DNA of 64,000 nucleotides from Zancudomyces culisetae HAW-14-8. Taxonomy: Eukaryota > Fungi > Kickxellomycota. A model generated the notes under the pieces. That model made no database searches. It was not told the origin of the DNA and worked only from the letters and a program-made list of their open reading frames with translations. Shown one piece after another: positions 1 through 64,000 of the stretch (within the stretch, counting starts at the first letter, position 1; every line of letters begins with the position of its first letter). The stretch is taken from the NCBI GenBank assembly GCA_052426225.1, contig JBNJNM010000012.1, positions 1,426,001 through 1,490,000 on the forward strand. The letters are read 5' to 3'. The translations under genes were made by a program, and so were the position numbers.

Positions 1-2115
1 CCGCGCCAAGCGGATAGTCACGTGGCCGTTGCTGCCCTGCATAGCCCAGCACTCGCCCAGGCTGCGCCCGCCGCCCCGCAGCAGAATGTTTGGGTTGGCT
101 GAAACGTGGCCAGTTGCCAAGCCCAGCCGCCCACGAATCCAGCCGAACAGCGACTTGGGTGTGGGTTGTTTGTACGACGGCGATGTGCGTGACTCGATAA
201 CACGTGCGCCAGCTGAATACACTGCGCTGTTTGGTTTTTTGATTTTAGGGAATTCAGCCAGTCCTGGATTTGGTTGTGGTGAGTTTGGTTGTGGTCGGTG
301 CTGAAGGTAATCCTCGACCAGTTTTTCGACATTTCTTTGACTGTTGAGCACGCCAATTCGTTCGATTCGGTCGATTTTCTCGCTGTTTATAGCTGCTTTG
401 CCTATAGCAACATCTACCTGAGCTTGCAACTGTTCAACACGGCCTTCCACTCGCTGAATTTCTGTATATATCGCTGTAAGTTTGCTGTCATCATTACTAT
501 TTACATTGTCGATTTTGGTAGGCTTAGTAGTCTCGTCTGCAGTGCTAATTTTAAACCTGTTTACTACAACATGTTTGCATTTCTCAATAATGTCTGGATT
601 TGTGTGTTGTAAATATGCTCCAATTACACATACCATCATTATTGTTACCACTAAAAACCTATTTACTCCTTTTCCTTCTCCTTTTCCTTCTACTTCTACT
701 TCTACTTCTCCTCTTCTCTTTTTCTCTTGTTCATCACCCTCTCTTGCCCTTGGGAGAATATATTCTACTATATCTCGAACTACATAATACACCATAAACA
801 CTACAAACACTATCTTTGATACTATCCATGCTATCCCTGCCACTATTGATTCCTTTAATTTTGTTTTATCTTTTTCTCTCTCTCTTTCTCTTTCTCTTTC
901 TCTTTCTATTTCTCTACCCCTTTCTTTTCTTTCTACACTCCACTGCTGTGAATAAAGTTGCCGCTGTGTTTGAATGTGCGCTGTTGGACTATACCTACCA
1001 TATCTATCTACAATCGTATCGTGATGCATCTCTTCATCGTCACTTGAAGATATTGTTACTCTTGGGTTTTCTACTTCCCTTGAACCCTCTTTATTCAATC
1101 TTTCATTCTTTTCTTCTATATAACTTTGTACTTTTTTTGATTCTGCAAATAACCGCTTTTTCAGATCCCCGTGCTCCCGCATTCCCCCTGCTCTATTTAT
1201 TTCTATCTCTGTTTCTGATCCTGTCTCCCGACCTCCTCCTCCTCCTCCTCCTCCTCCTCCTCCTCCTCCTCCTCGTTCTCCTTCCTCTACTCCCACTTTA
1301 CTGTTTCCACCACTCGTATAACTATTACTCTTCCTATTACTCGACACATACCCAACCACTCCCTTCGTATACTCTCGGTTCTTGATTCGTTTTCTACTTT
1401 CTGGCTCTCTCCTAACCCTTATTCCGTTCCCTATCACCCCTTGCTGTGGCTGCTCCCCTGATGTCTCTGCCTCCGTTTCTGCCCCCGTTCTAACCTTGAC
1501 TGTCCTACTGTCTCGCAAATCCAGTGCTTGCTCTGTTTGTCGGAACTGTTGCTGTCTCTTGCTTTCATACTCTGCCAACTCATCGTATAGTGTCATAAGC
1601 TCTGAATTAACCACTCGCGGCGTCTCCACTCCTTTATTGCCTCCATTACCATTCGTTAAACTATCTGTTTTCTGCGTTGGATATCTGCCTACTTTAGTTT
1701 CTAAATACCGTTTATATTGTCTTGTTCCTCCTAAATCTTTCTGCAACATCCCATCTAGAGATTCGCTCGATTCTGTGCTACTGAAGCTAAGCCTCCTAAT
1801 CCCATACCCCTTGATTTTCTCTGCTCCCCGTTCACGATCTCTTATTATCCCATTTTGTTCGGCCTCTACCTCGATACTTGCCCTCATTTTACTTTTGTTT
1901 TTTTTGCTCGTTAGTTGTACCAGTTGAGCTGGTTGTATTCGGACACCCCGTTTACCTGGTGTCGCCGCACCTATCCCGCTATGGTTACTCTGCGACTTGA
2001 GCAAATTGCTGAAATACATTGTAGGATTCACTTTGACTTCCGCCCCTGCGCCTTCTTCCTTTCCCCATTTCATTCCTCCTGCTACTGTGGGTTTTGTACT
2101 TTTTGAGTTCTTCAT
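1..2115 (-). CDS. SUN-domain (Sad1/UNC-84/Mps3-like) inner nuclear membrane protein, 3' end outside window
   Basis: Manual translation: ATG at 2115 (in-frame stop upstream), 705 codons open to the window edge. Low-complexity N-terminus with poly-Gly, two hydrophobic segments (AGIAWIVSKIVFVVFMVYYV; FLVVTIMMVCVIGAYL), coiled coil (LTAIYTEIQRVEGRVEQLQAQV), then SUN motifs PNSAVYSAGARVIESRTS and LGECWAMQGSNGHVTIRLAR. Confidence 0.9.
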   Translation of the reverse strand, partial: MKNSKSTKPTVAGGMKWGKEEGAGAEVKVNPTMYFSNLLKSQSNHSGIGAATPGKRGVRIQPAQLVQLTSKKNKSKMRASIEVEAEQNGIIRDRERGAEKIKGYGIRRLSFSSTESSESLDGMLQKDLGGTRQYKRYLETKVGRYPTQKTDSLTNGNGGNKGVETPRVVNSELMTLYDELAEYESKRQQQFRQTEQALDLRDSRTVKVRTGAETEAETSGEQPQQGVIGNGIRVRREPESRKRIKNREYTKGVVGYVSSNRKSNSYTSGGNSKVGVEEGERGGGGGGGGGGGGGGRETGSETEIEINRAGGMREHGDLKKRLFAESKKVQSYIEEKNERLNKEGSREVENPRVTISSSDDEEMHHDTIVDRYGRYSPTAHIQTQRQLYSQQWSVERKERGREIEREREREREREKDKTKLKESIVAGIAWIVSKIVFVVFMVYYVVRDIVEYILPRAREGDEQEKKRRGEVEVEVEGKGEGKGVNRFLVVTIMMVCVIGAYLQHTNPDIIEKCKHVVVNRFKISTADETTKPTKIDNVNSNDDSKLTAIYTEIQRVEGRVEQLQAQVDVAIGKAAINSEKIDRIERIGVLNSQRNVEKLVEDYLQHRPQPNSPQPNPGLAEFPKIKKPNSAVYSAGARVIESRTSPSYKQPTPKSLFGWIRGRLGLATGHVSANPNILLRGGGRSLGECWAMQGSNGHVTIRLAR
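1233..1274. repeat. (CCT)n microsatellite encoding poly-Gly in the SUN gene
   Basis: Perfect CCT run, read as GGA codons on the minus strand. Confidence 0.9.
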
Positions 2116-5100
2116 CCTGATGTTTTCTACTCCTCCTCCCCCTTTTATTTTTTATTTTTTATATTTTTTAAAGCCCTTTTATCTCGTCTTGGATTTTAGG
2201 CAAGTTGCGTAAATTTCGAGTAATAGATAAATGTGTTATTTTTCGCGTGTTTTTTTATTTTATTTCTTTCGTCTTGTCACTTTAGCAAACGTTTTTTTTT
2301 CTATTGTGCAAGTATGAATAGCTGTTTATTATATTTTTACTTTTTACTGCACACTTTAATCATCCTATAAATCCCAATAAATAAATTTCATCTTTTCTAT
2401 ATATTTAATTTGTTGTAAGATTGACATATAAAAAAAAATTTACTATTTTTTAAACATCACTAATAGTCGCCTGCAATAGGTAATTTACGTGACCTGAAAT
2501 GTAAACATTTCTCTTATTCATCACCATTCTTTCTCATTTACAACTTGACCTATTTTACATATTAAATAATGTCATTAATTCAGTATTGCAAATCACCAAG
2601 TTTCTCGAAAATTTTGATTAAAAAAAAAAGTATTGTAAACAATACCAACCAATTCATACCCAATAAAATCCAAACATTCATCGTCATTTCACTTTCTTTT
2701 ATTTGTATTTACCCATGAACCTGTTAATTATGACCTTTTATTTTTTTGAATTCTTTAGACTTGACTATATTTAACCTCAATACACTCAACTTTGAAACAA
2801 ATCACGTAGACTCTAAGAGTCTAAAAAATAAATAATTCCGATTTACCACAAATCAAACACACATGATTCCTGAATATATCATTGATTCTATAAGCAAATG
2901 ACACTATTCACCAAAAGAACAATGGTATACCAAAATACATACTAATACCTGTCGTGTATACTCATCAAATGTAATTTCTGATCGTGTATTAGTACAATTA
3001 CTTGTCATTGTTCTCATACATCGATTCAATAAACTACTTTTATTTGCAACTGAATATCTCTTGTATGAATAAATGAGTATCATCAAACTTTTATTAATAA
3101 AAGTAGGCTGAGTTAAAATTATTTAGTTGTACTACTGATCCATATTATCGGTCTTATAATTTCAATTTACACTAATACCCAAATGAATTATTTTTAAAAG
3201 GTTAAATAGATAAACTGGAAAAAAAATTATTTCTATTAGAATGTATAAATTCAACATTATTGTTTTTAAAATCTATTATAATGTCTGAGAGTTAGTAGTA
3301 CCCTTATTCAGCTACTGATACTCTGTTAATTGCAAACTCAATATTGAAAACAGTTTAAAAAACACATTTATAATTGAATTTTGCTTATTAAAGATAATTT
3401 ATGCTTTCACTTGCTAATTTCAAATTTGCATCTCAAGTATAATTTCACACTTGTTGTATAAAATATACTAGATACCGCAATCCTCTAAATCGCGCTATCG
3501 AATTTATTTTATTGTCAAAATACAAATTAGATACAAAGTAATATGGATAGATCAAAACAACAAAATCTAAAATATTATTATTGTAATAAATACTAAATGA
3601 TAATATTCATCTGATTAAACTTTACAGACAAGATAACTGCAGAGTTTGGAATATCATAGATGATGTTTAGTATACTCTTTACAAAGTTCAATTTACTAGA
3701 ATTGTTTGTCTTGTGAACTATTTTAAATTGCTTAAATACTTTTACAATAAAATAAAATAAAATAAAATGATTTTTACAAGTGTGATATTTAAACTTGAAC
3801 TAATAAAAAATACAAAATACAATTTATAAAAATTTAATAATATGTAAATGTTATTTAAAATATCTGCAAGCTCTAGTTTATAACGAGTATAACCTCTACA
3901 CCTATTTTATTTGGATCGCAAAGTAATTTAGATACATTAAAATAACGATCACTATTGTGCCAGTGTCGAAGTTTAAAAAATAGCCGTTAAATCATTAGTT
4001 TGGATATAGAAAGATCAGCAAATAAAATATTATCAAATACATGAATAAAAAGATACATTAGCCAATCTTAACCTTAAACTTCACACACACAAATATTAGC
4101 TAAATCTGACCAAAAATATTACGTAGTATTAATACAACTTTTGTCTGTTTAATATTAAATATATAAATAAAGCTATTATTAAAATTTAACTGCAATAAAA
4201 ATAGCCAAATATTTCTAGACTTGAATATTTCTATTCAATTCTTTAAAATTGAACTATAACGTCTACATCCTTTTTTTCTAGAGAATCAATTGTGATTCCT
4301 CAGAAATACGGCTACCAACGAGCGAATAACCAGATCAATAGTAAAATAAATTATGTTGGTAAAATTTGAATACCGAGCGATTAACATATATAATGTGAGC
4401 TGAAAACGAAAAGAAATATCTTAGCCTTTCTTGACAGAATATGCTTTACATATGCGTTTAATATACTTACTAATCCCAACTAGTACTTGATTTTAATATA
4501 ATTAGCTTTGTTTTCTTTAATATTTTAACAATAATAAAGAATAAACATTCAAATTACGACATTCAGTACTAATTGAGCGACCCGTGACCTGAATATAACA
4601 GACATAATCAGTCTATACCAAACTCAACCATCACATTAGCTGAGTAATATATCAGATAACTAATAGCATCTACTATATACTACTTATTTATCAGAAATAT
4701 TTTACAATATGTTTTTACAGAGTTTCGTATATTGAATTAATAGATATATTTTCAATCTGGTATTTGTTCGGCTAATATGATAGCTGAGTTTATAAAAGCA
4801 AATATAGTCAGTTATTCTCAGGTCAAGGATCACTTAACTAGTTCTGTTTGCCGTAATATGAATGTTTTTAATAACTTTTATTATTGTTGATATAATAATA
4901 AAACACTAAGTAAACTATCTCAATGTAGTGTTAATTTCAATTACTAAGTATGTAAAAAAACGTATATGTAAAGTATATTCTGTTAAGAAAGGCTCCCCCT
5001 GTTTATTTTCGTTGTCCACTTCGCTTTTATTCACTGATCGTTCAGATGTTCACTTTACTATTATAAATATTTAGGTATAAAATAACTACTAGTTAATTAA

Positions 5101-5129
5101 TAGTTATATTATGCTAAGGAATCGCAATT

Positions 5130-5208
5130 GATTCGCTAGCAAAAAGTATGTAGCCGTTATACTACATTATCGATTCGCTAGCAAAAAGTATGTAATGGTT
5201 ATACTACA
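5130..5208. repeat. Imperfect tandem duplication, 42-bp period, ending in ATACTACA
   Basis: gattcgctagcaaaaagtatgta...gttatactaca at 5130-5166 and 5172-5208. Confidence 0.85.
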
Positions 5209-5264
5209 ATAACAACTTGCATAGGAAATAGCAAAAAATATAAAATATAAAACTAAAAATAATA

Positions 5265-5335
5265 TGCGGTTGCCTGGAATCGAACCAAGGTCGACGCGGC
5301 CACAACGCGATGTACTGCCACTATACTACAACCGC
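5265..5335 (-). tRNA. tRNA-His(GTG), intronless
   Basis: Reverse complement GCGGTTG...TAGTATAGTGG...TCGCG-TTGTGGC-CGCGT...GGTTCGATTCC...CAACCGC-A; acceptor stem, A and B boxes present, T-runs downstream. Confidence 0.95.
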
Positions 5336-5364
5336 TTGATTTGTGACAGAATTTAATTTTTTGT

Positions 5365-5737
5365 TGTCGGTTTTACCCGACTTTACCGCCTTAACAAGTA
5401 TTTTGAAAGTTTATACTATAATCTAATAACTACCTGAAGACGGTAGGACCCAGATTCAATGGCTTAATGTGTTTATTTTTGATTATAAACTAAAGAAAAA
5501 AGATACTGAATTCAGTAGGTCAGATACTTAGCCTTATATCTGATCTCTCATATTTTAAATAAACTAACTATATTATAACTATATAAGAAACATTGATAAA
5601 ATTAATATAAAATTAATATAAAAATTAATAGAGATTTACACGGGAAAAACCTCATAGGTGAAAAACACCGTGTAAGTCTTTGCACATCACACGAAAGCAC
5701 CCGTGTGATGTACATCCTGTCGCTCATTGATGCGACA
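5365..5737 (-). mobile_element. Solo LTR-like unit A (373 bp)
   Basis: TGTCG...CGACA termini, flanking TTTGT duplication (5360-5364/5738-5742), ENE-like hairpin 5636-5675. Confidence 0.7.
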
Positions 5738-5739
5738 TT

Positions 5740-5984
5740 TGTCGTATAATTAGTAGCACCTTATTCTATGAAAACTTTTTCCCAATGGGTTTTTCCTCAT
5801 ACAACGTTTATTAGTTTATTATTAGTATATATATAGTATTTAAACAATCAGTGGCATACACCTACTGATTATTTAGTTAAGAATTGCAACAATATCATAA
5901 GGACATGGTTGCAATTGTCTTTCATAGCAGCTAATAGCTACACCACGTTGTAAACAACCAACGTGGAAAGTTAATCTTAGTACA
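5740..5984 (+). mobile_element. Solo LTR-like unit B, inverted orientation; right end uncertain
   Basis: Starts TGTCGTAT; ENE-like tatgaaaac-TTTTT-cccaatggg-TTTTT-cctcata on the plus strand (5767-5801); candidate end GTACA followed by TTTTT. Confidence 0.45.
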
Positions 5985-6070
5985 TTTTTCTACATATGAG
6001 TATAAAAATCATGTTGGAGAATCTAAATAAAAAATCATGAGTAGTTTAATAAAAATTCACTACAGTATTG

Positions 6071-6354
6071 TGTTGTAATTTTAGATTTCAGAAAATTTCT
6101 CAGGAAATTTCCGCAACTAAACCTACAAAAAGTTCTGCTAATAGAGGGGGATTGTTACTGGAATAAGTTTTACTTTATTTAACCAGTCAACCCTACCTTT
6201 TTAGCTTATATTTAATTTAGTTTTATGTATTTATTACTTCAATAAATGCAATAAAACTGGGTAAAATTACGCCCAACTCCTAAAATTTGGTGTGCAAAAC
6301 GACTAATTTTGGTCCAAAAATTAGTCTCTGATACCTTTCTGACACCCTTTGAAA
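6071..6354. mobile_element. Solo LTR-like unit C, degenerate right end
   Basis: Starts TGTTGTA; ATTG at 6067-6070 and 6355-6358; right terminus reads TGAAA rather than TGACA. Confidence 0.55.
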
Positions 6355-6356
6355 AT

Positions 6357-6758
6357 TGTGTTACGCTTCACTACCTATGTTTTTTTTTGGTTTTAGGTAG
6401 GTTTTTGCTCAAATCACAAATTTCAATTTTATAGAGTAAAATCAAGTATTTTAGAGCTAATTTGTATTTTATTTAATGAATAACTTTTAAAAATAAAAAG
6501 ATAAAACCACCAAACTTGTGGTGGGGTTACTAGTAATATACTAGTACCTGACTAGCTATTTTATTAGAACTTTATATAATAGAAACTTAAAATAAAACAA
6601 TTAAAACTGAATATTTCTCCAACATTTGAGTAATTTATTACCCAAGAACTCCCAGATTTCTTGCTCGAACACCCGAGATAACGGTGGTTATTCGGTGTTT
6701 GAGAAGCTGTATGCTGTTTATCTAATAGTTTAGCTTGGATAGAACTAAGCATACAACA
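6357..6758. mobile_element. Solo LTR-like unit D (about 400 bp)
   Basis: TGTG...GCATACAACA; internal hairpins; TSD only approximate (GTAT/GTTAT). Confidence 0.6.
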
Positions 6759-6764
6759 GTTATT

Positions 6765-7017
6765 TGTTGTGTTTGCCATGTTTAACGTCCCATTTAGTGT
6801 TTTTTACACCAAATAACACACGGGACGGGTCATTTTACTTACTTTTTACTATATGCTGCGAATTATTATATAGTACTTTGGATTTTGCAAAAGAGGACAT
6901 TTATTTAGTTAAACAAAAATTATAATTTTATACAATAAAATCTACAAAAAATCTAACTAAAAATTACAAAACACAATTAACCAATGGAAATGTTTCACCT
7001 ATTGTAGGCATACAACA
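6765..7017. mobile_element. Solo LTR-like unit E (253 bp)
   Basis: TGTTGTGT...ATACAACA; near-identical same-length copy at 7490-7742. Confidence 0.85.
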
Positions 7018-7021
7018 GTAT

Positions 7022-7482
7022 TGTTGTATAATTAAATTTTATTTATAATTATTTATTTTTTTCTTATTTATATATGTATAATATGTATCGTATAATTATT
7101 GTTATAATTATAAACTTAGTTGAAACTATTATAAACTTAATATAAACATCTGTTGTTGATCATAACTATTTATTTACTACTATAAAGCTTGTATGATAGA
7201 ATGATATTTATTTCCTTATGCAATAACTAACCCTTTAAATACTTTTCCTAGTATTATAAACATACTAATAACTAACTATTGAACTAATAATAACTAAATA
7301 TACTAAAACTGAAACAATTTAAATGAGTAATAAACTAATACTCTTGAAAAAACATCAATGAATCAGTTTCATTGAATACTAAAAAAACTAAAACTAAAAG
7401 TATATTAATAATTTAATTATTTCACTTGATGATAAACATATAATATTAGTTTATCACCAAGGGTTCATGTCACTATATGACA
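7022..7482. mobile_element. Solo LTR-like unit F (461 bp)
   Basis: TGTTGTATA...TATATGACA; GTAT on both flanks (7018-7021, 7483-7486). Confidence 0.75.
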
Positions 7483-7489
7483 GTATTTT

Positions 7490-7742
7490 TGTTGTGTGTT
7501 GCCATGTTTAACTTCCCATTTAGTGTTTTTTACACCAAATAACACACGGGACGGGTCATTTTACTTACTTTTTACTATATGCTGCGAATAATAATAGAAA
7601 ATTATGATTTTGCAAAAGAGGACATTTATTTAGTTAAACTAAAATTTCAATTTTATACAAAAAAATCTACAAAAAATCTAACTAAAAATTACAAAACACA
7701 ATTAACCAATGGAAATGTTTTGCCTATTGTAGGCATACAACA
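7490..7742. mobile_element. Solo LTR-like unit H (253 bp, same family as E)
   Basis: TGTTGTGT...ATACAACA; TTTT on both flanks. Confidence 0.85.
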
Positions 7743-7745
7743 TTT

Positions 7746-7978
7746 TGTCGTGTAGTGAAAATGCTTAAGCTCCTACTTGGTAACTTTCGCTACCAAGTAC
7801 TATACGGAACGGGTCAATTTCAATAATATATAAATTTATTATACTATTATTTATCTGTGGAAAAAGACAATTTATTAATTAATTCCATTCAAACATATTT
7901 ATACTATTCTATAAAATACATAAATATAACTAACCAATAAAATTGGGACAACTCTTCAGTATAGTTTACTATACGACA
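7746..7978. mobile_element. Solo LTR-like unit I (233 bp, diverged relative of E/H)
   Basis: Terminal inverted repeat TGTCGTGTAGTGAA / TTTACTATACGACA; shares acgggtca, aaagaca-type and taaccaat blocks with E/H. Confidence 0.8.
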
Positions 7979-7983
7979 TATTG

Positions 7984-8399
7984 TGTAATATTTAAAGTCA
8001 ATATTATTATACCCGTTATGGGTGCACAGTGTCAATACACTAGTTATTTTCTTTACGGAGGGTGTTTAGGTCCACCGTTACTACGAATAACTTAATTAGT
8101 GTAGACACTTGTTCTAAGTTAATTATTGTATATTCACTAATTTATACTCTAAAAACTATATATCTGAACTTGTATCTATATAACTATTAACCAAAAAAAT
8201 TCTCCTGTAAAAACAAAATGATAACGCGGACTTGTTATCAAGGAAGTAGGAAAAAACCCTCCTCAGGGAGAAAATCCAATCTTCCCGATAATTTAATACT
8301 AATAATAATAATAATAAAATAATAATATTATGACTAATCAAATAACTAGTTACCTATCCAATTCCTGACAAGGGGTTATCCATCAATTTCGATATGACA
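7984..8399 (-). mobile_element. Solo LTR-like unit J (416 bp)
   Basis: TGTAATAT...ATATGACA; ATTG on both flanks (7980-7983, 8400-8403); ENE-like hairpin 8242-8285. Confidence 0.8.
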
Positions 8400-8401
8400 A
8401 T

Positions 8402-8698
8402 TGTGGTAAAAATTGTTACTATGAACCTTTTTGCTTAATTGTAATTTTTACTATTCTTATACTTGTTATTGTATAAGGGTACTTTCAAAATAATATACTA
8501 GTATCTATTATGTTTAGATTTATTTATTGTAAAGGACAAAGAATTTTATAATACAGAATTAAACTTATTTAAATAAAACTAAAATATATTAAGAAATAAG
8601 TTGATAACGATTAGAACTACAACCTATCATATTCCCAAAAAACCACAAGGGGAAAAAATGGAATAGTCGGATTGTAATATCCAATAATTCATACAACA
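8402..8698 (-). mobile_element. Solo LTR-like unit K (297 bp)
   Basis: TGTGGTA...ATACAACA; GTAT right flank matches the reconstructed left flank; ENE-like hairpin 8630-8665. Confidence 0.8.
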
Positions 8699-8703
8699 GT
8701 ATT

Positions 8704-9040
8704 TGTTAAAATATGATTATATATTTATATTATCACCTTTAAACCCATTTATTTTCTAGTTTTATACAATATTATTTGATATTTTATATAAACTGTATAT
8801 ACTACTGTATTGTTATTTTTGGTTAAGAGTTATTTTTATTCAATAAGTTGTGGGCGATACTATTAACCCCCAAAATTTCCCTATAATTGTATGCTAACTA
8901 ATTACTAATTTAAACTATCCTAATTATGAAATCGTTGAACAAAAACCACGAGGGGAAAAAGGTCCAATCTAAAAATATTGATAATTATAATTTCCTAATA
9001 AATAATATAAAAATTAAGTCCATTAGTTCCACTAATGACA
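8704..9040 (-). mobile_element. Solo LTR-like unit L (337 bp)
   Basis: TGTTA...TGACA; TATT on both flanks (8700-8703, 9041-9044); ENE-like hairpin 8935-8968; related to 61187-61514. Confidence 0.8.
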
Positions 9041-9044
9041 TATT

Positions 9045-9376
9045 TGTTATCAAAAGCTCAGATTCACAGCTTTTCTTTATCAATTAGTTGGAAAATATTA
9101 TAATAATTATACTATGTACTGTTTTATTATAAGTTTTCACTATAATACTATAAGTTCCTGTGTAGAACCAACTTTATTAAAATGATATTTTTCTTTCTAG
9201 GTCTTTTAAACAACCAATTTATACAAAATTCAAATACTAATAGATAATAATTTATACTAATTAACTGCTTTTTTTACTTTCTTATCATGTCATAGAAAAA
9301 CCAATAAGATAAAAAAACTATACATGGTTCCTACAAATAAATAAACATATGCAAACATTCATGATTTGCATAAACA
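9045..9376 (-). mobile_element. Solo LTR-like unit M (332 bp, most distal)
   Basis: TGTTATC...GCATAAACA; ENE-like hairpin 9286-9327; blocks shared with units of the 61.7-63.4 kb stack; TSD not preserved. Confidence 0.7.
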
Positions 9377-9443
9377 AATACTACTTTAAATATCCTAATA
9401 AAATATACACAGACTACTTCTGTGTTTACTAATAATAAATATA

Positions 9444-11049
9444 CAGTGACTCAAAAAATTGTTCAAATGTTTTTGATGTTCATTCAAAAATTAGTATATC
9501 TCACGAATAATATATCGTATCACTATAAAAATTACAATTATTATACATTAATATACCATGTATTACCTATCATAATTTTAGAATACTTGAACCAGCCAAT
9601 CAACTGTAGTTAAACTTTTTGTAATAATATTTTATTTGAACAATTTTCTTGCTAATATTAAAAAAATTATATAAACTTAATTAAACTAGTATTTAGTATA
9701 TCACCCCTGGCTTTCAATACTATAAAATCTTGATATATGTTACTGCGAAGCGACATACACTCGTCACGTGTATATTATTCCACTCGTCTTGTACGCGGTC
9801 CCATAGTTCGTTTATCCCTTTTGGTGCATTTTCGTGATTTGATAGCCGTCTTTTCAAATTGACCCATAGATGTTCAATTGTATTTAGGTCAGGTGACTGC
9901 GCTGGCCAGTCAAGCACCTGAATTGAGTTAGTTTGCACCATTCTTTAGTAATTTTCGCGGTGTGTTTTGGATCGTTATCATGCTGAAAAGTTGTACTTTC
10001 CCTGTCTAAGTTGTACCACTCCATTGATTTTACCAGTATGTCTTCAAGAATATCACAGTACACTTCTGCATTAAGTCCGCAATCAATTTTAGTAAGATAT
10101 CCTGGGCCTTCTGAAGTCATGCTTCCCATATCTTGATTAAAACCTCCACCATGATTTAAAGTTTTTTTAACATGATTCAGTTTTAACTGGCTCTCTTGTA
10201 TTTTCCATCACCACATGCGCCCATCTGACCCAAATCTGTTAATAATAGTCTCGTCAGACCATATCACACGTTTTCAGTCTTTTACAGTCCAATGCTGATA
10301 TTTTTTAGCAAATGCAAGTCGTTGTTTAATATGGCCTAATTTTAGCTTAGGTTTTTTGACCTTAGGTTTTGCACTTAAACCATTTTTATTCAAGCTATTC
10401 CGCACTGTTTGAGGAACTACATATACGAGGCCATTATTCTTGAGAAATTTTGTAGCTTCAGTCGCTGTATCATATTGTCCAGACGTAATTTTCCGAATTT
10501 TTAATCGTTCATTTGCTTTTGTCAATTTATTTGGGCTGCCAGGTGATAAATTTTTTATTGATGGACGATACTTTTTTTTTATGTTAGTGATTGTTCCTTT
10601 ACTTATAGTTAGTTTTAATGGTATTTGGCTATATTAGTATCAATTATCCAGCTGATTTATAACTCACCAAATTTTTTCATTATTGAGTTTTTTCATCGTA
10701 TTTAAATTGATCAAAAATTTATAATAATAATATAATGTATTGTGTAGATAATTGTTAGTTATTTTTAGTAACAATATATTTTATAAATGATATCTAACAT
10801 TTTGAAAAAGATATCACCAAAATTGATAATTTTAATTTACAACCAAAATATTGTTCAAATAAAATATTATTACAAAAAGTTTAACTACAGTTGATTGGCT
10901 GGTTCTAGTAATCTAAAAATTTGATAGGTAATACATGGTATATGGATGTATAATATTTGTAAAATTTATAGTGATACGATATTGTATTCGTGAGATATAA
11001 TAATTTTTTAATTAACATCAAAAAAATTTATACAATTTTTGAGTCACTG
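9444..11049 (-). mobile_element. Tc1/mariner DNA transposon, full length but defective
   Basis: TA-CAGTGACTCAAAAA...TTTTTGAGTCACTG-TA termini; imperfect TIRs of about 200 bp (9444-~9646 and ~10845-11049); internal transposase remnants. Confidence 0.95.
9686..10696 (-). pseudogene. Tc1-type DD34E transposase, disrupted
   Basis: Fragments in several frames: TVRNSL..GL HTH region, RLAFAKKYQHWT, IWSDET, FQHDNDPKH, WPAQSPDLNTIEHLW; stops and frameshifts between fragments. Confidence 0.92.
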
Positions 11050-14000
11050 TAAATTAATAAGCATTAAACGAATTTTCAGTGTCTTCATTTCGATTAGCCA
11101 ACTGCTTTAGGTATTAAGGATGTATGCTATAATCCAAATAATGAGTGTTGTATTAAGCGCTTTGCGTTCTTTTCTTAAATTTTGACCACTAAAGTTTATC
11201 GCTTTAGCATAGTACATTATGAATAATACAAATCTATATTTGTATTTTGTTTTAAAAGATACTCTGCAAACTGTAATTCATTAACATTGAGATTTAATAA
11301 AAAATTTGACGAATTAGTTGTTTGAACTATATTTGAGATATTGTTTCATTTTAAGATTTAATGCCTATTGTCACGAATGACACTAGATACTATTGTTGCT
11401 CGAAAATATATTATTTAGGATAAGATAATATTTTATCGCTAAGGATTTCATAGCGAAAAAATATTACTTTATATATTCAATAAATATTACTAATAAAAAC
11501 ATGTACTAATATTATAACTAACTATTGTAAGATTAATGTTATAATTATAATTTTGGTTTTGTGTTAGTATCATTACCTAAGTAAATGATTAAAACAACAA
11601 AATGTTTCAATTAATTAAGTGTTTTGAATCAGTATTGTAACAATACTAATTCAAAATCTTTTCATGTCATATTCATGACACCTATAAACTGTATGTTATC
11701 ATTTATTTCGCTATAAATTTAATAAGGGCGCATCAAATTATTAATTGTTGTTTAATAAACAAAATTTCAGTTTTCAATAATTGAAGTAATTTGACATTAT
11801 AATGTATAATCAAATTATTACATTTTCTATTATTTTAAGAATTATTTAAATTTTATTTACTTGATAGGAAATTTAACAAAATGCAGTATATTAAGCATTG
11901 AATTTAACTGTTGCATGTTCGAATTTCAAATAATGATTAACCAGTATGAAATTTACTTAATTGGTTAAATACAGTTATCTGTTTGTACAGAGTTAAACTA
12001 TATTGTAAGCCCATCCTATTACTCAACATTACTAACTGAAAAATATTTAAAATTAATAGAATAAACTGGATGTTCAAATATAACCACGATACACGCAAAT
12101 GAAATTATCTTTTGACACTAGCTAAGTAACTATTTACATGTTACTTTTGCATTATAAAAAAATTATATTTTACTAATTAAAACTTATATAGAACACAGCG
12201 TAGACAGATCAGACTATGTCATTGGTAATAATCTTACAAAAAATATACAATGGTTTTTAGTGGTACTAGCATACTAGAGTAGCTAATAGTGACTCAAGTG
12301 ATATGACGTTAATCATTTAATACTTTTTACTAGTTAATTTCTACAATTAACTTTCGATTATAATTGCATATATAAAGTATAACGTTAGCAAGGGGTCTTG
12401 GCTAAATTTAAAATCTGTTAGCATTTTATAACAATATTAGTGTCTGATTCATATTTCAAGATATAATCTAGAGTATAATTTAACTATCCACTCACTATTA
12501 TGTTAATTTTAATTCAAATTTATATTGGAACTGGTTTATCATTTCTATTAACTTTTATTCTCAGCTTTTGAAATCAGCTAATGGGCAGACGATATAATTA
12601 AATTTGTAATACTTTATTTCAAGCAGTGAAATGGTGTATATTAACAGTAAAAGCGTCAAAAACATCAAATAAAGTATAGTTTTTTAGGCATAAAAGTGTG
12701 GGGGACAGGAGGAATTGCAATGTTGGTTAGCAACTATTTATCAATTGGATGGTTACTTTGAACAAGTACCTAGCACTTTGCTACAAATGGTGGTAAACCC
12801 GAATTTAACTATCTTTTAGATTTTTCCAGAACAAGAACCTCCGTCATGGATCTCCTTATAGTACAAAAATTCAAGAATACAAAAGACCAAAATAAATACA
12901 TTCAGAAATTAAAATAAGCTGAATATTTACCTTTTAAATTAATAATACTAAGAGCACGCTACTCCATGCTATCTTGTATAAAGTGTAATGATGGATGATT
13001 TATCAATAGATAATATATATTGAATCAATCGACACATCCAAATTGCAGAAAATACAACATAAATAAACAATAAGATTTAGGCTAGGTTACACCATATAAC
13101 TTTTGGCATCGTTCTTGTAAATTCAATTTTGTATTTTTATCCGCATTAAAGATGGTGACAAAAGCGTTAAAATTATGGGCTTTACCAGAGATAATAGTGC
13201 ATACATACACTTGTCATCATAAACACCAATCAGGCTTATTGATGCTGCGATTTTTGTTAACAATAATACAGCTTTTGTTTCCAAGTTTTAAAATATGGTT
13301 TTTTCTTAGTGGGTTTTTTGAAATACAATTTTCTTCAATATTACATTTAAAATCTTAGGCTATGCTATAATTTGAGTTGGGAAGCTTAGATGTAGTTAAC
13401 AATAACTCTACTTTTTATAATGTTAATAAAAAATCATATTTACAATAACAAACAAAATAGTAGTGAGAAAAAAAGGTAAATGTATATTAACATTCCCAAA
13501 CATTATTCTTTATATCCAAACTTTGCTGTTTTTAACAAACATCGCATAATAATACTAATTTTGAGAATATTTAAACTAGTGGCTTCTATTGTTACCGAAT
13601 TAATAAAGTAATTTTAAATACATTTTCTAATATTCATCTGACTAAAATAGTAAAATAAATATTCTGGTGAGATGCCTGACTTCATTTTTGTTTGTTCGGG
13701 ACCTATTTTATGTTAAGTAATCATCCATTCTTGTTAATTGTTAAATCTGGACTCTCACTCTACTAAATATACAGTTTGGTTTATATTTTGAATTAGTGAA
13801 TGTATGTACCACAATCACAACACAAATATTAATCTCGTGTAGTTTTTCTCTAGATTGGAAAAACAAAGATATAAAAAGACTGAACCAAATGAATGACAAG
13901 TTAATTATAATCATACACTTATGGAACCCCTTCTGAACAAGAAATATAAGTTTTATTCCTTACACCTCAGTTCGCTTGACATTAAATTCCAAACTTGATT

Positions 14001-14342
14001 ATCTTCAAGTTATAAACCCCATTGTAGAAATCGGTGATTCTCATGACCCTCTTTACTTTTGTGCGGGTTTGAATTGGATAGCACCCATTATGCACGTTTA
14101 ACGTATTAAAAAATATAAAAAAGTAGACGATTTTGTGCTAGATCTCAAGGAAAAAAATTAATTGCACTGAGCTGTTAACACTATATAGCAAAATAGGTTA
14201 GAGAAACAAATGTCTACACTACAAAAATAACACTATTGTGGATAATGAGGAAAATAAGTAGAACTATAGATAATGCATCCTGTTAGCTTTAAAATGGTAA
14301 ATTATAAATTATTTTGTACTTATTTGCGATAGTAAAAAAATT

Positions 14343-14350
14343 TATAAATA
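14343..14350 (+). promoter_or_regulatory. Candidate TATA box
   Basis: TATAAATA about 140 bp upstream of the ATG at 14491; the same octamer precedes the other two secreted-protein genes (17670, 57359). The AT-rich background weakens the call. Confidence 0.4.
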
Positions 14351-14490
14351 CCTGCATTTGCAACACCTCGCTGATAGTTAAAACATCTGAGTCCACTTTT
14401 AAAGCTAAAAGCCTGTAATACATTATAGTACTGTATTTTTAAACTTTTTACAAACAAACATACCAAATATAATTCAAGAAACTAAAGAGA

Positions 14491-15861
14491 ATGATGGCGC
14501 TTAAATTGACAATTGGAAAGCTGGTTATAACTGCATTACTTTATTCCGCTTGTGCAAACAGTATGCATCCAATGGGAATGGTAAATGAGAATCTAAACTC
14601 AGGTATTCCACTCAAAAGAAGTAGTAATTCTAGATATAACCGCTACAAATTACGCGATAATGGAAATAATGATTACGGCTATCAGATGCAGCCGGTATAT
14701 AATGGCAATGAAAACTATGGGAACGGCAACGGATTAGGATATAACATTTATACAGCAGTTGGTAGTACACCAGTGGAGTCATCATCACCTAACACACAAT
14801 CTGCTGCTACTGGAACTGGTGGCATAGGTGGAGATGGTGCAAAAGATGATGGAAAAGATAATCGAAAAGATGGAGTGGATAATGAAAAGAATGATAGACA
14901 AGATGGAAAAAATGACAGAAAAGACAATTACAGAGATAATGAAAGAGACGATAGAAGGGATGATGAAAGGGGTGATGGAAGGGGTGATGGAAGGGGTGAT
15001 GGAAGGGGTGATGGAAGAGATAGTTACAGGGATGATTACAGGAGTAATTACAGGAGTGATTACAGGGGCAATTACAGGGGCGATTACAGGGGCGATTACA
15101 GGGGCGATTACAGAGACGGCTACAGAGACGGCTACAGAGTTGATAGAAGACATGGTTATAGAGACTATGGAAGAGGTGGCTACAGAGTTGATAGAAGGCA
15201 TGGATACGGAGATGGTGAAAGATACGGATACAGAGATGATGAAAGATATGATGAAAGATATGATGGAAGATATGATGGAAGATATGATGGAAGATATGAT
15301 GGAAGATATGAATACGGAAACAATTACAGAGATGATAGAGATTGGAGAGATGATAGAAGAGACAATTACAGAGATAGGAGAGATAGTGGAAGAGGTGATG
15401 GAAAAGATGATGGAAAAGGTGATGGAAGAGATGATTGGAGAGACGATAGAAGAGATGGTGGAAGAGGTGATGGAAAAGGTGATGGAAAAGGTGATGGAAG
15501 AGACGATAGAAGAGACGATAGAAGAGGTGATGGAAGAGGTGATGGAAAAGGTGATGGAAGAGACGATAGAAGAGACAATAGAAGAGATGATTGGAGAGAC
15601 GATAGAAGAGATGGTGGAAGAGACGATAGAAGAGATGGTGGAAGAGATGGTGGAAGAGATGGTGGAAGAGATGGTGGAAGAGATGGTGGAAGAGATGATA
15701 GAGATTGGAGAGATGATAGAAGAGACAATTACAGAGATAGGAGAGATGGTGGAAGAGGTGATGGAAGAGGTGATGGAAGAGACGATAGAAGAGATGATGA
15801 GAATTACCAATTTCGGGCAGGCACAGCAAAGTTACTCGACATTTTTAACTTGCTTAAATAA
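14491..15861 (+). CDS. Secreted Arg/Asp/Gly/Tyr-rich repeat protein (456 aa)
   Basis: Hydrophobic signal peptide (LVITALLYSACA), KR site, unique N- and C-termini around 12-bp (4-aa) repeats RGDG, RGDY, RYDG, RDDR, RDGG. Confidence 0.85.
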   Translation: MMALKLTIGKLVITALLYSACANSMHPMGMVNENLNSGIPLKRSSNSRYNRYKLRDNGNNDYGYQMQPVYNGNENYGNGNGLGYNIYTAVGSTPVESSSPNTQSAATGTGGIGGDGAKDDGKDNRKDGVDNEKNDRQDGKNDRKDNYRDNERDDRRDDERGDGRGDGRGDGRGDGRDSYRDDYRSNYRSDYRGNYRGDYRGDYRGDYRDGYRDGYRVDRRHGYRDYGRGGYRVDRRHGYGDGERYGYRDDERYDERYDGRYDGRYDGRYDGRYEYGNNYRDDRDWRDDRRDNYRDRRDSGRGDGKDDGKGDGRDDWRDDRRDGGRGDGKGDGKGDGRDDRRDDRRGDGRGDGKGDGRDDRRDNRRDDWRDDRRDGGRDDRRDGGRDGGRDGGRDGGRDGGRDDRDWRDDRRDNYRDRRDGGRGDGRGDGRDDRRDDENYQFRAGTAKLLDIFNLLK

Positions 15862-17882
15862 TCAAATTATACATTGGTTAGATTTGGAATTGTATCAGCA
15901 TGTACAATGATGTTATTTTTATCTGCTTCATTTCACGCAAACCACCTAAACTTATCTGATTTTGATTTTGATAGGCAAGTATTGTATTCCTAGTTTTTCT
16001 AAATTGCAGAACTTCATTTGCTATATTGCCTTTTTTTATTTACTGGTCGCTTTTTTCTCTGGTAGCATCTACTGAACCTTATGTATAAACTCCAAGCCAT
16101 CATACCCTTGAAAAGCGTATTTTATCATGTATTTAAGCTTTTGCAAACATTTTATCCACTAAGTACCTTAGCTAAATACAATACATTTCAACTATACACG
16201 AGTTTCAATTTCCCGTATGCTTTAAAAGAAGTGAATTTTATTGTAAATTTTTGTTCAGAGCTATCTAATTTTATAAAAATATGCTATTGATTCTCTTGTG
16301 TATCAGGTTAATCGGTTTAGTGCCTTTTACATTATATCCACTTCTACTCAAATATACACCATTCAAATTTTACTGTTTACTAAACTTTTTATATTTAAAC
16401 TGTAAACATGTATCATAATTGATTTATATTGACTGAATAAGCTTAGTGTAAATGTGAGAGCTTTTAATTTTTGCCAAAGTACACTTGGTTTAAGCCATGT
16501 AGAGTTATTGGTTTATTTAATACGGTTAGTTTCCACAACAATATCTCCGATAACAGCAATGTAAATTAAAAATTTTATGCTTTAATAAAGTACAATTTAT
16601 GTATAAATATGAATTCAAGTTCAGACTGTTGACAATAGCCAAGTGCCAACTCAAAAACCATTAATTTTAAATTAACTCATTTTTTTACTCAGCCTACACA
16701 CCAGCTTAGTTGCGTCAGTTTATTTCATATCTCAAGTATTTCATTTCAAAATTTTGTTTATTAACAAAATATTTATAGAATAAAACACATCAAACCGAGC
16801 ATGATATTCAATAAAACAACTTGAAATACGACTCATATAAACGCCATTTAATGTTGTGGTGAAAATGTTATCAAAGATTTAACTAAATTTAATATTCGAT
16901 TCGGGTATATTCAGTGAACATTTAATCAAACGGAACTTACGGATACTCTTTCAGTTGTTTCTGGGATAAAACTTATACAATTAAAATTTTATATTCTGAA
17001 TCATAGCTGTTTTTGCCTTTTATGAAATCGATTTGACCAGTTTGAATTTGTTTCTGGTTTATTCAAGCTTCAATAAGTTGTATCTTGCTTACCACTATTT
17101 TATTTAGCGGTAGAACTTGACCGTATATACTCATAGAAATTTTAAGCTATCTAAAGTTCAACTATAGTACTTATTATTATTTCTTATCTACGAACCCTGT
17201 CTTGAGTACCAAGTATTTTGCTGATTATATATTAATTGTAATTTATATGTTTTTTAACTTTTCTAAACCGATACTAGTCATTAATCAAATCGTATAGTTG
17301 GTAACTTTAATTTCCGTTTACATTTTCTCTTATGATAATATCTAGCATATAAAAAAAAATACTGAATGTAAGTTTCGATACGTTTCTATATTAAATATTC
17401 AAGTTTTATCTATTCTATAGACGTTAAACAATGAAAAGTAATAAATCAAGTACATATAATAATAATATAGCTTTAAAACGAATTGTGTTTTAATACGGAG
17501 TTGAGTTACTCAATGTTATTAATATTATTAAAAATAGCTAAAAATTCATTCAATGTTTGGTTAAATTAACTGCCATTATGACTCTCTCATCAACCAGGCT
17601 AGTTTCTAAAATTAGCAATTATCCTGAACTAGTATTTGTTAATATATTTTAGTTAAGATTTTTTTTCTCTATAAATATTACACTTGGCAGAAAAATTAAG
17701 CTAAATGTATAGCAACGATCAAGAAATTCCAACTTGGTGGAGTTCAAATTGTTATTTTTTTGCTATAACTACCATTGCTATAATACCACATCAAAAGTCT
17801 GTAAACATTTTATAGAGATTGCTTTTAATAAGGTTCAAATTATTTCTACTACTATAATCTGAATTCAAATAACACTGAAAAT

Positions 17883-18470
17883 ATGTATTTAACAAATATC
17901 TTATTGACTATACTGACTATAAAATCAGTCATCACTGCATTTCCAGGCGATGATAGAGATCTTATCTTAGAGTTGGCAGAATATAGCAAAATTGGCACTG
18001 ATTATGGACTATATACTACAGAGCGCGTTGTGCTTGATGCAATATACGAACTTGATCCATATGAGTTGGATAGTACGATATTGGGGTACAAATTGATTCC
18101 ATTTGAGAACCAGGATCTTATGGAGATGCATCCTAAGACTCTTTTTGCATTAAAAGAAATATGCGATAATGAATATGGTAATGTTGTCACAACTGTATTT
18201 TGGTATGGTAAGGAAGCTAGGGTAAACAATTCACAAAATGGATACAACTGCACTTATCCGTATTATTTGGCACCTAAGATTTACAATTATATGACATCGT
18301 ATTTCGAGGAAAAATATTTCATTTCAATTACATTTTGCATTTCTGGTGACGCGTATCTTACTTTCCATAAATATTTAACCACTGAAGGTGGAGATCGCCA
18401 AAAGATTCTTAATAAGCCAAATATCGATAATTGCGTTTCATTACTATTGTCACCAATAAGGGCACACTGA
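17883..18470 (+). CDS. Small secreted protein of unknown function (195 aa, 4 Cys)
   Basis: Signal peptide MYLTNILLTILTIKSVITA; globular composition; no recognised motif. Confidence 0.75.
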   Translation: MYLTNILLTILTIKSVITAFPGDDRDLILELAEYSKIGTDYGLYTTERVVLDAIYELDPYELDSTILGYKLIPFENQDLMEMHPKTLFALKEICDNEYGNVVTTVFWYGKEARVNNSQNGYNCTYPYYLAPKIYNYMTSYFEEKYFISITFCISGDAYLTFHKYLTTEGGDRQKILNKPNIDNCVSLLLSPIRAH

Positions 18471-18864
18471 TTGATGAGCAAAGAATGATTTTGGTTTATG
18501 TACTAGCTAATAATTCTGGTTTTTTGCTAGTGGATGCAGAATGAGGGAAAGAGACTAAAGAGTATATATTTTCCTTTATCAGCCATTTTTTTTAGTATAT
18601 ATTGTTAAAGTTCTGAATAAATAAGGATCGGATTTAAATAACAGGATCGATAGAAATTTTAAATTTGTAGAAGAGTTACTATTGAATTGGGGGTAGCTAG
18701 GTGGAATAAATTAATAATAAATAACAGTAGAGACTTATAAATTAGTTGGTAAATGGTATAAAATAATTCATAAATATTGGAAATAATATAGGTATTAATA
18801 CATTTAAAAATTGAATGAGGAAATAAAAAGAAAAAATGAATAAAATACAATAATATAGAATGAA

Positions 18865-21075
18865 TTATGGCGAGCAAGTGGAGGTAGGAGCGGCAGTAGC
18901 AACACCGATTATAGAAATGAAGCGGGAATCATTAATGCTAGAGTCAGATATGTTTGAGGATACACTGATAATAGACAAGGTGTTTATGCGACTAGTATGG
19001 TTAATTGAGGGGGAGCGGTGAGAAATAATAGGATGAAGCTTGTTAGGGTTACTGACAAAATTGCAAGAAGAGGCGCTCGTAACGGAAGTAATATGGTGAT
19101 TAGGAGGGGAGATGGGATCATTTATAGCGTTGTGGAGAGTGCGAAGAGAGGGTTCATTGGTGGGAGAGGATTTGGAGTTGATTAGGGAGTTGAGGAGCTC
19201 TAACCAATGAATAGTTTGGAAGTGGTTATTTAATTTCAAGTAGAAATAAAAGCAGTTTAAAGGAGCATATCTGGCATATTGGCTAGGTTTGGGCGAATAA
19301 TGATCATAATGATGATTTGGAGAAGAATCCAAAAAGGTCTCAGACAAAAAAGGGTTTAAAAGACGTACAGAATCATAATAGAGATCGGATATTTTGGTTG
19401 AAGGGGTATCACAGTCCGAAGAAAATACCAACTCGATTACATTGGATAGCAGCTGAGAGTTGAAGGCAGAAACTTTTGCATGTTTTAAATAAGCAAAACT
19501 AAGGGTGATACCATTGGTAAGGCTGGTATCACTAATATTACAAGAAGAATAGGCGGAAGTGTTGTTTTTGTTGATGTGAATTCCGGTAGCGGTTAGTTGA
19601 ACGTTTGTAAACGTAGTGATTTCTTCGGTGCTGTTACAACATTGAGTATCGAAACAACCAGTGTTGTTTGGTGCCGTTGAAATGCTAATTAGTGTGTTGA
19701 AGTTGTATATGCTAGAATTGCTGAGTTCACTAATTATTGGTTGAACCTCCGGATGAAAAAAGGTTGGTTGTGTTTTAGCAAATGTTAAAGTCTGTTCGTT
19801 CGACTTTATAAATCCATCAAAACACGACGCGAACCTGTTTGTGAATGAATCTTGTCGCTGACCTGATGGTAAAAACCGATTAGTCTGCTTATCACGAGAG
19901 TCGCCTTTTACACCCACTTCTATGATGTCATATTTGAATGTTATTTCCGCACATGATATTGAAAATCTAGGAGGCTTTATCTTATACTTTCTTAACTCGC
20001 GCACTGCATTGATCTGAACATCAAGCACACCCGCCGACTGCCAGTCTTGTAAAATCAAATCCAGTTCGTTTTTTGCGTATCTTTTATGGTTGACGATGCG
20101 CACAGGCGTAACTATATCTTTCTCTTTGATTTTGATCTGCTTCTTATTCATTACAGTTGAAATTTTATCTAGAGCAGTCTCCATTTCTTTTGACTTTCCT
20201 CGGTTTCTAATCTCGTCAAACTTACTCAACCCTAATCTACCCATCAACTTTTTTGATTTTTCCTGTTGAGGAAATAAATGTTCTACAGCTTCTGTCTTAG
20301 CTCTCGTTTTAACTTCTATTTTAAATCCTATCGTATAGTCGTATTCAACTACCACTATACCTTTGAAATCTTCGATTGGGTCATTATCGATGCTTTCGTT
20401 CGGGTTAAGCCTGGAAAGTCTGTGACTTTTTTTGAGTTTTCTTGGTAGGTTCATTATTATATTCTGTCTCTCTGTACCAATGCAGCATATAGCCTCGATA
20501 CCTTTCTTGAAGTTTTTAAATTCAATATCCTCTACTTTTATTACTAAAAACTTGCGAGTACTAATTGGTGGAAATATATCGTGAAAAGTCGAAGTACTCT
20601 TTTCGGTATTAGCTGAAAATCTCATATCTATATTTCTGCTCTTCAGGTTCTTGTTCTTGTTTTTATTTTTATTCTTTTGAAAAAGTTTTTTTAAAAGGGA
20701 GCCCTTGGGTTCATTACCATGGTCAAATTCACTTTGAAGGTTCTGCACTCCTACCATTTGGAATTCGTTGTCCACTTCTTCTGCGACTACGGTTGAAATG
20801 CTATTACTACTGGATTCAATGTTATGGTCGTTTAAATTGTTGGCTTTAGAGCTTATTTTAAGCTTTTTAAACATATTTCCCAGCGAGTCTCCGGTACGCT
20901 TGAGTTTACTTCTGCTCGTGTTTTTGTACTCGTCGAGTATCAAGGCACTTTTTTTCCGCCCTGGTTCTCGAATATCTTGGCAATCCCATGCATGTACTTT
21001 TTGCACTAGCTGATTGTAAAGTTCGTTATCCTGGATTTTGGATTCGTTTCCAAGTACTATATGAATGTTTTTCAT
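18865..21075 (-). CDS. Hypothetical protein (736 aa), possible C-terminal PH-like domain
   Basis: Long ORF; beta-rich segment ending in YFYLKL...HWLELLNSLI helix typical of PH folds (weak). Confidence 0.75.
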   Translation of the reverse strand: MKNIHIVLGNESKIQDNELYNQLVQKVHAWDCQDIREPGRKKSALILDEYKNTSRSKLKRTGDSLGNMFKKLKISSKANNLNDHNIESSSNSISTVVAEEVDNEFQMVGVQNLQSEFDHGNEPKGSLLKKLFQKNKNKNKNKNLKSRNIDMRFSANTEKSTSTFHDIFPPISTRKFLVIKVEDIEFKNFKKGIEAICCIGTERQNIIMNLPRKLKKSHRLSRLNPNESIDNDPIEDFKGIVVVEYDYTIGFKIEVKTRAKTEAVEHLFPQQEKSKKLMGRLGLSKFDEIRNRGKSKEMETALDKISTVMNKKQIKIKEKDIVTPVRIVNHKRYAKNELDLILQDWQSAGVLDVQINAVRELRKYKIKPPRFSISCAEITFKYDIIEVGVKGDSRDKQTNRFLPSGQRQDSFTNRFASCFDGFIKSNEQTLTFAKTQPTFFHPEVQPIISELSNSSIYNFNTLISISTAPNNTGCFDTQCCNSTEEITTFTNVQLTATGIHINKNNTSAYSSCNISDTSLTNGITLSFAYLKHAKVSAFNSQLLSNVIELVFSSDCDTPSTKISDLYYDSVRLLNPFLSETFLDSSPNHHYDHYSPKPSQYARYAPLNCFYFYLKLNNHFQTIHWLELLNSLINSKSSPTNEPSLRTLHNAINDPISPPNHHITSVTSASSCNFVSNPNKLHPIISHRSPSINHTSRINTLSIISVSSNISDSSINDSRFISIIGVATAAPTSTCSP

Positions 21076-23106
21076 TTCGTCTCTTGCTTCCCTGTTTAGT
21101 TGTCTATGCTATTAATGTACGTTATTTTACTCCTGGTCTTGAAAGTTCTCTTTTGTTTTATAACGCTCGTTTCTTGTATCTAGTTTCTTGTTTTTGCTTT
21201 TTGCTATTGTTTTCTTACTAATTTTTTCTGTATGTTGTTTCGTTTCCTCATAAAATACAAAAAGTTGTGAAATTTGCTTTAGCTTTCGTAAATACTGATA
21301 TTAAGGATATATATATTGCTTATTGGATAACATTAGTCTACAGTGTATACGAAGATTGGTTTCAAAGTGAATAAATATATTGTTATATCTTTTTGATGAA
21401 GGGAATAACGTTTCTATGTGTGTGGAAAAGGGTTGGATTTATATTGAATTTATAATGTCCATTGTATTCTGCTTGCCAGTTTATTTTTTTGTGAGCATTT
21501 GATGTGAAAAAAATATTAATAGAATTTGGAAATTGCAATGAACAATGGTAGAGGGAAGGTGGGGGAGAAAAGGCGTTGATTTGGAATGATTTAAGCGCTT
21601 TGTGGAAATAAACCCGATTCAATTAAATGCTCTTGAAATAGCCCGTTTTTCTTGCAATTTCAGTTTTTTCTCCTTAATTTTCTGCTTTTCTGTTTTTCTG
21701 TTTTCATATTCCTTTTCCCTTAATTAAAACAAATCAGGCAAATCAATACTTTTCAATGTGTTTATTTTTTACCAATTTTTAATCGCCACAAATTAAAAAC
21801 CCATAAACATTCAACCTTACGTAATACCGTTGATCCACACCTTCCTCGTTTTCTCACTCCCCCCCTTGCAATTTACAAGACAAAACTTTTATCAAAGAAA
21901 AATCAAGTATTCAATGCACTCACACCATAAAAAAACGACAAACGAGGAAAACTTGAATAGAAAAGACCTTTTAAATCATCATGTATCCGCTTTAGTGCGT
22001 TTAGTGTTTTTCTTTCTTCATTGAATAGATAATAAGGTCTTGAATATATTTAATTAAGCAAGTTATTTCTAAAATTGTTGGGATAGGAGCAGGAGTGAGT
22101 TAAAGTGAGTGTGAGTGTGAGTGTGAGTGTGGGGGTAGGTGCACAAGTTGGATGTGAGAGCCGCAGGGAAAATGAAGGGAAAGAGGTAATATTTGTCATT
22201 TTTTCTGTTGGTAAAACATATATCAGTATTGTCTAAAATTGTAAGTTTAACCGGAAATTAAATTAAAATAGCAATTGATATTTTCCAACAATACGGGTTT
22301 ACGTCCAATAAAACTGCGAGTCTTTGTAGACATGGCTAAGAAAACGCATCTAATGCTTCTTGGTTGGGAAGAGGTGCATAATTTTTTTTCCTCCTTTCCT
22401 TCTTTCCTTCCTACCCAACTCATTAAAAATATCGATAACACTATAAAACCAAATCTAGCCATACATCCGGTCTGCTTAACACTCGCACTGTCAATATATA
22501 TAGAGTATTGCATGCAGACTTATACAATTCTGAATAGGTATTGACTCCTTTGCATAGTAAACACATCACATCACACTACACCACACTGTATCTCCTCCTG
22601 CTTCTCCTCCTGCCTCTCCTCACTCCAATATAATGATTGATTTCTGTAACCATTCTTGATAAAAATGACTTTTTTGAATCATTTTTTTCAACCTAGCCAT
22701 CCCTCTCTATAGTCTCGTTCTTCAACAAAACAAAATAACTTTTGATTTTGGGTGATTAAAAAGTACAGTTCCAAGCGTATAGATGCTTTACACCACATAT
22801 ATACATTAATAGATCGGATATCAAACCAAACTATTGAAAGATATCTCATATTCCAATAGTCGGGTCATTCGAGTATAATGTGCAGTAAACATCCTTTAAA
22901 GTTAGCTGAGCAAAGAAAAAAATACTAAAAGCATAGCACCGAGCGAGTGCGCTTATGATACCAATGAAAGCAAATATGCTTTATTTTCAATTGTCATTGT
23001 ACTTTTAGATATAACGTAGCAGTCACCACCAAACGTAGATTGGTGCAACATCTAGAAAATATATTAATAAACGAAAATAGGGATAAAACGATAAAAATAT
23101 GAAAAC

Positions 23107-26100
23107 TTAATGTAATTTTTGAAGCTCCTCAAGAATAATAGTGTTGATGACATCCCTTCGGAGTTTGAGCTCAGCAGGACCTATTCCAAGGGCACCTGCG
23201 ACTTGGTTTCTGACGTCCTTTTTGGAAACAGTCATCAGATCACATCCTCCAAGAATTCGTGAAACAGCTGACCTAATAGCTTCATCAGGAATTCCAGATT
23301 CCCATGCCTGTGGAGCAGGTGCAACATTGTTAGTTGTATTCTCTTGTTGGTCCATAACCACTTGGTTCATGGCGGCAGCATTTACCATATTGGGGGCAAA
23401 TTGATTTTCGCTATAAGCTGGGGCGGACATATTTGGTATACTGCTGTAAGGAGAAACCATTCCAACTCCTGGGTTAGCCATGTTCATGTTCATGTTCATG
23501 TTCGTGTTCATGTTCATGTTCATGCTATTGTTAGGAATCATACCACCATAAGTGTTGTTTATAACCATGCTCTGGTGTTGAAGTGGAGATGGTACCCCAA
23601 ACTCGGCTGCGTTTACAGGAACAGACATTCGGTTAGCCATGTTTTGTGACATGTGATCTGGAACCATTCCCGAACTGGCAAAAGAAGGATTTTGTCGCAT
23701 TGGAACCCCTGCTCTAACCATATCAGGATTAAAGCTGTTGCGATAGTTTGGATCAACAAAATTATTGTTGTACATCATACTAGCCCTCTGGTTTTCATCC
23801 CAAGCTTCACTGTAACCATTGTGATGTGGGTTGATAGTAAACTTAGATACGCCGTTGTTTTGATATCCATATCCATACCCACCACCTTCTGGAATATAAA
23901 CAGATGCTGTAGCTGAGCCAGGACCAGAAGTCATAAGCCTGCTCATTGCACGTGGAATGTTTCCAATGGCCGATCCAGATCGAGGCACAACACTGCCAAG
24001 CTGGGAGCCGTTTTCTTCCTTGTCCTTGTTGGAGCTCATGTCCCACACCAACTCTTTCTCGTAATCAGACCACTTACGCATGGGTATGGTGGCGGGATCA
24101 AATAAATCGGCTTCGTCGGCATTGACTAATATTTTTGCACCGGATTCACCTACTACAATTCTAGTATTTCCCCATGAAAAGTCATCAAAGTGCCAGAAAG
24201 AATATACTGGAATGATACAAGAAAACAATGGAATTGCCAACAAGTATATAATCATCCAGCCAATGTGTTGCCATTGCCTGTGAAATATGAAGACCAATGC
24301 TTGCATAGCATAAATACCAACCAATAGGTATACACTGACGTATGATGTGTTCGCGTCTGCCGAAGTGAGCTGGTATGCCAATATAGCCAAATATCCGAGA
24401 GTTGCAGGCATCACCAATGTTGAAATGAGATCTATGAACACCACAAACCTCATGGAAAAGCAACAGAATCCACACATGTTAGAAAGAAAAGCAAGCTCAA
24501 AGAGATTGTGGACAGTCGAGTTGATCCATCGACGACGTTGAGATACCAAAATACTCCAACTATCTGGAGCATTTGTTTCACACTTGGCATCAGCAATAAA
24601 TCTCGTCTTGTAATATGAAAAGTTCTTTAACATCAGCGTTGTTAGATATCGGTCCTCACCCAGATACAAAAGATTCTTCTTGTGCAACGTGTCGGCCTTG
24701 TTTGTTGAATACTCCTCAATAATATTGTTAGCAATCAACAAGGGTGCTTTATCGACTCCCCTCATTCTGTACATGGTGAAACATCCAGGCAAACAGGTAA
24801 CTGTACCAAACAGCGATTCAAAGGCCTTTGACAGATGATGCGCAATGAAATACTCATATACCTGCATCATGGTTGTCCACGATGACTTTGCATTGGCGAG
24901 TCTTGTTTCACCACAAATTCCCATTGTCTTTGAGTCGTGCTGCAAAGCAGAAACCAGCCTGTTTAGTGAGTCTTCGTAAACTATTGTGTCGGCATCAACC
25001 ATAAACACTAGCTCGTAGTATCCTGGGTTGACACCAATAACATTTTTGATTTGATGGAACATTTCCAGTTCGAGTGGAGTCATTGGAGAGTTGAAGTGTA
25101 CCTTATTAAAGAATCTCATCAATAGGATTTGAGAATCACGCTTTCCTCTGTTTCCTGGTTTGGACCTTTCAAGCGGAGTTCCACATTTGGCAATAACCAG
25201 GTAAGGAACAACTCTTCCTGCTATTTCGTACAACCCTGAATAGACTTTGGCCATGTTGTGCTGTTTCATGCCATCACCAAGAGCAATGTAGCTTAGTGCC
25301 TCAGAATCCTCATTTGAATTTACACCTAGTATATCCAGTACTATTCTGGGAGTCGGTCTATCATTACCAGCTCCCATAATCATTCCGTCACAAACAATAA
25401 ACAAAAGTTTTCGCTTGTCATCATATTTTAACTTGGCTAGAGAATCTATGGTACCTCTCAGCGATTCTTCACCCTCTGTATAACATGGAATGTTACATAC
25501 GACAAAAATGTTTGATGGCTCTGGCTCTCTGTTGGATCCAAACCTAATGGAAGCAATGAATTTGAAAAATATAATCGATACAATAAACACTGAACCGGAC
25601 AACAACATATAGTTGGCAACATAACAGCGAACCGATTTTCTGATATCAACAACACCCATGTAAAACGCTCCTCTTAGACAGTTATAGCTAAGTTGTGCAA
25701 TCTTTGGTTTTAGCTCAGCATATTTTTTCCACTGTTCTGTGACATCCTTTCCAGGGTTGGATTCAAATAATACTTTAATGTCATTGTCAAGGAACTCTCT
25801 GTTGGAAACTGTTGTAGTGTCATTGGAAATTCCATCAGGTGTAATCAAAAACGGTGCTCCTCCTGAATTGATGTAGTTGGTCAGATCAAACACCTCGCCA
25901 TTTATTATGCTTCTGTATTTAATCACATCTGTATTAGAAGCAGTATCAGTTGGACTATCCTTTAATATGTATTTCGGATCGATAGCTATATTTCCTGCAC
26001 GTCTGGATTTTCTCAGTACTCTCATTACGTGATACTGGTAGTAATTGAATGCCTGGTCATCGTCTGGATGTCTGTACCATCTGTGGTCATGATAGTATAC

Positions 26101-28944
26101 ATCTGAGTATAGTGAGGGTTTATCCTGTAGTGATAGTCGAGGGTCAATATCCAATCCAAGACAGACAAAAGATAGCTGGAATGGGAATAGGTATGATAGA
26201 TCTTTGCCTAAATAATTTCTGTCTGCAATATACTTAAAGTTGATACCAGCATGGTTGAAGTCTTTAACATTAAATACCTCACCACGAACAGAAACAAGAG
26301 CATCTTTGGCCGTACTATGACCAGCAAGTTCCTGCGCTGAGTAGATGTTTTGTTTTGGGCATATTATCACACCCAGCCCACCTATCCAAAACAGTACCAG
26401 GGCACACAAGTAGAAAATAATTGAGCACAATGCAAACTTTTCCCTCCATGCCGTGACTTGATCACTTCGCTCAAGCTTGGCAAATTTCTTAATCATGGGA
26501 TCAGGTATCCACCATGTAAAGAAGGTTGTAGCACGCAACCAGTTTCTGCGAGTACTGGACATCTGATCCTTTTTGACCTTGGTATCATCAATATCCTTTT
26601 CCTGCGTCTTTTTCCCTTTCTTATTCTTTGATTCTCCACCACCAAGCTTGTCTGAATCCGCTTCATTCTTTTCAGAGATTAATTCTGAGTCTTCAAACGA
26701 GTCTTTCTCATTCAGCTCCAAATCCTCTAAAGACTTTTTAAATACGGTAGGACTGCTCTCAATCTCCGTTCTTCTAAGCGGATCGTCCAGTTTTCGCCAA
26801 CACGAGTAGCTGACAAAAACCTTGGTCTCCCCTATACTCATGTCAGCGCTGCTAAGCTTCATGTTTGATTTAAGCTTCTTGCATTTCTCCTTTGCATTTA
26901 TCGATGAGTCGGTTAGTAGCAAACTTGAAATCAACTCATCATACCTAAAGCAGAAATCTTCATGTTTCATCGCCGCCGCAAATTCCACGCGCTTTCTCCT
27001 AACCACATCACCCAAACTATACGCCTTGACCTGTGCCCGGATTATTTTGCTTTCAGCGACTCTTGGTCTAAAGGAGCTGTTGGATTTCATACACAAAACA
27101 AACCAAGGAAGTGTATCGTCAAGAGTAGTAACCAAATCGGTAATATCCCGCTGGAATTTGGTGACTACACACTCACCAGATTTTGTGGGTGTGGCTTTGG
27201 CTTTTTGTTTTTTAGTTTTTGTTGGAGCATACTTGGTAGTATCCTCAGTGTTGCTAAACAAACCAGCAATAAATGTATTTTTGGACCCATTGGAGTATCT
27301 ATCTCCTACAAAAATCGTGGTAAAGTCATCAACCGAGGATTCCATGTTGAGCGGAGTAAACTTATCTACCATATACGTGGTACTTCCAAAAAAGTGCTGG
27401 ACTCCAAATACATTAAGATCGTTTTTGCTGTCCACGTTTACGTAGAATGGGTTTGATGCCTCGGCTTTTGAAAACATTCGCAGCGCTTGCATACTTGCGT
27501 CCTTCCCCTTTAATCCAGTGTCAAACCTTTTTTCTTTATTTACACCAGTTTTGTAGGCGTTATATTGCTGATCCAATACCGCAAAGAGTCCATCTGGTGC
27601 CTTCATAAACAAGTCAAGACATTTGCTACGGTCTTTGTGTTTGACCACTGGCACACTTTTTAATTTTTCTGCAGCATACTCCTCGTTGCCCAAGGTAAAC
27701 ACTTGGTAGTTCATGAAATGGTGCATTCTTTCAGCAAGGTAGTTGAAACACATCTGGTAAAATCCAATTTTTTTTCCTGCAGCATACCCCGGCATATCAA
27801 CCAGCCCAATAAATGTATTAACCTCTGCTTCATCCCTGCATAGCTGCTGATTAATGGTATCAATGATCCAGTTTACAAGCTGCTTGTACAGAGTTCTTGC
27901 CAGCTCATGCTTTCGTTCGTTTGCTCCCTCAATGTCCAACACCACCTCAACTCTTTGTCGCCCTATTAGCTGCGACTTATTTGTTATTGCTTCTTCCAGT
28001 GTCTTTTTCTCAACCCCAAGGCTATCGACCACAGATTCGATTCCATTCACAATCAGTTCTTGTCTATAACTATTCGAATCTTTTCTAAAAGTTAGATTTC
28101 CCAAGGCCAAAATACCAGCCAAAACTTTGAATATCGATTTGATACTTTTGGTGTTAATCTTCATGGCTTTCATAGCCTGAGTAAGCTGCTCAAAGCCAAT
28201 CCCATCATCAGTATGAATAAGATTGGTATCTACCTCGGCCTTTTTTAGATATTCGAATGAAATTCCACCACCTATACCAATTCCCAGCTCCTCACGCATT
28301 TTACCTGACCCATTGGCCAAATAATGAAACACATGAAAGTTTCGTTCACTGTTTCCAGGATGGGTAACCCTGCTCAGTTCAAGGTGATAACTTATTGTTT
28401 TACACCCAATTGCCTCTGCATTATCGTCAAACTGCACCTCCTGATAAATCCCAGCTCTCGATGCATTTACATGACTGGTGTGAGCATTTGTAAACGCCTC
28501 AATCACTACATTTGAAGCTCTCACAAGTCGAAAGACATCTTGAGGCTTTCGTTTTTCCTTGAGCAATGAAAGCATCGCCAACGCCAATTTGCGCTGAGAT
28601 GTTTTTCCACCCCCACTCTCTCCCAAAAATATCAAAGATTGGTTCAACTCCGTTTGCTTCATGTGTAAATAGGCAGACTCGGCCACTTTGAAGATATGTG
28701 GTTCCATCTCCTTGGCATTTTTATCCACCTTTTTGAAATCTTCGACATACAACCGCGCAATATTGTCTCCATAACACATTAGCTCTTCGTTTGGGTTGAT
28801 GTGAACCAGCATACGTGCCCCAATTTGCGTATATACCTGAAGTTTGTTCGCTTCAAATTTTTCCAGCAACTCCCTAACCACCTCGTCATCAGTGGATGAG
28901 CCCGCCCTTGGACCTTTTGCAAGGTCAAAATTCTTTGGTTCCAT
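23107..28944 (-). CDS. Myosin-motor chitin synthase (class V-like), 1945 aa
   Basis: Myosin P-loop GESGGGKT, DMPGY switch II; WREK, cytochrome b5-like region, PCYTEGE, GKRDSQ, VDADT, CLPGCF, LGEDRYLTT, QRRRW; C-terminal DEK-C-like domain. Confidence 0.97.
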   Translation of the reverse strand: MEPKNFDLAKGPRAGSSTDDEVVRELLEKFEANKLQVYTQIGARMLVHINPNEELMCYGDNIARLYVEDFKKVDKNAKEMEPHIFKVAESAYLHMKQTELNQSLIFLGESGGGKTSQRKLALAMLSLLKEKRKPQDVFRLVRASNVVIEAFTNAHTSHVNASRAGIYQEVQFDDNAEAIGCKTISYHLELSRVTHPGNSERNFHVFHYLANGSGKMREELGIGIGGGISFEYLKKAEVDTNLIHTDDGIGFEQLTQAMKAMKINTKSIKSIFKVLAGILALGNLTFRKDSNSYRQELIVNGIESVVDSLGVEKKTLEEAITNKSQLIGRQRVEVVLDIEGANERKHELARTLYKQLVNWIIDTINQQLCRDEAEVNTFIGLVDMPGYAAGKKIGFYQMCFNYLAERMHHFMNYQVFTLGNEEYAAEKLKSVPVVKHKDRSKCLDLFMKAPDGLFAVLDQQYNAYKTGVNKEKRFDTGLKGKDASMQALRMFSKAEASNPFYVNVDSKNDLNVFGVQHFFGSTTYMVDKFTPLNMESSVDDFTTIFVGDRYSNGSKNTFIAGLFSNTEDTTKYAPTKTKKQKAKATPTKSGECVVTKFQRDITDLVTTLDDTLPWFVLCMKSNSSFRPRVAESKIIRAQVKAYSLGDVVRRKRVEFAAAMKHEDFCFRYDELISSLLLTDSSINAKEKCKKLKSNMKLSSADMSIGETKVFVSYSCWRKLDDPLRRTEIESSPTVFKKSLEDLELNEKDSFEDSELISEKNEADSDKLGGGESKNKKGKKTQEKDIDDTKVKKDQMSSTRRNWLRATTFFTWWIPDPMIKKFAKLERSDQVTAWREKFALCSIIFYLCALVLFWIGGLGVIICPKQNIYSAQELAGHSTAKDALVSVRGEVFNVKDFNHAGINFKYIADRNYLGKDLSYLFPFQLSFVCLGLDIDPRLSLQDKPSLYSDVYYHDHRWYRHPDDDQAFNYYQYHVMRVLRKSRRAGNIAIDPKYILKDSPTDTASNTDVIKYRSIINGEVFDLTNYINSGGAPFLITPDGISNDTTTVSNREFLDNDIKVLFESNPGKDVTEQWKKYAELKPKIAQLSYNCLRGAFYMGVVDIRKSVRCYVANYMLLSGSVFIVSIIFFKFIASIRFGSNREPEPSNIFVVCNIPCYTEGEESLRGTIDSLAKLKYDDKRKLLFIVCDGMIMGAGNDRPTPRIVLDILGVNSNEDSEALSYIALGDGMKQHNMAKVYSGLYEIAGRVVPYLVIAKCGTPLERSKPGNRGKRDSQILLMRFFNKVHFNSPMTPLELEMFHQIKNVIGVNPGYYELVFMVDADTIVYEDSLNRLVSALQHDSKTMGICGETRLANAKSSWTTMMQVYEYFIAHHLSKAFESLFGTVTCLPGCFTMYRMRGVDKAPLLIANNIIEEYSTNKADTLHKKNLLYLGEDRYLTTLMLKNFSYYKTRFIADAKCETNAPDSWSILVSQRRRWINSTVHNLFELAFLSNMCGFCCFSMRFVVFIDLISTLVMPATLGYLAILAYQLTSADANTSYVSVYLLVGIYAMQALVFIFHRQWQHIGWMIIYLLAIPLFSCIIPVYSFWHFDDFSWGNTRIVVGESGAKILVNADEADLFDPATIPMRKWSDYEKELVWDMSSNKDKEENGSQLGSVVPRSGSAIGNIPRAMSRLMTSGPGSATASVYIPEGGGYGYGYQNNGVSKFTINPHHNGYSEAWDENQRASMMYNNNFVDPNYRNSFNPDMVRAGVPMRQNPSFASSGMVPDHMSQNMANRMSVPVNAAEFGVPSPLQHQSMVINNTYGGMIPNNSMNMNMNTNMNMNMNMANPGVGMVSPYSSIPNMSAPAYSENQFAPNMVNAAAMNQVVMDQQENTTNNVAPAPQAWESGIPDEAIRSAVSRILGGCDLMTVSKKDVRNQVAGALGIGPAELKLRRDVINTIILEELQKLH

Positions 28945-31900
28945 GTTCTTTTCTTCTACAAATCTCTATTCCAATATAATCCAAGATTATAAACAACTGC
29001 AGTTTTTTAGCGTTTAAGCTTATTCCATTCAAACACTGTGTATCTAAAAGTATAATCTATTCTTCTAATTATTACCAGGGTTATTATATTTTTATCTTTT
29101 ACCTTTCGCTAGTATTTTAGGTATTTAAAGGAACATACGAGTATTAATATATTAAGTTTAAAGTAAAAGTGTGTAACACTGTATCAGATATATAGAATAG
29201 GAAAATAGCTTTGATACACTTTTAAGCTAAATGAGGATTTAAAAAAAAGTACAATTGTATCACTTTATATTATCAAAGACTTTTCAACGTTAAGATTTTA
29301 ATACAAGTTAGATTATTATGACTTTGTATTTTACTGTCATTTACATTTTTAGAACTTGTAGCTACAATGGCCAAATCTTCTGCATATTGTAGAGCAATCT
29401 ATAGTCTACTGCCTATTATCCACTAGCCACAATCGATTTTTTTTATAGTATGAATTTCATTTTGATAGTGTAACATTGATGTTAATTATCCAATTCCAGA
29501 ATCCCACAATGGGGGTACGGAGGAAATTTCAAAAGTATCCAATATGGTCGTAATTACAAGTTTAAAGAAGAACTGGATGTGGTAGCTGGTAGCGGTTTCA
29601 TTATTCTAATTACCCAAGTATAGAACGCATATTTGCATACACATGCTTGAATGATAAGGTGACTCCTGTTTGTAGCTGTGTATTTAATTGTTATATAACC
29701 GTTATAACTTTTGTCTCTCCAGAAAGTAACAGCTTTTCAACGACCTTGTAAAAAAAAAATGAAGGAGAGAGGGGCTATGATTCAAACAAAAGCTAGCGTA
29801 TACTAATTGTACTCACAAAAAATCGATAGTATTGATTGTTTGATGAGCATTTGTGTTTCATTGCATTTACCGGCTTCGAATTATCAACAAACAATACTCT
29901 TTCCTAGAAATATGCATTTTCTAATTGTTTGAAAAAATACTTTTATATAAACAATACATAAAAATTAAAACACAAAAGGCGGAGAGGAAGTTAAGCTATG
30001 ATAACATGGTTTTGAGGATTAAAGTATGATAGTATTTATCATTAGCTGGAGTATGGTATGCAATGTTACAGGCTTGGAAATAAGGTCAATATGCATTCTT
30101 GAAGACCCGCATTTGTGTCGAATCTATTGAAACCCCCCCCATTAAACACGAATAATTAATTGCTCATAGTACTAACAACAGGGCGGAGATAGTTGTGGGA
30201 TCCTTATATCAAGGAAAATTTGTATCTCAAACCCCCAAAAATATACTACATTGTCATAATATGTGGTTTCAAGGAAGAGGGTGGGTGGAAAAGAGGGGGG
30301 GGATTAACTGTATTTTAGATTATTATACGCTCGGTTAATGAAAATTCCGCTGAATGTGATGAAGGATAAGGAGGAGAGGGGGAAGGGGAAGGGGAAGGGG
30401 AAAGTGGTAATGGTATGAGATCATCTCTTTTCTTTTTTTTAACAAACGCGTTAATGATGGCTAGACAATTGTATAGCATGTTACTTGAATAACAAGGTGA
30501 CAGTAGTATAAGCAAGTGCAGTGCTCTTTTTTTTGTATTGTATTTTGCAAATCGGTTATACTCGACCCTTGCTGCCGAAACATCTTTTTTTCTTACAATA
30601 AAGAATTATTGCAAGTGTAAAGACAAAGTATAAAATGGGAAACAGGAATCTAACTCGTATAGATACAGTTGTTTATACGGCGGGTTCTTGCTTTTTGAAT
30701 TGGAATATCTCCGAAAACATCCTAATAAAGTTATTATATAAATAAGGCTTAGTATCAACACAAAGAATAAGGGGAAAGATAGACAAAGAGCCCGATGTAT
30801 CAAGGGATTTGGGGGAGAGGGGTTGATTAGTGATGTTTTGTGTGCAGACTTTAGTATACAGCATATACGATTGCATCATAGAGCACAAAAGGGTTCATCC
30901 CAATGATATTTGTGTAGGGTATGGTTGATACCTCTTTGATTTGTTACAAACATATTCTGTTTACGAGATTTTAGGTATACTGTGTCCTCCTCCTTTCTGT
31001 TGCCGATTTCGCGTGTTCAACGAACAACTGACCGTTGTATTCACATTCTGATATAACGTTGCATTTTTTTTTGCTAGAAAAATACAAGGTCAAGGAATTT
31101 GGACTTTGAACTTTTGTCATCCTGGCTTTAAATTCAATATAATATTCTTTTATTCTATTTTTCTTTCTTCTTTTTTGATTGGTATTGAGGATACCAGAAC
31201 CTGTAAAGAATTGTTTTTTTATCTTTGTCAAGTGTTGAGATTGTGAATTGTACAGCATGAGGTATAAAAAAAAAGACGGTATAACGGGCAACGCTCTGAA
31301 GATTTATGCATTGGGATTACCAAAAAGCATCAACCCGTTTGAATAGGAAAAAAGCCTTCCCCGCTCTTGACGAGTGTCTTGTCATTAGCCTGGTTAGTAC
31401 ACATCCTTTGTTTTCCTATTTTTTGGATGTTAGTATAATGTGATATTTAAACTGGACATGTAGCCAAAAGAGGAAGGGATTACACTATAGGAATGAAAGA
31501 GGAAAAAAGAAATAGAGGAAAAGAGGAAAAGAGGGGATAATGGGAAAAGGTGGAAAAAAATGGAATTAAATGAGGGTTGAGTTTGGAATCCAGTTGAAAT
31601 TAGAGAGGAGGGAGGGTGAGGATGAGGATGAGGATGAGGGTGAGGGTGAGGGGAGGGGAGGATGAGCTGATTCACTAAAAATTTTTTTTAATCTACAATG
31701 CTACAAAGTGCATACAAAAAAGTATGTGAAAACAATGACAAATGCAAGAGCAGAAATCACAAGAGTTCTGTAAAACCATTGGATCATAGTTCAAAGTAAA
31801 CCAATAATGCTGGATGAAAATTTTTTTTATATTTTTAGGAATTAGTGCATTTCAGATATTAACCACCATCATTCTCGGGCATAAAAAAATAGGAACTATC

Positions 31901-32024
31901 AAAGGAGTCAAAAAGAAAAAAATTTTATAAGTTGGTAAAGAAATAATACAAATAATAAATAAAACAAACTCTGAAATTAAAAAAAAGTTGTACAAAGATA
32001 CAAAAAAAAATAAAAGAGACGATT

Positions 32025-34214
<2,190 letters not shown>

Positions 34215-34378
34215 GTTTCTTTTTTTAACATCTGTTTTATTAAAATAGATTTTTTTTTCTTTTTTTTTCCTTCTTTGGTCGTATTTTCCTCTGTTATATA
34301 TATTCTTTCCTTTTTTTTCTTCTAATTTATCCCTATCTCTAACCCTACCCCTATCTCCTTGCTTGTCTTTATCCTATT

Positions 34379-37300
34379 CTACCCCCTGACTTTGTCCTCT
34401 AAAACCCTCTCAACCACCCCATTCACTATCTCTCTATTTCTTTCCATCTCTTCTCGGTCAAATCCATATCTTCTCCATAAAATCTCTCGTATTTGTCTCT
34501 TGGTGACTTTCTCCAAATCTTCCGTCCTGAGAATCTCATCTATTGCATTTTCCATCATCATCCATCCATTTCGTTGTTGATGCACCACGCCCCTTCCATA
34601 GACACTTGGTGATAGTATACCCGATCGCGGGCTACTTCTAATATACTTGATGTTTTGTTCCGACGTTCCAACTCTTATGCTAGGCACATATTGACTATAG
34701 CTTGTGACAATATGGCTCGGGTACATACTTAAATTACTCGGAATACTATAGTTATTTGTATACACCTCATCCTCCTTTTTTTCTTCTTGCCTAGCTTCTT
34801 TATACTGATTTATTCCCTTTCTCACTTGACCACCACTATTACTGTAAAAAACATCTGTCATCTTATCGAGATTTCTGGTTTGTACCATTTCATGTCCAGC
34901 ACTTTTAATATTGCCAAAGCTACTGTTGTTTTGAATCAACATCCCCTCGGTATTTTCAAAAAAATGAATTCCTCCAGCTGGCCTCATCCGGATCTTGTTT
35001 GTATAATTATTGTACTGGTTGCTGACTCGCTGTAACCCATACAAAATCTCGCTGTTTGCCCGGTTTGGGTTCGGTTGTGGCGAAGCTGCATTTCCCATGA
35101 TATTCTGTACTCTATGCAGAACCACTGATCCTGTTCCTATGCTTTTGGATCTCAATCCAAGCTGGTTTACACCACCATTCAGGTGGAAATTAGAGCTTTC
35201 AAGGATCTGCCTCTTTCGTTGTTGTTGGTATTCGTCTGTTTTAATTGTTGGGCTGTTACTTGGTATTGGTCCTCTACTACTCGATCTCTTTGTAATATCT
35301 GCGTCGTTTTCAGCAAGCCGGATAATGCAATGCTCGTCCCATGATTTTAGTGGAATGTTGACTTGATCGTACTCATTTTGATTTGGCGAAGTTTCAACCT
35401 TGTTGTTTCCAGAATCGCCTAACACTACCCTTGTGTTTCCCCATGAAAAATCATCAAAATGCCAGAACGAATATATCGGGATGAAAAACGAAAACACTGG
35501 TATCGCAAAAATATACACTATCATCCAGCCAATGTTCTGCCACTGCTTCTTTATAATGAACAAAAGTGCTTGTAGTGAATAAATTGCTGCCATCAAGCAG
35601 ACGGAAACCATTGGAACCTGCGATGTTGATGTAAACAACAGATACAAAATGTACCCGAGGTACACCACCGTGGCTGGCATAATCAACGTCGATAGCAGGT
35701 CGACAAGTACCACAAACCGCATCGAGAAGCAACAAAACCCACACAACCTAGGCAGGAACACCAGCTCAAACATGTTGTGGACCGTCGAGTTGATCCACCG
35801 ACGTCGCTGCGATAACAGTACCTGCCACGAGTCTGGCGCATTTGTGCGGCACTGTGCATCCGGTGTAAACTTTGTTTTGTTGTACGGCAGATGCTTGAGC
35901 ATCAGAGTTGTTAAATATCGGTCCTCACCCAAACTCAGAAGATTTTTTTTGTGTAGCGTATCAACTTTGCTTTCCGAGTATTCTTGAATAATTTGGTTGG
36001 ATATCAGTAGCGGTTGGTTGGTTTCGGGTGTCCGGAGCCGATACATGCTGAAACATCCTGGTAGACAGGTAACTGATCCGAACAGCGATTCAAATGCCTT
36101 TGACAGATGGTGGGAGATATAGTACTCGTATACCTGGATCATAGTCACCCATGTGGCCTTTTCATTTGCCAGCATAGTTTCCCCACACAGGCCCATCAGC
36201 TTGGAATCGTGGACCATGCAGCTAACCATTCTGTTGAGGGACTCTGGATATACATATGTGTCTGCATCTACCATCATAACAAATTCGTAGTATGCAGGAT
36301 CAACACCAATGACGTTTTTTATCTGATGGTATATTTCCAACTCGAGAGGGGTCATTTTTAAGTTAAAGTGAACCCGATTAAAAAAATTCATCAGTATAAT
36401 CTGTGAATCCCTTTTGCCTCGATTCCCCTGTTTTATGTGCTCTTGCTTATTACCATGTTTTACTACTACAAGGTATGGGACTACATGTCCTGATACCTGA
36501 TAAAGCCCCGAAAACACTTTTCCTTTGTTATGCTTCTTAAACCCCTCACCCAGCGAGATGTAATCAAACGAGTTTGTGTCATAGTCCTGGTTGTGGCCAT
36601 GGTTATTATTATGGTTACTATTTAGAATGTCCAGAACTATCCTGGGTGTTGGACGGTCGTTTCCTGTGCCCATAACCAAACCATCGCAGATAATAAATAG
36701 AAGCTTTCTCTTGTCGTCGTATTTCAACGTGGCAATGGAATCAATGGTGAGTCTCAACGACTCCTCACCCTCCGTATAGCATGGAATGTTACAAACCACA
36801 AAGTTGCTATGTTCCTCCGGATCACGTCTTGGCGAAAGCTGCAAGGCGGCTAGAAACTTGAACAAAATAACACTTGCAAGGGCTACTGAGCTAGCCAACA
36901 ATACATAATTTGCAAAATAACACTGGAATGATGTCCTGTGGTCAACTATTCCTGCATAATACGCGCCCCTCAGACAGTTGTAGTGTAGTCGCTGACTCTT
37001 TTTATTTTTTCTAAAGTATCGGTCCCACCGTTCGGTAATATCCATTCCAGAATATACTTGGAACATGTTTTTTACATTCTCATCAAGAAACTCGCGACTG
37101 GCTGTTTGGTTGGAAACTCCTGGTGGAGAAAGAACATATGGTGCTCCATTGTAGTTTATGTAATCTGTCAAGTCAAACACTTGTTGGTTGATTACAGCCC
37201 AGTATCTTTTCTCACCCTTATCCGTGCCTTTACCCATTTTCTGTATTTTTTTGGGATCGATCGACACTTGCCCACGTGAATACAAGTTTCTCAACATCCT

Positions 37301-40300
37301 CATGATTCTATACTGGTAGTGGTTATACCCACCACTAACCATCTCAGGATGCTTGTAATACCTGTGATCGTGAAGCCATGCGTCTGTATACGGGTCAGCC
37401 ATAGCAGATAATGCTAGCCTGGGGTCTGAAACAAGCCCTGCACATACAAACGATAGTTGCAACGGAAAAAGGTTTGTCAGATCCGTTCCAAGATAGTTTC
37501 CCTCAACTACGGTTTTGAAATCCACGCCTACATGGGTAAAGTCCTTTATATCAAATATCTCTCCTCTAATCGAAATAAGTGCATTTGACGCTGTATTGTG
37601 GCCTTTGAGTTCCTCAAGTGTCAATGAACTTTGCTTGGGGCATATTAATATTCCAAGCACAGCTATCCAGAACACCGCCATACAACAACACAAAAAAATA
37701 AAAACGCAAAGAGTAACTTTTTCTCGCCATGAGATGACTTGCTCTTCTAACCTAAAGTTGCTAAAATACTTGATAACGGGCGATGGAATCCACCATGTGG
37801 TAAACCAGACCACAAACAACCAGTATTTTCTAGTTTTGGTAAGCTTGGCTTCCGTAGTGATGTTCTTTTCCAGAGCACCCACCTTCCCATGGGTTGCGTT
37901 TTGGTCATTACATAATTGTTTTGGTTTTCCAAAGCTGTTTGCACTGTCGCTGTGGTTAGCCCCACCACCACCATAGAATTCGTGTACCTTGCTGTCACTG
38001 TTGAGTTTCAACTCCGGGTCTTTTTGATTATACCCATCATATTCATCATACTCCATAATATTGCTATTGTTGTCGACAACCCCGTAGTATAGATACGTCA
38101 GCTCTTTAATCACGCTATCGTGTCTCTCATCAATATCGCACAAGCGGTCATTATCATCTTGACTGTTTACAGAAAGTGCGCATTCAATCGGGATATCGGT
38201 ACCTTGAGTATGCAACGCAAACGCAGACGCATTTAACCTTTCCCTTGAAAAATGGTCCATCTCTAGCCTTTTCCAGAGCTCAAAGCTGTAAAAACACTTT
38301 GTTTTTCCAACTACATATTCCGATTTTTTCCACTGCAATTTGGTTCCCATCTCAATGCACTTATCGCGGCTGGTTTTTCCAAGAAAATGTATATTCTTGA
38401 TTTCAGGAATATCGCTATACCTGTGGAAAAAAGCGTCATGCTTCAAATTGATGGAAAGGTCAACTGACTTTTTCTGTGCAATAGCCTCTAGTCCAAAACA
38501 CTTGACTTGTTGCAAAACATACTCAAAATCAAAAGATACAGGTGACTTCTGTCTGTTTGGATTTAGTGAAATAACAAACCATACTTTTGTTTTGTCAATA
38601 TGTGATATGGTGTTGGCTAACCATCCTTGAAACATTGCCAAGTTGGTTCTCAGTTCACCATCCGTTTTTAAAGAAAGTTCTTCTTTCGATTTCTCGGTCC
38701 CCAAAGCCGGGGAAATTGAATCAAGTGTTTGCATCGCGTCTACGGGAAACGAACCGCGTACATGAGTGTCTCTAGTTCTAATGTAACGTTGACCAAAAAG
38801 CTGCCTTATAAATGGATTAACAGAGCCGTTATAATACTCTGGCTTTTTGTGGTATGCACCTAAATCTAGGTGGAATGTGTCTGAACTTGGGTTATGTACT
38901 GGAAATCCCCTAAATATGTTGACAACGTCTATTCCTAATGCATCGTAGTTTTCTCTCGAAAACCCATTTACGCAATATATTACTGGTTTAACAAAATGGT
39001 TGATTTGAAAAGATAGGTTGTTTTTCTTGGGCTGAGTATACACTATACCCTCCCTATCTAGTGAACCACAAACGTGGCTTAACTGGTCCAGTATCGCTAT
39101 ATCCAGGTCAGGATTATTGGCTATGTGATACTGTGGGTCAAAATCCATCTGATGCGTATCGCTGACCACATTATCAATTACTGAAAACAATCCCACAGAT
39201 GGCTTCATAAACATATCTAGAATGCGTGTATTATCTAGGTACTCGGCGATTTTTGTGTATTCTCTCACGCCCTCAAGCTCGTACTCATCGTTTCCCAAAA
39301 CAAAGGTTCTGTAGTTCATAAAATGAAACATCCTCTCGTTTGTGTAATTGACCAATAGCTGGCTGTAAGAGTTTTGATGACACTGGTTGAAACCTGGGAA
39401 ATCGAATAGGCTCAAGTTGATGCTTTCCTCACGTGATTCAATGTTTCGATTCATCTTATCCACCAGATAGTAAACTAAAAGACTGTATAAATATCTTGAC
39501 AAGTTGTTGATTCTCTCATACGCCATTTCTAGGGTTAGAAACACTGTGCATAGCTCCAATCCAACTTTTACAGTTTTGTATTTTATAACCGAAAGAAAAT
39601 TGCCAATATCGACTCCCAACATCAATGCTGTCCTCTCAAACAGCTCAACAGACTTTACATAGATTTCTGCATTATCAGAGTGAGAGTATACCTTTTGTGC
39701 TCCAAGCTGAATATTTCCTAGATTTAAAATCGATACTAGCACTTTGAAGATTTCGGTCTGATAAATTTCGCCAAAACCGACATTTAACAGTGCCTTTTTT
39801 ATATCCTGGAGTTGCGTATGGTTGTTGACATCCACCACTCTCGACTTTAGCCCGGGTTTATTTAAATATTTATAATGTGAAGAGCTTCCTAGTAGCCCAT
39901 ACTTTACCCTCTCTTGCTCTGAACAACCATCTATCAAATAGTAGAAAATATGGAAATTTCGCTCATGGATTACCTCGCTGTCGATTCTTTGAAGATCAAT
40001 GGCATAAATGCCTATTTTACCACCCGCGATAATTCCTTGGCCATTGTACTGTAGTACTAAACAACTCATAATCCTGGTTGCATTGGCATGTGTGCTAGTT
40101 TTAGCACTACTAAACACCTCCACCACATAATCAGCGTCTACAATTCGCTCATACATTGCGGTGTCCCGTTTACTTTGCCATCTAACCAACGAAAGCGCTT
40201 TTAATGCCATTCGTCTGTTTTCTGTCTTTCCCGAACCTGACTCACCTATAAACACTATTGACTGCCCAACGCTTGTTCGTCTCAGATAAAAATACGCGTT

Positions 40301-40612
40301 TATTGTAAGTTCATAAATGTGTGGATTCCTGTTTGAGCTGGTTTGGCGGCCACCCCTAAAGTTACCAATATCGCTGCAATATTTTCCAGCACTTTGATTA
40401 GGTCTTCGGTATGCTTCGATATACAACATTAATTCATTGTCGCTATTGATTGAAAGCTCTTGGAATGGGTTTATCGAGACTAGAAAGTTACTCCCGATCC
40501 GAACATATGGATTAGGCTTGTTCGGGTTCTTATAGTTCTGTTCAAGGGCTACCGTAACCGCATCGCCTGTAGGCGTATTCTCTAGAGCCAGTAGCGATAA
40601 GTCCAGTAGCAT
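34379..40612 (-). CDS. Second myosin-motor chitin synthase (class V/VII group), 2077 aa
   Basis: P-loop GESGSGKT, ERNFHIFY, DFPGF; CHS motifs GKRDSQ, VDADT, LGEDRYLTT, QRRRW; DEK-C-like tail (IDEILRTEDLEKVTKRQIR). Confidence 0.97.
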   Translation of the reverse strand: MLLDLSLLALENTPTGDAVTVALEQNYKNPNKPNPYVRIGSNFLVSINPFQELSINSDNELMLYIEAYRRPNQSAGKYCSDIGNFRGGRQTSSNRNPHIYELTINAYFYLRRTSVGQSIVFIGESGSGKTENRRMALKALSLVRWQSKRDTAMYERIVDADYVVEVFSSAKTSTHANATRIMSCLVLQYNGQGIIAGGKIGIYAIDLQRIDSEVIHERNFHIFYYLIDGCSEQERVKYGLLGSSSHYKYLNKPGLKSRVVDVNNHTQLQDIKKALLNVGFGEIYQTEIFKVLVSILNLGNIQLGAQKVYSHSDNAEIYVKSVELFERTALMLGVDIGNFLSVIKYKTVKVGLELCTVFLTLEMAYERINNLSRYLYSLLVYYLVDKMNRNIESREESINLSLFDFPGFNQCHQNSYSQLLVNYTNERMFHFMNYRTFVLGNDEYELEGVREYTKIAEYLDNTRILDMFMKPSVGLFSVIDNVVSDTHQMDFDPQYHIANNPDLDIAILDQLSHVCGSLDREGIVYTQPKKNNLSFQINHFVKPVIYCVNGFSRENYDALGIDVVNIFRGFPVHNPSSDTFHLDLGAYHKKPEYYNGSVNPFIRQLFGQRYIRTRDTHVRGSFPVDAMQTLDSISPALGTEKSKEELSLKTDGELRTNLAMFQGWLANTISHIDKTKVWFVISLNPNRQKSPVSFDFEYVLQQVKCFGLEAIAQKKSVDLSINLKHDAFFHRYSDIPEIKNIHFLGKTSRDKCIEMGTKLQWKKSEYVVGKTKCFYSFELWKRLEMDHFSRERLNASAFALHTQGTDIPIECALSVNSQDDNDRLCDIDERHDSVIKELTYLYYGVVDNNSNIMEYDEYDGYNQKDPELKLNSDSKVHEFYGGGGANHSDSANSFGKPKQLCNDQNATHGKVGALEKNITTEAKLTKTRKYWLFVVWFTTWWIPSPVIKYFSNFRLEEQVISWREKVTLCVFIFLCCCMAVFWIAVLGILICPKQSSLTLEELKGHNTASNALISIRGEIFDIKDFTHVGVDFKTVVEGNYLGTDLTNLFPLQLSFVCAGLVSDPRLALSAMADPYTDAWLHDHRYYKHPEMVSGGYNHYQYRIMRMLRNLYSRGQVSIDPKKIQKMGKGTDKGEKRYWAVINQQVFDLTDYINYNGAPYVLSPPGVSNQTASREFLDENVKNMFQVYSGMDITERWDRYFRKNKKSQRLHYNCLRGAYYAGIVDHRTSFQCYFANYVLLASSVALASVILFKFLAALQLSPRRDPEEHSNFVVCNIPCYTEGEESLRLTIDSIATLKYDDKRKLLFIICDGLVMGTGNDRPTPRIVLDILNSNHNNNHGHNQDYDTNSFDYISLGEGFKKHNKGKVFSGLYQVSGHVVPYLVVVKHGNKQEHIKQGNRGKRDSQIILMNFFNRVHFNLKMTPLELEIYHQIKNVIGVDPAYYEFVMMVDADTYVYPESLNRMVSCMVHDSKLMGLCGETMLANEKATWVTMIQVYEYYISHHLSKAFESLFGSVTCLPGCFSMYRLRTPETNQPLLISNQIIQEYSESKVDTLHKKNLLSLGEDRYLTTLMLKHLPYNKTKFTPDAQCRTNAPDSWQVLLSQRRRWINSTVHNMFELVFLPRLCGFCCFSMRFVVLVDLLSTLIMPATVVYLGYILYLLFTSTSQVPMVSVCLMAAIYSLQALLFIIKKQWQNIGWMIVYIFAIPVFSFFIPIYSFWHFDDFSWGNTRVVLGDSGNNKVETSPNQNEYDQVNIPLKSWDEHCIIRLAENDADITKRSSSRGPIPSNSPTIKTDEYQQQRKRQILESSNFHLNGGVNQLGLRSKSIGTGSVVLHRVQNIMGNAASPQPNPNRANSEILYGLQRVSNQYNNYTNKIRMRPAGGIHFFENTEGMLIQNNSSFGNIKSAGHEMVQTRNLDKMTDVFYSNSGGQVRKGINQYKEARQEEKKEDEVYTNNYSIPSNLSMYPSHIVTSYSQYVPSIRVGTSEQNIKYIRSSPRSGILSPSVYGRGVVHQQRNGWMMMENAIDEILRTEDLEKVTKRQIREILWRRYGFDREEMERNREIVNGVVERVLEDKVRG

Positions 40613-41790
40613 TTTGTTATTTATTTTTTCCTAGAGTAGAGATGGTATAGATATATATACCCATGAATTTTCTTTACTTTTTTTTTAAAGAAGTAAAAAT
40701 GACATTCAACCAAGTAGCTCATGTAACGATTGTAACCAGCATTGCTTATACTTGTACAAAAAGAAGTTATGTGATATAAAGAAGGGGGGAGATAGTTCAG
40801 TGGTCTTCTGTCATTCGTAGAGATTTATCTTTACTGATGAACCTCTACTGTGTATCGAGCTGTCACTTGGTAAAACCTAAACTTAATTATAATCACAAAA
40901 TTCAGTAAATATTGTTTTCATATTTAATATTTCTTGAGAATATTGGGTGTGAAATACTTGTATTAATGTTCAAAAGAAATATATATTGCTGCTTACACCA
41001 AGTGAGTACTTGATTTTAGTTTTATGATTCATTCGGTACTCACAAAAGTACTTTGCTGAAGGATGTAGAATTAAGATACTTTGGGAATTACTTAAATTGG
41101 AGCTCGTGTTTATATAGCTGAGGGGTAATGAACTCGCCTCTGCCTCTGCATTATTAAATGAAACAAAACCGCAATAATAAAATGAACCACATGTTCAAGT
41201 ACACTAATTCACTTTGTGTAAAAACATATTAAAACGTTTTGCTTTAATTCACGACCACGCAATGGCAGTTGACTATTTCTGGTATATAAGCAAGATTCGG
41301 AATAGTTATAATTTTTTAATGAAGAAATTATATCATACACCGTAACTCATAAGATTCAGAGTTTAATACACATAGTTATACTAGTGGTGGAAGAGATCTT
41401 TGGAGCTGAGTTTCAGTTATGAAGCACTTACTAGCGATGGCCTGTAGATTAAATCACATCAACTAAAAAATTACCAGTTTATTAAAGCTGTGTTGTTCTG
41501 TATTGGGTTTACTTTTCACTAGAATATACTACATTGAGCAGATTCTTGCAAAGTAAAAAAAATAATTGTGATGCAAGGCGAAATTCGCATTTTAGAAAAG
41601 TTCTTAAACGTGAAACAAATGATTAGACTTGAATAAAGACAATGAAATCATAGCAGAAAATTCTAACAGATATATGAGAGAATAAATGTAATTTTTATAA
41701 GAGGGAAAAAGAGTAAAAATAAAAGATAGAAGATAGAAGATATAAGATGGGGGTATATAAGGTACAAAACAGTCTAAAGAAAAAATGCGA

Positions 41791-44064
41791 TCAAAATGTC
41801 AGCAAGATTTCTGCATAGCTTGGCATAGGCCAGTCGACATCTGGGGTCATCGATTCCAACAGGTCGCAGTGAGAACGAACCTCGAGCAGGTCAAAGTAGA
41901 GGAGTCTGCGAGCCTTTTCAGCGGCAGATTCGGCAGTTCCAGACTTGTGTTCAGCCTCAACCTCAGAAATGTGAGCAGCAAGACGATCGTTGGCCTCAAC
42001 CAGTTTTCTAAGAGTAGGAGAAATTCGGTCAATTATCAACTTTTCGGTGAAGAAGTCCGCAGAAATGGACATGAGGGCGAGCGCAGAGGACGAAAGTTTG
42101 GAACGATATGAACAGATTGCGGGTAAAATTTGCTGAGAAACAATTGAATAGAGAGTGTTTGACTCGATGAGAAGGTCGTTGGTGTAGCGCTCGTTAAGGA
42201 TATGAAAACGTGATTCCAGTTCGGATGGCGTAAATATGCGAAGAGTATAGGTAAGAAGTGTTTTGATCTTATGTGTTTTGAGAGAAAGGTAAGACGAGGG
42301 GCAGTCAGGAGCGTTGAATAGTCCACGAGATGCAGCAGTTTCGACCCAGGACGATGAGTAGCTGTCCCCTTCAAAGCGGATTGGTCTTGTGATGTTGATA
42401 TACTTGCGGATGACGGAGAGTTTATCTTCAGCAGTAAGTTTTGGCTTGGAGCCAAGTGCGGCTTTAAGATCAGCAGTAATTTCTTTGAGCGCAGCTGAAA
42501 CCGCAGCATTAATCGCAGCAACAAAAAACGAAGGTGACTGGTTGGCACCAAGGGCACGAAACTCAAGCTTGTCTCCAGTGAAGGCTACAGGGGAAGTTCT
42601 GTTACGATCAGCCAAATCGCGGGGAATGGTAGGTAAAGGAGTAACTTTGAGGTCTACAAGAGTACCACCAACGCGAATAGATTGGAATTGGGGCACTGAA
42701 AAGTTCTTGAGAGGCCTCCGTTCTTCAAGTGCATTAAGAACTTCAGACAGCTGGTCACCCAAAAAGATAGAGGTGATCGCTGGTGGAGCCTCGGCTGCCC
42801 CCAATCGATGCTCACTGCCTGACGTGGCTATAGCCACACGAAGCAAGGATGCATAGTCGTATATACCTTTTAACACAGCCATCAACATCAACAAGAAGCG
42901 ATAATTGTTTTCGGGTCGCACAGTTGGGTCCAACAAGTTTTCACCGCGGTCAGTCGACAGCGACCAGTTAACGTGTTTTCCCGACCCGTTGACTCCCTTA
43001 AAAGGCTTACTATGATATAATACCTTCAACCCGTTCCGATATGCGGCTTTGTGTAGCAAATCCATAGTCAACAAATTGTGGTCTACTGCGAGTGATGCCT
43101 CTTCAAATACTGGTGCAATCTCAAATTGAGCTGGACTGGCTTCGTTGTGCCTTGTTTTTAAAGGAATACCCAGTTTGAGTGCATCCATTTCTACATCGCT
43201 CAATGTTTTCAGTACACGCGCCGGAATTTTTCCAAAGTAGTGGTCTTCTAGCTGCTGGTGTCTTGGTGGCAGTTTTCCCACAAGTGTTCTTCCCGTAATC
43301 TTTAGATCATTCCTCAATGTGTACATGCCTCTATCCACCAAAAAAAACTCTTGCTCGAGTCCAATCGTACTTGTAACCTGTCCAACACGGTGATGTGGCT
43401 CTAGTATTTCTAAAAACTCTTTTGTGGCTTTTGAAATAACCTCTGTTGACCTGAGCAAAATTGTCTTTTCGTCCAATGCCTCGCCATTATATGAAATAAA
43501 CACAGATGGGATATACAGCACCATAGTTCCGTTTGGTCCTTCCTGGATAAACATTGGGCTTGAAGTATCCCAGATCGTGTATCCACGAGCCTCAAATGTC
43601 GATCGCATCCCGCCTGTTGGAAAGCTCGAAGCGTCTGGTTCCGACTGCAGTAGCTGTGAGCCCGACAGCGCGTCAAGCGCAAAGCTCTCGTCTCCTCCTT
43701 GCATATAAGTGTTTACCATTACCAAAAATGCATCATGTTTTTCGGCTGTTGTTCCTGTTTGCGGTTGGAACCAGTGAGTGAAATGTGTTGCACCCCTGTC
43801 CATCGCCCATACCCTTGCAGCATGAGCTATTGCATCAGCTGTTATTTGATCTAGTTTACTTTTTCCGCGTCTTTGTTTTAAGAAATTTGAGAATGTCGAT
43901 TTTGGCAGACTCCTTGCCATCTGTTTGAACGAAAACACATTCTCCCCAAATAGCTCTGACGAGTATACTGCTCTTCCCTTTTCATTCCTTGGCCACTGAT
44001 TTCCCTTGTCTTCAATTTTTGAGGCCGATTTAAGCATTATTTCTTTTCTAATTGGATAAGCCAT
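41791..44064 (-). CDS. Glutamine synthetase type III (757 aa)
   Basis: GSIII signatures FGENVF, GATHFTHWFQP, AEKHDAF, EPDASSFP, FEARGYTIWD, GLEQEFFLVD, TRHNE, GVNGSGKH, HRLGA.EAPP, DRNRTSP. Confidence 0.95.
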   Translation of the reverse strand: MAYPIRKEIMLKSASKIEDKGNQWPRNEKGRAVYSSELFGENVFSFKQMARSLPKSTFSNFLKQRRGKSKLDQITADAIAHAARVWAMDRGATHFTHWFQPQTGTTAEKHDAFLVMVNTYMQGGDESFALDALSGSQLLQSEPDASSFPTGGMRSTFEARGYTIWDTSSPMFIQEGPNGTMVLYIPSVFISYNGEALDEKTILLRSTEVISKATKEFLEILEPHHRVGQVTSTIGLEQEFFLVDRGMYTLRNDLKITGRTLVGKLPPRHQQLEDHYFGKIPARVLKTLSDVEMDALKLGIPLKTRHNEASPAQFEIAPVFEEASLAVDHNLLTMDLLHKAAYRNGLKVLYHSKPFKGVNGSGKHVNWSLSTDRGENLLDPTVRPENNYRFLLMLMAVLKGIYDYASLLRVAIATSGSEHRLGAAEAPPAITSIFLGDQLSEVLNALEERRPLKNFSVPQFQSIRVGGTLVDLKVTPLPTIPRDLADRNRTSPVAFTGDKLEFRALGANQSPSFFVAAINAAVSAALKEITADLKAALGSKPKLTAEDKLSVIRKYINITRPIRFEGDSYSSSWVETAASRGLFNAPDCPSSYLSLKTHKIKTLLTYTLRIFTPSELESRFHILNERYTNDLLIESNTLYSIVSQQILPAICSYRSKLSSSALALMSISADFFTEKLIIDRISPTLRKLVEANDRLAAHISEVEAEHKSGTAESAAEKARRLLYFDLLEVRSHCDLLESMTPDVDWPMPSYAEILLTF

Positions 44065-44727
44065 TTTTCAATCAAAGCTTTTAAAAAATTTCTAAATCGA
44101 AAATTCGTAATATATAATTGTTGAATTATGCCTCTGCCATTCATCCAAAGTTAACCAGTGTGTTTAGGGATGTTATGATCAAGGTTTAGTGGAAATCTAT
44201 GACAGGCGATATATTTTTTGGGGTTAGGAGTATCTACTAAAAATGGGAACATGTTTGGAAAAAAATGAGTAAGGTTGTTGTTCAAGTGCTGAGATCGAAA
44301 TTACGCCAGTTTACCAAATTATCGGCTATTTTATATTTACTGGCCAATTACTGCGTTGTGATGTACATCATGAGCGTCAGTACTAACAAAAAAGATTGCA
44401 GACCAAGAAATCTACCAAAAACAAAAAAAATCATTTCATTTTTAGTCTTGTCGCTTCCCCTGCTTGTTCGGATAATTAAAAAAAATCATTTGCGTTTAAA
44501 ACATCTGTTTAGGATTCTGAATATGTCCGACATTAACACACAGATGTTTACATTTTACACCTGAAAGATAACAATGAATAGCTATATATAGTTCTATTTT
44601 TGTGTATATTACCTACCTCTGATAAATCTACAAAAATCAGCACAATTTACTTCGATTAGGCTATAAAACCACCACGAAAAAACAATAGCTAGTAAATAGT
44701 AGATATAAAGTGGAAAGGGAGGAAAGT

Positions 44728-46614
44728 ATGGGCATAAAGGGTTTGATTCCGTTTATCAAGAAATTTGGACCCTCAGGGTTAAAACCAGTAACTATGGATT
44801 ACTTTGCTGGAAAAACCTTGGCGTTCGATATGAGCATTTACATGTATAAAATATTTCGGACGGCCTTGGAGCAAGGCAATTCCGACGACCGCCTGATGGC
44901 GGGAATGTATAGTTTCTATCGATATATTGACAAAATGGAGATAACGCCGATATTAGTCTTTGATAGCACGAAAAGAAACAAGATGAAAGGCGACACATTG
45001 GTAAGCCGAGCAAAATCCAAAGGGAGGACCAAAGAGGAACATGGCGAGGAGGTTGAACGGTGCAAAAGACTGCAGAATTTGAGCGAGTTGTCGGAATTGG
45101 TACTGGAATTTGTGAATATGGAGAATTTAAAAGAACTGGACAATCTTTCTCTGAAGCCGAAGGCTGATATGAATGATTTTATAGAAATATTAGAAAAAGA
45201 AACCAAAGGCATGGAGCTGGGTACAAAAAGGACCGAGAGTTTAGAGAGCAATGTCAAACATAATATGGTAGGAGATATAGAAGGTACCGAAAAGGAAGGT
45301 GATGAAGAGGAGAAGAAGAGACATTCGGATGAAATGAACGCCAAACAGCTTGGAATACTGCTGAAAATGAGATTGGCATACCAAAGAACGATAGAAGCGA
45401 ATGTTGTAGTAGAAAAGGACAAAATAAAACCCAGTAAAGTAAAAACCATCAAAACTGAGTATGATAAGGAGGAGCTGGCAGTTACAAAGCAACTGAAAGT
45501 ATTATGTACCAAGATATTTAAGTATTATCTAAATCCAACAGCTCAAAGTGAACAGAAGATAAAACACACGGAAACAGCAACAGCAACAGAAACAGCAACA
45601 GAAACAGCAACAGCAACAACAAAAACAAAAACAAAAACAAAAATCACAGGTACTGGGTTAAAAGGTGGAGGTAGTAATACTTCGAGGGCAAAGAAGCTGG
45701 ATTTGGATGATGCAAATAAAACAGTTAACCAGGTAGTAGTACGGCTCGAGGATTTGGCAATAAGAAATTACGAGCGGCTAGAGAAGCTTAAAGTACGGGT
45801 GGAGAATTTAGATTATGCAAAGCAAATGGAGTGTATGAAAATGGCTGAGGATATGGGGTATTATTGTATAGTGGCGCCCGAAGAAATAGAATCTGAACAT
45901 TTGTGTGCATATTTGACTACTAGAAAACGAGAAATAACAGCAAAGCGAACAGATAAGAGCAGTGATACAAATGTTAGTGGTGTAAAAGGTGGGGAAAGTG
46001 GTCATGATCCAGATAATGGGTTTTACGCATCGGGGGCAGCAAGTGAAGATACTGACGTTCTGGCGTTTGGCGGGAATGTTTTAGTCCGCAATTTTTCACA
46101 ATATAATGCTACTGTTGAATTGGTAGATAGAGCAGCAGTGCAGCGCGAGTTGGGAGTTACTTACCAACAATTTGTGGATATGTGTATATTATTTGGGTCT
46201 GATTTTACAGGAACGCTAAACAAAGTCGGACCAGTGAATGCATTGCGGCTCATTAAGGAGTATGGATCCATTGAGGATATCCTGAATAGTGACGACAAGC
46301 TAATAGTGAAATATAACAGCAAGATTACTCAAAACCCACACGATACTCTCACAGACTCAGCACCGAATTCCCAGCAACCGGGCCCACATAGCGAGGGATT
46401 CCAGGGATTTGACTACAAGCTGGTCCGAAAAATCTTTACATCAGAGCCTCAGCTTAGTATACAAACGTTTCAAAACATCCAGGACGCACTAGATAAATAT
46501 AGAAGGATTCCGACCGAGGAGAAGCAAAAGAAGTTTGAGCAAGTGGCGATTAAGTATGGAGTTGCAACCGACGCCAAGGAAAAAAGAGAAGTGTTTCGAG
46601 AGTTTGTTTTTTAA
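44728..46614 (+). CDS. XPG/FEN1 (Rad2) family nuclease with long internal insertion
   Basis: Starts MGIKGL at ATG 44728; FDMSIY, PILVFD, IESEHLCA, SEDTDVLAFG, FVDMCILFGSDF, H3TH VGPVNALRLIKEYGSIE. Confidence 0.9.
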   Translation: MGIKGLIPFIKKFGPSGLKPVTMDYFAGKTLAFDMSIYMYKIFRTALEQGNSDDRLMAGMYSFYRYIDKMEITPILVFDSTKRNKMKGDTLVSRAKSKGRTKEEHGEEVERCKRLQNLSELSELVLEFVNMENLKELDNLSLKPKADMNDFIEILEKETKGMELGTKRTESLESNVKHNMVGDIEGTEKEGDEEEKKRHSDEMNAKQLGILLKMRLAYQRTIEANVVVEKDKIKPSKVKTIKTEYDKEELAVTKQLKVLCTKIFKYYLNPTAQSEQKIKHTETATATETATETATATTKTKTKTKITGTGLKGGGSNTSRAKKLDLDDANKTVNQVVVRLEDLAIRNYERLEKLKVRVENLDYAKQMECMKMAEDMGYYCIVAPEEIESEHLCAYLTTRKREITAKRTDKSSDTNVSGVKGGESGHDPDNGFYASGAASEDTDVLAFGGNVLVRNFSQYNATVELVDRAAVQRELGVTYQQFVDMCILFGSDFTGTLNKVGPVNALRLIKEYGSIEDILNSDDKLIVKYNSKITQNPHDTLTDSAPNSQQPGPHSEGFQGFDYKLVRKIFTSEPQLSIQTFQNIQDALDKYRRIPTEEKQKKFEQVAIKYGVATDAKEKREVFREFVF

Positions 46615-46832
46615 CCATTGCGAGGCTGATGAAAAATGGTTTATATGAAATATTGGATTACTGTGTGAGGGGTGTGAGGGGGGAGGGGGGGGGGGGGGGG
46701 GGAAGGAGAGTTTGGTTTAGCTTTTTTTTTTTCTTATTTGATTATTAAATTCATAAAAGGAAAAGTTAGAAATTAAAAGAAAAAAAAGATAATAAACCAC
46801 ACCATATGCAAGTCCACAGTATGAGGAGAAGG

Positions 46833-48677
46833 TTATTCTTGAGCAAAACCAACAGTATTTTCAACAGCCATAGTGAGTTTTTGAATAAGAGTTTCATAGT
46901 CAGGATAAGGGGGAAGATCAATACGGTTGAAACAGGTATGGCTCTTGGGTAAGCTGTCGATGGTGCCAGCCTTCTCTATAGTAAACCTTCTGGGGCCATC
47001 ACTGCCCTGTAAATCTTTGAAGCCATTGACAGGGATGCGAGAGGTTCCGGTGGAAAATTGCAGGAGACGGACACGCTTTTCATCATCCATCTCACGCACG
47101 CACTTCCAGAACCATTGGATGACCTGGTCGGCCTCGGTATAACCTCTGTAGTCGGTGTGTTTTTTCCAGTCATCTACATCGGTTTCGGCTAGTCCACCAA
47201 TAAGCAGCTCAAGCTCGCGCTCATCAAAGACCTGGATGAGTTCGGGAGGAACCAGTTCGGAAAAGCCCTCCATAAACTTTTCGAATTGCGGCTCAATACG
47301 CTTGCAGATGCGGTATTGGACATTCAAGTCGACCCATTCGCGCTTATTTTCTTCGGTTACGGCAATGTCTTTGCCGCCTTCCTTGAGCTCAACTTCGACC
47401 ATTTCGCCAAATACGCAATCATCTATGGAGAAGGTAAAGCCCATGTCGGTGATGTCGTTTTCAAGGGTCCAAACCAGCGAGCGGTATATTTCATCGTCAA
47501 CAGACTGCATGTCTTCCAGAGTAATGGGCTTTTTAAGGATCATTTTGTAGAATGAAGACGTGAAAAAGGCATCGAGGAAGCGACGATGGAAAATGGCAAG
47601 ACCAACAGTGCGGCCAATAAATTTAAAGTAGTTGAGATGGTCAGGATTGATTGCGGATTTGGGACTAATCTGCAGCGAGTAAGTGTCGTGAGCGCTGTAT
47701 TCGAACAAACAGTACAGAGGATTAAACATTTCGTGGGAGAGAAGAAAGAAAAACTCTCTTGACACGCCACCGTAGTCCAAGCCGTCTTCTCCATCAAACT
47801 TAATCATCAGCCGTTTTTTGAGTTCGTTGACAGGACACGCTGCAATTTCCTTGAATGAATCTTCAAGCACGCTTCCACGAACAACCTTGATGTGAAACTG
47901 GCCTGGCACTGGTCGCATGGCTGGCTGTGAGCGGAAATATACGTATTTGCGTCTGAAATCTCGCTTGTATTGCGGCACCGACTGATCCAGGTTGCTAGGC
48001 ATCCGCGGATCGTCCCATGTCGTTGTCTTAGTGTTGTGGTCAACAAAATACACGCGGCCTTGCACCGTCAACCGCATCTCCCACCCCGACGGCAATGGCC
48101 CCAGCTGGCTTGCTGTCTGTCCTGCAATTCCTGCAACCATCGCTGCCCGGTTGCCATCTGGCGCCCTCATGTTTCGCAGCCGAGGATCGTCCCACGTCGT
48201 TGTCCGTGCAATGTGATTCAAAAAATACGACCGCCCCTCCGACGTAAATCGCTGCTCCCATCCTGCCGGAAGCGGTCCCAACCCACTTCTTGGCTCTGTT
48301 GCCGTGCTACTCGCTGCTACCGGTGTTGTTTGAGTCACTGCCATCGAGTCTGGAAGTATTCTGCTCATATGTCTCCGCCTCTCCTCTTCGCTATACCCGG
48401 TATTGGGAATCTCTGAGTTTTGCACTGGTCTCTTCCACGTAGTTGTTCGTGTGTTATGATCCACATAGTACACTCGCCCAAGATGGTCTGTTCGTTGCTC
48501 CCAACTACTCAATGTACATCCATGTTTTGCAATTAAAGTTTTTGCTTATCGCCAGAGTCAAATAAAAAAAAAACACTCGCTTCCGTCTTACTTACCCATG
48601 AGGCAACTCTTCTTGAGTGCTTGGTACCCCTTCCGTGGTTCCTGATGTCTGTGCAGCGCTAGCTGAGGACGACGATG

Positions 48678-48708
<31 letters not shown>

Positions 48709-49737
48709 GGCCCCTGCTGTTCCTGCTGCTGCTGTTCCTGCTGCTATTGTCAACTCGTCCACTCCCTGTGCCAACTCCTGAATACTTCCCCGTTGGCTCG
48801 GCCTTCTTCCTCTGTTTCCAATTGCTTTTAATTTGACTGTGAGTCGCCCCATAACCGGGTCTGTATTATTAGAGTTTTTCAGATCTTGTGTGACAATTAC
48901 TATTTATACATATTTGCATTGATTATTCTGTATCTACCTGTGTTTTTTTTTTTGGTCACTTTTACTCTTTGTGAAAATAATAAAAACTCTGCCAAGCACC
49001 CAAATTAATAACAACAGATAAATAAGTATTCCAGATGATTTCTTACTTTCACCCCCCGCATCCAAATCTATATGCTGTCTAAATTGTATGTTGATCACTC
49101 CTAAGAACCCTTGCTTTCTCTTCTTGAACTTTTTTTGGTCAAATACCTGAACTACCAATACACTTGATGGCTTTGCTATCCTATTTTGTTAGCGTTATTC
49201 CAGTTATCGTTCTCTAAACTATCCATTGCTACATACTACCCGCGAACCAACAACTCTTACATTTTAAATGTCTCGTTCCAATATGGCTTTAACGTGTCTC
49301 GTTTTGGATTTGATGTTTGTAGTTGCCCTCCATCCACCGTTAATATTACAAATGGATCCGGAAATTCTATGTTGATTATTTTTTTTTAATACTGCTCCCC
49401 AAAACTATTCATATGCTCTTTTTATTTTTAATCCTTATTTCACTTACTTAGCAAATCTCTTTTGTATAATCCATCTGCAGCAATAACTATTTTATTCGCC
49501 ACAAAATTCAAAAAAGTACATGTTTAGTATTTAATATAACTTTAGGTACTTATTTCATGTCAAAGATATATATCCTTTTTTTGATATATTGTATTACCTG
49601 TAACCCAAACTTCCCTATTAATCAATCAAAATATCCTTGATTAGAAACGTATAATCACTATTACTGCATATATATTATTTATCCACTTACGTCCCCTCTG
49701 ATCGACTTGTCTCTGTTCCGGCCTCCATCGTCGTCAT
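46833..49737 (-). CDS. RSP5: NEDD4-family HECT E3 ubiquitin ligase (C2-WW3-HECT), 7 exons
   Basis: Exons approx. 49691-49737, 49598-49614, 49448-49486, 49261-49366, 49047-49180, 48596-48899, 46833-48505 with GT-AG introns; C2 motifs [32 protein letters not shown]; three WW domains; [18 protein letters not shown]. Confidence 0.95.
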
Positions 49738-51839
49738 CTTTCGTTTATGTTATTTATTATATCTCGATTGTTTCCCTCCTCGTCTGTTTGGGTATTATCT
49801 GGTGTGCAAAATATTGAGTATTTTAACCAATTTCTATTTTCAATTCAAATTCTATTAGCTTTGGTTATGGTATCCTTTAGTATTTTTAACTGTCATTCAT
49901 CAGCTCAACATTTCTTTCCATTTAGTCAACAATGTTGATTCAATACTAAGCCTTTAAAGCAAACCAAGAGCAACGTATCCACGATAATTAACAAATAAAA
50001 AATTACGCTGAAAGACTTACACAACACAAAAAAAATACTCTTTTAAATTTCCCTGCCTAAATTAAAGTCGCTAGATACAGCTATTTCCTTTTTCCTTTTT
50101 TCTTTTTTGCTTTTCTTCCTTTTTTCGCACTCAGATTTAATATATACACGTTTGATTATGTCGGTTTACTTTATTACGGCTAGCCCAATACTCTATTTTA
50201 CTTTTACCGAATTTTATCGCTTTTTATTTTTCACTCTACAATCTTTGTCTCTTTAATTTCATTGAAAAACTAAAAGGGACATCAAATGTCGTAGCGCTTG
50301 GAGAAGTTCTTTATTACCTTAGCCTCTGAAGCCGCAAGCTCTAACGAAACCTGTGCAAATCTTCTATTGGTAATTGGCCCGTGTTTTTCGGCAGTACTGG
50401 ATGGTCTCTTTAACTTTTTCAAAATATATATCCCGTGTTTACTATGTATACTATTTTATCTGACTCACTTCAAAGGGAACTTGTCAAATATTTGAAGTAT
50501 ATCGGCTAATTTAGCTGCATTTGCGTTTCTTTTTTAATTAATAATCACAGTTTTCTTGCCAACACTCGCTTTCTATTCGCCAGTTTCAAAACCACCACCC
50601 AGTTACATTCATAACTCTATATTACCAAAAATGCATGGTATTTAGCTTATTGTGCCGAATATTTTGTCGCAGATTTATTCTGCAATGATTTGTGCCCTTT
50701 ATTTCTGGAATCTTACCCCTCATCACCCTCCGCCCCCCAAAAGAATTATGTAAAAGCTATGCAAGCAGGGCAGTTAGCAATCACAGGCCGATTTGGCTAG
50801 CACCATCTTTTATATTTTCTATGCTCTGGTCTTATAAAGAGTCTACGAAGCGCAGGTTTAAAAAATCAATGGAAAACACTAGACCTTCCGCGTACACCCA
50901 ATTTTTTTTTACTACACAGCGCTAAACTCCTCCCCCCTCCTTTTTGCCTTGTTCATTGCTTAGCCAGATACAATAATTAATGATAAAAAAGGGTGGTAAC
51001 CCAAGTTTATTTGTGATAAACATTTTTAAAAGCAAACATCAATGTGTGATGTAGTAAAACTCATAGCTCACACGCTGAAAAGGTTTAAGTTTTACTTGAA
51101 TATTGTCTGCATTATTACTGTACCCATGTTTGTGCATGACTCGAATAAAATCTCCCCTCAAAGGTCTGTCATTTTGGAGAAAAATAACGCTCATTTTTGG
51201 CAAGTCGCAACATTTTGCTCTTTATCCATTAATCTCTTTTTTATTGTGGTTTTTACACCCACCCTTTTTTACACCCACGTGATATTGATTTTCTAAGAGC
51301 ACTAGCTTTTCAACAAGCTTTTATTCTTGAGCTTTGATTTAATCTACCTCGCAAAACCTGTGATTAGTCAGGCCATTGCCACCAGATAGAATTCAATTTT
51401 AATTATTAATCTTTTATTTCCTGTTTAAAACTAAATACACAGGAAAGATAGACATCAATTTTGGGTATCAACAAAAAAAAAACTTAATACTAATTACTCA
51501 ATATCTATAAAAGCTAGTGAATCTACATGCTTGGAGTTAAAAAATGGGAGACAGTCGACTTTCCCTTTTATATAGCTGCTCGTTTTTCCAAATTGTGTTT
51601 GCTCTTCTTTTTTCTCCCTGTACCTCTCTTCCACACTCCATAGCTGTATTTTTTTAATACGTATACATACAAAATAATCATTTTGATTTCTGATTGGTAG
51701 TTAAAACTGTAGCATACACGTGCTTATTGAAAGCACAATTCACATCCAATCACGTGGTCAAATTTTAATCTACTTTACAACCAAAACCCCATACAAAGCT
51801 GCGACTTTGACCCAAGCAAAGGGTAGCTCCTCCCACCTA

Positions 51840-53018
51840 CTATACACCAGAAATCTGCCCAATTTCATACTCTAGTAACTCCACTTTTTTTTTTCGCAGT
51901 CTGCATTTTACCAACAAATTGTTTAGGTTTTTTTTGAACTTGGCTCTGGTGAACGACACTTTGATTATTGGATCAGTATAAAAAAGAACCGTAATAAACA
52001 CACCCTCTATACCTCTAACAGTAAAGAAAGCTCCTGCTAAACCAACCATTTCCCTTTGCGTAACATAAGTGGCCGTATAATACGATATTGCAAGTATTGA
52101 TGTTAAAAGCGGAATCAGTGGGAAGGAAAACCCTCTCCACAAGAGTTTTCTTATCATGTTACTGTTGTATTTACTTACTGACTGTCTCATGTAATCTCTT
52201 TTTGAGCTAAAAATTGATTGATTATAGTTATTTATTTCAAGACTTTGTGTGGTATTTCGTAATGGGATTAGTTTTAGTTTGCTCTTATCATGTAGGTTTC
52301 TATTGTTTATTTCAGGGAAATTTGGATTTTCCGATACTGTTGCTATTGGGTTAGATATCAAAATCTTGCTAGTCACTTTGTTCTTGCTAATAGTCAATAT
52401 TGTTACCGTCATTGATACAATTGAAATTATTGCACCTATCAACACCCAAAAGAGGTATCCGAGCCAAAGACTAACATACCCCAGAGTGTACTTTGGATAA
52501 ATAAATAGGCATCTGTTATTTACATCGAAGTTCTCTTTAACGTAATTTTCATCCAGGTCCTTCATTGCACTATCGCTTTCGCTTTGATAAAAGTGTGAAA
52601 TAAGAGAAAATAGTGGTATCAATATAGATATTGTTAGTGCTATAACATAGTATACCACTTCAAGTTTGTTTGCATCCTTGAATTTATATTTAAAGACAAC
52701 CAACAAATGAATTGTTACCAGTACCGACATGTATAAGGCAAATATATCGCATACTATCAACAAATACCTCAACGTAAAACATCTGGCATCTGTTATATTT
52801 GCCAGTATTATTATAATACAGACTACATTTGCCAAAATACTGGAAATCGCTATTGATAACCCAAGCCTAATAATCACCCTACTCACTGCCTTCCGATCCG
52901 TTATATACAGAAATACATATCCAACTATATACGTAGAGGTTATAAGCATAAAAATTGGAAGTGCTATAAGTAAATATAGCTTAACTGCAAAAAATTGTGT
53001 CGACCTCTCTAATAACAT
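51840..53018 (-). CDS. Seven-transmembrane GPCR-like protein (cAMP-receptor/Git3-like topology)
   Basis: First ATG at 53018; seven hydrophobic segments, Cys before TM3 and in ECL2, long third cytoplasmic loop, FP in TM6, G..TDP in TM7. Confidence 0.7.
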   Translation of the reverse strand: MLLERSTQFFAVKLYLLIALPIFMLITSTYIVGYVFLYITDRKAVSRVIIRLGLSIAISSILANVVCIIIILANITDARCFTLRYLLIVCDIFALYMSVLVTIHLLVVFKYKFKDANKLEVVYYVIALTISILIPLFSLISHFYQSESDSAMKDLDENYVKENFDVNNRCLFIYPKYTLGYVSLWLGYLFWVLIGAIISIVSMTVTILTISKNKVTSKILISNPIATVSENPNFPEINNRNLHDKSKLKLIPLRNTTQSLEINNYNQSIFSSKRDYMRQSVSKYNSNMIRKLLWRGFSFPLIPLLTSILAISYYTATYVTQREMVGLAGAFFTVRGIEGVFITVLFYTDPIIKVSFTRAKFKKNLNNLLVKCRLRKKKVELLEYEIGQISGV

Positions 53019-55130
53019 TTTGTATTTTCTGTGTTTTGATAAACGTATTTCAGGCAAACTAAGTATATTTGTTATCAAGTAGGCTTTAAAAAATAATCGG
53101 TATCTATGTCTTTTTATCAATTTGATTAGTTTAGGTATTAATGCTTAGTCATACCACAGACTAAGTAAATAAAGCACATAGCTGTTATGATACTAATTTT
53201 GTTTGCATCAAGGTTTATAAAGATATATTCATCATATTCATAATGTTTATAAATTCCCAAATTAGAAATTGTAGCAAAAACTAAACAGCTATATGCGAAC
53301 ATCAATGCTTAAATCTTCTAGAATGATATTTGTGCAAAAAACGGACCTTATTTGTTTTTTGCTTTAACTCATTCACTAACATGATTGGATAAAACAAATT
53401 TAAATATATTCCAGCTATATTATAAAAGCACAAACACAAGCTATGGTTTGTAAATTTCGTATAGAGAGGGAGAAAAACTAGATGCACGCCCCCCTCAAAG
53501 GAGTATATTTGAGTTGGATATATTTGATTTTTTCTTATTTTATCGGTAGGTTATTACTAACCTCATCAAGCGAAAAATTTTAATAAAATAAGCATGGCAT
53601 ATATTTACGCCTAATTTTTGAAAAATAAAGAATCCAGAAAGTCATAAAGTACAAAACCCATAAATCAAAGGGCTTGATGAAGTTCTCAGTACACACAAAC
53701 CATCTTTCCATTAAGTGGCAATATACTTTTGTATTTCTAGACTCCGTTGCTTATTTCCTTGAAGCGTACTTTAATGCAGTTGAAATTTACGTACATTTAT
53801 AAATGATGAAAAGGACATGTGTTATTGGAAAGCTGTTCCACAGTATCGAAGAAACTAAAATTGTAAAATTCGTTCTATTCTGGAAAAACCAACATTATTC
53901 TTATACTACCGATCGAGTTATTACATTTCAAGGCAAAACTAAAGTAATAAAACCATTTAAGTTTTAATTGGACTATATAATTGGAATAAAAAATTGTATC
54001 CCAAGACAACTACTGCAGTTTTGTATACAACTTTCACTAAATATACTCATTATGTATCAGAAAGTTGTATAATGAGAGAATAGAGAACTATTCTCAATAA
54101 GTATTTTTGTTTATAAAGGCTAAATTAAAATTCATTTGACAACATTAAGAATAGACAAATATCATCAATTCTTTAAGAATATTTCTTTATAATTCCAGTA
54201 ATATACCTTAGAATGCTAGGTAACCTAGTCTAACCCGACAAGGATTAGTTTTGAAAGTTATATACAATAAAGTTTAAACTCGGAAAAGTGACCCTTAATA
54301 AAATATTTATAGTCAAAGGTCTATAGCTTTTAATGTAATAGACAACCACGATTATTTAATTTTAACTATATATTTACACATTGAGATAAAACTTGGCGAC
54401 GCAAGCTAACTCAAGGTTCTAGTTGAGAATATTAGATATGGTTATTCCTACTATACTTCAATTTGATAGTTTGTACATGAATATAAATTCTGTAAAATGA
54501 TGTGGTAAATAAACTCTGGTTGAAATGAGCCCAACGATCATATTTCTTAAAAAACCGATACTGAGAATTCTTTTATAAATTAGAAAATTTAGAAAAATAG
54601 TCCGGGTAGGTGTTATTACGGCAAATGTTGATTTTCCTTCTTTTCAAGTATCATGCAAACAACCACATTCAAATTTGAGAATATATCTAGGATTGAAACG
54701 TATTTGATGGAATAAATTTCACTAATAGATTCTATTTAGTTGATATAAAACCTTTTTGGCATATGTTTAAATTTTAATATGATTAATCAAAAGTTATATA
54801 TTTTCTGGAAAATTATGAAAAAATAATTGGTCGAGCAGAATTAGATTTAACCAAAAGCATTAGTATCTTAGTCTAACTTTTGCTATTTGTTGAGTTTGTG
54901 TTGTTACAAAACTGATAAAAATTACTGGCTTAGGGAATTAAAAAGGCTGAAATAATGATATAAGATTGACGCCACTTAAACTAAATCAAACGAGAAATCG
55001 CCACTTTCAATAAAAAATTACATACCAGCTCAGGAAAGAAGGCAGCTCTGTTTGCATTTCCCCCAAACCAACCCACCACAACGAAAATGATATCGAGTTA
55101 AATCAAAAAAACGATCAGGCCTTTACAAAA

Positions 55131-56333
55131 GATGGGGGGTATTCCTGGGCAATACTGGCTTCAGGTTTCTTGATATATTTTGTAACATTTGGGGGTTTTA
55201 ATACACTTGGGGGTTTTCAAGCGTATTATCTAAAGGTAATGTTCGTGCACGATGATGCAAGTAAGATTGCATGGATAGGAACTACAACATCAACATGCTC
55301 CCTTTTCTTTGGGATAATAGCAGGTCCAATAATGCGATATATTGGAATCAAGAGGACTGTCTTGGTAGGTATGATATTGAGTGTATTAGGATATATGTTG
55401 GCTTCGTTTTCTACGGAAATATGGCAATTGACGTTGACAATGGAAGCTATTACAGGCATTGGTGCTCCATTAGAAGGAAATTGTGCTATAACAGCAGTAT
55501 CTCTATGGTTCAACAAGAAAAGGTCACTTGCAATGAATTTAATGTTTATGGGAGGAAGTATAGGTGGAGTTATTATGGTTCCTATAGCATCAGCATCTAT
55601 TAGAAACATCGGATTTTCATGGACAGCACAAATTTTAGGATTTATAAATATTTTTGGTGGAGGAATTGCGTATTTGCTTATGAAAGGGCCACCAGGGTTT
55701 AAACCTACAAAAAAGATTGTTGATATAAAGATGATCAGTGATAAATATCTATTATTAAACTTGGGGATTGCAATCTGTACGCAGGCAGGGTTCACAACAA
55801 TTAATATGTATTTTCCCTCAATTTTGCTTGACTTGGGTGTGTCTCCATCAATAGCTTACAATATGGCGATGATTATCTGTGGTTTTTTAACAATTTGCAG
55901 AATAATTTACGGGCTGATCACAGATAGGGTTGGACCAGTTAACATAATGATATTTACTAGTCTAGCAATCACTATAGCCACTATGACCCTATGGTATCTA
56001 AGCTCTTCTGTAGTAACCGGTGTCATTTATGCGGCGTTTGCAGGGTGTTTTTCTACTGCTCCTTTTGGTCTTATTCCAATATTGCTTGCTAATAACTACA
56101 AACCAGATAAACTACCACAAGTAAACGGCCTTGTATATATATCATATGGGATTGCAAATCTTTGCGTTGGGCCTCTGCTTGGTCTTGTATTTGATAAAAT
56201 TGGACACAAACGCAGCTATTCTGCACTGATAATAATTGCGGGCTGTGCTTATGCGCTATGCACTATAATCACCGTGACACTGCGAATATATTCTAGGAGG
56301 AATATCCCAAAGTACAAGTCTGGTCCGATTTAG
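55131..56333 (+). CDS. MFS transporter, monocarboxylate (Mch/MCT) family; true start not located
   Basis: In-frame DGGYSWAILA motif at 55131 upstream of the tracked ORF; WFNKKRSLA, GLITDRVG motif A; about 12 TM segments. Confidence 0.88.
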   Translation, partial: DGGYSWAILASGFLIYFVTFGGFNTLGGFQAYYLKVMFVHDDASKIAWIGTTTSTCSLFFGIIAGPIMRYIGIKRTVLVGMILSVLGYMLASFSTEIWQLTLTMEAITGIGAPLEGNCAITAVSLWFNKKRSLAMNLMFMGGSIGGVIMVPIASASIRNIGFSWTAQILGFINIFGGGIAYLLMKGPPGFKPTKKIVDIKMISDKYLLLNLGIAICTQAGFTTINMYFPSILLDLGVSPSIAYNMAMIICGFLTICRIIYGLITDRVGPVNIMIFTSLAITIATMTLWYLSSSVVTGVIYAAFAGCFSTAPFGLIPILLANNYKPDKLPQVNGLVYISYGIANLCVGPLLGLVFDKIGHKRSYSALIIIAGCAYALCTIITVTLRIYSRRNIPKYKSGPI

Positions 56334-57456
56334 GCTATTCAAATGTTTCTCGACATTCAATTTTATAAATCCGGTTCAAAGTATGCAGACAGAGTGGGTT
56401 TTGAAGTGATGACTTGGTTAAACTGTTAAGAAGAAACAGGGAGGGCGTAAAGCATGGCGATTTCCAAAAACAAGGTAATCAGCAACCAGAGTTTAGCGTA
56501 TACACATATTATAGCTACTTAATAATGCTAGTTATTCACGTTTGAATATAAGTTTTGTAATCGTTTTTGAATCAACAGTTACTAGAATCTTACGATTGGA
56601 GGGGTGCTAAAATAGTATATTTAAGTAAAGCATAAATGCTGTATCATTCAGGCTATACTATGGCCAACTGATTTCAGAATTTACATTGAAAAGTAATGAA
56701 TTGAATATTAATAATATACATAGTGTTTCGGGCGTAGCAATTAAATAATTAATGCTTAAAGAAGTGTTATTGGATTCAAGCACCATCTAGGCAGATATTC
56801 TTAATTCTAGACGGTGTTGACGAGCTTGCTATTAAACCCGACACATATCAATTTATACTAAAACTAACGGAAGCGGAGAATATTGCATGTAGTAGCCACC
56901 TAAAATTGGTAGATGGTGTTAATAGTTTTAATTGTAGCCCAATCCAAAAATATTTTATTTACTCCACTATTTCACAATACAGATTAAGCTCTAGATCGAA
57001 CTTACTTTTTCAACCCTATCACAAATCTAGAATAAAATTTAATTATACACAAATTTCTGGCGGATAGTAGATTGGTAATAAGAAATAGAAATTCGGTAAT
57101 TAATAATCTAGGCAAAATACAACGACCTTGCGATTTTGGGACAGTTTGGAGCTGATATGGTTCTGTAATAAAGAGGATAGGTCATTAATATTTATTATTC
57201 AGCTTCCAGATCAAAAACTAGACGGTAGTCAATTAGTCGGTAATACTATCTTCTCCAGAAATTTAACTATGTTCTAAAAAAAGTCTAAATATTTTAAGTG
57301 GAGTGTTTAGAGCTACTAACAGGGTAGACTTGTATAACAAAGAAACAACTAGAAAAAGTATAAATACAGGCCCACAAACTTTCATTTATTCTCAATATAG
57401 AAGAATAAAAAAATCCTTGGATCTCAAAGAACTCAGCACACCAAATAATTTAAAAG

Positions 57457-58470
57457 ATGGTTAAACAATCACTAGTACTTTCAGCCTTTGGGCTTGCATC
57501 GATTCTTGCCTACTCACCGGAATATAATGGAAATTACGATTCAAACTATGCCAAGGAGGTTGTGTACGAAAATTTCGAATACCAACCGAAAAATATGTAC
57601 TATGACATGAACGCAAGAAGAGTTCGCAGAGCACGCGGAGCACCAGCTCCAGCTCCTGAACCTGCGCCAGCTCCTGAACCAGCTCCTGAACCAGCACCAG
57701 GGCCAGCACCAGGGCCATTATCGGCACAAGGGCTACCAAACGAGATGTACTATAACATGAACGCAAGAAGAGCTCGCAGAGCACGTGGAGCACCAGCACC
57801 AGCACCAGCACCAGAACCTGCGCCAGCTCCTGAGCCAGCACCAGAGCCAGCTCCTGAACCAGCTCCAGGGCCATTATCGGCACAAGGGCTGCCAAACGAG
57901 ATGTACTATAACATGAACGCAAGAATAGTTCGCAGAGCACCAGCACCTAAACGAGCACCTAAACCAGCACCTAAACCAGCAGCTAAACCAGCAGCTAAAC
58001 GAGCAGCTAAACCAGCAGCTAGACCAGCACCAGCACCAGCACCAGCATCAGCATCAGCACCAGCACCAGAACCAGCATCAGCATCAGCACCAGCACCAGC
58101 ACCAGCACCAAGTCCAGCATACGAACCAGCACCAGGTCCAGCACCAGGTCAAGCACCAGGTCCTGTATACGAACCAGCACCAGGCCAAGCACCAGGTCCC
58201 GTATACGAACCAGCACCAGGCCAAGCACCAGGTCCCGTATACGAACCAGCACCAGGCCAAGCACCAGGTCCTGTATACGAACCAGCACCAGGTCCAGCAC
58301 CAGCACCGGGTCCAGCACCAGGTCCACTATCAGCACAAGGGTTTCTAAACCAGATGTACTATAATTTGAATGGAAGGAAAGCTCGCAGAGCACGCGGAGC
58401 ACCAGCACCAGCACCAGCACCTGAACCAGCACCTGAACCAGCACCCGAGCCAGCACCAGGACAAGTATAG
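57457..58470 (+). CDS. Secreted Pro/Ala-rich repeat preproprotein (337 aa)
   Basis: Signal peptide (LVLSAFGLASILA); APEP/APGP/PVYEPAPGQA repeats separated by four MYYx(M/L)N(A/G)RxxRRA motifs. Confidence 0.88.
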   Translation: MVKQSLVLSAFGLASILAYSPEYNGNYDSNYAKEVVYENFEYQPKNMYYDMNARRVRRARGAPAPAPEPAPAPEPAPEPAPGPAPGPLSAQGLPNEMYYNMNARRARRARGAPAPAPAPEPAPAPEPAPEPAPEPAPGPLSAQGLPNEMYYNMNARIVRRAPAPKRAPKPAPKPAAKPAAKRAAKPAARPAPAPAPASASAPAPEPASASAPAPAPAPSPAYEPAPGPAPGQAPGPVYEPAPGQAPGPVYEPAPGQAPGPVYEPAPGQAPGPVYEPAPGPAPAPGPAPGPLSAQGFLNQMYYNLNGRKARRARGAPAPAPAPEPAPEPAPEPAPGQV

Positions 58471-61186
58471 TATATTGTGTGTTTTACAAAGTTATATGCT
58501 TTTCAATCAGTTTTTCTTCTAAAAGATAAATGGTTTTATTTTTAACCGTAGATCTACTATAAATAGTAGTATAATTTAATTACTTTTATAAATTAAAGAT
58601 AGTATAGCAATTTAAATGTTTAATTTAGTTAGAAACAAGATATTCAACTATAACAAATAAATATAATTTTAAAACTATTTATTAAACAAAGTTACTGAAT
58701 TAATATAGTAATTTTCGAAATGAAATATTTGGGAAAAAATTGAAAATCAAAGCAACATGATACATTAATCAATTAAAAGTTAATTGGCATTAAAACCACT
58801 AGGTTTATCTAAACTGTAAATAGCTCAAACTACTTGATTTTTACCTTAATACTTCTGAAAAATGTGAATAAAATAAATTAAACATCATTATTCTGTCATA
58901 GTGATAATTTGAAAATAATGGTATAAAAATGAGCGGTGCACCAGAATTGCTGCCGAAAATCTTAAATTCTTTCATTTTACTTTAAATCAATTTTGGAATT
59001 AACCCATTTCTAGTTCATAAAAAATTTGTAAAATAACATACATTCATGTGCAATGGGTTATAAGACCTAATAACACAATTAATTGGTAAACTATAATTAT
59101 TCTGTGTAATTTACAAAAATTCAAATATTGATACTCATATAAACTATTAGTTTAATAACCAAAAATATGGTTAAATTTCCGGTCGCAAATCACGAAAAAT
59201 TTTAACTCAAAATTAGATATAAATTATAAATATAAAAACAAAAATTAAAGAGTTTATCAATAAAAGTATAGTTCAAATATCGTAAAAGTATAAAAAGAGT
59301 ATAATAAATGTGACCAGATAAGAAAAAGCCAACTATAAGAATTATAATAAATACTAGCGATATATCAAATATGCATATAGCGCAAATAAATTAAAATGTT
59401 TATATAATTGCGCAATTGGTTTTCCCTTTAACTGAATTATGTTTTGACTTGTTAGATAATCACCAAAGGTATTGTTCCTTTGCTTTTTTATAGTATTGTA
59501 GACTTTTGTGTTTTGGAAGTATTCATTTAATTATTGGAAAAATTTAACCTGAGGTTTTTTAAACTTTTAAAAATAAGCTAATGTATTGATTACTGTTTTA
59601 ACAATTAGAAATTTGGCAAGTCCATTAACAATTCTCCTTTTGAATAAGATAAGAGTGTTTCAAGTCCTGTGTACATTTACAGTTTTTGTATTTCTCTTTT
59701 GTTTTAAAGCTAAATTGACTTTTAGAATAAACGAGATTTTTGTAAATATTATCTACTTATTCCTCCCCCCTTTCATAAATTAGAGGTTCGAAGTTTATAA
59801 TATAGTAATCAAAATTGGGTAACGTATACATCACATAAATATATAAAAAAAGATACAATGTAGAATTTGACACCGAAAATTGTCGTTCAATTTTGTTGAA
59901 CTTTTTAGACATTTCGAGCGAGATAGTAAATCACTTGAATTTACATTTCCACATATAATTTTAAGATATCTCATTAAGAGTCTCGGTAGCTCTTTTAGTA
60001 GAACTGAAATGTACTAATAGACAGAAAAAAAAATAAGACAATACAAAAAGGTGTATGTTAGAAATAATGTATATGTATGTGTTTAAGAATAGTGATAAAA
60101 CTAGTTTGAAAGTTTAAAAACAATAGTCAGAAAAACTAGAATAGCAATGTCAAAGTTTGTGAACCAACTCCGCTCAGCTAACATCCAAAGATTTAATGAT
60201 TAAAGTCATTATTCTTTCGACGGTGACAATTCAGATGTATCTTCAACTGGCAATTAATAATAGTCTTAACGTGACCTAAAGGTTATACTAGGAGATATAA
60301 CTCAAAGTAGTTTCTAACCATGAGAAATCCGAAAAAGGATCATGATGTTCCCAGCCACATCTGAAAATACGTATTAACTTTATATATATAAACTATATTA
60401 GTTCTATATACTTCTATAAATTAATTGATTTGAATAAAATGATTTGAATTAAGGGTAAATATTATCGTGTATACCTGACACAAAAATAAATATTTAATCT
60501 CGATTATTAACAAAAAATATTCAGCAAGTATGAATAATTATATATCATTCTATTTTGTAAAACAAAACTAAAAAATGATAAATAATAAATAATTAAGCAA
60601 AAAATCAAGATCTTGTCTAAAAAGACTACAAATAAATCATCATTTATATTATTTATGAAGTTATAATGTATTGTATTTTTTAAAACAATTAGACTAAACT
60701 AGTATTCCATAGAACATTTATGAGTTTTTAAAGAGAATCAAAAATAAATAAATAATCTATATTTAAACTGATTATTCAAGTTATAATAATAAAATTATAG
60801 GGTTTGTGGTAAAGCAAGATAATATATAAAATAATAAATAAAAACTTAGGCGTTAAAATGATATCGTAACATGACGGTTTCAAGTGAATAATAATAGCAA
60901 TGGGCGAGTCGTTTATAATTGAGTTCAGAAAATCATAATTTGGTTGCTCGAGATCGACTTACAAATAAGTCGCAAATCATCAAGTGATTCATTTGTTGAA
61001 TCACCATATTTTTTTTTTACTAATGAATAAACCGGAATGCATGGGGAAACACCTAATATCATCCGAATAAACAAAAAGAAATAGTATAGAGTTTAATTAG
61101 TATAAAAAGTTAAATCAAAATTAGTACACATTATGATTAAAATTAACTAAAATCCTAAATATGATGATAAACTTAAAAAAGATAAT

Positions 61187-61514
61187 TGTTGTAGAATCTA
61201 TAAAACTCTAATGTTTGTTTATTAATATCTTTTTATAAGTATGGTTTGTATATTTGCTTATTTGTTTAATACTATTATAACTTATTATTATATTATGTGA
61301 TTAAAAGATTACTTTATTCATTTTTGTTGAGGGCATTCTCCTATACCCTGAAATATCTTCGATAATAAAACTAAATGTTATCCTACTTAATGACTAAAAA
61401 TATAGATTGACAAAAACCACGAGGGGAAAAAGGTACAATCTCAGTTAACTATACTAATGCAATAAAACTCAATAATTTAAACTAAAAATAACTATCACGT
61501 ATTCTCATACAACA
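61187..61514 (-). mobile_element. Solo LTR-like unit downstream of tRNA-Leu (328 bp)
   Basis: TGTTGTAGAAT...ATTCTCATACAACA; TAAT on both flanks (61183-61186, 61515-61518); ENE-like core caaaaaccacgaggggaaaaaggt identical to that in unit L. Confidence 0.85.
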
Positions 61515-61570
61515 TAATGACAAAACCATAAAAAATAAATGCTTCTGTATGTATAAAAATATTAACAAAA

Positions 61571-61652
61571 TGGTATCAGTGAGATTCGAACTCACGCCTC
61601 TTTCGAGACCGCAACTTGAGTGCGGCGCCTTAGACCGCTCGGCCATGATACC
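61571..61652 (-). tRNA. tRNA-Leu(CAA), intronless
   Basis: GGTATCATGGCCGAGCGGTCTAAGGCGCCGCA-CTCAAGT-TGCGG, long variable arm, GTTCGAATC, TGATACC-A; TTTT immediately 3'. Confidence 0.95.
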
Positions 61653-61654
61653 AA

Positions 61655-61727
61655 TGGGAGCTCCGAGGATTGAACTCGGGACCGTACGATCTTCAGTCGC
61701 ACGCTCTCCCAGCTGAGCTAAGCTCCC
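61655..61727 (-). tRNA. tRNA-Phe(GAA), intronless
   Basis: GGGAGCTTAGCTCAGCTGGGAGAGCGTGCGA-CTGAAGA-TCGTA...GAGTTCAATCCTC-GGAGCTCCC-A. Confidence 0.95.
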
Positions 61728-61735
61728 ATATATTT

Positions 61736-62189
61736 TGTTAGCGAATTCCAGGTTCCACCGCTATTGTGTAAAAAATATATTTATTTGATAGAAAAACTAT
61801 ACTATGTACTAATGTTGTTAAGTTTTCATTATAGTAACTATAACTTTAATAAATAGACCAAACTTGTATTTTACGTGTTTATTTGATGATGTTTAAACTA
61901 TCTGAATAACTATCATATTTATACTTTTTTAAAACAACTATTAAACTTAAAACCTAAATATATTTTAAACTTAAAACTATACTAATTAAAATAATATTCT
62001 AGAATGTTGCTGTAGAAAAAATCCAGAAGGATAAAAAAAACTTGGCAACACATAATATACTAAATAACCTATAATAAATATTAACTTATATTAAGAGATA
62101 AACCTAAATATTAATAAATAGAAATAAATATGTAATTGGTAAGTTATTATTATATAATGTCTAGAGGTAGCTCTAGCCACTATATAACA
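61736..62189 (-). mobile_element. Solo LTR-like unit 1 (454 bp; youngest of the Phe stack)
   Basis: TGTTAGCG...TATATAACA, 8 bp from tRNA-Phe 5' end; ATTT on both flanks; ENE-like hairpin 62005-62050. Confidence 0.85.
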
Positions 62190-62192
62190 ATT

Positions 62193-62456
62193 TGTTAGAT
62201 TCAATTTATTATCGATTCTAACTGGTTCTACTAGAGGGGTGGTATTACTAGTCTGGGTTTAACCATTTTAACTAGTTACCACTTTCTAGTCATACATATA
62301 AATGGAACCGGAACATTTATATGGGTCAATATTTGACAATTTATTTAAGATTCAAAATAATAATTTCTTAATACTAAATTTTACTAGAAAAACTAATAAA
62401 ATCACTAACTATAAAATTAACCAATAGTATGCAAACATTCTATTTTGCATACAACA
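62193..62456. mobile_element. Solo LTR-like unit 2 (264 bp, E/H/I-related)
   Basis: TGTTAGAT...ATACAACA; TATT TSD after removing unit 1; gggtca and ttaaccaat blocks as in E/H/I. Confidence 0.8.
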
Positions 62457-62461
62457 TATTG

Positions 62462-62915
62462 TGTTAGCGATTTAGGTTCTTAACCACTATAAAGAATATA
62501 TTTACTATGTTAACTAATATATACTAAGTACTATTTTTAATCAAGTTTTCGCTATTTATGTTAAAGACTTTAGTAAATAGACCAAACTATGTTTATGTGA
62601 TTTATTTGATAACGCTACTACAAGAAAAATATGTAGTATTTAAAATAATATTTTATACTATAATAAACTTAACTATATACCTAAACTACTAATAAACCTA
62701 TAACTATTTTTTTTATATTTGTTCATGCCTAGAAAAAATCCGAATATGAAAAAAACTATGCATGAACCTAGAATTTATGAATAAACTAATAATATACTAT
62801 AACAGATCAAATATTATGATCTACAAAAAGTAATATAAAATTAATATAATAAAACCAATATTATTAGAAGGTAGATTATATAGTGACTAGAGGTGATCTG
62901 CGTCGCTATATAACA
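62462..62915 (-). mobile_element. Solo LTR-like unit 3 (454 bp, family of unit 1)
   Basis: TGTTAGCG...CGCTATATAACA; ATTG on both flanks; ENE-like hairpin 62721-62767. Confidence 0.85.
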
Positions 62916-62917
62916 AT

Positions 62918-63377
62918 TGTTAGCGAAACACAGGTTTACTTCCCTATTGATTTTTATATATTTATTTTGATAGAAATACTATACTAAGTACTATGTTTAA
63001 AATTGTTTTCACTATAGTAACTATGCTTAAATAAATAGACCAAACTTAATAAACTATATTTAATTGATAATGTAATACTAAATGAATATCTAGCCATATT
63101 TATACATTTTAAAAATGACTATTACAATATTCTGAAATAATTTTATACTAATTAATTAAAAATCCAATAAAATATATATTAAATTGAACTAGAGTGTTCC
63201 TGTAGAATTAATCCAGAATGATAAAAAAAACTAGGCAACACATAATATAATAAATAACCTATAATAAATAATATCTTATATTAAATGATAAACCTAAATA
63301 TTAATATAAAAGTATATGAATAACTGTTAAGTTAAAATTATATAATGACTAGAGGTAGCTCTAGCCACTATATAACA
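62918..63377 (-). mobile_element. Solo LTR-like unit 4 (460 bp, close relative of unit 1)
   Basis: TGTTAGCG...ctagaggtagctctagccactatataACA (same end as unit 1); ATAT TSD after reconstruction; ENE-like hairpin 63195-63240. Confidence 0.85.
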
Positions 63378-64000
63378 ATATTGTTAAATTTCGACCCTTT
63401 CTGCTAGTAGTCGTAGTTATTCGTTAATTCGTTGGTTTAAAATTTAATAGAAAAATTAATTATCTACTTGTTTTGTTCGAAACTCTAACTAACTATTAAG
63501 ACTTGTTTATTCTTTTGGTTATTATTCTTTATTTTTTATTGCTAAAAAGTGTTTTTCCTAAAAAGTTGTTCTTCCAAACTGTAAATAAAATTTTTATCTA
63601 TACTATTTTTTTTTCCAAATATTTTGTTATCTCAATTTTTTTGTGTTATCAATTACAATTTGGTTGAATGTAAATGAAAACCATAAGTAATTGTACTTCA
63701 ATCGGAAAAATACGCTTGATGTGTGTGTGTATGCCATCTTTATTTCATTTCGAAAATACTCACCAAATTCTAGAATAGAATTTGATTCGCTAATTTTATG
63801 CTAATAAAATGAGTAAAATTTTATAAAAATTTTTTGCATGAAAATTTTTCACAAATACTTATCAATCTGACTATCATACTTGTTTTGAAATTCTTCACCA
63901 TGCGCAGTGTGCTATGTTTTGGACTACTTCAGTGCTACTGTTTGACTACAGTAGTACGCGCGTAGTCCACGCGTAGTACCCTGCTTATCAATTATTAGCA

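What the first reader, a model, noticed from the sequence alone, without database searches (positions are those of the whole stretch)
8242..9327. ENE-like poly(A)-protecting triple-helix element conserved across otherwise unrelated LTR units
Seen: the minus strand of many units has a lower stem, U4-8, short hairpin, U5-6, lower stem; e.g. L ttggacc-TTTTT-cccctcgtgg-TTTTT-gttcaa, K tattcca-TTTTTT-ccccttgtgg-TTTTTT-gggaata, J ggaagattgga-TTTT-ctccctgaggaggg-TTTTTT-cctacttcc. Also at 5636-5675, 9286-9327, 61405-61441, 62005-62050, 62721-62767, 63195-63240, and inverted at 5767-5801. Stem sequences differ between families while pairing is kept. Known: this is the architecture of the ENE of KSHV PAN RNA (UUUUUCC...GGUUUUU), and ENEs are reported in plant and fungal retrotransposons. 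Inference: the units are retrotransposon LTRs, the motif sits in U3 upstream of the poly(A) site, and the stack is a natural library of compact ENE variants.
Basis: partly seen in the sequence, partly recalled or inferred. Interest (0 to 1): 0.85.

Follow-up and report, generated by a model that had tools for sequence, protein, structure and literature searches.

The report
ENE-like hairpins in gypsy LTRs
Many families of Ty3/gypsy retrotransposons piled up next to tRNA genes in this gut-fungus genome carry, in the part of their LTR that ends up in the 3' end of their RNA, a small hairpin with two facing U-runs of the known poly(A)-clamping (ENE) type; it is a real, conserved structure but belongs to a kind already described for plant and fungal transposons.

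Summary
All ten listed sites fold on the stated strand as lower stem / U4-8 / short G+C hairpin / U4-8 / lower stem; one (63195-63240) is degenerate. The units are LTRs of about 5-kb Ty3/gypsy elements, stacked upstream of tRNA-His and tRNA-Leu/Phe. In every family where a full-length or pol-adjacent copy gave the orientation (16 or more motif types), the U-rich version lies on the coding strand. It sits in the first 10-250 nt of a 300-520 nt LTR, ahead of the first TATA-like box, which fits U3. More than 25 motif variants differ in arm sequence but keep pairing: cognate arms -7.4 kcal/mol, swapped arms -2.9, 0 of 20000 permutations. LTRs of different groups are otherwise barely alignable, though all elements belong to one gypsy clade (pol 56-100% identical). 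The best reading is a single-domain ENE that clamps the poly(A) tail. That function is inferred: no RNA run was listed, the poly(A) site is unmapped, and Rfam gave no hit. ENEs inside LTRs of fungal transposons were reported in 2016, so this is a new member of a known kind. The scan noted the same motif on other pieces of this genome, and one follow-up there reached the same verdict.

The parts
8242..8285 (-). ENE-like motif J: lower stem, U4(CU), 4-bp G+C hairpin, U6, lower stem
   Evidence: Fold (-14.0 kcal/mol). It lies at position ~113-160 of the 415-nt J LTR. The same motif is on the sense strand of full-length L014 and L016.
8630..8665 (-). ENE-like motif K: 6-bp lower stem, U6, CC..GG hairpin, U6
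   Evidence: It lies at position ~33-70 of the 297-nt K LTR. Sense strand established in full-length L013 and L015.
8935..8967 (-). ENE-like motif L: 6-bp lower stem, U5, CC..GG hairpin, U5
   Evidence: This type is on the sense strand of L017, L020, L021, L039, L045 and L047-L051.
9286..9327 (-). ENE-like motif b: U7 / A-U-closed hairpin / U5. Solo-LTR family only.
   Evidence: Orientation is inferred only from homology of the LTR 5' terminus to other families; no full-length copy was found.
5636..5675 (-). ENE-like motif a: 8-bp lower stem, U5, 4-bp hairpin, U5, in the LTR next to tRNA-His
   Evidence: -11.4 kcal/mol. The same type is on the sense strand at LTR position ~65-118 in L037, L038 and L060.
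5767..5801 (+). Inverted copy with the U-rich version on the plus strand; the 5' arm is damaged
   Evidence: It is a relative of the motif in L026:4557-4599 and of the L019 type.
61405..61441 (-). ENE-like motif c (L-type relative), downstream of tRNA-Leu/Phe
   Evidence: The same type is on the sense strand in L051.
62005..62050 (-). ENE-like motif d: U8 / 4-bp A-U/G-C hairpin / U6
   Evidence: Full-length d element L062 has pol on the same strand as the U-rich version, with the motif at LTR position ~145-190.
62721..62767 (-). ENE-like motif e: 8+3-bp lower stem, U7, hairpin with UUCG-like loop, U6
   Evidence: -12.6 kcal/mol. Only solo LTRs were found. The related motif in full-length L041 is on the sense strand.
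63195..63240 (-). Decayed copy of d (motif f); the 3' U-run is interrupted by two A
   Evidence: The same interruption occurs in both LTRs of L062.
7985..8399 (-). J-family LTR (sense = minus), 415 nt
   Evidence: Matches L014 LTRs 289-698 and 5248-5657. Ends were read.
8402..8698 (-). K-family LTR (sense = minus), 297 nt
   Evidence: Matches L013 and L015 LTRs. Ends were read.
5265..5335 (-). tRNA-His(GTG), target of the first LTR stack
61570..61728 (-). tRNA-Leu(CAA) and tRNA-Phe(GAA), abutting; target of the second LTR stack

Best explanation
The motifs are single-domain ENE-type RNA elements carried in the U3 region of the LTRs of a clade of tRNA-gene-targeting Ty3/gypsy retrotransposons. 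The host is a Harpellales fungus, Zancudomyces culisetae or a very near relative. Because U3 of the 3' LTR is transcribed, the hairpin lies in the 3' untranslated end of the genomic RNA, roughly 100-300 nt before the poly(A) tail. The inferred mechanism is as follows. The tail folds back into the U-rich internal loop. One U-run pairs with the A's by Watson-Crick bonds and the other by Hoogsteen bonds, giving U.A-U triples. The G+C-rich pairs on either side hold the loop open, and the lower stem offers A-minor contacts. The clamped tail resists deadenylation, so more full-length RNA survives for translation, packaging and reverse transcription. Shown here: the structure, its covariation, its place in the LTR and its strand. 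Inferred: poly(A) binding and stabilisation.
For: The units are LTRs of ~5-kb elements with PPT, PBS and a gag-PR-RT-RH-IN ORF. The U-rich version is on the coding strand in every family whose orientation could be fixed, and never antisense apart from a stemless false positive: L013-L017, L019-L021, L030, L033, L036, L037, L039, L041-L053, L055, L058, L060-L062. The position is 10-250 nt from the LTR 5' end, always ahead of the first TATA-like box. Arms covary: cognate arm duplex -7.42 against non-cognate -2.92 kcal/mol, 0 of 20000 permutations, with the cognate partner ranked first for 10 of 26 types. 5' arms differ at 5.5 of 8 positions on average. Between LTR groups the motif is the main shared block, for example a 20-nt 100% match between K and L021. 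57% of the three lower-stem pairs next to the loop are G-C in LTRs of ~25% G+C, and the upper stem is closed by C-G in most types. The two U-runs have similar lengths (rho 0.37). The motif is enriched in the LTR stacks about 25-fold over shuffles and absent from the genic part of the window. The architecture and mechanism are those described for PAN and TE ENEs, including ENEs embedded in LTRs of fungal TEs (PMC7583470, PMC13541005, PMC12501189).
Against: There is no transcript evidence: no RNA run was listed, and TSS and poly(A) sites are unmapped, so U3 rests on position and TATA-like or AATAAA-like words in AT-rich DNA. No Rfam family matched, even at E up to 10. Upper stems are only 2-4 bp, and several variants are thermodynamically no better than shuffles. 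Energy and G.U counts do not single out the U-rich strand (20 against 12 G.U pairs; -9.8 against -9.1 kcal/mol, p = 0.16). Many lower stems have a mismatch or 1-4 unpaired bases at the loop junction, and some have only A-U pairs there. A young full-length d-family element carries an interrupted 3' U-run. The families share ancestry, so agreement in strand across them is not a set of independent trials.
Confidence: 0.6

Rival explanations
1. The hairpin is a structured U-rich element of the 3' UTR or U3 with another RNA-level role. It could be a docking site for a U-binding protein (La/LARP, Lsm or a polyadenylation factor), an upstream efficiency element for 3'-end formation, or a packaging or dimerisation signal, without triple-helix formation.
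For: The facts are the same as for the best explanation (sense strand, U3 position, covariation). Very short upper stems and irregular loop junctions are less than ideal for a rigid clamp. A full-length element carries an interrupted 3' U-run.
Against: Two facing U-runs of matched length, framed by G-C pairs and held by a covarying stem, is precisely the ENE design. A single-stranded U-binding site would not need a covarying lower stem or a second U-run.
Confidence: 0.25
2. The palindrome acts at the DNA or cDNA level. It could be a hairpin in minus- or plus-strand DNA that helps plus-strand priming or strand transfer, or a promoter or enhancer element of U3.
For: An inverted repeat is strand-symmetric, and energies of the two strands do not differ significantly. 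The motif lies downstream of the PPT and upstream of the TATA-like box.
Against: The distance from the PPT varies from 10 to about 250 nt between families. A transcription-factor site would conserve sequence rather than pairing. The strand of the U-runs is constant relative to the ORF.
Confidence: 0.08
3. MALAT1-like use: read-through transcripts from the LTR into the adjacent, co-oriented tRNA gene are cut by RNase P, and the U-loop clamps a genomically encoded A-rich 3' end rather than a poly(A) tail.
For: Nine of ten motif-bearing LTRs in the two stacks point the same way as the tRNA gene downstream of them.
Against: No conserved A-rich tract was seen at the LTR 3' ends. The motif is 150-400 nt from the LTR end. 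Full-length copies are also present away from tRNA-proximal positions in stacks. The follow-up on s1-647208 rejected the cassette reading.
Confidence: 0.03
4. The motifs are chance palindromes in AT-rich DNA, or a neutral passenger inherited from a common ancestor.
For: AT-rich sequence gives many T-runs, and weak scanner hits occur at chance level in genic DNA.
Against: There are 5 hits against 0.2 expected in the stack and 341 against 37 genome-wide. Pairing is kept while arm sequences diverge beyond recognition, in lineages whose pol proteins are only 56-65% identical.
Confidence: 0.03

Closest known systems
ENEs of plant and fungal transposable elements (Tycowski, Shu and Steitz 2016, Cell Rep 15:1266; cited in PMC12501189, PMC7583470, PMC13541005; the paper itself is not held)
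   Same: A U-rich internal-loop stem-loop on the sense strand near the 3' end of TE RNA. [quoted passage not shown] Fungi are among the hosts.
   Different: The host lineage (Harpellales, Zoopagomycota) is not known to me to have been covered. All variants here are single-domain, whereas most plant TE ENEs are double-domain. They are very compact (33-50 nt, upper stem 2-4 bp). U-runs reach 6-8 on both sides in several families. More than 25 variants coexist in one 27-Mb genome in tRNA-targeting Ty3-like elements.
KSHV PAN RNA ENE (single-domain prototype; Mitton-Fry 2010, as described in PMC7583470)
   Same: The architecture is lower stem / U-run / upper stem-loop / U-run / lower stem, with G-C pairs next to the loop. 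It lies upstream of a poly(A) tail. The proposed mechanism is five U.A-U triples plus A-minor contacts.
   Different: PAN ENE is 79 nt with a longer upper stem, in a viral nuclear lncRNA. Here there is no sequence similarity and no Rfam hit, junctions are often mismatched or bulged, and binding is untested.
ENE of Arabidopsis Copia93/Evade (PMC12501189)
   Same: A retrotransposon ENE shown to form a triplex with A20, to protect against CCR4a deadenylation and to raise mobility. G-C pairs next to the U-runs are essential.
   Different: [quoted passage not shown] Here there is one domain, inside U3 of gypsy LTRs.
MALAT1 / MEN-beta blunt-ended triple helix
   Same: A U-rich internal loop used as a clamp for an A-rich 3' end; the 3' end is made next to a tRNA-like structure.
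   Different: It needs a genomically encoded A-rich tract and RNase P cleavage. No conserved A-tract was seen at the LTR ends.

Membership tests
ENE (element for nuclear expression), single-domain class | Stem-loop with a U-rich internal loop: two facing U-runs of about five | tested here: met
   The 5' run is 4-8 (mean 5.8) and the 3' run is 4-8 (mean 5.5) in 32 variants. The shorter run is 5 or more in 25 of 32.
ENE (element for nuclear expression), single-domain class | G-C pairs framing the U-rich loop (upper closing pair and lower stem for A-minor contacts) | tested here: inconclusive
   The upper closing pair is C-G in most types and A-U in the b, d and e types. 51 of 90 lower-stem pairs nearest the loop are G-C. 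However, many junctions have a mismatch or 1-4 unpaired bases, and one type has only A-U pairs there.
ENE (element for nuclear expression), single-domain class | Stems supported by covariation | tested here: met
   Cognate against swapped arms: -7.42 against -2.92 kcal/mol, 0 of 20000 permutations. No R-scape or Infernal test was possible because MAFFT could not put the arms in register.
ENE (element for nuclear expression), single-domain class | Lies on the sense strand in the 3' part of a polyadenylated transcript, near the tail | tested here: inconclusive
   The sense strand and the position in the 5' part of the LTR (U3) are met. The poly(A) site and the transcript ends are not mapped, and no RNA run was listed.
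ENE (element for nuclear expression), single-domain class | Forms a U.A-U triple helix with oligo(A) and stabilises the RNA | not testable with these tools
   Needs melting, gel-shift and reporter assays.
ENE (element for nuclear expression), single-domain class | Match to a curated RNA family model | tested here: not met
   No ENE-type family was among Rfam 15 hits at gathering score or at E up to 10. I do not know whether TE ENEs are modelled in Rfam, so this carries little weight.
Ty3/gypsy (Metaviridae) LTR retrotransposon | Direct LTRs with TG..CA ends, PBS after the 5' LTR, PPT before the 3' LTR, and ORF order gag-PR-RT-RNaseH-IN | tested here: met
   LTR pairs are 89.8-100% identical. 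PBS and PPT were read. Pfam order is Retrotrans_gag/Ty3_capsid, zf-CCHC, Asp_protease, RVT_1, RT_RNaseH, Integrase_H2C2, rve.
MALAT1-type blunt-ended triple helix | Genomically encoded A-rich tract downstream of the U-rich loop, with the 3' end made by RNase P | tested here: not met
   No conserved A-rich tract at or near the LTR 3' ends of nine families. This was by inspection only.

The most novel reading that the evidence does not exclude
These would be the most compact natural poly(A) clamps known (33-50 nt, upper stem of 2-4 bp). Several have facing U-runs of 6-8 that could build longer triple stacks than the five triples seen in PAN. More than 25 covarying versions have been kept by selection in co-resident tRNA-targeting gypsy lineages of one small fungal genome. 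That would be a ready-made natural mutational series for working out the minimal rules of ENE function and for building short RNA-stabilising tags.
Probability: 0.4. Interest if true: 0.55.

Novelty: new member of a known kind. Interest (0 to 1): 0.38.

Why it matters
If the hairpins do clamp poly(A), the ENE strategy is the rule rather than the exception in a whole clade of active gypsy elements of an early-diverging, insect-gut fungus. It would also give dozens of natural, minimal, covarying variants against which the sequence rules of triple-helix stabilisers can be read: loop length, closing pairs, junction bulges, tolerance of interrupted U-runs. For genome annotation it gives a simple strand marker for solo LTRs in this genome. 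It does not open a new kind of biology, because ENEs in LTRs of fungal TEs were described in 2016.

Tried and rejected
- **Chloroplast reading.** My first guess from the tRNAs and long ORFs was a green-algal chloroplast. Pfam rejected it: myosin-chitin synthases, HECT, XPG.
- **Rfam.** Searches at gathering score and at E up to 10 gave no ENE-type hit.
- **Infernal model and the count of structure pairs.** I dropped both. I used an alignment-free test of cognate against swapped arms instead.
- **Longest contiguous helix as a measure.** It discriminated poorly (at least 5 bp in 54% of cognate against 24% of swapped pairs), because related families share arms and many stems are bulged.
- **Strand from energy or G.U counts.** Not significant.
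- **RNA evidence.** The look-up of sequencing runs listed no run.
- **The CCAGCCTTGG core.** It makes up about a third of the genome pattern hits. It is antisense, has no lower stem and sits next to a TATA box in a distant gypsy family, so it is not an ENE.
- **Cross-species test.** The only fungal relatives of the pol protein in the database were Zancudomyces culisetae contigs that are 97-99.7% identical in DNA to this genome, so they are not independent.
- **Papers.** Tycowski 2012 and 2016 are not held. What I say of them comes from papers that cite them, or is marked as memory.
- I redid it with coordinates only.

Full report
**What the window is.** The window has two AT-rich blocks (about 26% G+C) around a gene-rich middle. 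Three tRNA genes lie at the inner edges of the AT-rich blocks: tRNA-His at 5265-5335(-), and abutting tRNA-Leu and tRNA-Phe at 61570-61728(-). The long ORFs encode two myosin-motor chitin synthases, a DEAD-box helicase, a type III glutamine synthetase, an XPG-like nuclease, a HECT ligase and an MFS transporter, so this is fungal nuclear DNA. The glutamine synthetase is closest to Zancudomyces culisetae (86%), then Smittium (62%). Three Z. culisetae contigs are 97-99.7% identical in DNA to retroelements of this genome. The genome (G000, 27 Mb, 25 contigs) is therefore that Harpellales gut fungus or a very near relative.

**The observation.** Each of the ten listed sites was folded on both strands.
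- Eight fold on the minus strand as described: lower stem, U-run, short hairpin, U-run, lower stem.
- 63195-63240 is a decayed copy with an interrupted 3' U-run.
- 5767-5801 has the U-rich version on the plus strand, with a damaged arm.

A conservative scanner gives 5 hits in 5336-9400 against 0.20 expected from dinucleotide shuffles. It gives 1 against 0.14 in 61300-63400, and chance-level weak hits in the 46-kb genic part. Genome-wide, the core T5-CC-N3-10-GG-T5 occurs 341 times against 37 for the backwards control.

**What the units are.** A search of the genome with 8222-8700 split it into two repeats, each with many copies. Some copies lie in same-strand pairs about 5 kb apart. The fetched pairs are full-length elements:
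- They have direct LTRs 296-467 nt long and 89.8-100% identical.
- A polypurine tract precedes the 3' LTR and a primer-binding site follows the 5' LTR.
- A single 1473-aa ORF has the order gag, zinc knuckle, protease, RT, RNase H, integrase.

They are Ty3/gypsy elements. The genome holds a large clade of them: 767 first-look candidates, with RT-IN identity to the J element from 56 to 100%. The stacks in the window are solo LTRs inserted one after another upstream of tRNA genes.

**Strand and position.** For J and K the ORF lies on the strand that corresponds to the window's minus strand, so the U-rich version is the sense version. The same holds for every other family whose orientation could be fixed from a full-length copy or from an LTR directly following the end of pol. 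This covers L017, L019-L021, L030, L031, L033, L036, L037, L039, L041-L053, L055, L058, L060, L061 and the d family (L062). That is 16 or more motif types, with none antisense. The families share ancestry, so this agreement is not a set of independent trials.

For the b and e types only solo LTRs were found. Their orientation rests on homology of LTR termini or of the motif itself.

The one apparent exception is the CCAGCCTTGG core of a distant gypsy family (pol 28% identical). It is antisense, has no lower stem and sits just before a TATA box. It is a false positive of the pattern, and makes up roughly a third of the first 100 listed genome hits.

Within the LTR the motif lies 10-250 nt from the 5' end. 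Examples are K 33-70 of 296, L019 23-66 of 467, L020 77-114 of 318, J 113-160 of 410, a-type 65-118 of 386 and d about 145-190 of 407. It always precedes the first TATA-like word, with AATAAA-like words further on. This fits U3, which is present only at the 3' end of the genomic RNA. It is an inference, because TATA-like words are common in AT-rich DNA and no transcript ends are known.

**Covariation.** I collected cores without any condition on their flanks and grouped them by flank similarity. This gave 26 types, and more than 30 with a wider core definition. The 14-nt flanks pair far better with their own partner than with the partner of another type. The mean is -7.42 against -2.92 kcal/mol; 0 of 20000 permutations reach the observed mean; the cognate partner ranks first for 10 of 26. 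The 5' arms differ at 5.5 of 8 positions on average.

Upper hairpins also switch between C-G-rich, mixed and A-U/G-C stems. Pairs next to the loop are 57% G-C in DNA of about 25% G+C. The two U-runs have similar lengths (rho 0.37, p = 0.03; the types are not independent).

Between LTR groups the motif is the main recognisable block, for example a 20-nt perfect match between K and L021. The L-type families, however, align along the whole LTR at 64-70%, so 'otherwise unrelated' is too strong.

**Weak points.**
- Some variants are no more stable than shuffled sequence (J z = -0.84, K z = +0.64), while others are clearly stable (z -4.2 to -5.0). Large U/U internal loops cost energy, so this is expected of an ENE, but it gives no support either.
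- Neither energy nor G.U counts single out the U-rich strand. The strand assignment rests on the ORFs alone.
- Many loop junctions carry a mismatch or 1-4 unpaired bases.
- A young full-length d element (LTRs 98.8% identical) has a 3' U-run interrupted by two A.
- Rfam gave nothing.
- No RNA run was listed.

**Mechanism.** The design is that of single-domain ENEs: two facing U-runs framed by G-C pairs, held by a covarying stem, on the sense strand of the 3' UTR. In KSHV PAN RNA the U-rich loop binds oligo(A) through five U.A-U triples and three A-minor triples and blocks deadenylation (PMC7583470). About 200 ENEs were found in TEs, mostly of plants and fungi and mostly LTR retrotransposons, some embedded in the LTRs (PMC12501189; PMC13541005, legend of Figure 3). 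In Arabidopsis Evade the ENE forms a triplex with A20, needs the G-C pairs beside the U-runs, protects against CCR4a and raises mobility (PMC12501189). I therefore take the poly(A) clamp as the most likely function (0.6). The main rival is a structured U-rich protein-binding or 3'-end-formation element (0.25). Minor rivals are a DNA/cDNA-level role, a MALAT1-like use of read-through into the co-oriented tRNA gene, and chance.

**Novelty.** The kind is known. What is particular here:
- The host lineage is Harpellales, whose genomes appeared after the 2016 survey (that timing is my own knowledge).
- Only single-domain, very compact versions occur.
- Several families have U-runs of 6-8. From my memory of the abstract of Tycowski 2016, the predicted stacks there did not exceed five triples; I could not check this.
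- A large number of covarying variants sit in one small genome.

The scan had already noted the motif on other pieces of this genome. One follow-up there (s1-647208) reached the same reading: a solo-LTR stack upstream of a tRNA gene, with known-type ENE hairpins.

Noticed in passing
window 5336-9400 and 61730-63300: Nine of ten motif-bearing LTRs in the two stacks have the same orientation as the tRNA gene they lie upstream of. This suggests orientation-specific integration by this Ty3-like clade.
   Followed up: no
window 61570-61728: tRNA-Leu(CAA) and tRNA-Phe(GAA) abut with no spacer on the minus strand, so they may form a dicistronic tRNA unit.
   Followed up: no
L018:6408-6492 (G000:C6, distant gypsy family; also L022): A 16-bp hairpin flanked by U5 on both sides with a partial lower stem lies on the sense strand of U3 (MFE -23.5 kcal/mol, z -6.9). 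It may be a long-stem ENE in a family whose pol is only 28% identical to the main clade.
   Followed up: partly
L018:6530-6560 and L022 (same family): An A5-CCAAGGCTGG-A6 box sits directly before TATAAAAAG on the sense strand. It mimics the ENE core on the antisense strand and inflates pattern counts. It is probably a promoter element.
   Followed up: partly
L062 (G000:C21:1130700-1136100) and window 63195-63240: The d-family 3' U-run is interrupted by two A in both LTRs of a young full-length element and in a window solo LTR, while window copy 62005-62050 has an intact U6. This is a natural test case for tolerance of the clamp.
   Followed up: no
window 8222-8241 (minus strand, just 3' of motif J): A second small hairpin (6-bp stem, 8-nt loop) directly follows the J motif and is conserved in L014 and L016.
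   Followed up: no
window 23107-28944 and 34379-40612 (both minus): Two myosin-motor chitin synthase genes (1945 and 2077 aa, each with cytochrome b5-like and DEK_C domains) lie on the same strand, separated by a DEAD-box helicase gene.
   Followed up: no
At least four different primer-binding sites follow the 5' LTRs of the clade, so the families appear to use different tRNA primers.
   Followed up: no

Follow-up and report, generated by a model that had tools for sequence, protein, structure and literature searches.

A stack of solo LTRs of Ty3/gypsy-type retrotransposons upstream of a tRNA gene pair in Zancudomyces culisetae, with its order of insertion read from chained target-site duplications

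Zancudomyces culisetae is a gut-symbiont fungus (Harpellales). The window analyzed here is a stretch of 64,000 nt from strain HAW-14-8 (contig JBNJNM010000012.1, positions 1,426,001 to 1,490,000 of the forward strand). Close to its right end are two tRNA genes on the minus strand and, upstream of them, a head-to-tail stack of solo long terminal repeats (LTRs). The original prediction had anchored this stack to a tRNA-Phe gene, which is present but is one member of a Phe-Leu pair with a spacer of only 2 nt. The features of the locus are as follows.

61571–61652, minus strand: tRNA-Leu(CAA), downstream member of the two-tRNA gene pair (ARAGORN; Infernal RF00005, 58.5 bits)
61655–61727, minus strand: tRNA-Phe(GAA), the target gene (ARAGORN; Infernal RF00005, 62.1 bits)
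61728–61735, no strand assigned: 8-nt stretch between tRNA-Phe +1 and U1, ATATATTT on the plus strand (sequence; peeling script)
61736–62189, minus strand: U1, solo LTR of family A1, 454 bp; spacer ATT; duplication ATTT
62193–62456, minus strand: U2, solo LTR of family B, 264 bp; spacer TATTG; duplication TATT
62462–62915, minus strand: U3, solo LTR of family A3, 454 bp; spacer AT; duplication ATTG
62918–63377, minus strand: U4, solo LTR of family A2, 460 bp; spacer ATAT; duplication ATAT
63382–63655, minus strand: U5, truncated solo LTR of family C (BLAST against other family C copies)

The coordinates bear out the four complete units and the spacers that had been described between them. A fifth unit, previously seen as a bare TGT start at 63382, does begin there, but it is more than a start: ~273 of 419 nt are left of a family C LTR that is 93% identical to other copies of its family. 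The distal end of U5 has been lost, so that it has no verifiable duplication; it is the most distal and oldest unit of the stack. All of the units read TGTTA...AACA on the plus strand. The elements are coded on the minus strand, like the tRNA and opposite to the earlier TGT...ACA reading. For family C, this sense is indicated by a primer-binding-like sequence, TGGTGATCC, that follows a family C copy on contig C9, while U2 is presumed to share it solely from its co-orientation with family A. A family M solo LTR of 328 bp (61187–61514, minus strand, duplication TAAT) lies outside the stack, 56 bp downstream of tRNA-Leu, and an Rfam search found no Pol III gene adjoining it.

The units of the stack are LTRs of Ty3/gypsy (Metaviridae)-type retrotransposons. 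The search for full-length elements that had been proposed was successful, and paired copies flanking gag-pol exist. These paired-LTR copies are ~5.4 kb long. They have a primer site for tRNA-Ser, a CCHC zinc knuckle in gag, reverse transcriptase (RT) ahead of integrase, a polypurine tract, and duplications of 4 bp. In family A, the paired LTRs are ~4.9 kb apart and 98.0–99.8% identical. The LTR ends (TGTTA...TAACA) are of the TG...CA type with short inverted ends. The primer site, 1 nt past the 5′ LTR, consists of 18 nt that are a perfect complement of tRNA-Ser(UGA) plus CCA, and the polypurine tract, AAGGGAGGAGG, directly precedes the 3′ LTR. For example, RT lies at C12:514156–514641, between LTRs at 511420 and 516638 and upstream of the integrase, which adjoins the 3′ LTR and has H2C2, rve, and GPY/F-type C-terminal domains. 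The gag-RT-integrase order was read without the middle ~1.5 kb of the element.

The similarity of the integrase to that of Ty3 (E 2e-17) is weaker than its similarity to foamy-virus integrase (E 1e-23), and since it is no closer to Ty3 than to a foamy virus, use of the same tether as Ty3 cannot be assumed. Together with a 4-bp duplication and a site 2–10 nt from the tRNA, this integrase match does not fit the Ty3 lineage proper. Nor do the elements fit the Tf1/sushi chromoviruses, as their primer site is of the tRNA-Ser type and the one integrase tail read (from a family A copy) showed no chromodomain. At least 15 LTR families use the tRNA-adjacent site.

If the units are peeled from the tRNA side with an explicit script, a perfect 4-bp duplication is obtained at every step, and the predicted chain of ATTT, TATT, ATTG, and ATAT for U1 to U4 is reproduced. 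The duplication of U2 is visible once U1 has been removed, and that of U4 once U3 has been removed. The claim that duplications overlap the first one or two bases of the next unit holds for two of the four: the right copy of ATTT overlaps the first T of U2, and that of ATTG overlaps the TG of U4. The 8-nt stretch beside the tRNA contains the tRNA-side copy of every duplication in the stack, with ATTT at 61732–61735. The reconstructed insertion points, at 8, 7, 8, 6, and 6 nt from the tRNA, are also correct, as Infernal places tRNA-Phe at 61655–61727.

Since the spacers are short and AT-rich, the chain might be ascribed to chance in AT-rich flanks, or the whole stack to an assembly artefact of collapsed repeats. 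Against this, permutation of LTR flanks from the genome gives an expected chance rate of ~2.7% of units with a perfect 4-bp match, and four out of four in the window stack is thus far beyond chance. The same applies on a larger scale: perfect duplications occur in 46 of 121 units, whereas 3.2 are expected and none of 5000 permutations gave more than 13. Chains of GC-containing duplications are found in other stacks (e.g., GTCG six times in C9_869873), and the same architecture recurs at many loci as well as in a Smittium assembly from another project. Chance or artefact is accordingly very hard to credit. Full-length elements and isolated solo copies have 4-bp duplications too, including CAAC, GTTT, GAAT, ATAT, GTCG, and TTTT. 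Of note is that a perfect duplication is retained in only ~40% of units. In addition, errors of the stack-wide peeling script propagate past the LTRs of full-length elements or imprecise boundaries, and local tests were used instead.

A head-to-tail array in which three units belong to one superfamily (A) could also have grown out of one or a few LTRs through local tandem duplication or unequal crossing-over, and LTR-sharing tandem arrays with regular spacings do occur elsewhere in the genome. This origin is largely refuted, however, and retains only a minute probability. U1, U3, and U4 are mutually only 66–79% identical, while each is 95–98% identical to copies on other contigs. For instance, U1 shares 98% identity with copies elsewhere that include the LTRs of full-length elements, U3 has copies on contigs C13 and C23 at 97% identity, and U4 has copies at 95–96%, one of which sits 9 nt upstream of a tRNA-Lys. 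Furthermore, U2 (family B, with 35 genomic copies) and U5 are of unrelated families, and every complete unit has a 4-bp duplication of its own.

The association with tRNA genes was followed in 60 loci of 3.4 kb that were picked for family A or B LTRs. As the original prediction would have it, LTRs are tied to tRNA genes: an LTR end lies 2–10 nt upstream of the tRNA at 13 of 13 readable tRNA loci. The 13 loci comprise Phe, His, Ser, Lys (3), Ile (2), Val, Leu, Tyr (2), and Gly. Because of how they were picked, this fraction is no unbiased estimate of occupancy. Many other stacks leave the 3.4-kb loci before any tRNA appears. Two loci are free of LTR-selection bias, namely the tRNA-His stack and a site found by matching coordinates of LTRs to a tRNA list made independently of them, where 8 nt separate the end of a family D LTR from the tRNA at C6:1930674 downstream of it; such cross-matching gives a lower bound only. 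The tRNA-His stack is messier than that of tRNA-Phe, and its first unit begins 6 nt from the tRNA.

5342–8699, minus strand: second stack in the window, upstream of tRNA-His (5265–5335, minus strand), from LTR-library BLAST and sequence reading
6071–6758: family D unit of this stack
6765–7017: family G unit
7022–7482: family O unit
7490–7742: family G unit
7746–7978: family F unit, followed by more units

Orientation is likewise non-random at these loci. Proximal units are co-directional with the tRNA in 10 of 11 cases. A family E unit points opposite to its neighboring tRNA-Tyr. Orientation is shared in 52 of 56 adjacent unit pairs and flipped in the other four.

The stacks are polar: as had been proposed, the newest unit adjoins the tRNA, and three independent lines of evidence support this order. 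The first is an asymmetry in overlaps. Among 23 cases with spacers <4 nt, there are 11 in which the duplication of the proximal unit reaches into the distal one, whereas the mirror model fits none of the 23, which indicates that the insertion distance is set from the tRNA side. The second comes from segmental duplicates. Two tRNA-Tyr duplicates, 99.3–99.8% identical, have the distal stack in common, and their proximal slot is occupied by family E (duplication GATA) in one and family D (duplication TTAA) in the other; in the C9 and C13 duplicates, differences are likewise confined to the proximal side. Two tRNA-Ile loci (C6_1702026 and C10_1456738) were considered as a natural experiment and set aside, as they have the spacer TGTTGTTG and a family B unit in common and otherwise no segmental duplication.

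The third line of evidence is the rise in divergence with distance from the tRNA, which the original prediction had proposed to test. With the terminal branch lengths of LTR copies as the measure, 53 pairs are concordant with distance and 30 discordant (p ~0.02), and in extended runs the numbers are 87 and 47 (p ~0.002). The gradient is modest and noisy. In the window stack, terminal branch lengths from proximal to distal are 0.009 (U1, the newest unit), 0.030 (U2), 0.019 (U3), and 0.036 (U4). The insertion record is also lossy, with exceptions from orientation flips, truncation, and ectopic recombination. The last of these is suggested by the duplicate pair C12_964664 and C10_1079392, which breaks exactly at an LTR edge where there is no tRNA.

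It is conceivable that new elements home to LTR ends or to repeat chromatin and not to the Pol III complex, such that the tRNA is a seed or bystander. The many stacks without a visible tRNA in their 3.4-kb loci, the insertions that often cut 1–3 nt into a neighboring LTR, and the large repeat-rich islands of the genome would be in keeping with such homing. It would not account for first units fixed 2–10 nt from 13 different tRNA loci with many anticodons, or for isolated solo copies in unique DNA with no adjoining LTR (C6_338987). The 11 to 0 overlap asymmetry shows the distance to be fixed from the side of the tRNA, and units acquired after segmental duplication entered only the slot between tRNA and stack. 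Homing to LTRs is therefore improbable, if somewhat less so than the two alternatives above.

The region is very probably a solo-LTR stack that formed as Ty3/gypsy-type LTR retrotransposons, targeted upstream of a tRNA, integrated independently one after another. Integration would begin with a 4-bp staggered cut ~2–10 nt upstream of the mature tRNA 5′ end, and the element would usually be placed in the tRNA’s transcriptional direction. LTR-LTR recombination would then delete the body of the element to leave one LTR flanked by the duplication. Because the tRNA serves as the reference point for the site, each new insertion would fall between it and the LTR left before, at times 1–3 nt inside the latter, and older copies would be displaced outward. 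Repeated insertion of retrotransposons a few bases upstream of the tRNA would build a head-to-tail array, with the newest copy by the gene and with chained, overlapping duplications. By analogy with Ty3, Tj1, and DGLT-A, the integrase or another element protein is probably tethered to the Pol III initiation complex through TFIIIB or TFIIIC, and integration likely takes place at the Pol III start site or close to it. In this view, the array is left behind as a passive by-product of the targeting and is no functional recorder.

Among known systems, the closest behavior is that of Tj1 from Schizosaccharomyces japonicus, followed by Ty3 and DGLT-A. Tj1 is an LTR retrotransposon that inserts 5–11 bp upstream of the mature tRNA 5′ end, always in the direction of the Pol III gene (PMC4600332), and makes clusters of tRNA genes and transposons (PMC4600332; Guo, Singh and Levin 2015). 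The elements described here share its upstream site within a few bp of the tRNA, its co-direction with the tRNA, and its tRNA-transposon clusters. Tj1’s fixed orientation had been reported as unique. Relatives of Tj1 generate 5-bp duplications (PMC10085805). Tj1 itself is a self-priming member of the Tf1/sushi chromovirus group in an ascomycete, in contrast to elements with a tRNA-Ser primer site and 4-bp duplications in a zoopagomycete, and ordered stacks with chained duplications are not described for Tj1 in the literature searched.

Ty3 resembles the present elements in its Ty3/gypsy affiliation, its tRNA-type primer site, and its solo LTRs (sigma), which mark tRNA genes. Through a protein tether to TFIIIB, its integration into tRNA genes is confined to a very narrow window where Pol III starts, and it makes 5-bp rather than 4-bp duplications. 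Its integrase has only the distant similarity noted above. Ty3 inserts ~15–19 bp from the mature tRNA end (PMC5006619), as opposed to 2–10 nt here, and the wild-type element does so in both orientations (PMC4600332). The DGLT-A elements of dictyostelid amoebae insert 10–33 bp upstream of tRNA genes and are mostly found as solo LTRs, with several families per genome and nested copies noted at one tRNA gene (PMC5006619, PMC6101501). These are also Ty3/gypsy elements, without a chromodomain and with a TGG-type primer site, but they lie further from the tRNA, have the TFIIIC subunit Tfc4 as tether, and occur in an amoebozoan host; no chronology from chained duplications has been described for them.

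Nested-transposon chronologies of the REANNOTATE type (PMC2672092) likewise read insertion order from mutual interruption or displacement. Such methods deal with insertions inside the bodies of older elements anywhere in a genome, whereas in the stack a single anchored site is reused, units abut, and order is given by overlapping duplications. A likeness to CRISPR arrays had also been drawn. It is valid insofar as units are added at one end by a fixed anchor, such that position encodes time, but the stack has neither repeats and spacers nor a host-serving acquisition machinery. The resemblance is purely formal, as nothing suggests readout or function, and the stack represents no new mechanism.

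The novelty lies in the host lineage and in reading the stack order explicitly; targeted integration so near to tRNA genes and in a fixed orientation has a precedent in Tj1 (PMC4600332). Because many families reuse one anchored site, each tRNA locus is an ordered insertion record that can be checked internally through its chained duplications. Such “stratigraphy” of tRNA loci, applied genome-wide, would serve to order family activity, date segmental duplications, and compare strains. These loci also provide a fresh system in which to study the way integrases recognize the Pol III complex, and how a tRNA gene copes with foreign DNA 2–10 nt from its 5′ end.

A bolder reading, taken as a whole, can be entertained only tentatively. 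It holds that a Harpellales-specific Ty3/gypsy lineage without a chromodomain evolved Pol III start-site targeting independently, and that this targeting is now common to a guild of at least 15 LTR families, possibly with a tether other than those of Ty3, Tj1, and DGLT-A. If so, nearly every tRNA gene would have a stratified stack that dates family activity genome-wide, and the LTR terminus, in some cases 2 nt away, would be the de facto upstream or start-site region of the tRNA, either co-opted for or compatible with Pol III initiation.

No tRNA-targeting LTR retrotransposons have been described from Zoopagomycota (Harpellales) in the literature searched, and the present elements extend precise tRNA-gene targeting by LTR retrotransposons to this group, represented by Zancudomyces and its Smittium relatives. 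Related elements occur in short contigs of Z. culisetae and Smittium mucronatum, which are uninformative as to targeting since they contain no tRNA. In Smittium culicis, a related element with a 49% identical integrase has a 3′ LTR that ends 6 nt before a tRNA-Met and runs in the same direction.

A stack of solo LTRs upstream of tRNA-Phe is confirmed, and its interpretation as an ordered stack of insertions is supported. The units (U1–U5, numbered outward from the tRNA) and the tRNA pair that they adjoin are as follows:

61571–61652, minus strand, tRNA-Leu(CAA) (ARAGORN and Infernal)
61655–61727, minus strand, tRNA-Phe(GAA) (ARAGORN and Infernal)
61736–62189, U1, 454 bp, family A1, spacer to U2 ATT
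62193–62456, U2, 264 bp, family B, spacer to U3 TATTG
62462–62915, U3, 454 bp, family A3, spacer to U4 AT
62918–63377, U4, 460 bp, family A2, spacer to U5 ATAT
63382 to ~63655, U5, ~273 bp, family C, distal end lost, no spacer

The four units first noted and their spacers stand as described, but the bare TGT start reported beyond them is in fact a truncated LTR: other copies of its family are 419 nt long, and U5 aligns only to their first ~273 nt. U1, U3 and U4 are related, with pairwise identities of only 66–79%; U2 (family B) and U5 (family C) fall outside this group. The family M solo LTR at 61187–61514 lies 56 bp downstream of tRNA-Leu and has a perfect TAAT duplication; a search next to it turned up no Pol III gene, and it represents an off-site or downstream insertion. 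Beyond U5, 3.4 kb past the window end, a minus-strand open frame of 1293 aa carries an RT gene (C12:1493433–1493915; C denotes contigs of this genome) that may be part of a full-length element at the stack’s distal end.

When a script removed units in silico, starting next to the tRNA, it reproduced the noted chain of perfect 4-bp target-site duplications (ATTT, TATT, ATTG and ATAT), two of which reach into the first 1–2 bases of the following unit. The reconstructed insertion points lie 8, 7, 8 and 6 nt from tRNA +1, then 6 nt for U5, matching the distances originally proposed. Because duplications (CAAC, GTTT, GAAT, ATAT, GTCG, TTTT) also flank isolated solo copies and full-length elements, the 4-bp length is independently confirmed. 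Chance matching had been named as the alternative; the duplications exceed it, with a perfect immediate 4-bp duplication in 46 of 121 units (all annotated solo-type units) against 3.2 expected when left and right flanks were paired at random; none of 5000 permutations exceeded 13. Unit boundaries in families starting TGTTGT are uncertain by 2–3 nt. At a family O LTR/tRNA-Ala junction (segment L025, C6:2246579–2249998), an AGAC duplication requires two additional bases (AG) separating its right-hand copy from the LTR end; these could reflect an unprocessed cDNA end or minor slippage.

That the newest unit adjoins the tRNA, as predicted, is supported by three independent lines of evidence. The first is an overlap test on 23 spacers <4 nt. 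Under a proximal-newer model, the duplication of the proximal unit takes in the first bases of the distal unit; a perfect 4-bp match was obtained in 11 of 23 cases with this model versus none of 23 with the distal-newer model. Among the 12 failures, several involve LTRs of full-length elements or a left copy split by a still newer insertion. The second line is provided by segmental duplicates. For example, two inverted copies of a tRNA-Tyr region (99.3–99.8% identical) have the tRNA and distal stack in common and differ at the tRNA-adjoining slot, occupied by a family E LTR (duplication GATA) in one and a family D LTR (TTAA) in the other. Of two duplicates on C9 (99.9% identical), one carries an additional family C element, tRNA-proximal to a full-length family A element, and a pair on C13 differs only proximal to the common stack. 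A fourth pair, counted as ambiguous, breaks exactly at an LTR edge without a tRNA, which is read as ectopic recombination. Third, terminal branch lengths in per-family copy trees grow with distance from the tRNA side, as the proposed divergence test anticipated: 53 within-stack pairs were concordant versus 30 discordant (permutation p ~0.02), or 87 versus 47 when runs tolerated one unannotated unit (p ~0.002). Branch lengths in the tRNA-Phe stack are 0.009, 0.030, 0.019 and 0.036 outward, and the identity of U5 to its relatives is only 93%.

Inverted segmental duplications with a stack in each copy (99.3–99.9% identical) occur at C9:535981–544613 and 556291–564924, C12:1508436–1511697 and 1539647–1542908, and C13:1483858–1487121 and 1500127–1503390, with a tRNA visible in the C9 and C12 pairs. 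Such nearby duplications may be the arms of large palindromes 12–30 kb apart.

Family B has 35 genomic matches and family A at least 41. A search for full-length copies, as originally proposed, recovered paired LTRs flanking gag, RT and integrase. Several family A LTR pairs lie ~4.9 kb apart and are 98.0–99.8% identical; a primer-binding site 1 nt past the 5′ LTR matches the complement of tRNA-Ser(UGA)+CCA at all 18 nt. The gag region encodes a CCHC knuckle and, in the copy read, contains stop codons, and an RT match (C12:514156–514641) lies between the LTRs. The integrase, which adjoins the 3′ LTR, has H2C2 zinc-binding, rve core and GPY/F-type C-terminal domains, and the polypurine tract is AAGGGAGGAGG. 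Placement of RT ahead of integrase indicates Ty3/gypsy gene order; the integrase is only distantly similar to that of Ty3 (E 2e-17), with foamy-virus integrase slightly closer (E 1e-23). No chromodomain was seen in the one copy tested. Since the coding strand of the elements is that of the tRNA, the 3′ LTR end faces the tRNA and the TGTTAGCG...AACA pattern is the antisense of the LTR; real elements run opposite to the TGT...ACA direction first assumed. RT genes repeat every 4866 or 4934 bp at C11:285769/290635/295501 and C12:936457/941391, which suggests tandem elements sharing LTRs, and a family O LTR occurs four times at 2379-bp intervals (C12:1891537/1893916/1896295/1898674).

The predicted tie of units to tRNA genes was borne out in the DNA examined (60 loci of ~3.4 kb, merged into 51 segments totaling 178 kb, plus the window), where every tRNA locus has an LTR end 2–10 nt upstream of the tRNA 5′ end, an occupancy figure that is biased because the loci were chosen for LTR content. 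These loci are:

Window: Phe/Leu; His
Elsewhere: Ser/Gly, Val, Leu/Ala, Gly(UCC), two Ile, three Lys (two UUU and an Ala/Lys-CUU pair), two Tyr copies

Two checks are free of this bias, namely the tRNA-His stack of the window and an LTR-blind tRNA list, in which the tRNA at C6:1930674 has the end of a family D LTR 8 nt upstream. The proximal unit is co-directional with the tRNA in 10 of 11 cases of known sense, the exception being the family E LTR at one tRNA-Tyr, and orientation is shared in 52 of 56 adjacent unit pairs. At least 15 LTR families take part (A1–A5, B–O and others). The spacers of any one stack have a locus-specific motif in common (at C9_869873, CGTG and then five copies of GTCG), as repeated use of a single target would produce. 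Origin of the array by site-specific integration at the tRNA, then LTR–LTR recombination, is supported; the proposed “tape recorder” holds as an ordered record, but as a passive, lossy consequence of these processes and not a CRISPR-like system. Occupancy of tRNA genes would be expected genome-wide.

The tRNA-His stack (5342–8699) lies upstream of its tRNA (5265–5335, minus strand), with the first unit 6 nt away, and continues with families D, G, O, G, F and others; its spacers are based on a GTAT/TATTG motif, and only some duplications are still perfect. Segment L014 (C9:535981–539435) holds a tRNA-Ser(UGA) gene with a full-length family A element 6 nt upstream; the primer-binding site of that element fits the 3′ end of this very tRNA species.

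Among known systems, Tj1 of S. japonicus inserts 5–11 bp upstream of the mature tRNA 5′ end, always in the orientation of the tRNA, which was reported as unique (PMC4600332). Ty3 of S. cerevisiae inserts ~15 bp from the mature tRNA end in both orientations through a TFIIIB tether, and dictyostelid DGLT-A 10–33 bp upstream, tethered by the TFIIIC subunit Tfc4 (PMC5006619, PMC6101501); for Dictyostelium, one of these papers also mentions insertions nested at tRNA genes (PMC5006619). The present elements (2–10 nt upstream, tRNA direction in 10/11) behave most like Tj1 but, unlike it, have a tRNA-type primer site and 4-bp duplications, with a chromodomain undetected in the single copy tested. By analogy, they would be tethered to the Pol III complex, and the insertion site would be the Pol III start site. 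Our literature search found nothing on elements that target tRNA genes in Harpellales or in other zygomycete fungi, nor on the use of chained duplications to order insertions at a tRNA-anchored site.

The genome holding the window (C12:1426001–1490000) is 27 Mb, and the window encodes two myosin-chitin synthases. Its type-III glutamine synthetase shares 86% identity with the Zancudomyces culisetae enzyme and ~62% with those of Smittium species, which places the host in the Harpellales (Kickxellomycotina), so that the original label of early-diverging fungus was correct. Integrases are 46–67% identical in Z. culisetae, Smittium culicis and S. mucronatum. In S. culicis LSSN01000175.1, a polypurine tract and then an LTR (11498–11823) come after the integrase gene, and the LTR ends 6 nt before a tRNA-Met of the same direction. 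On another S. culicis contig, LTR-like units begin ~10 nt upstream of a tRNA-Asn/tRNA-Leu pair, followed by a 2–4 nt spacer and an opposite-direction LTR with a primer site. These tRNA-adjoining LTRs indicate that targeting is common to Harpellales.

Only 2 nt separate tRNA-Phe from tRNA-Leu. Same-strand tRNA pairs 1–6 nt apart are common (Phe-Leu, Ser-Gly, Ala-Lys, Leu-Ala and more), as at 61571–61727 in the window, C10:644242/644317, C21:1544206/1544280, C12:2075927/2076002, C6:1309458/1309537 and others, and look like two-tRNA transcription units. S. culicis also has a close pair, Leu-Asn (segment L066, 4664–4835).
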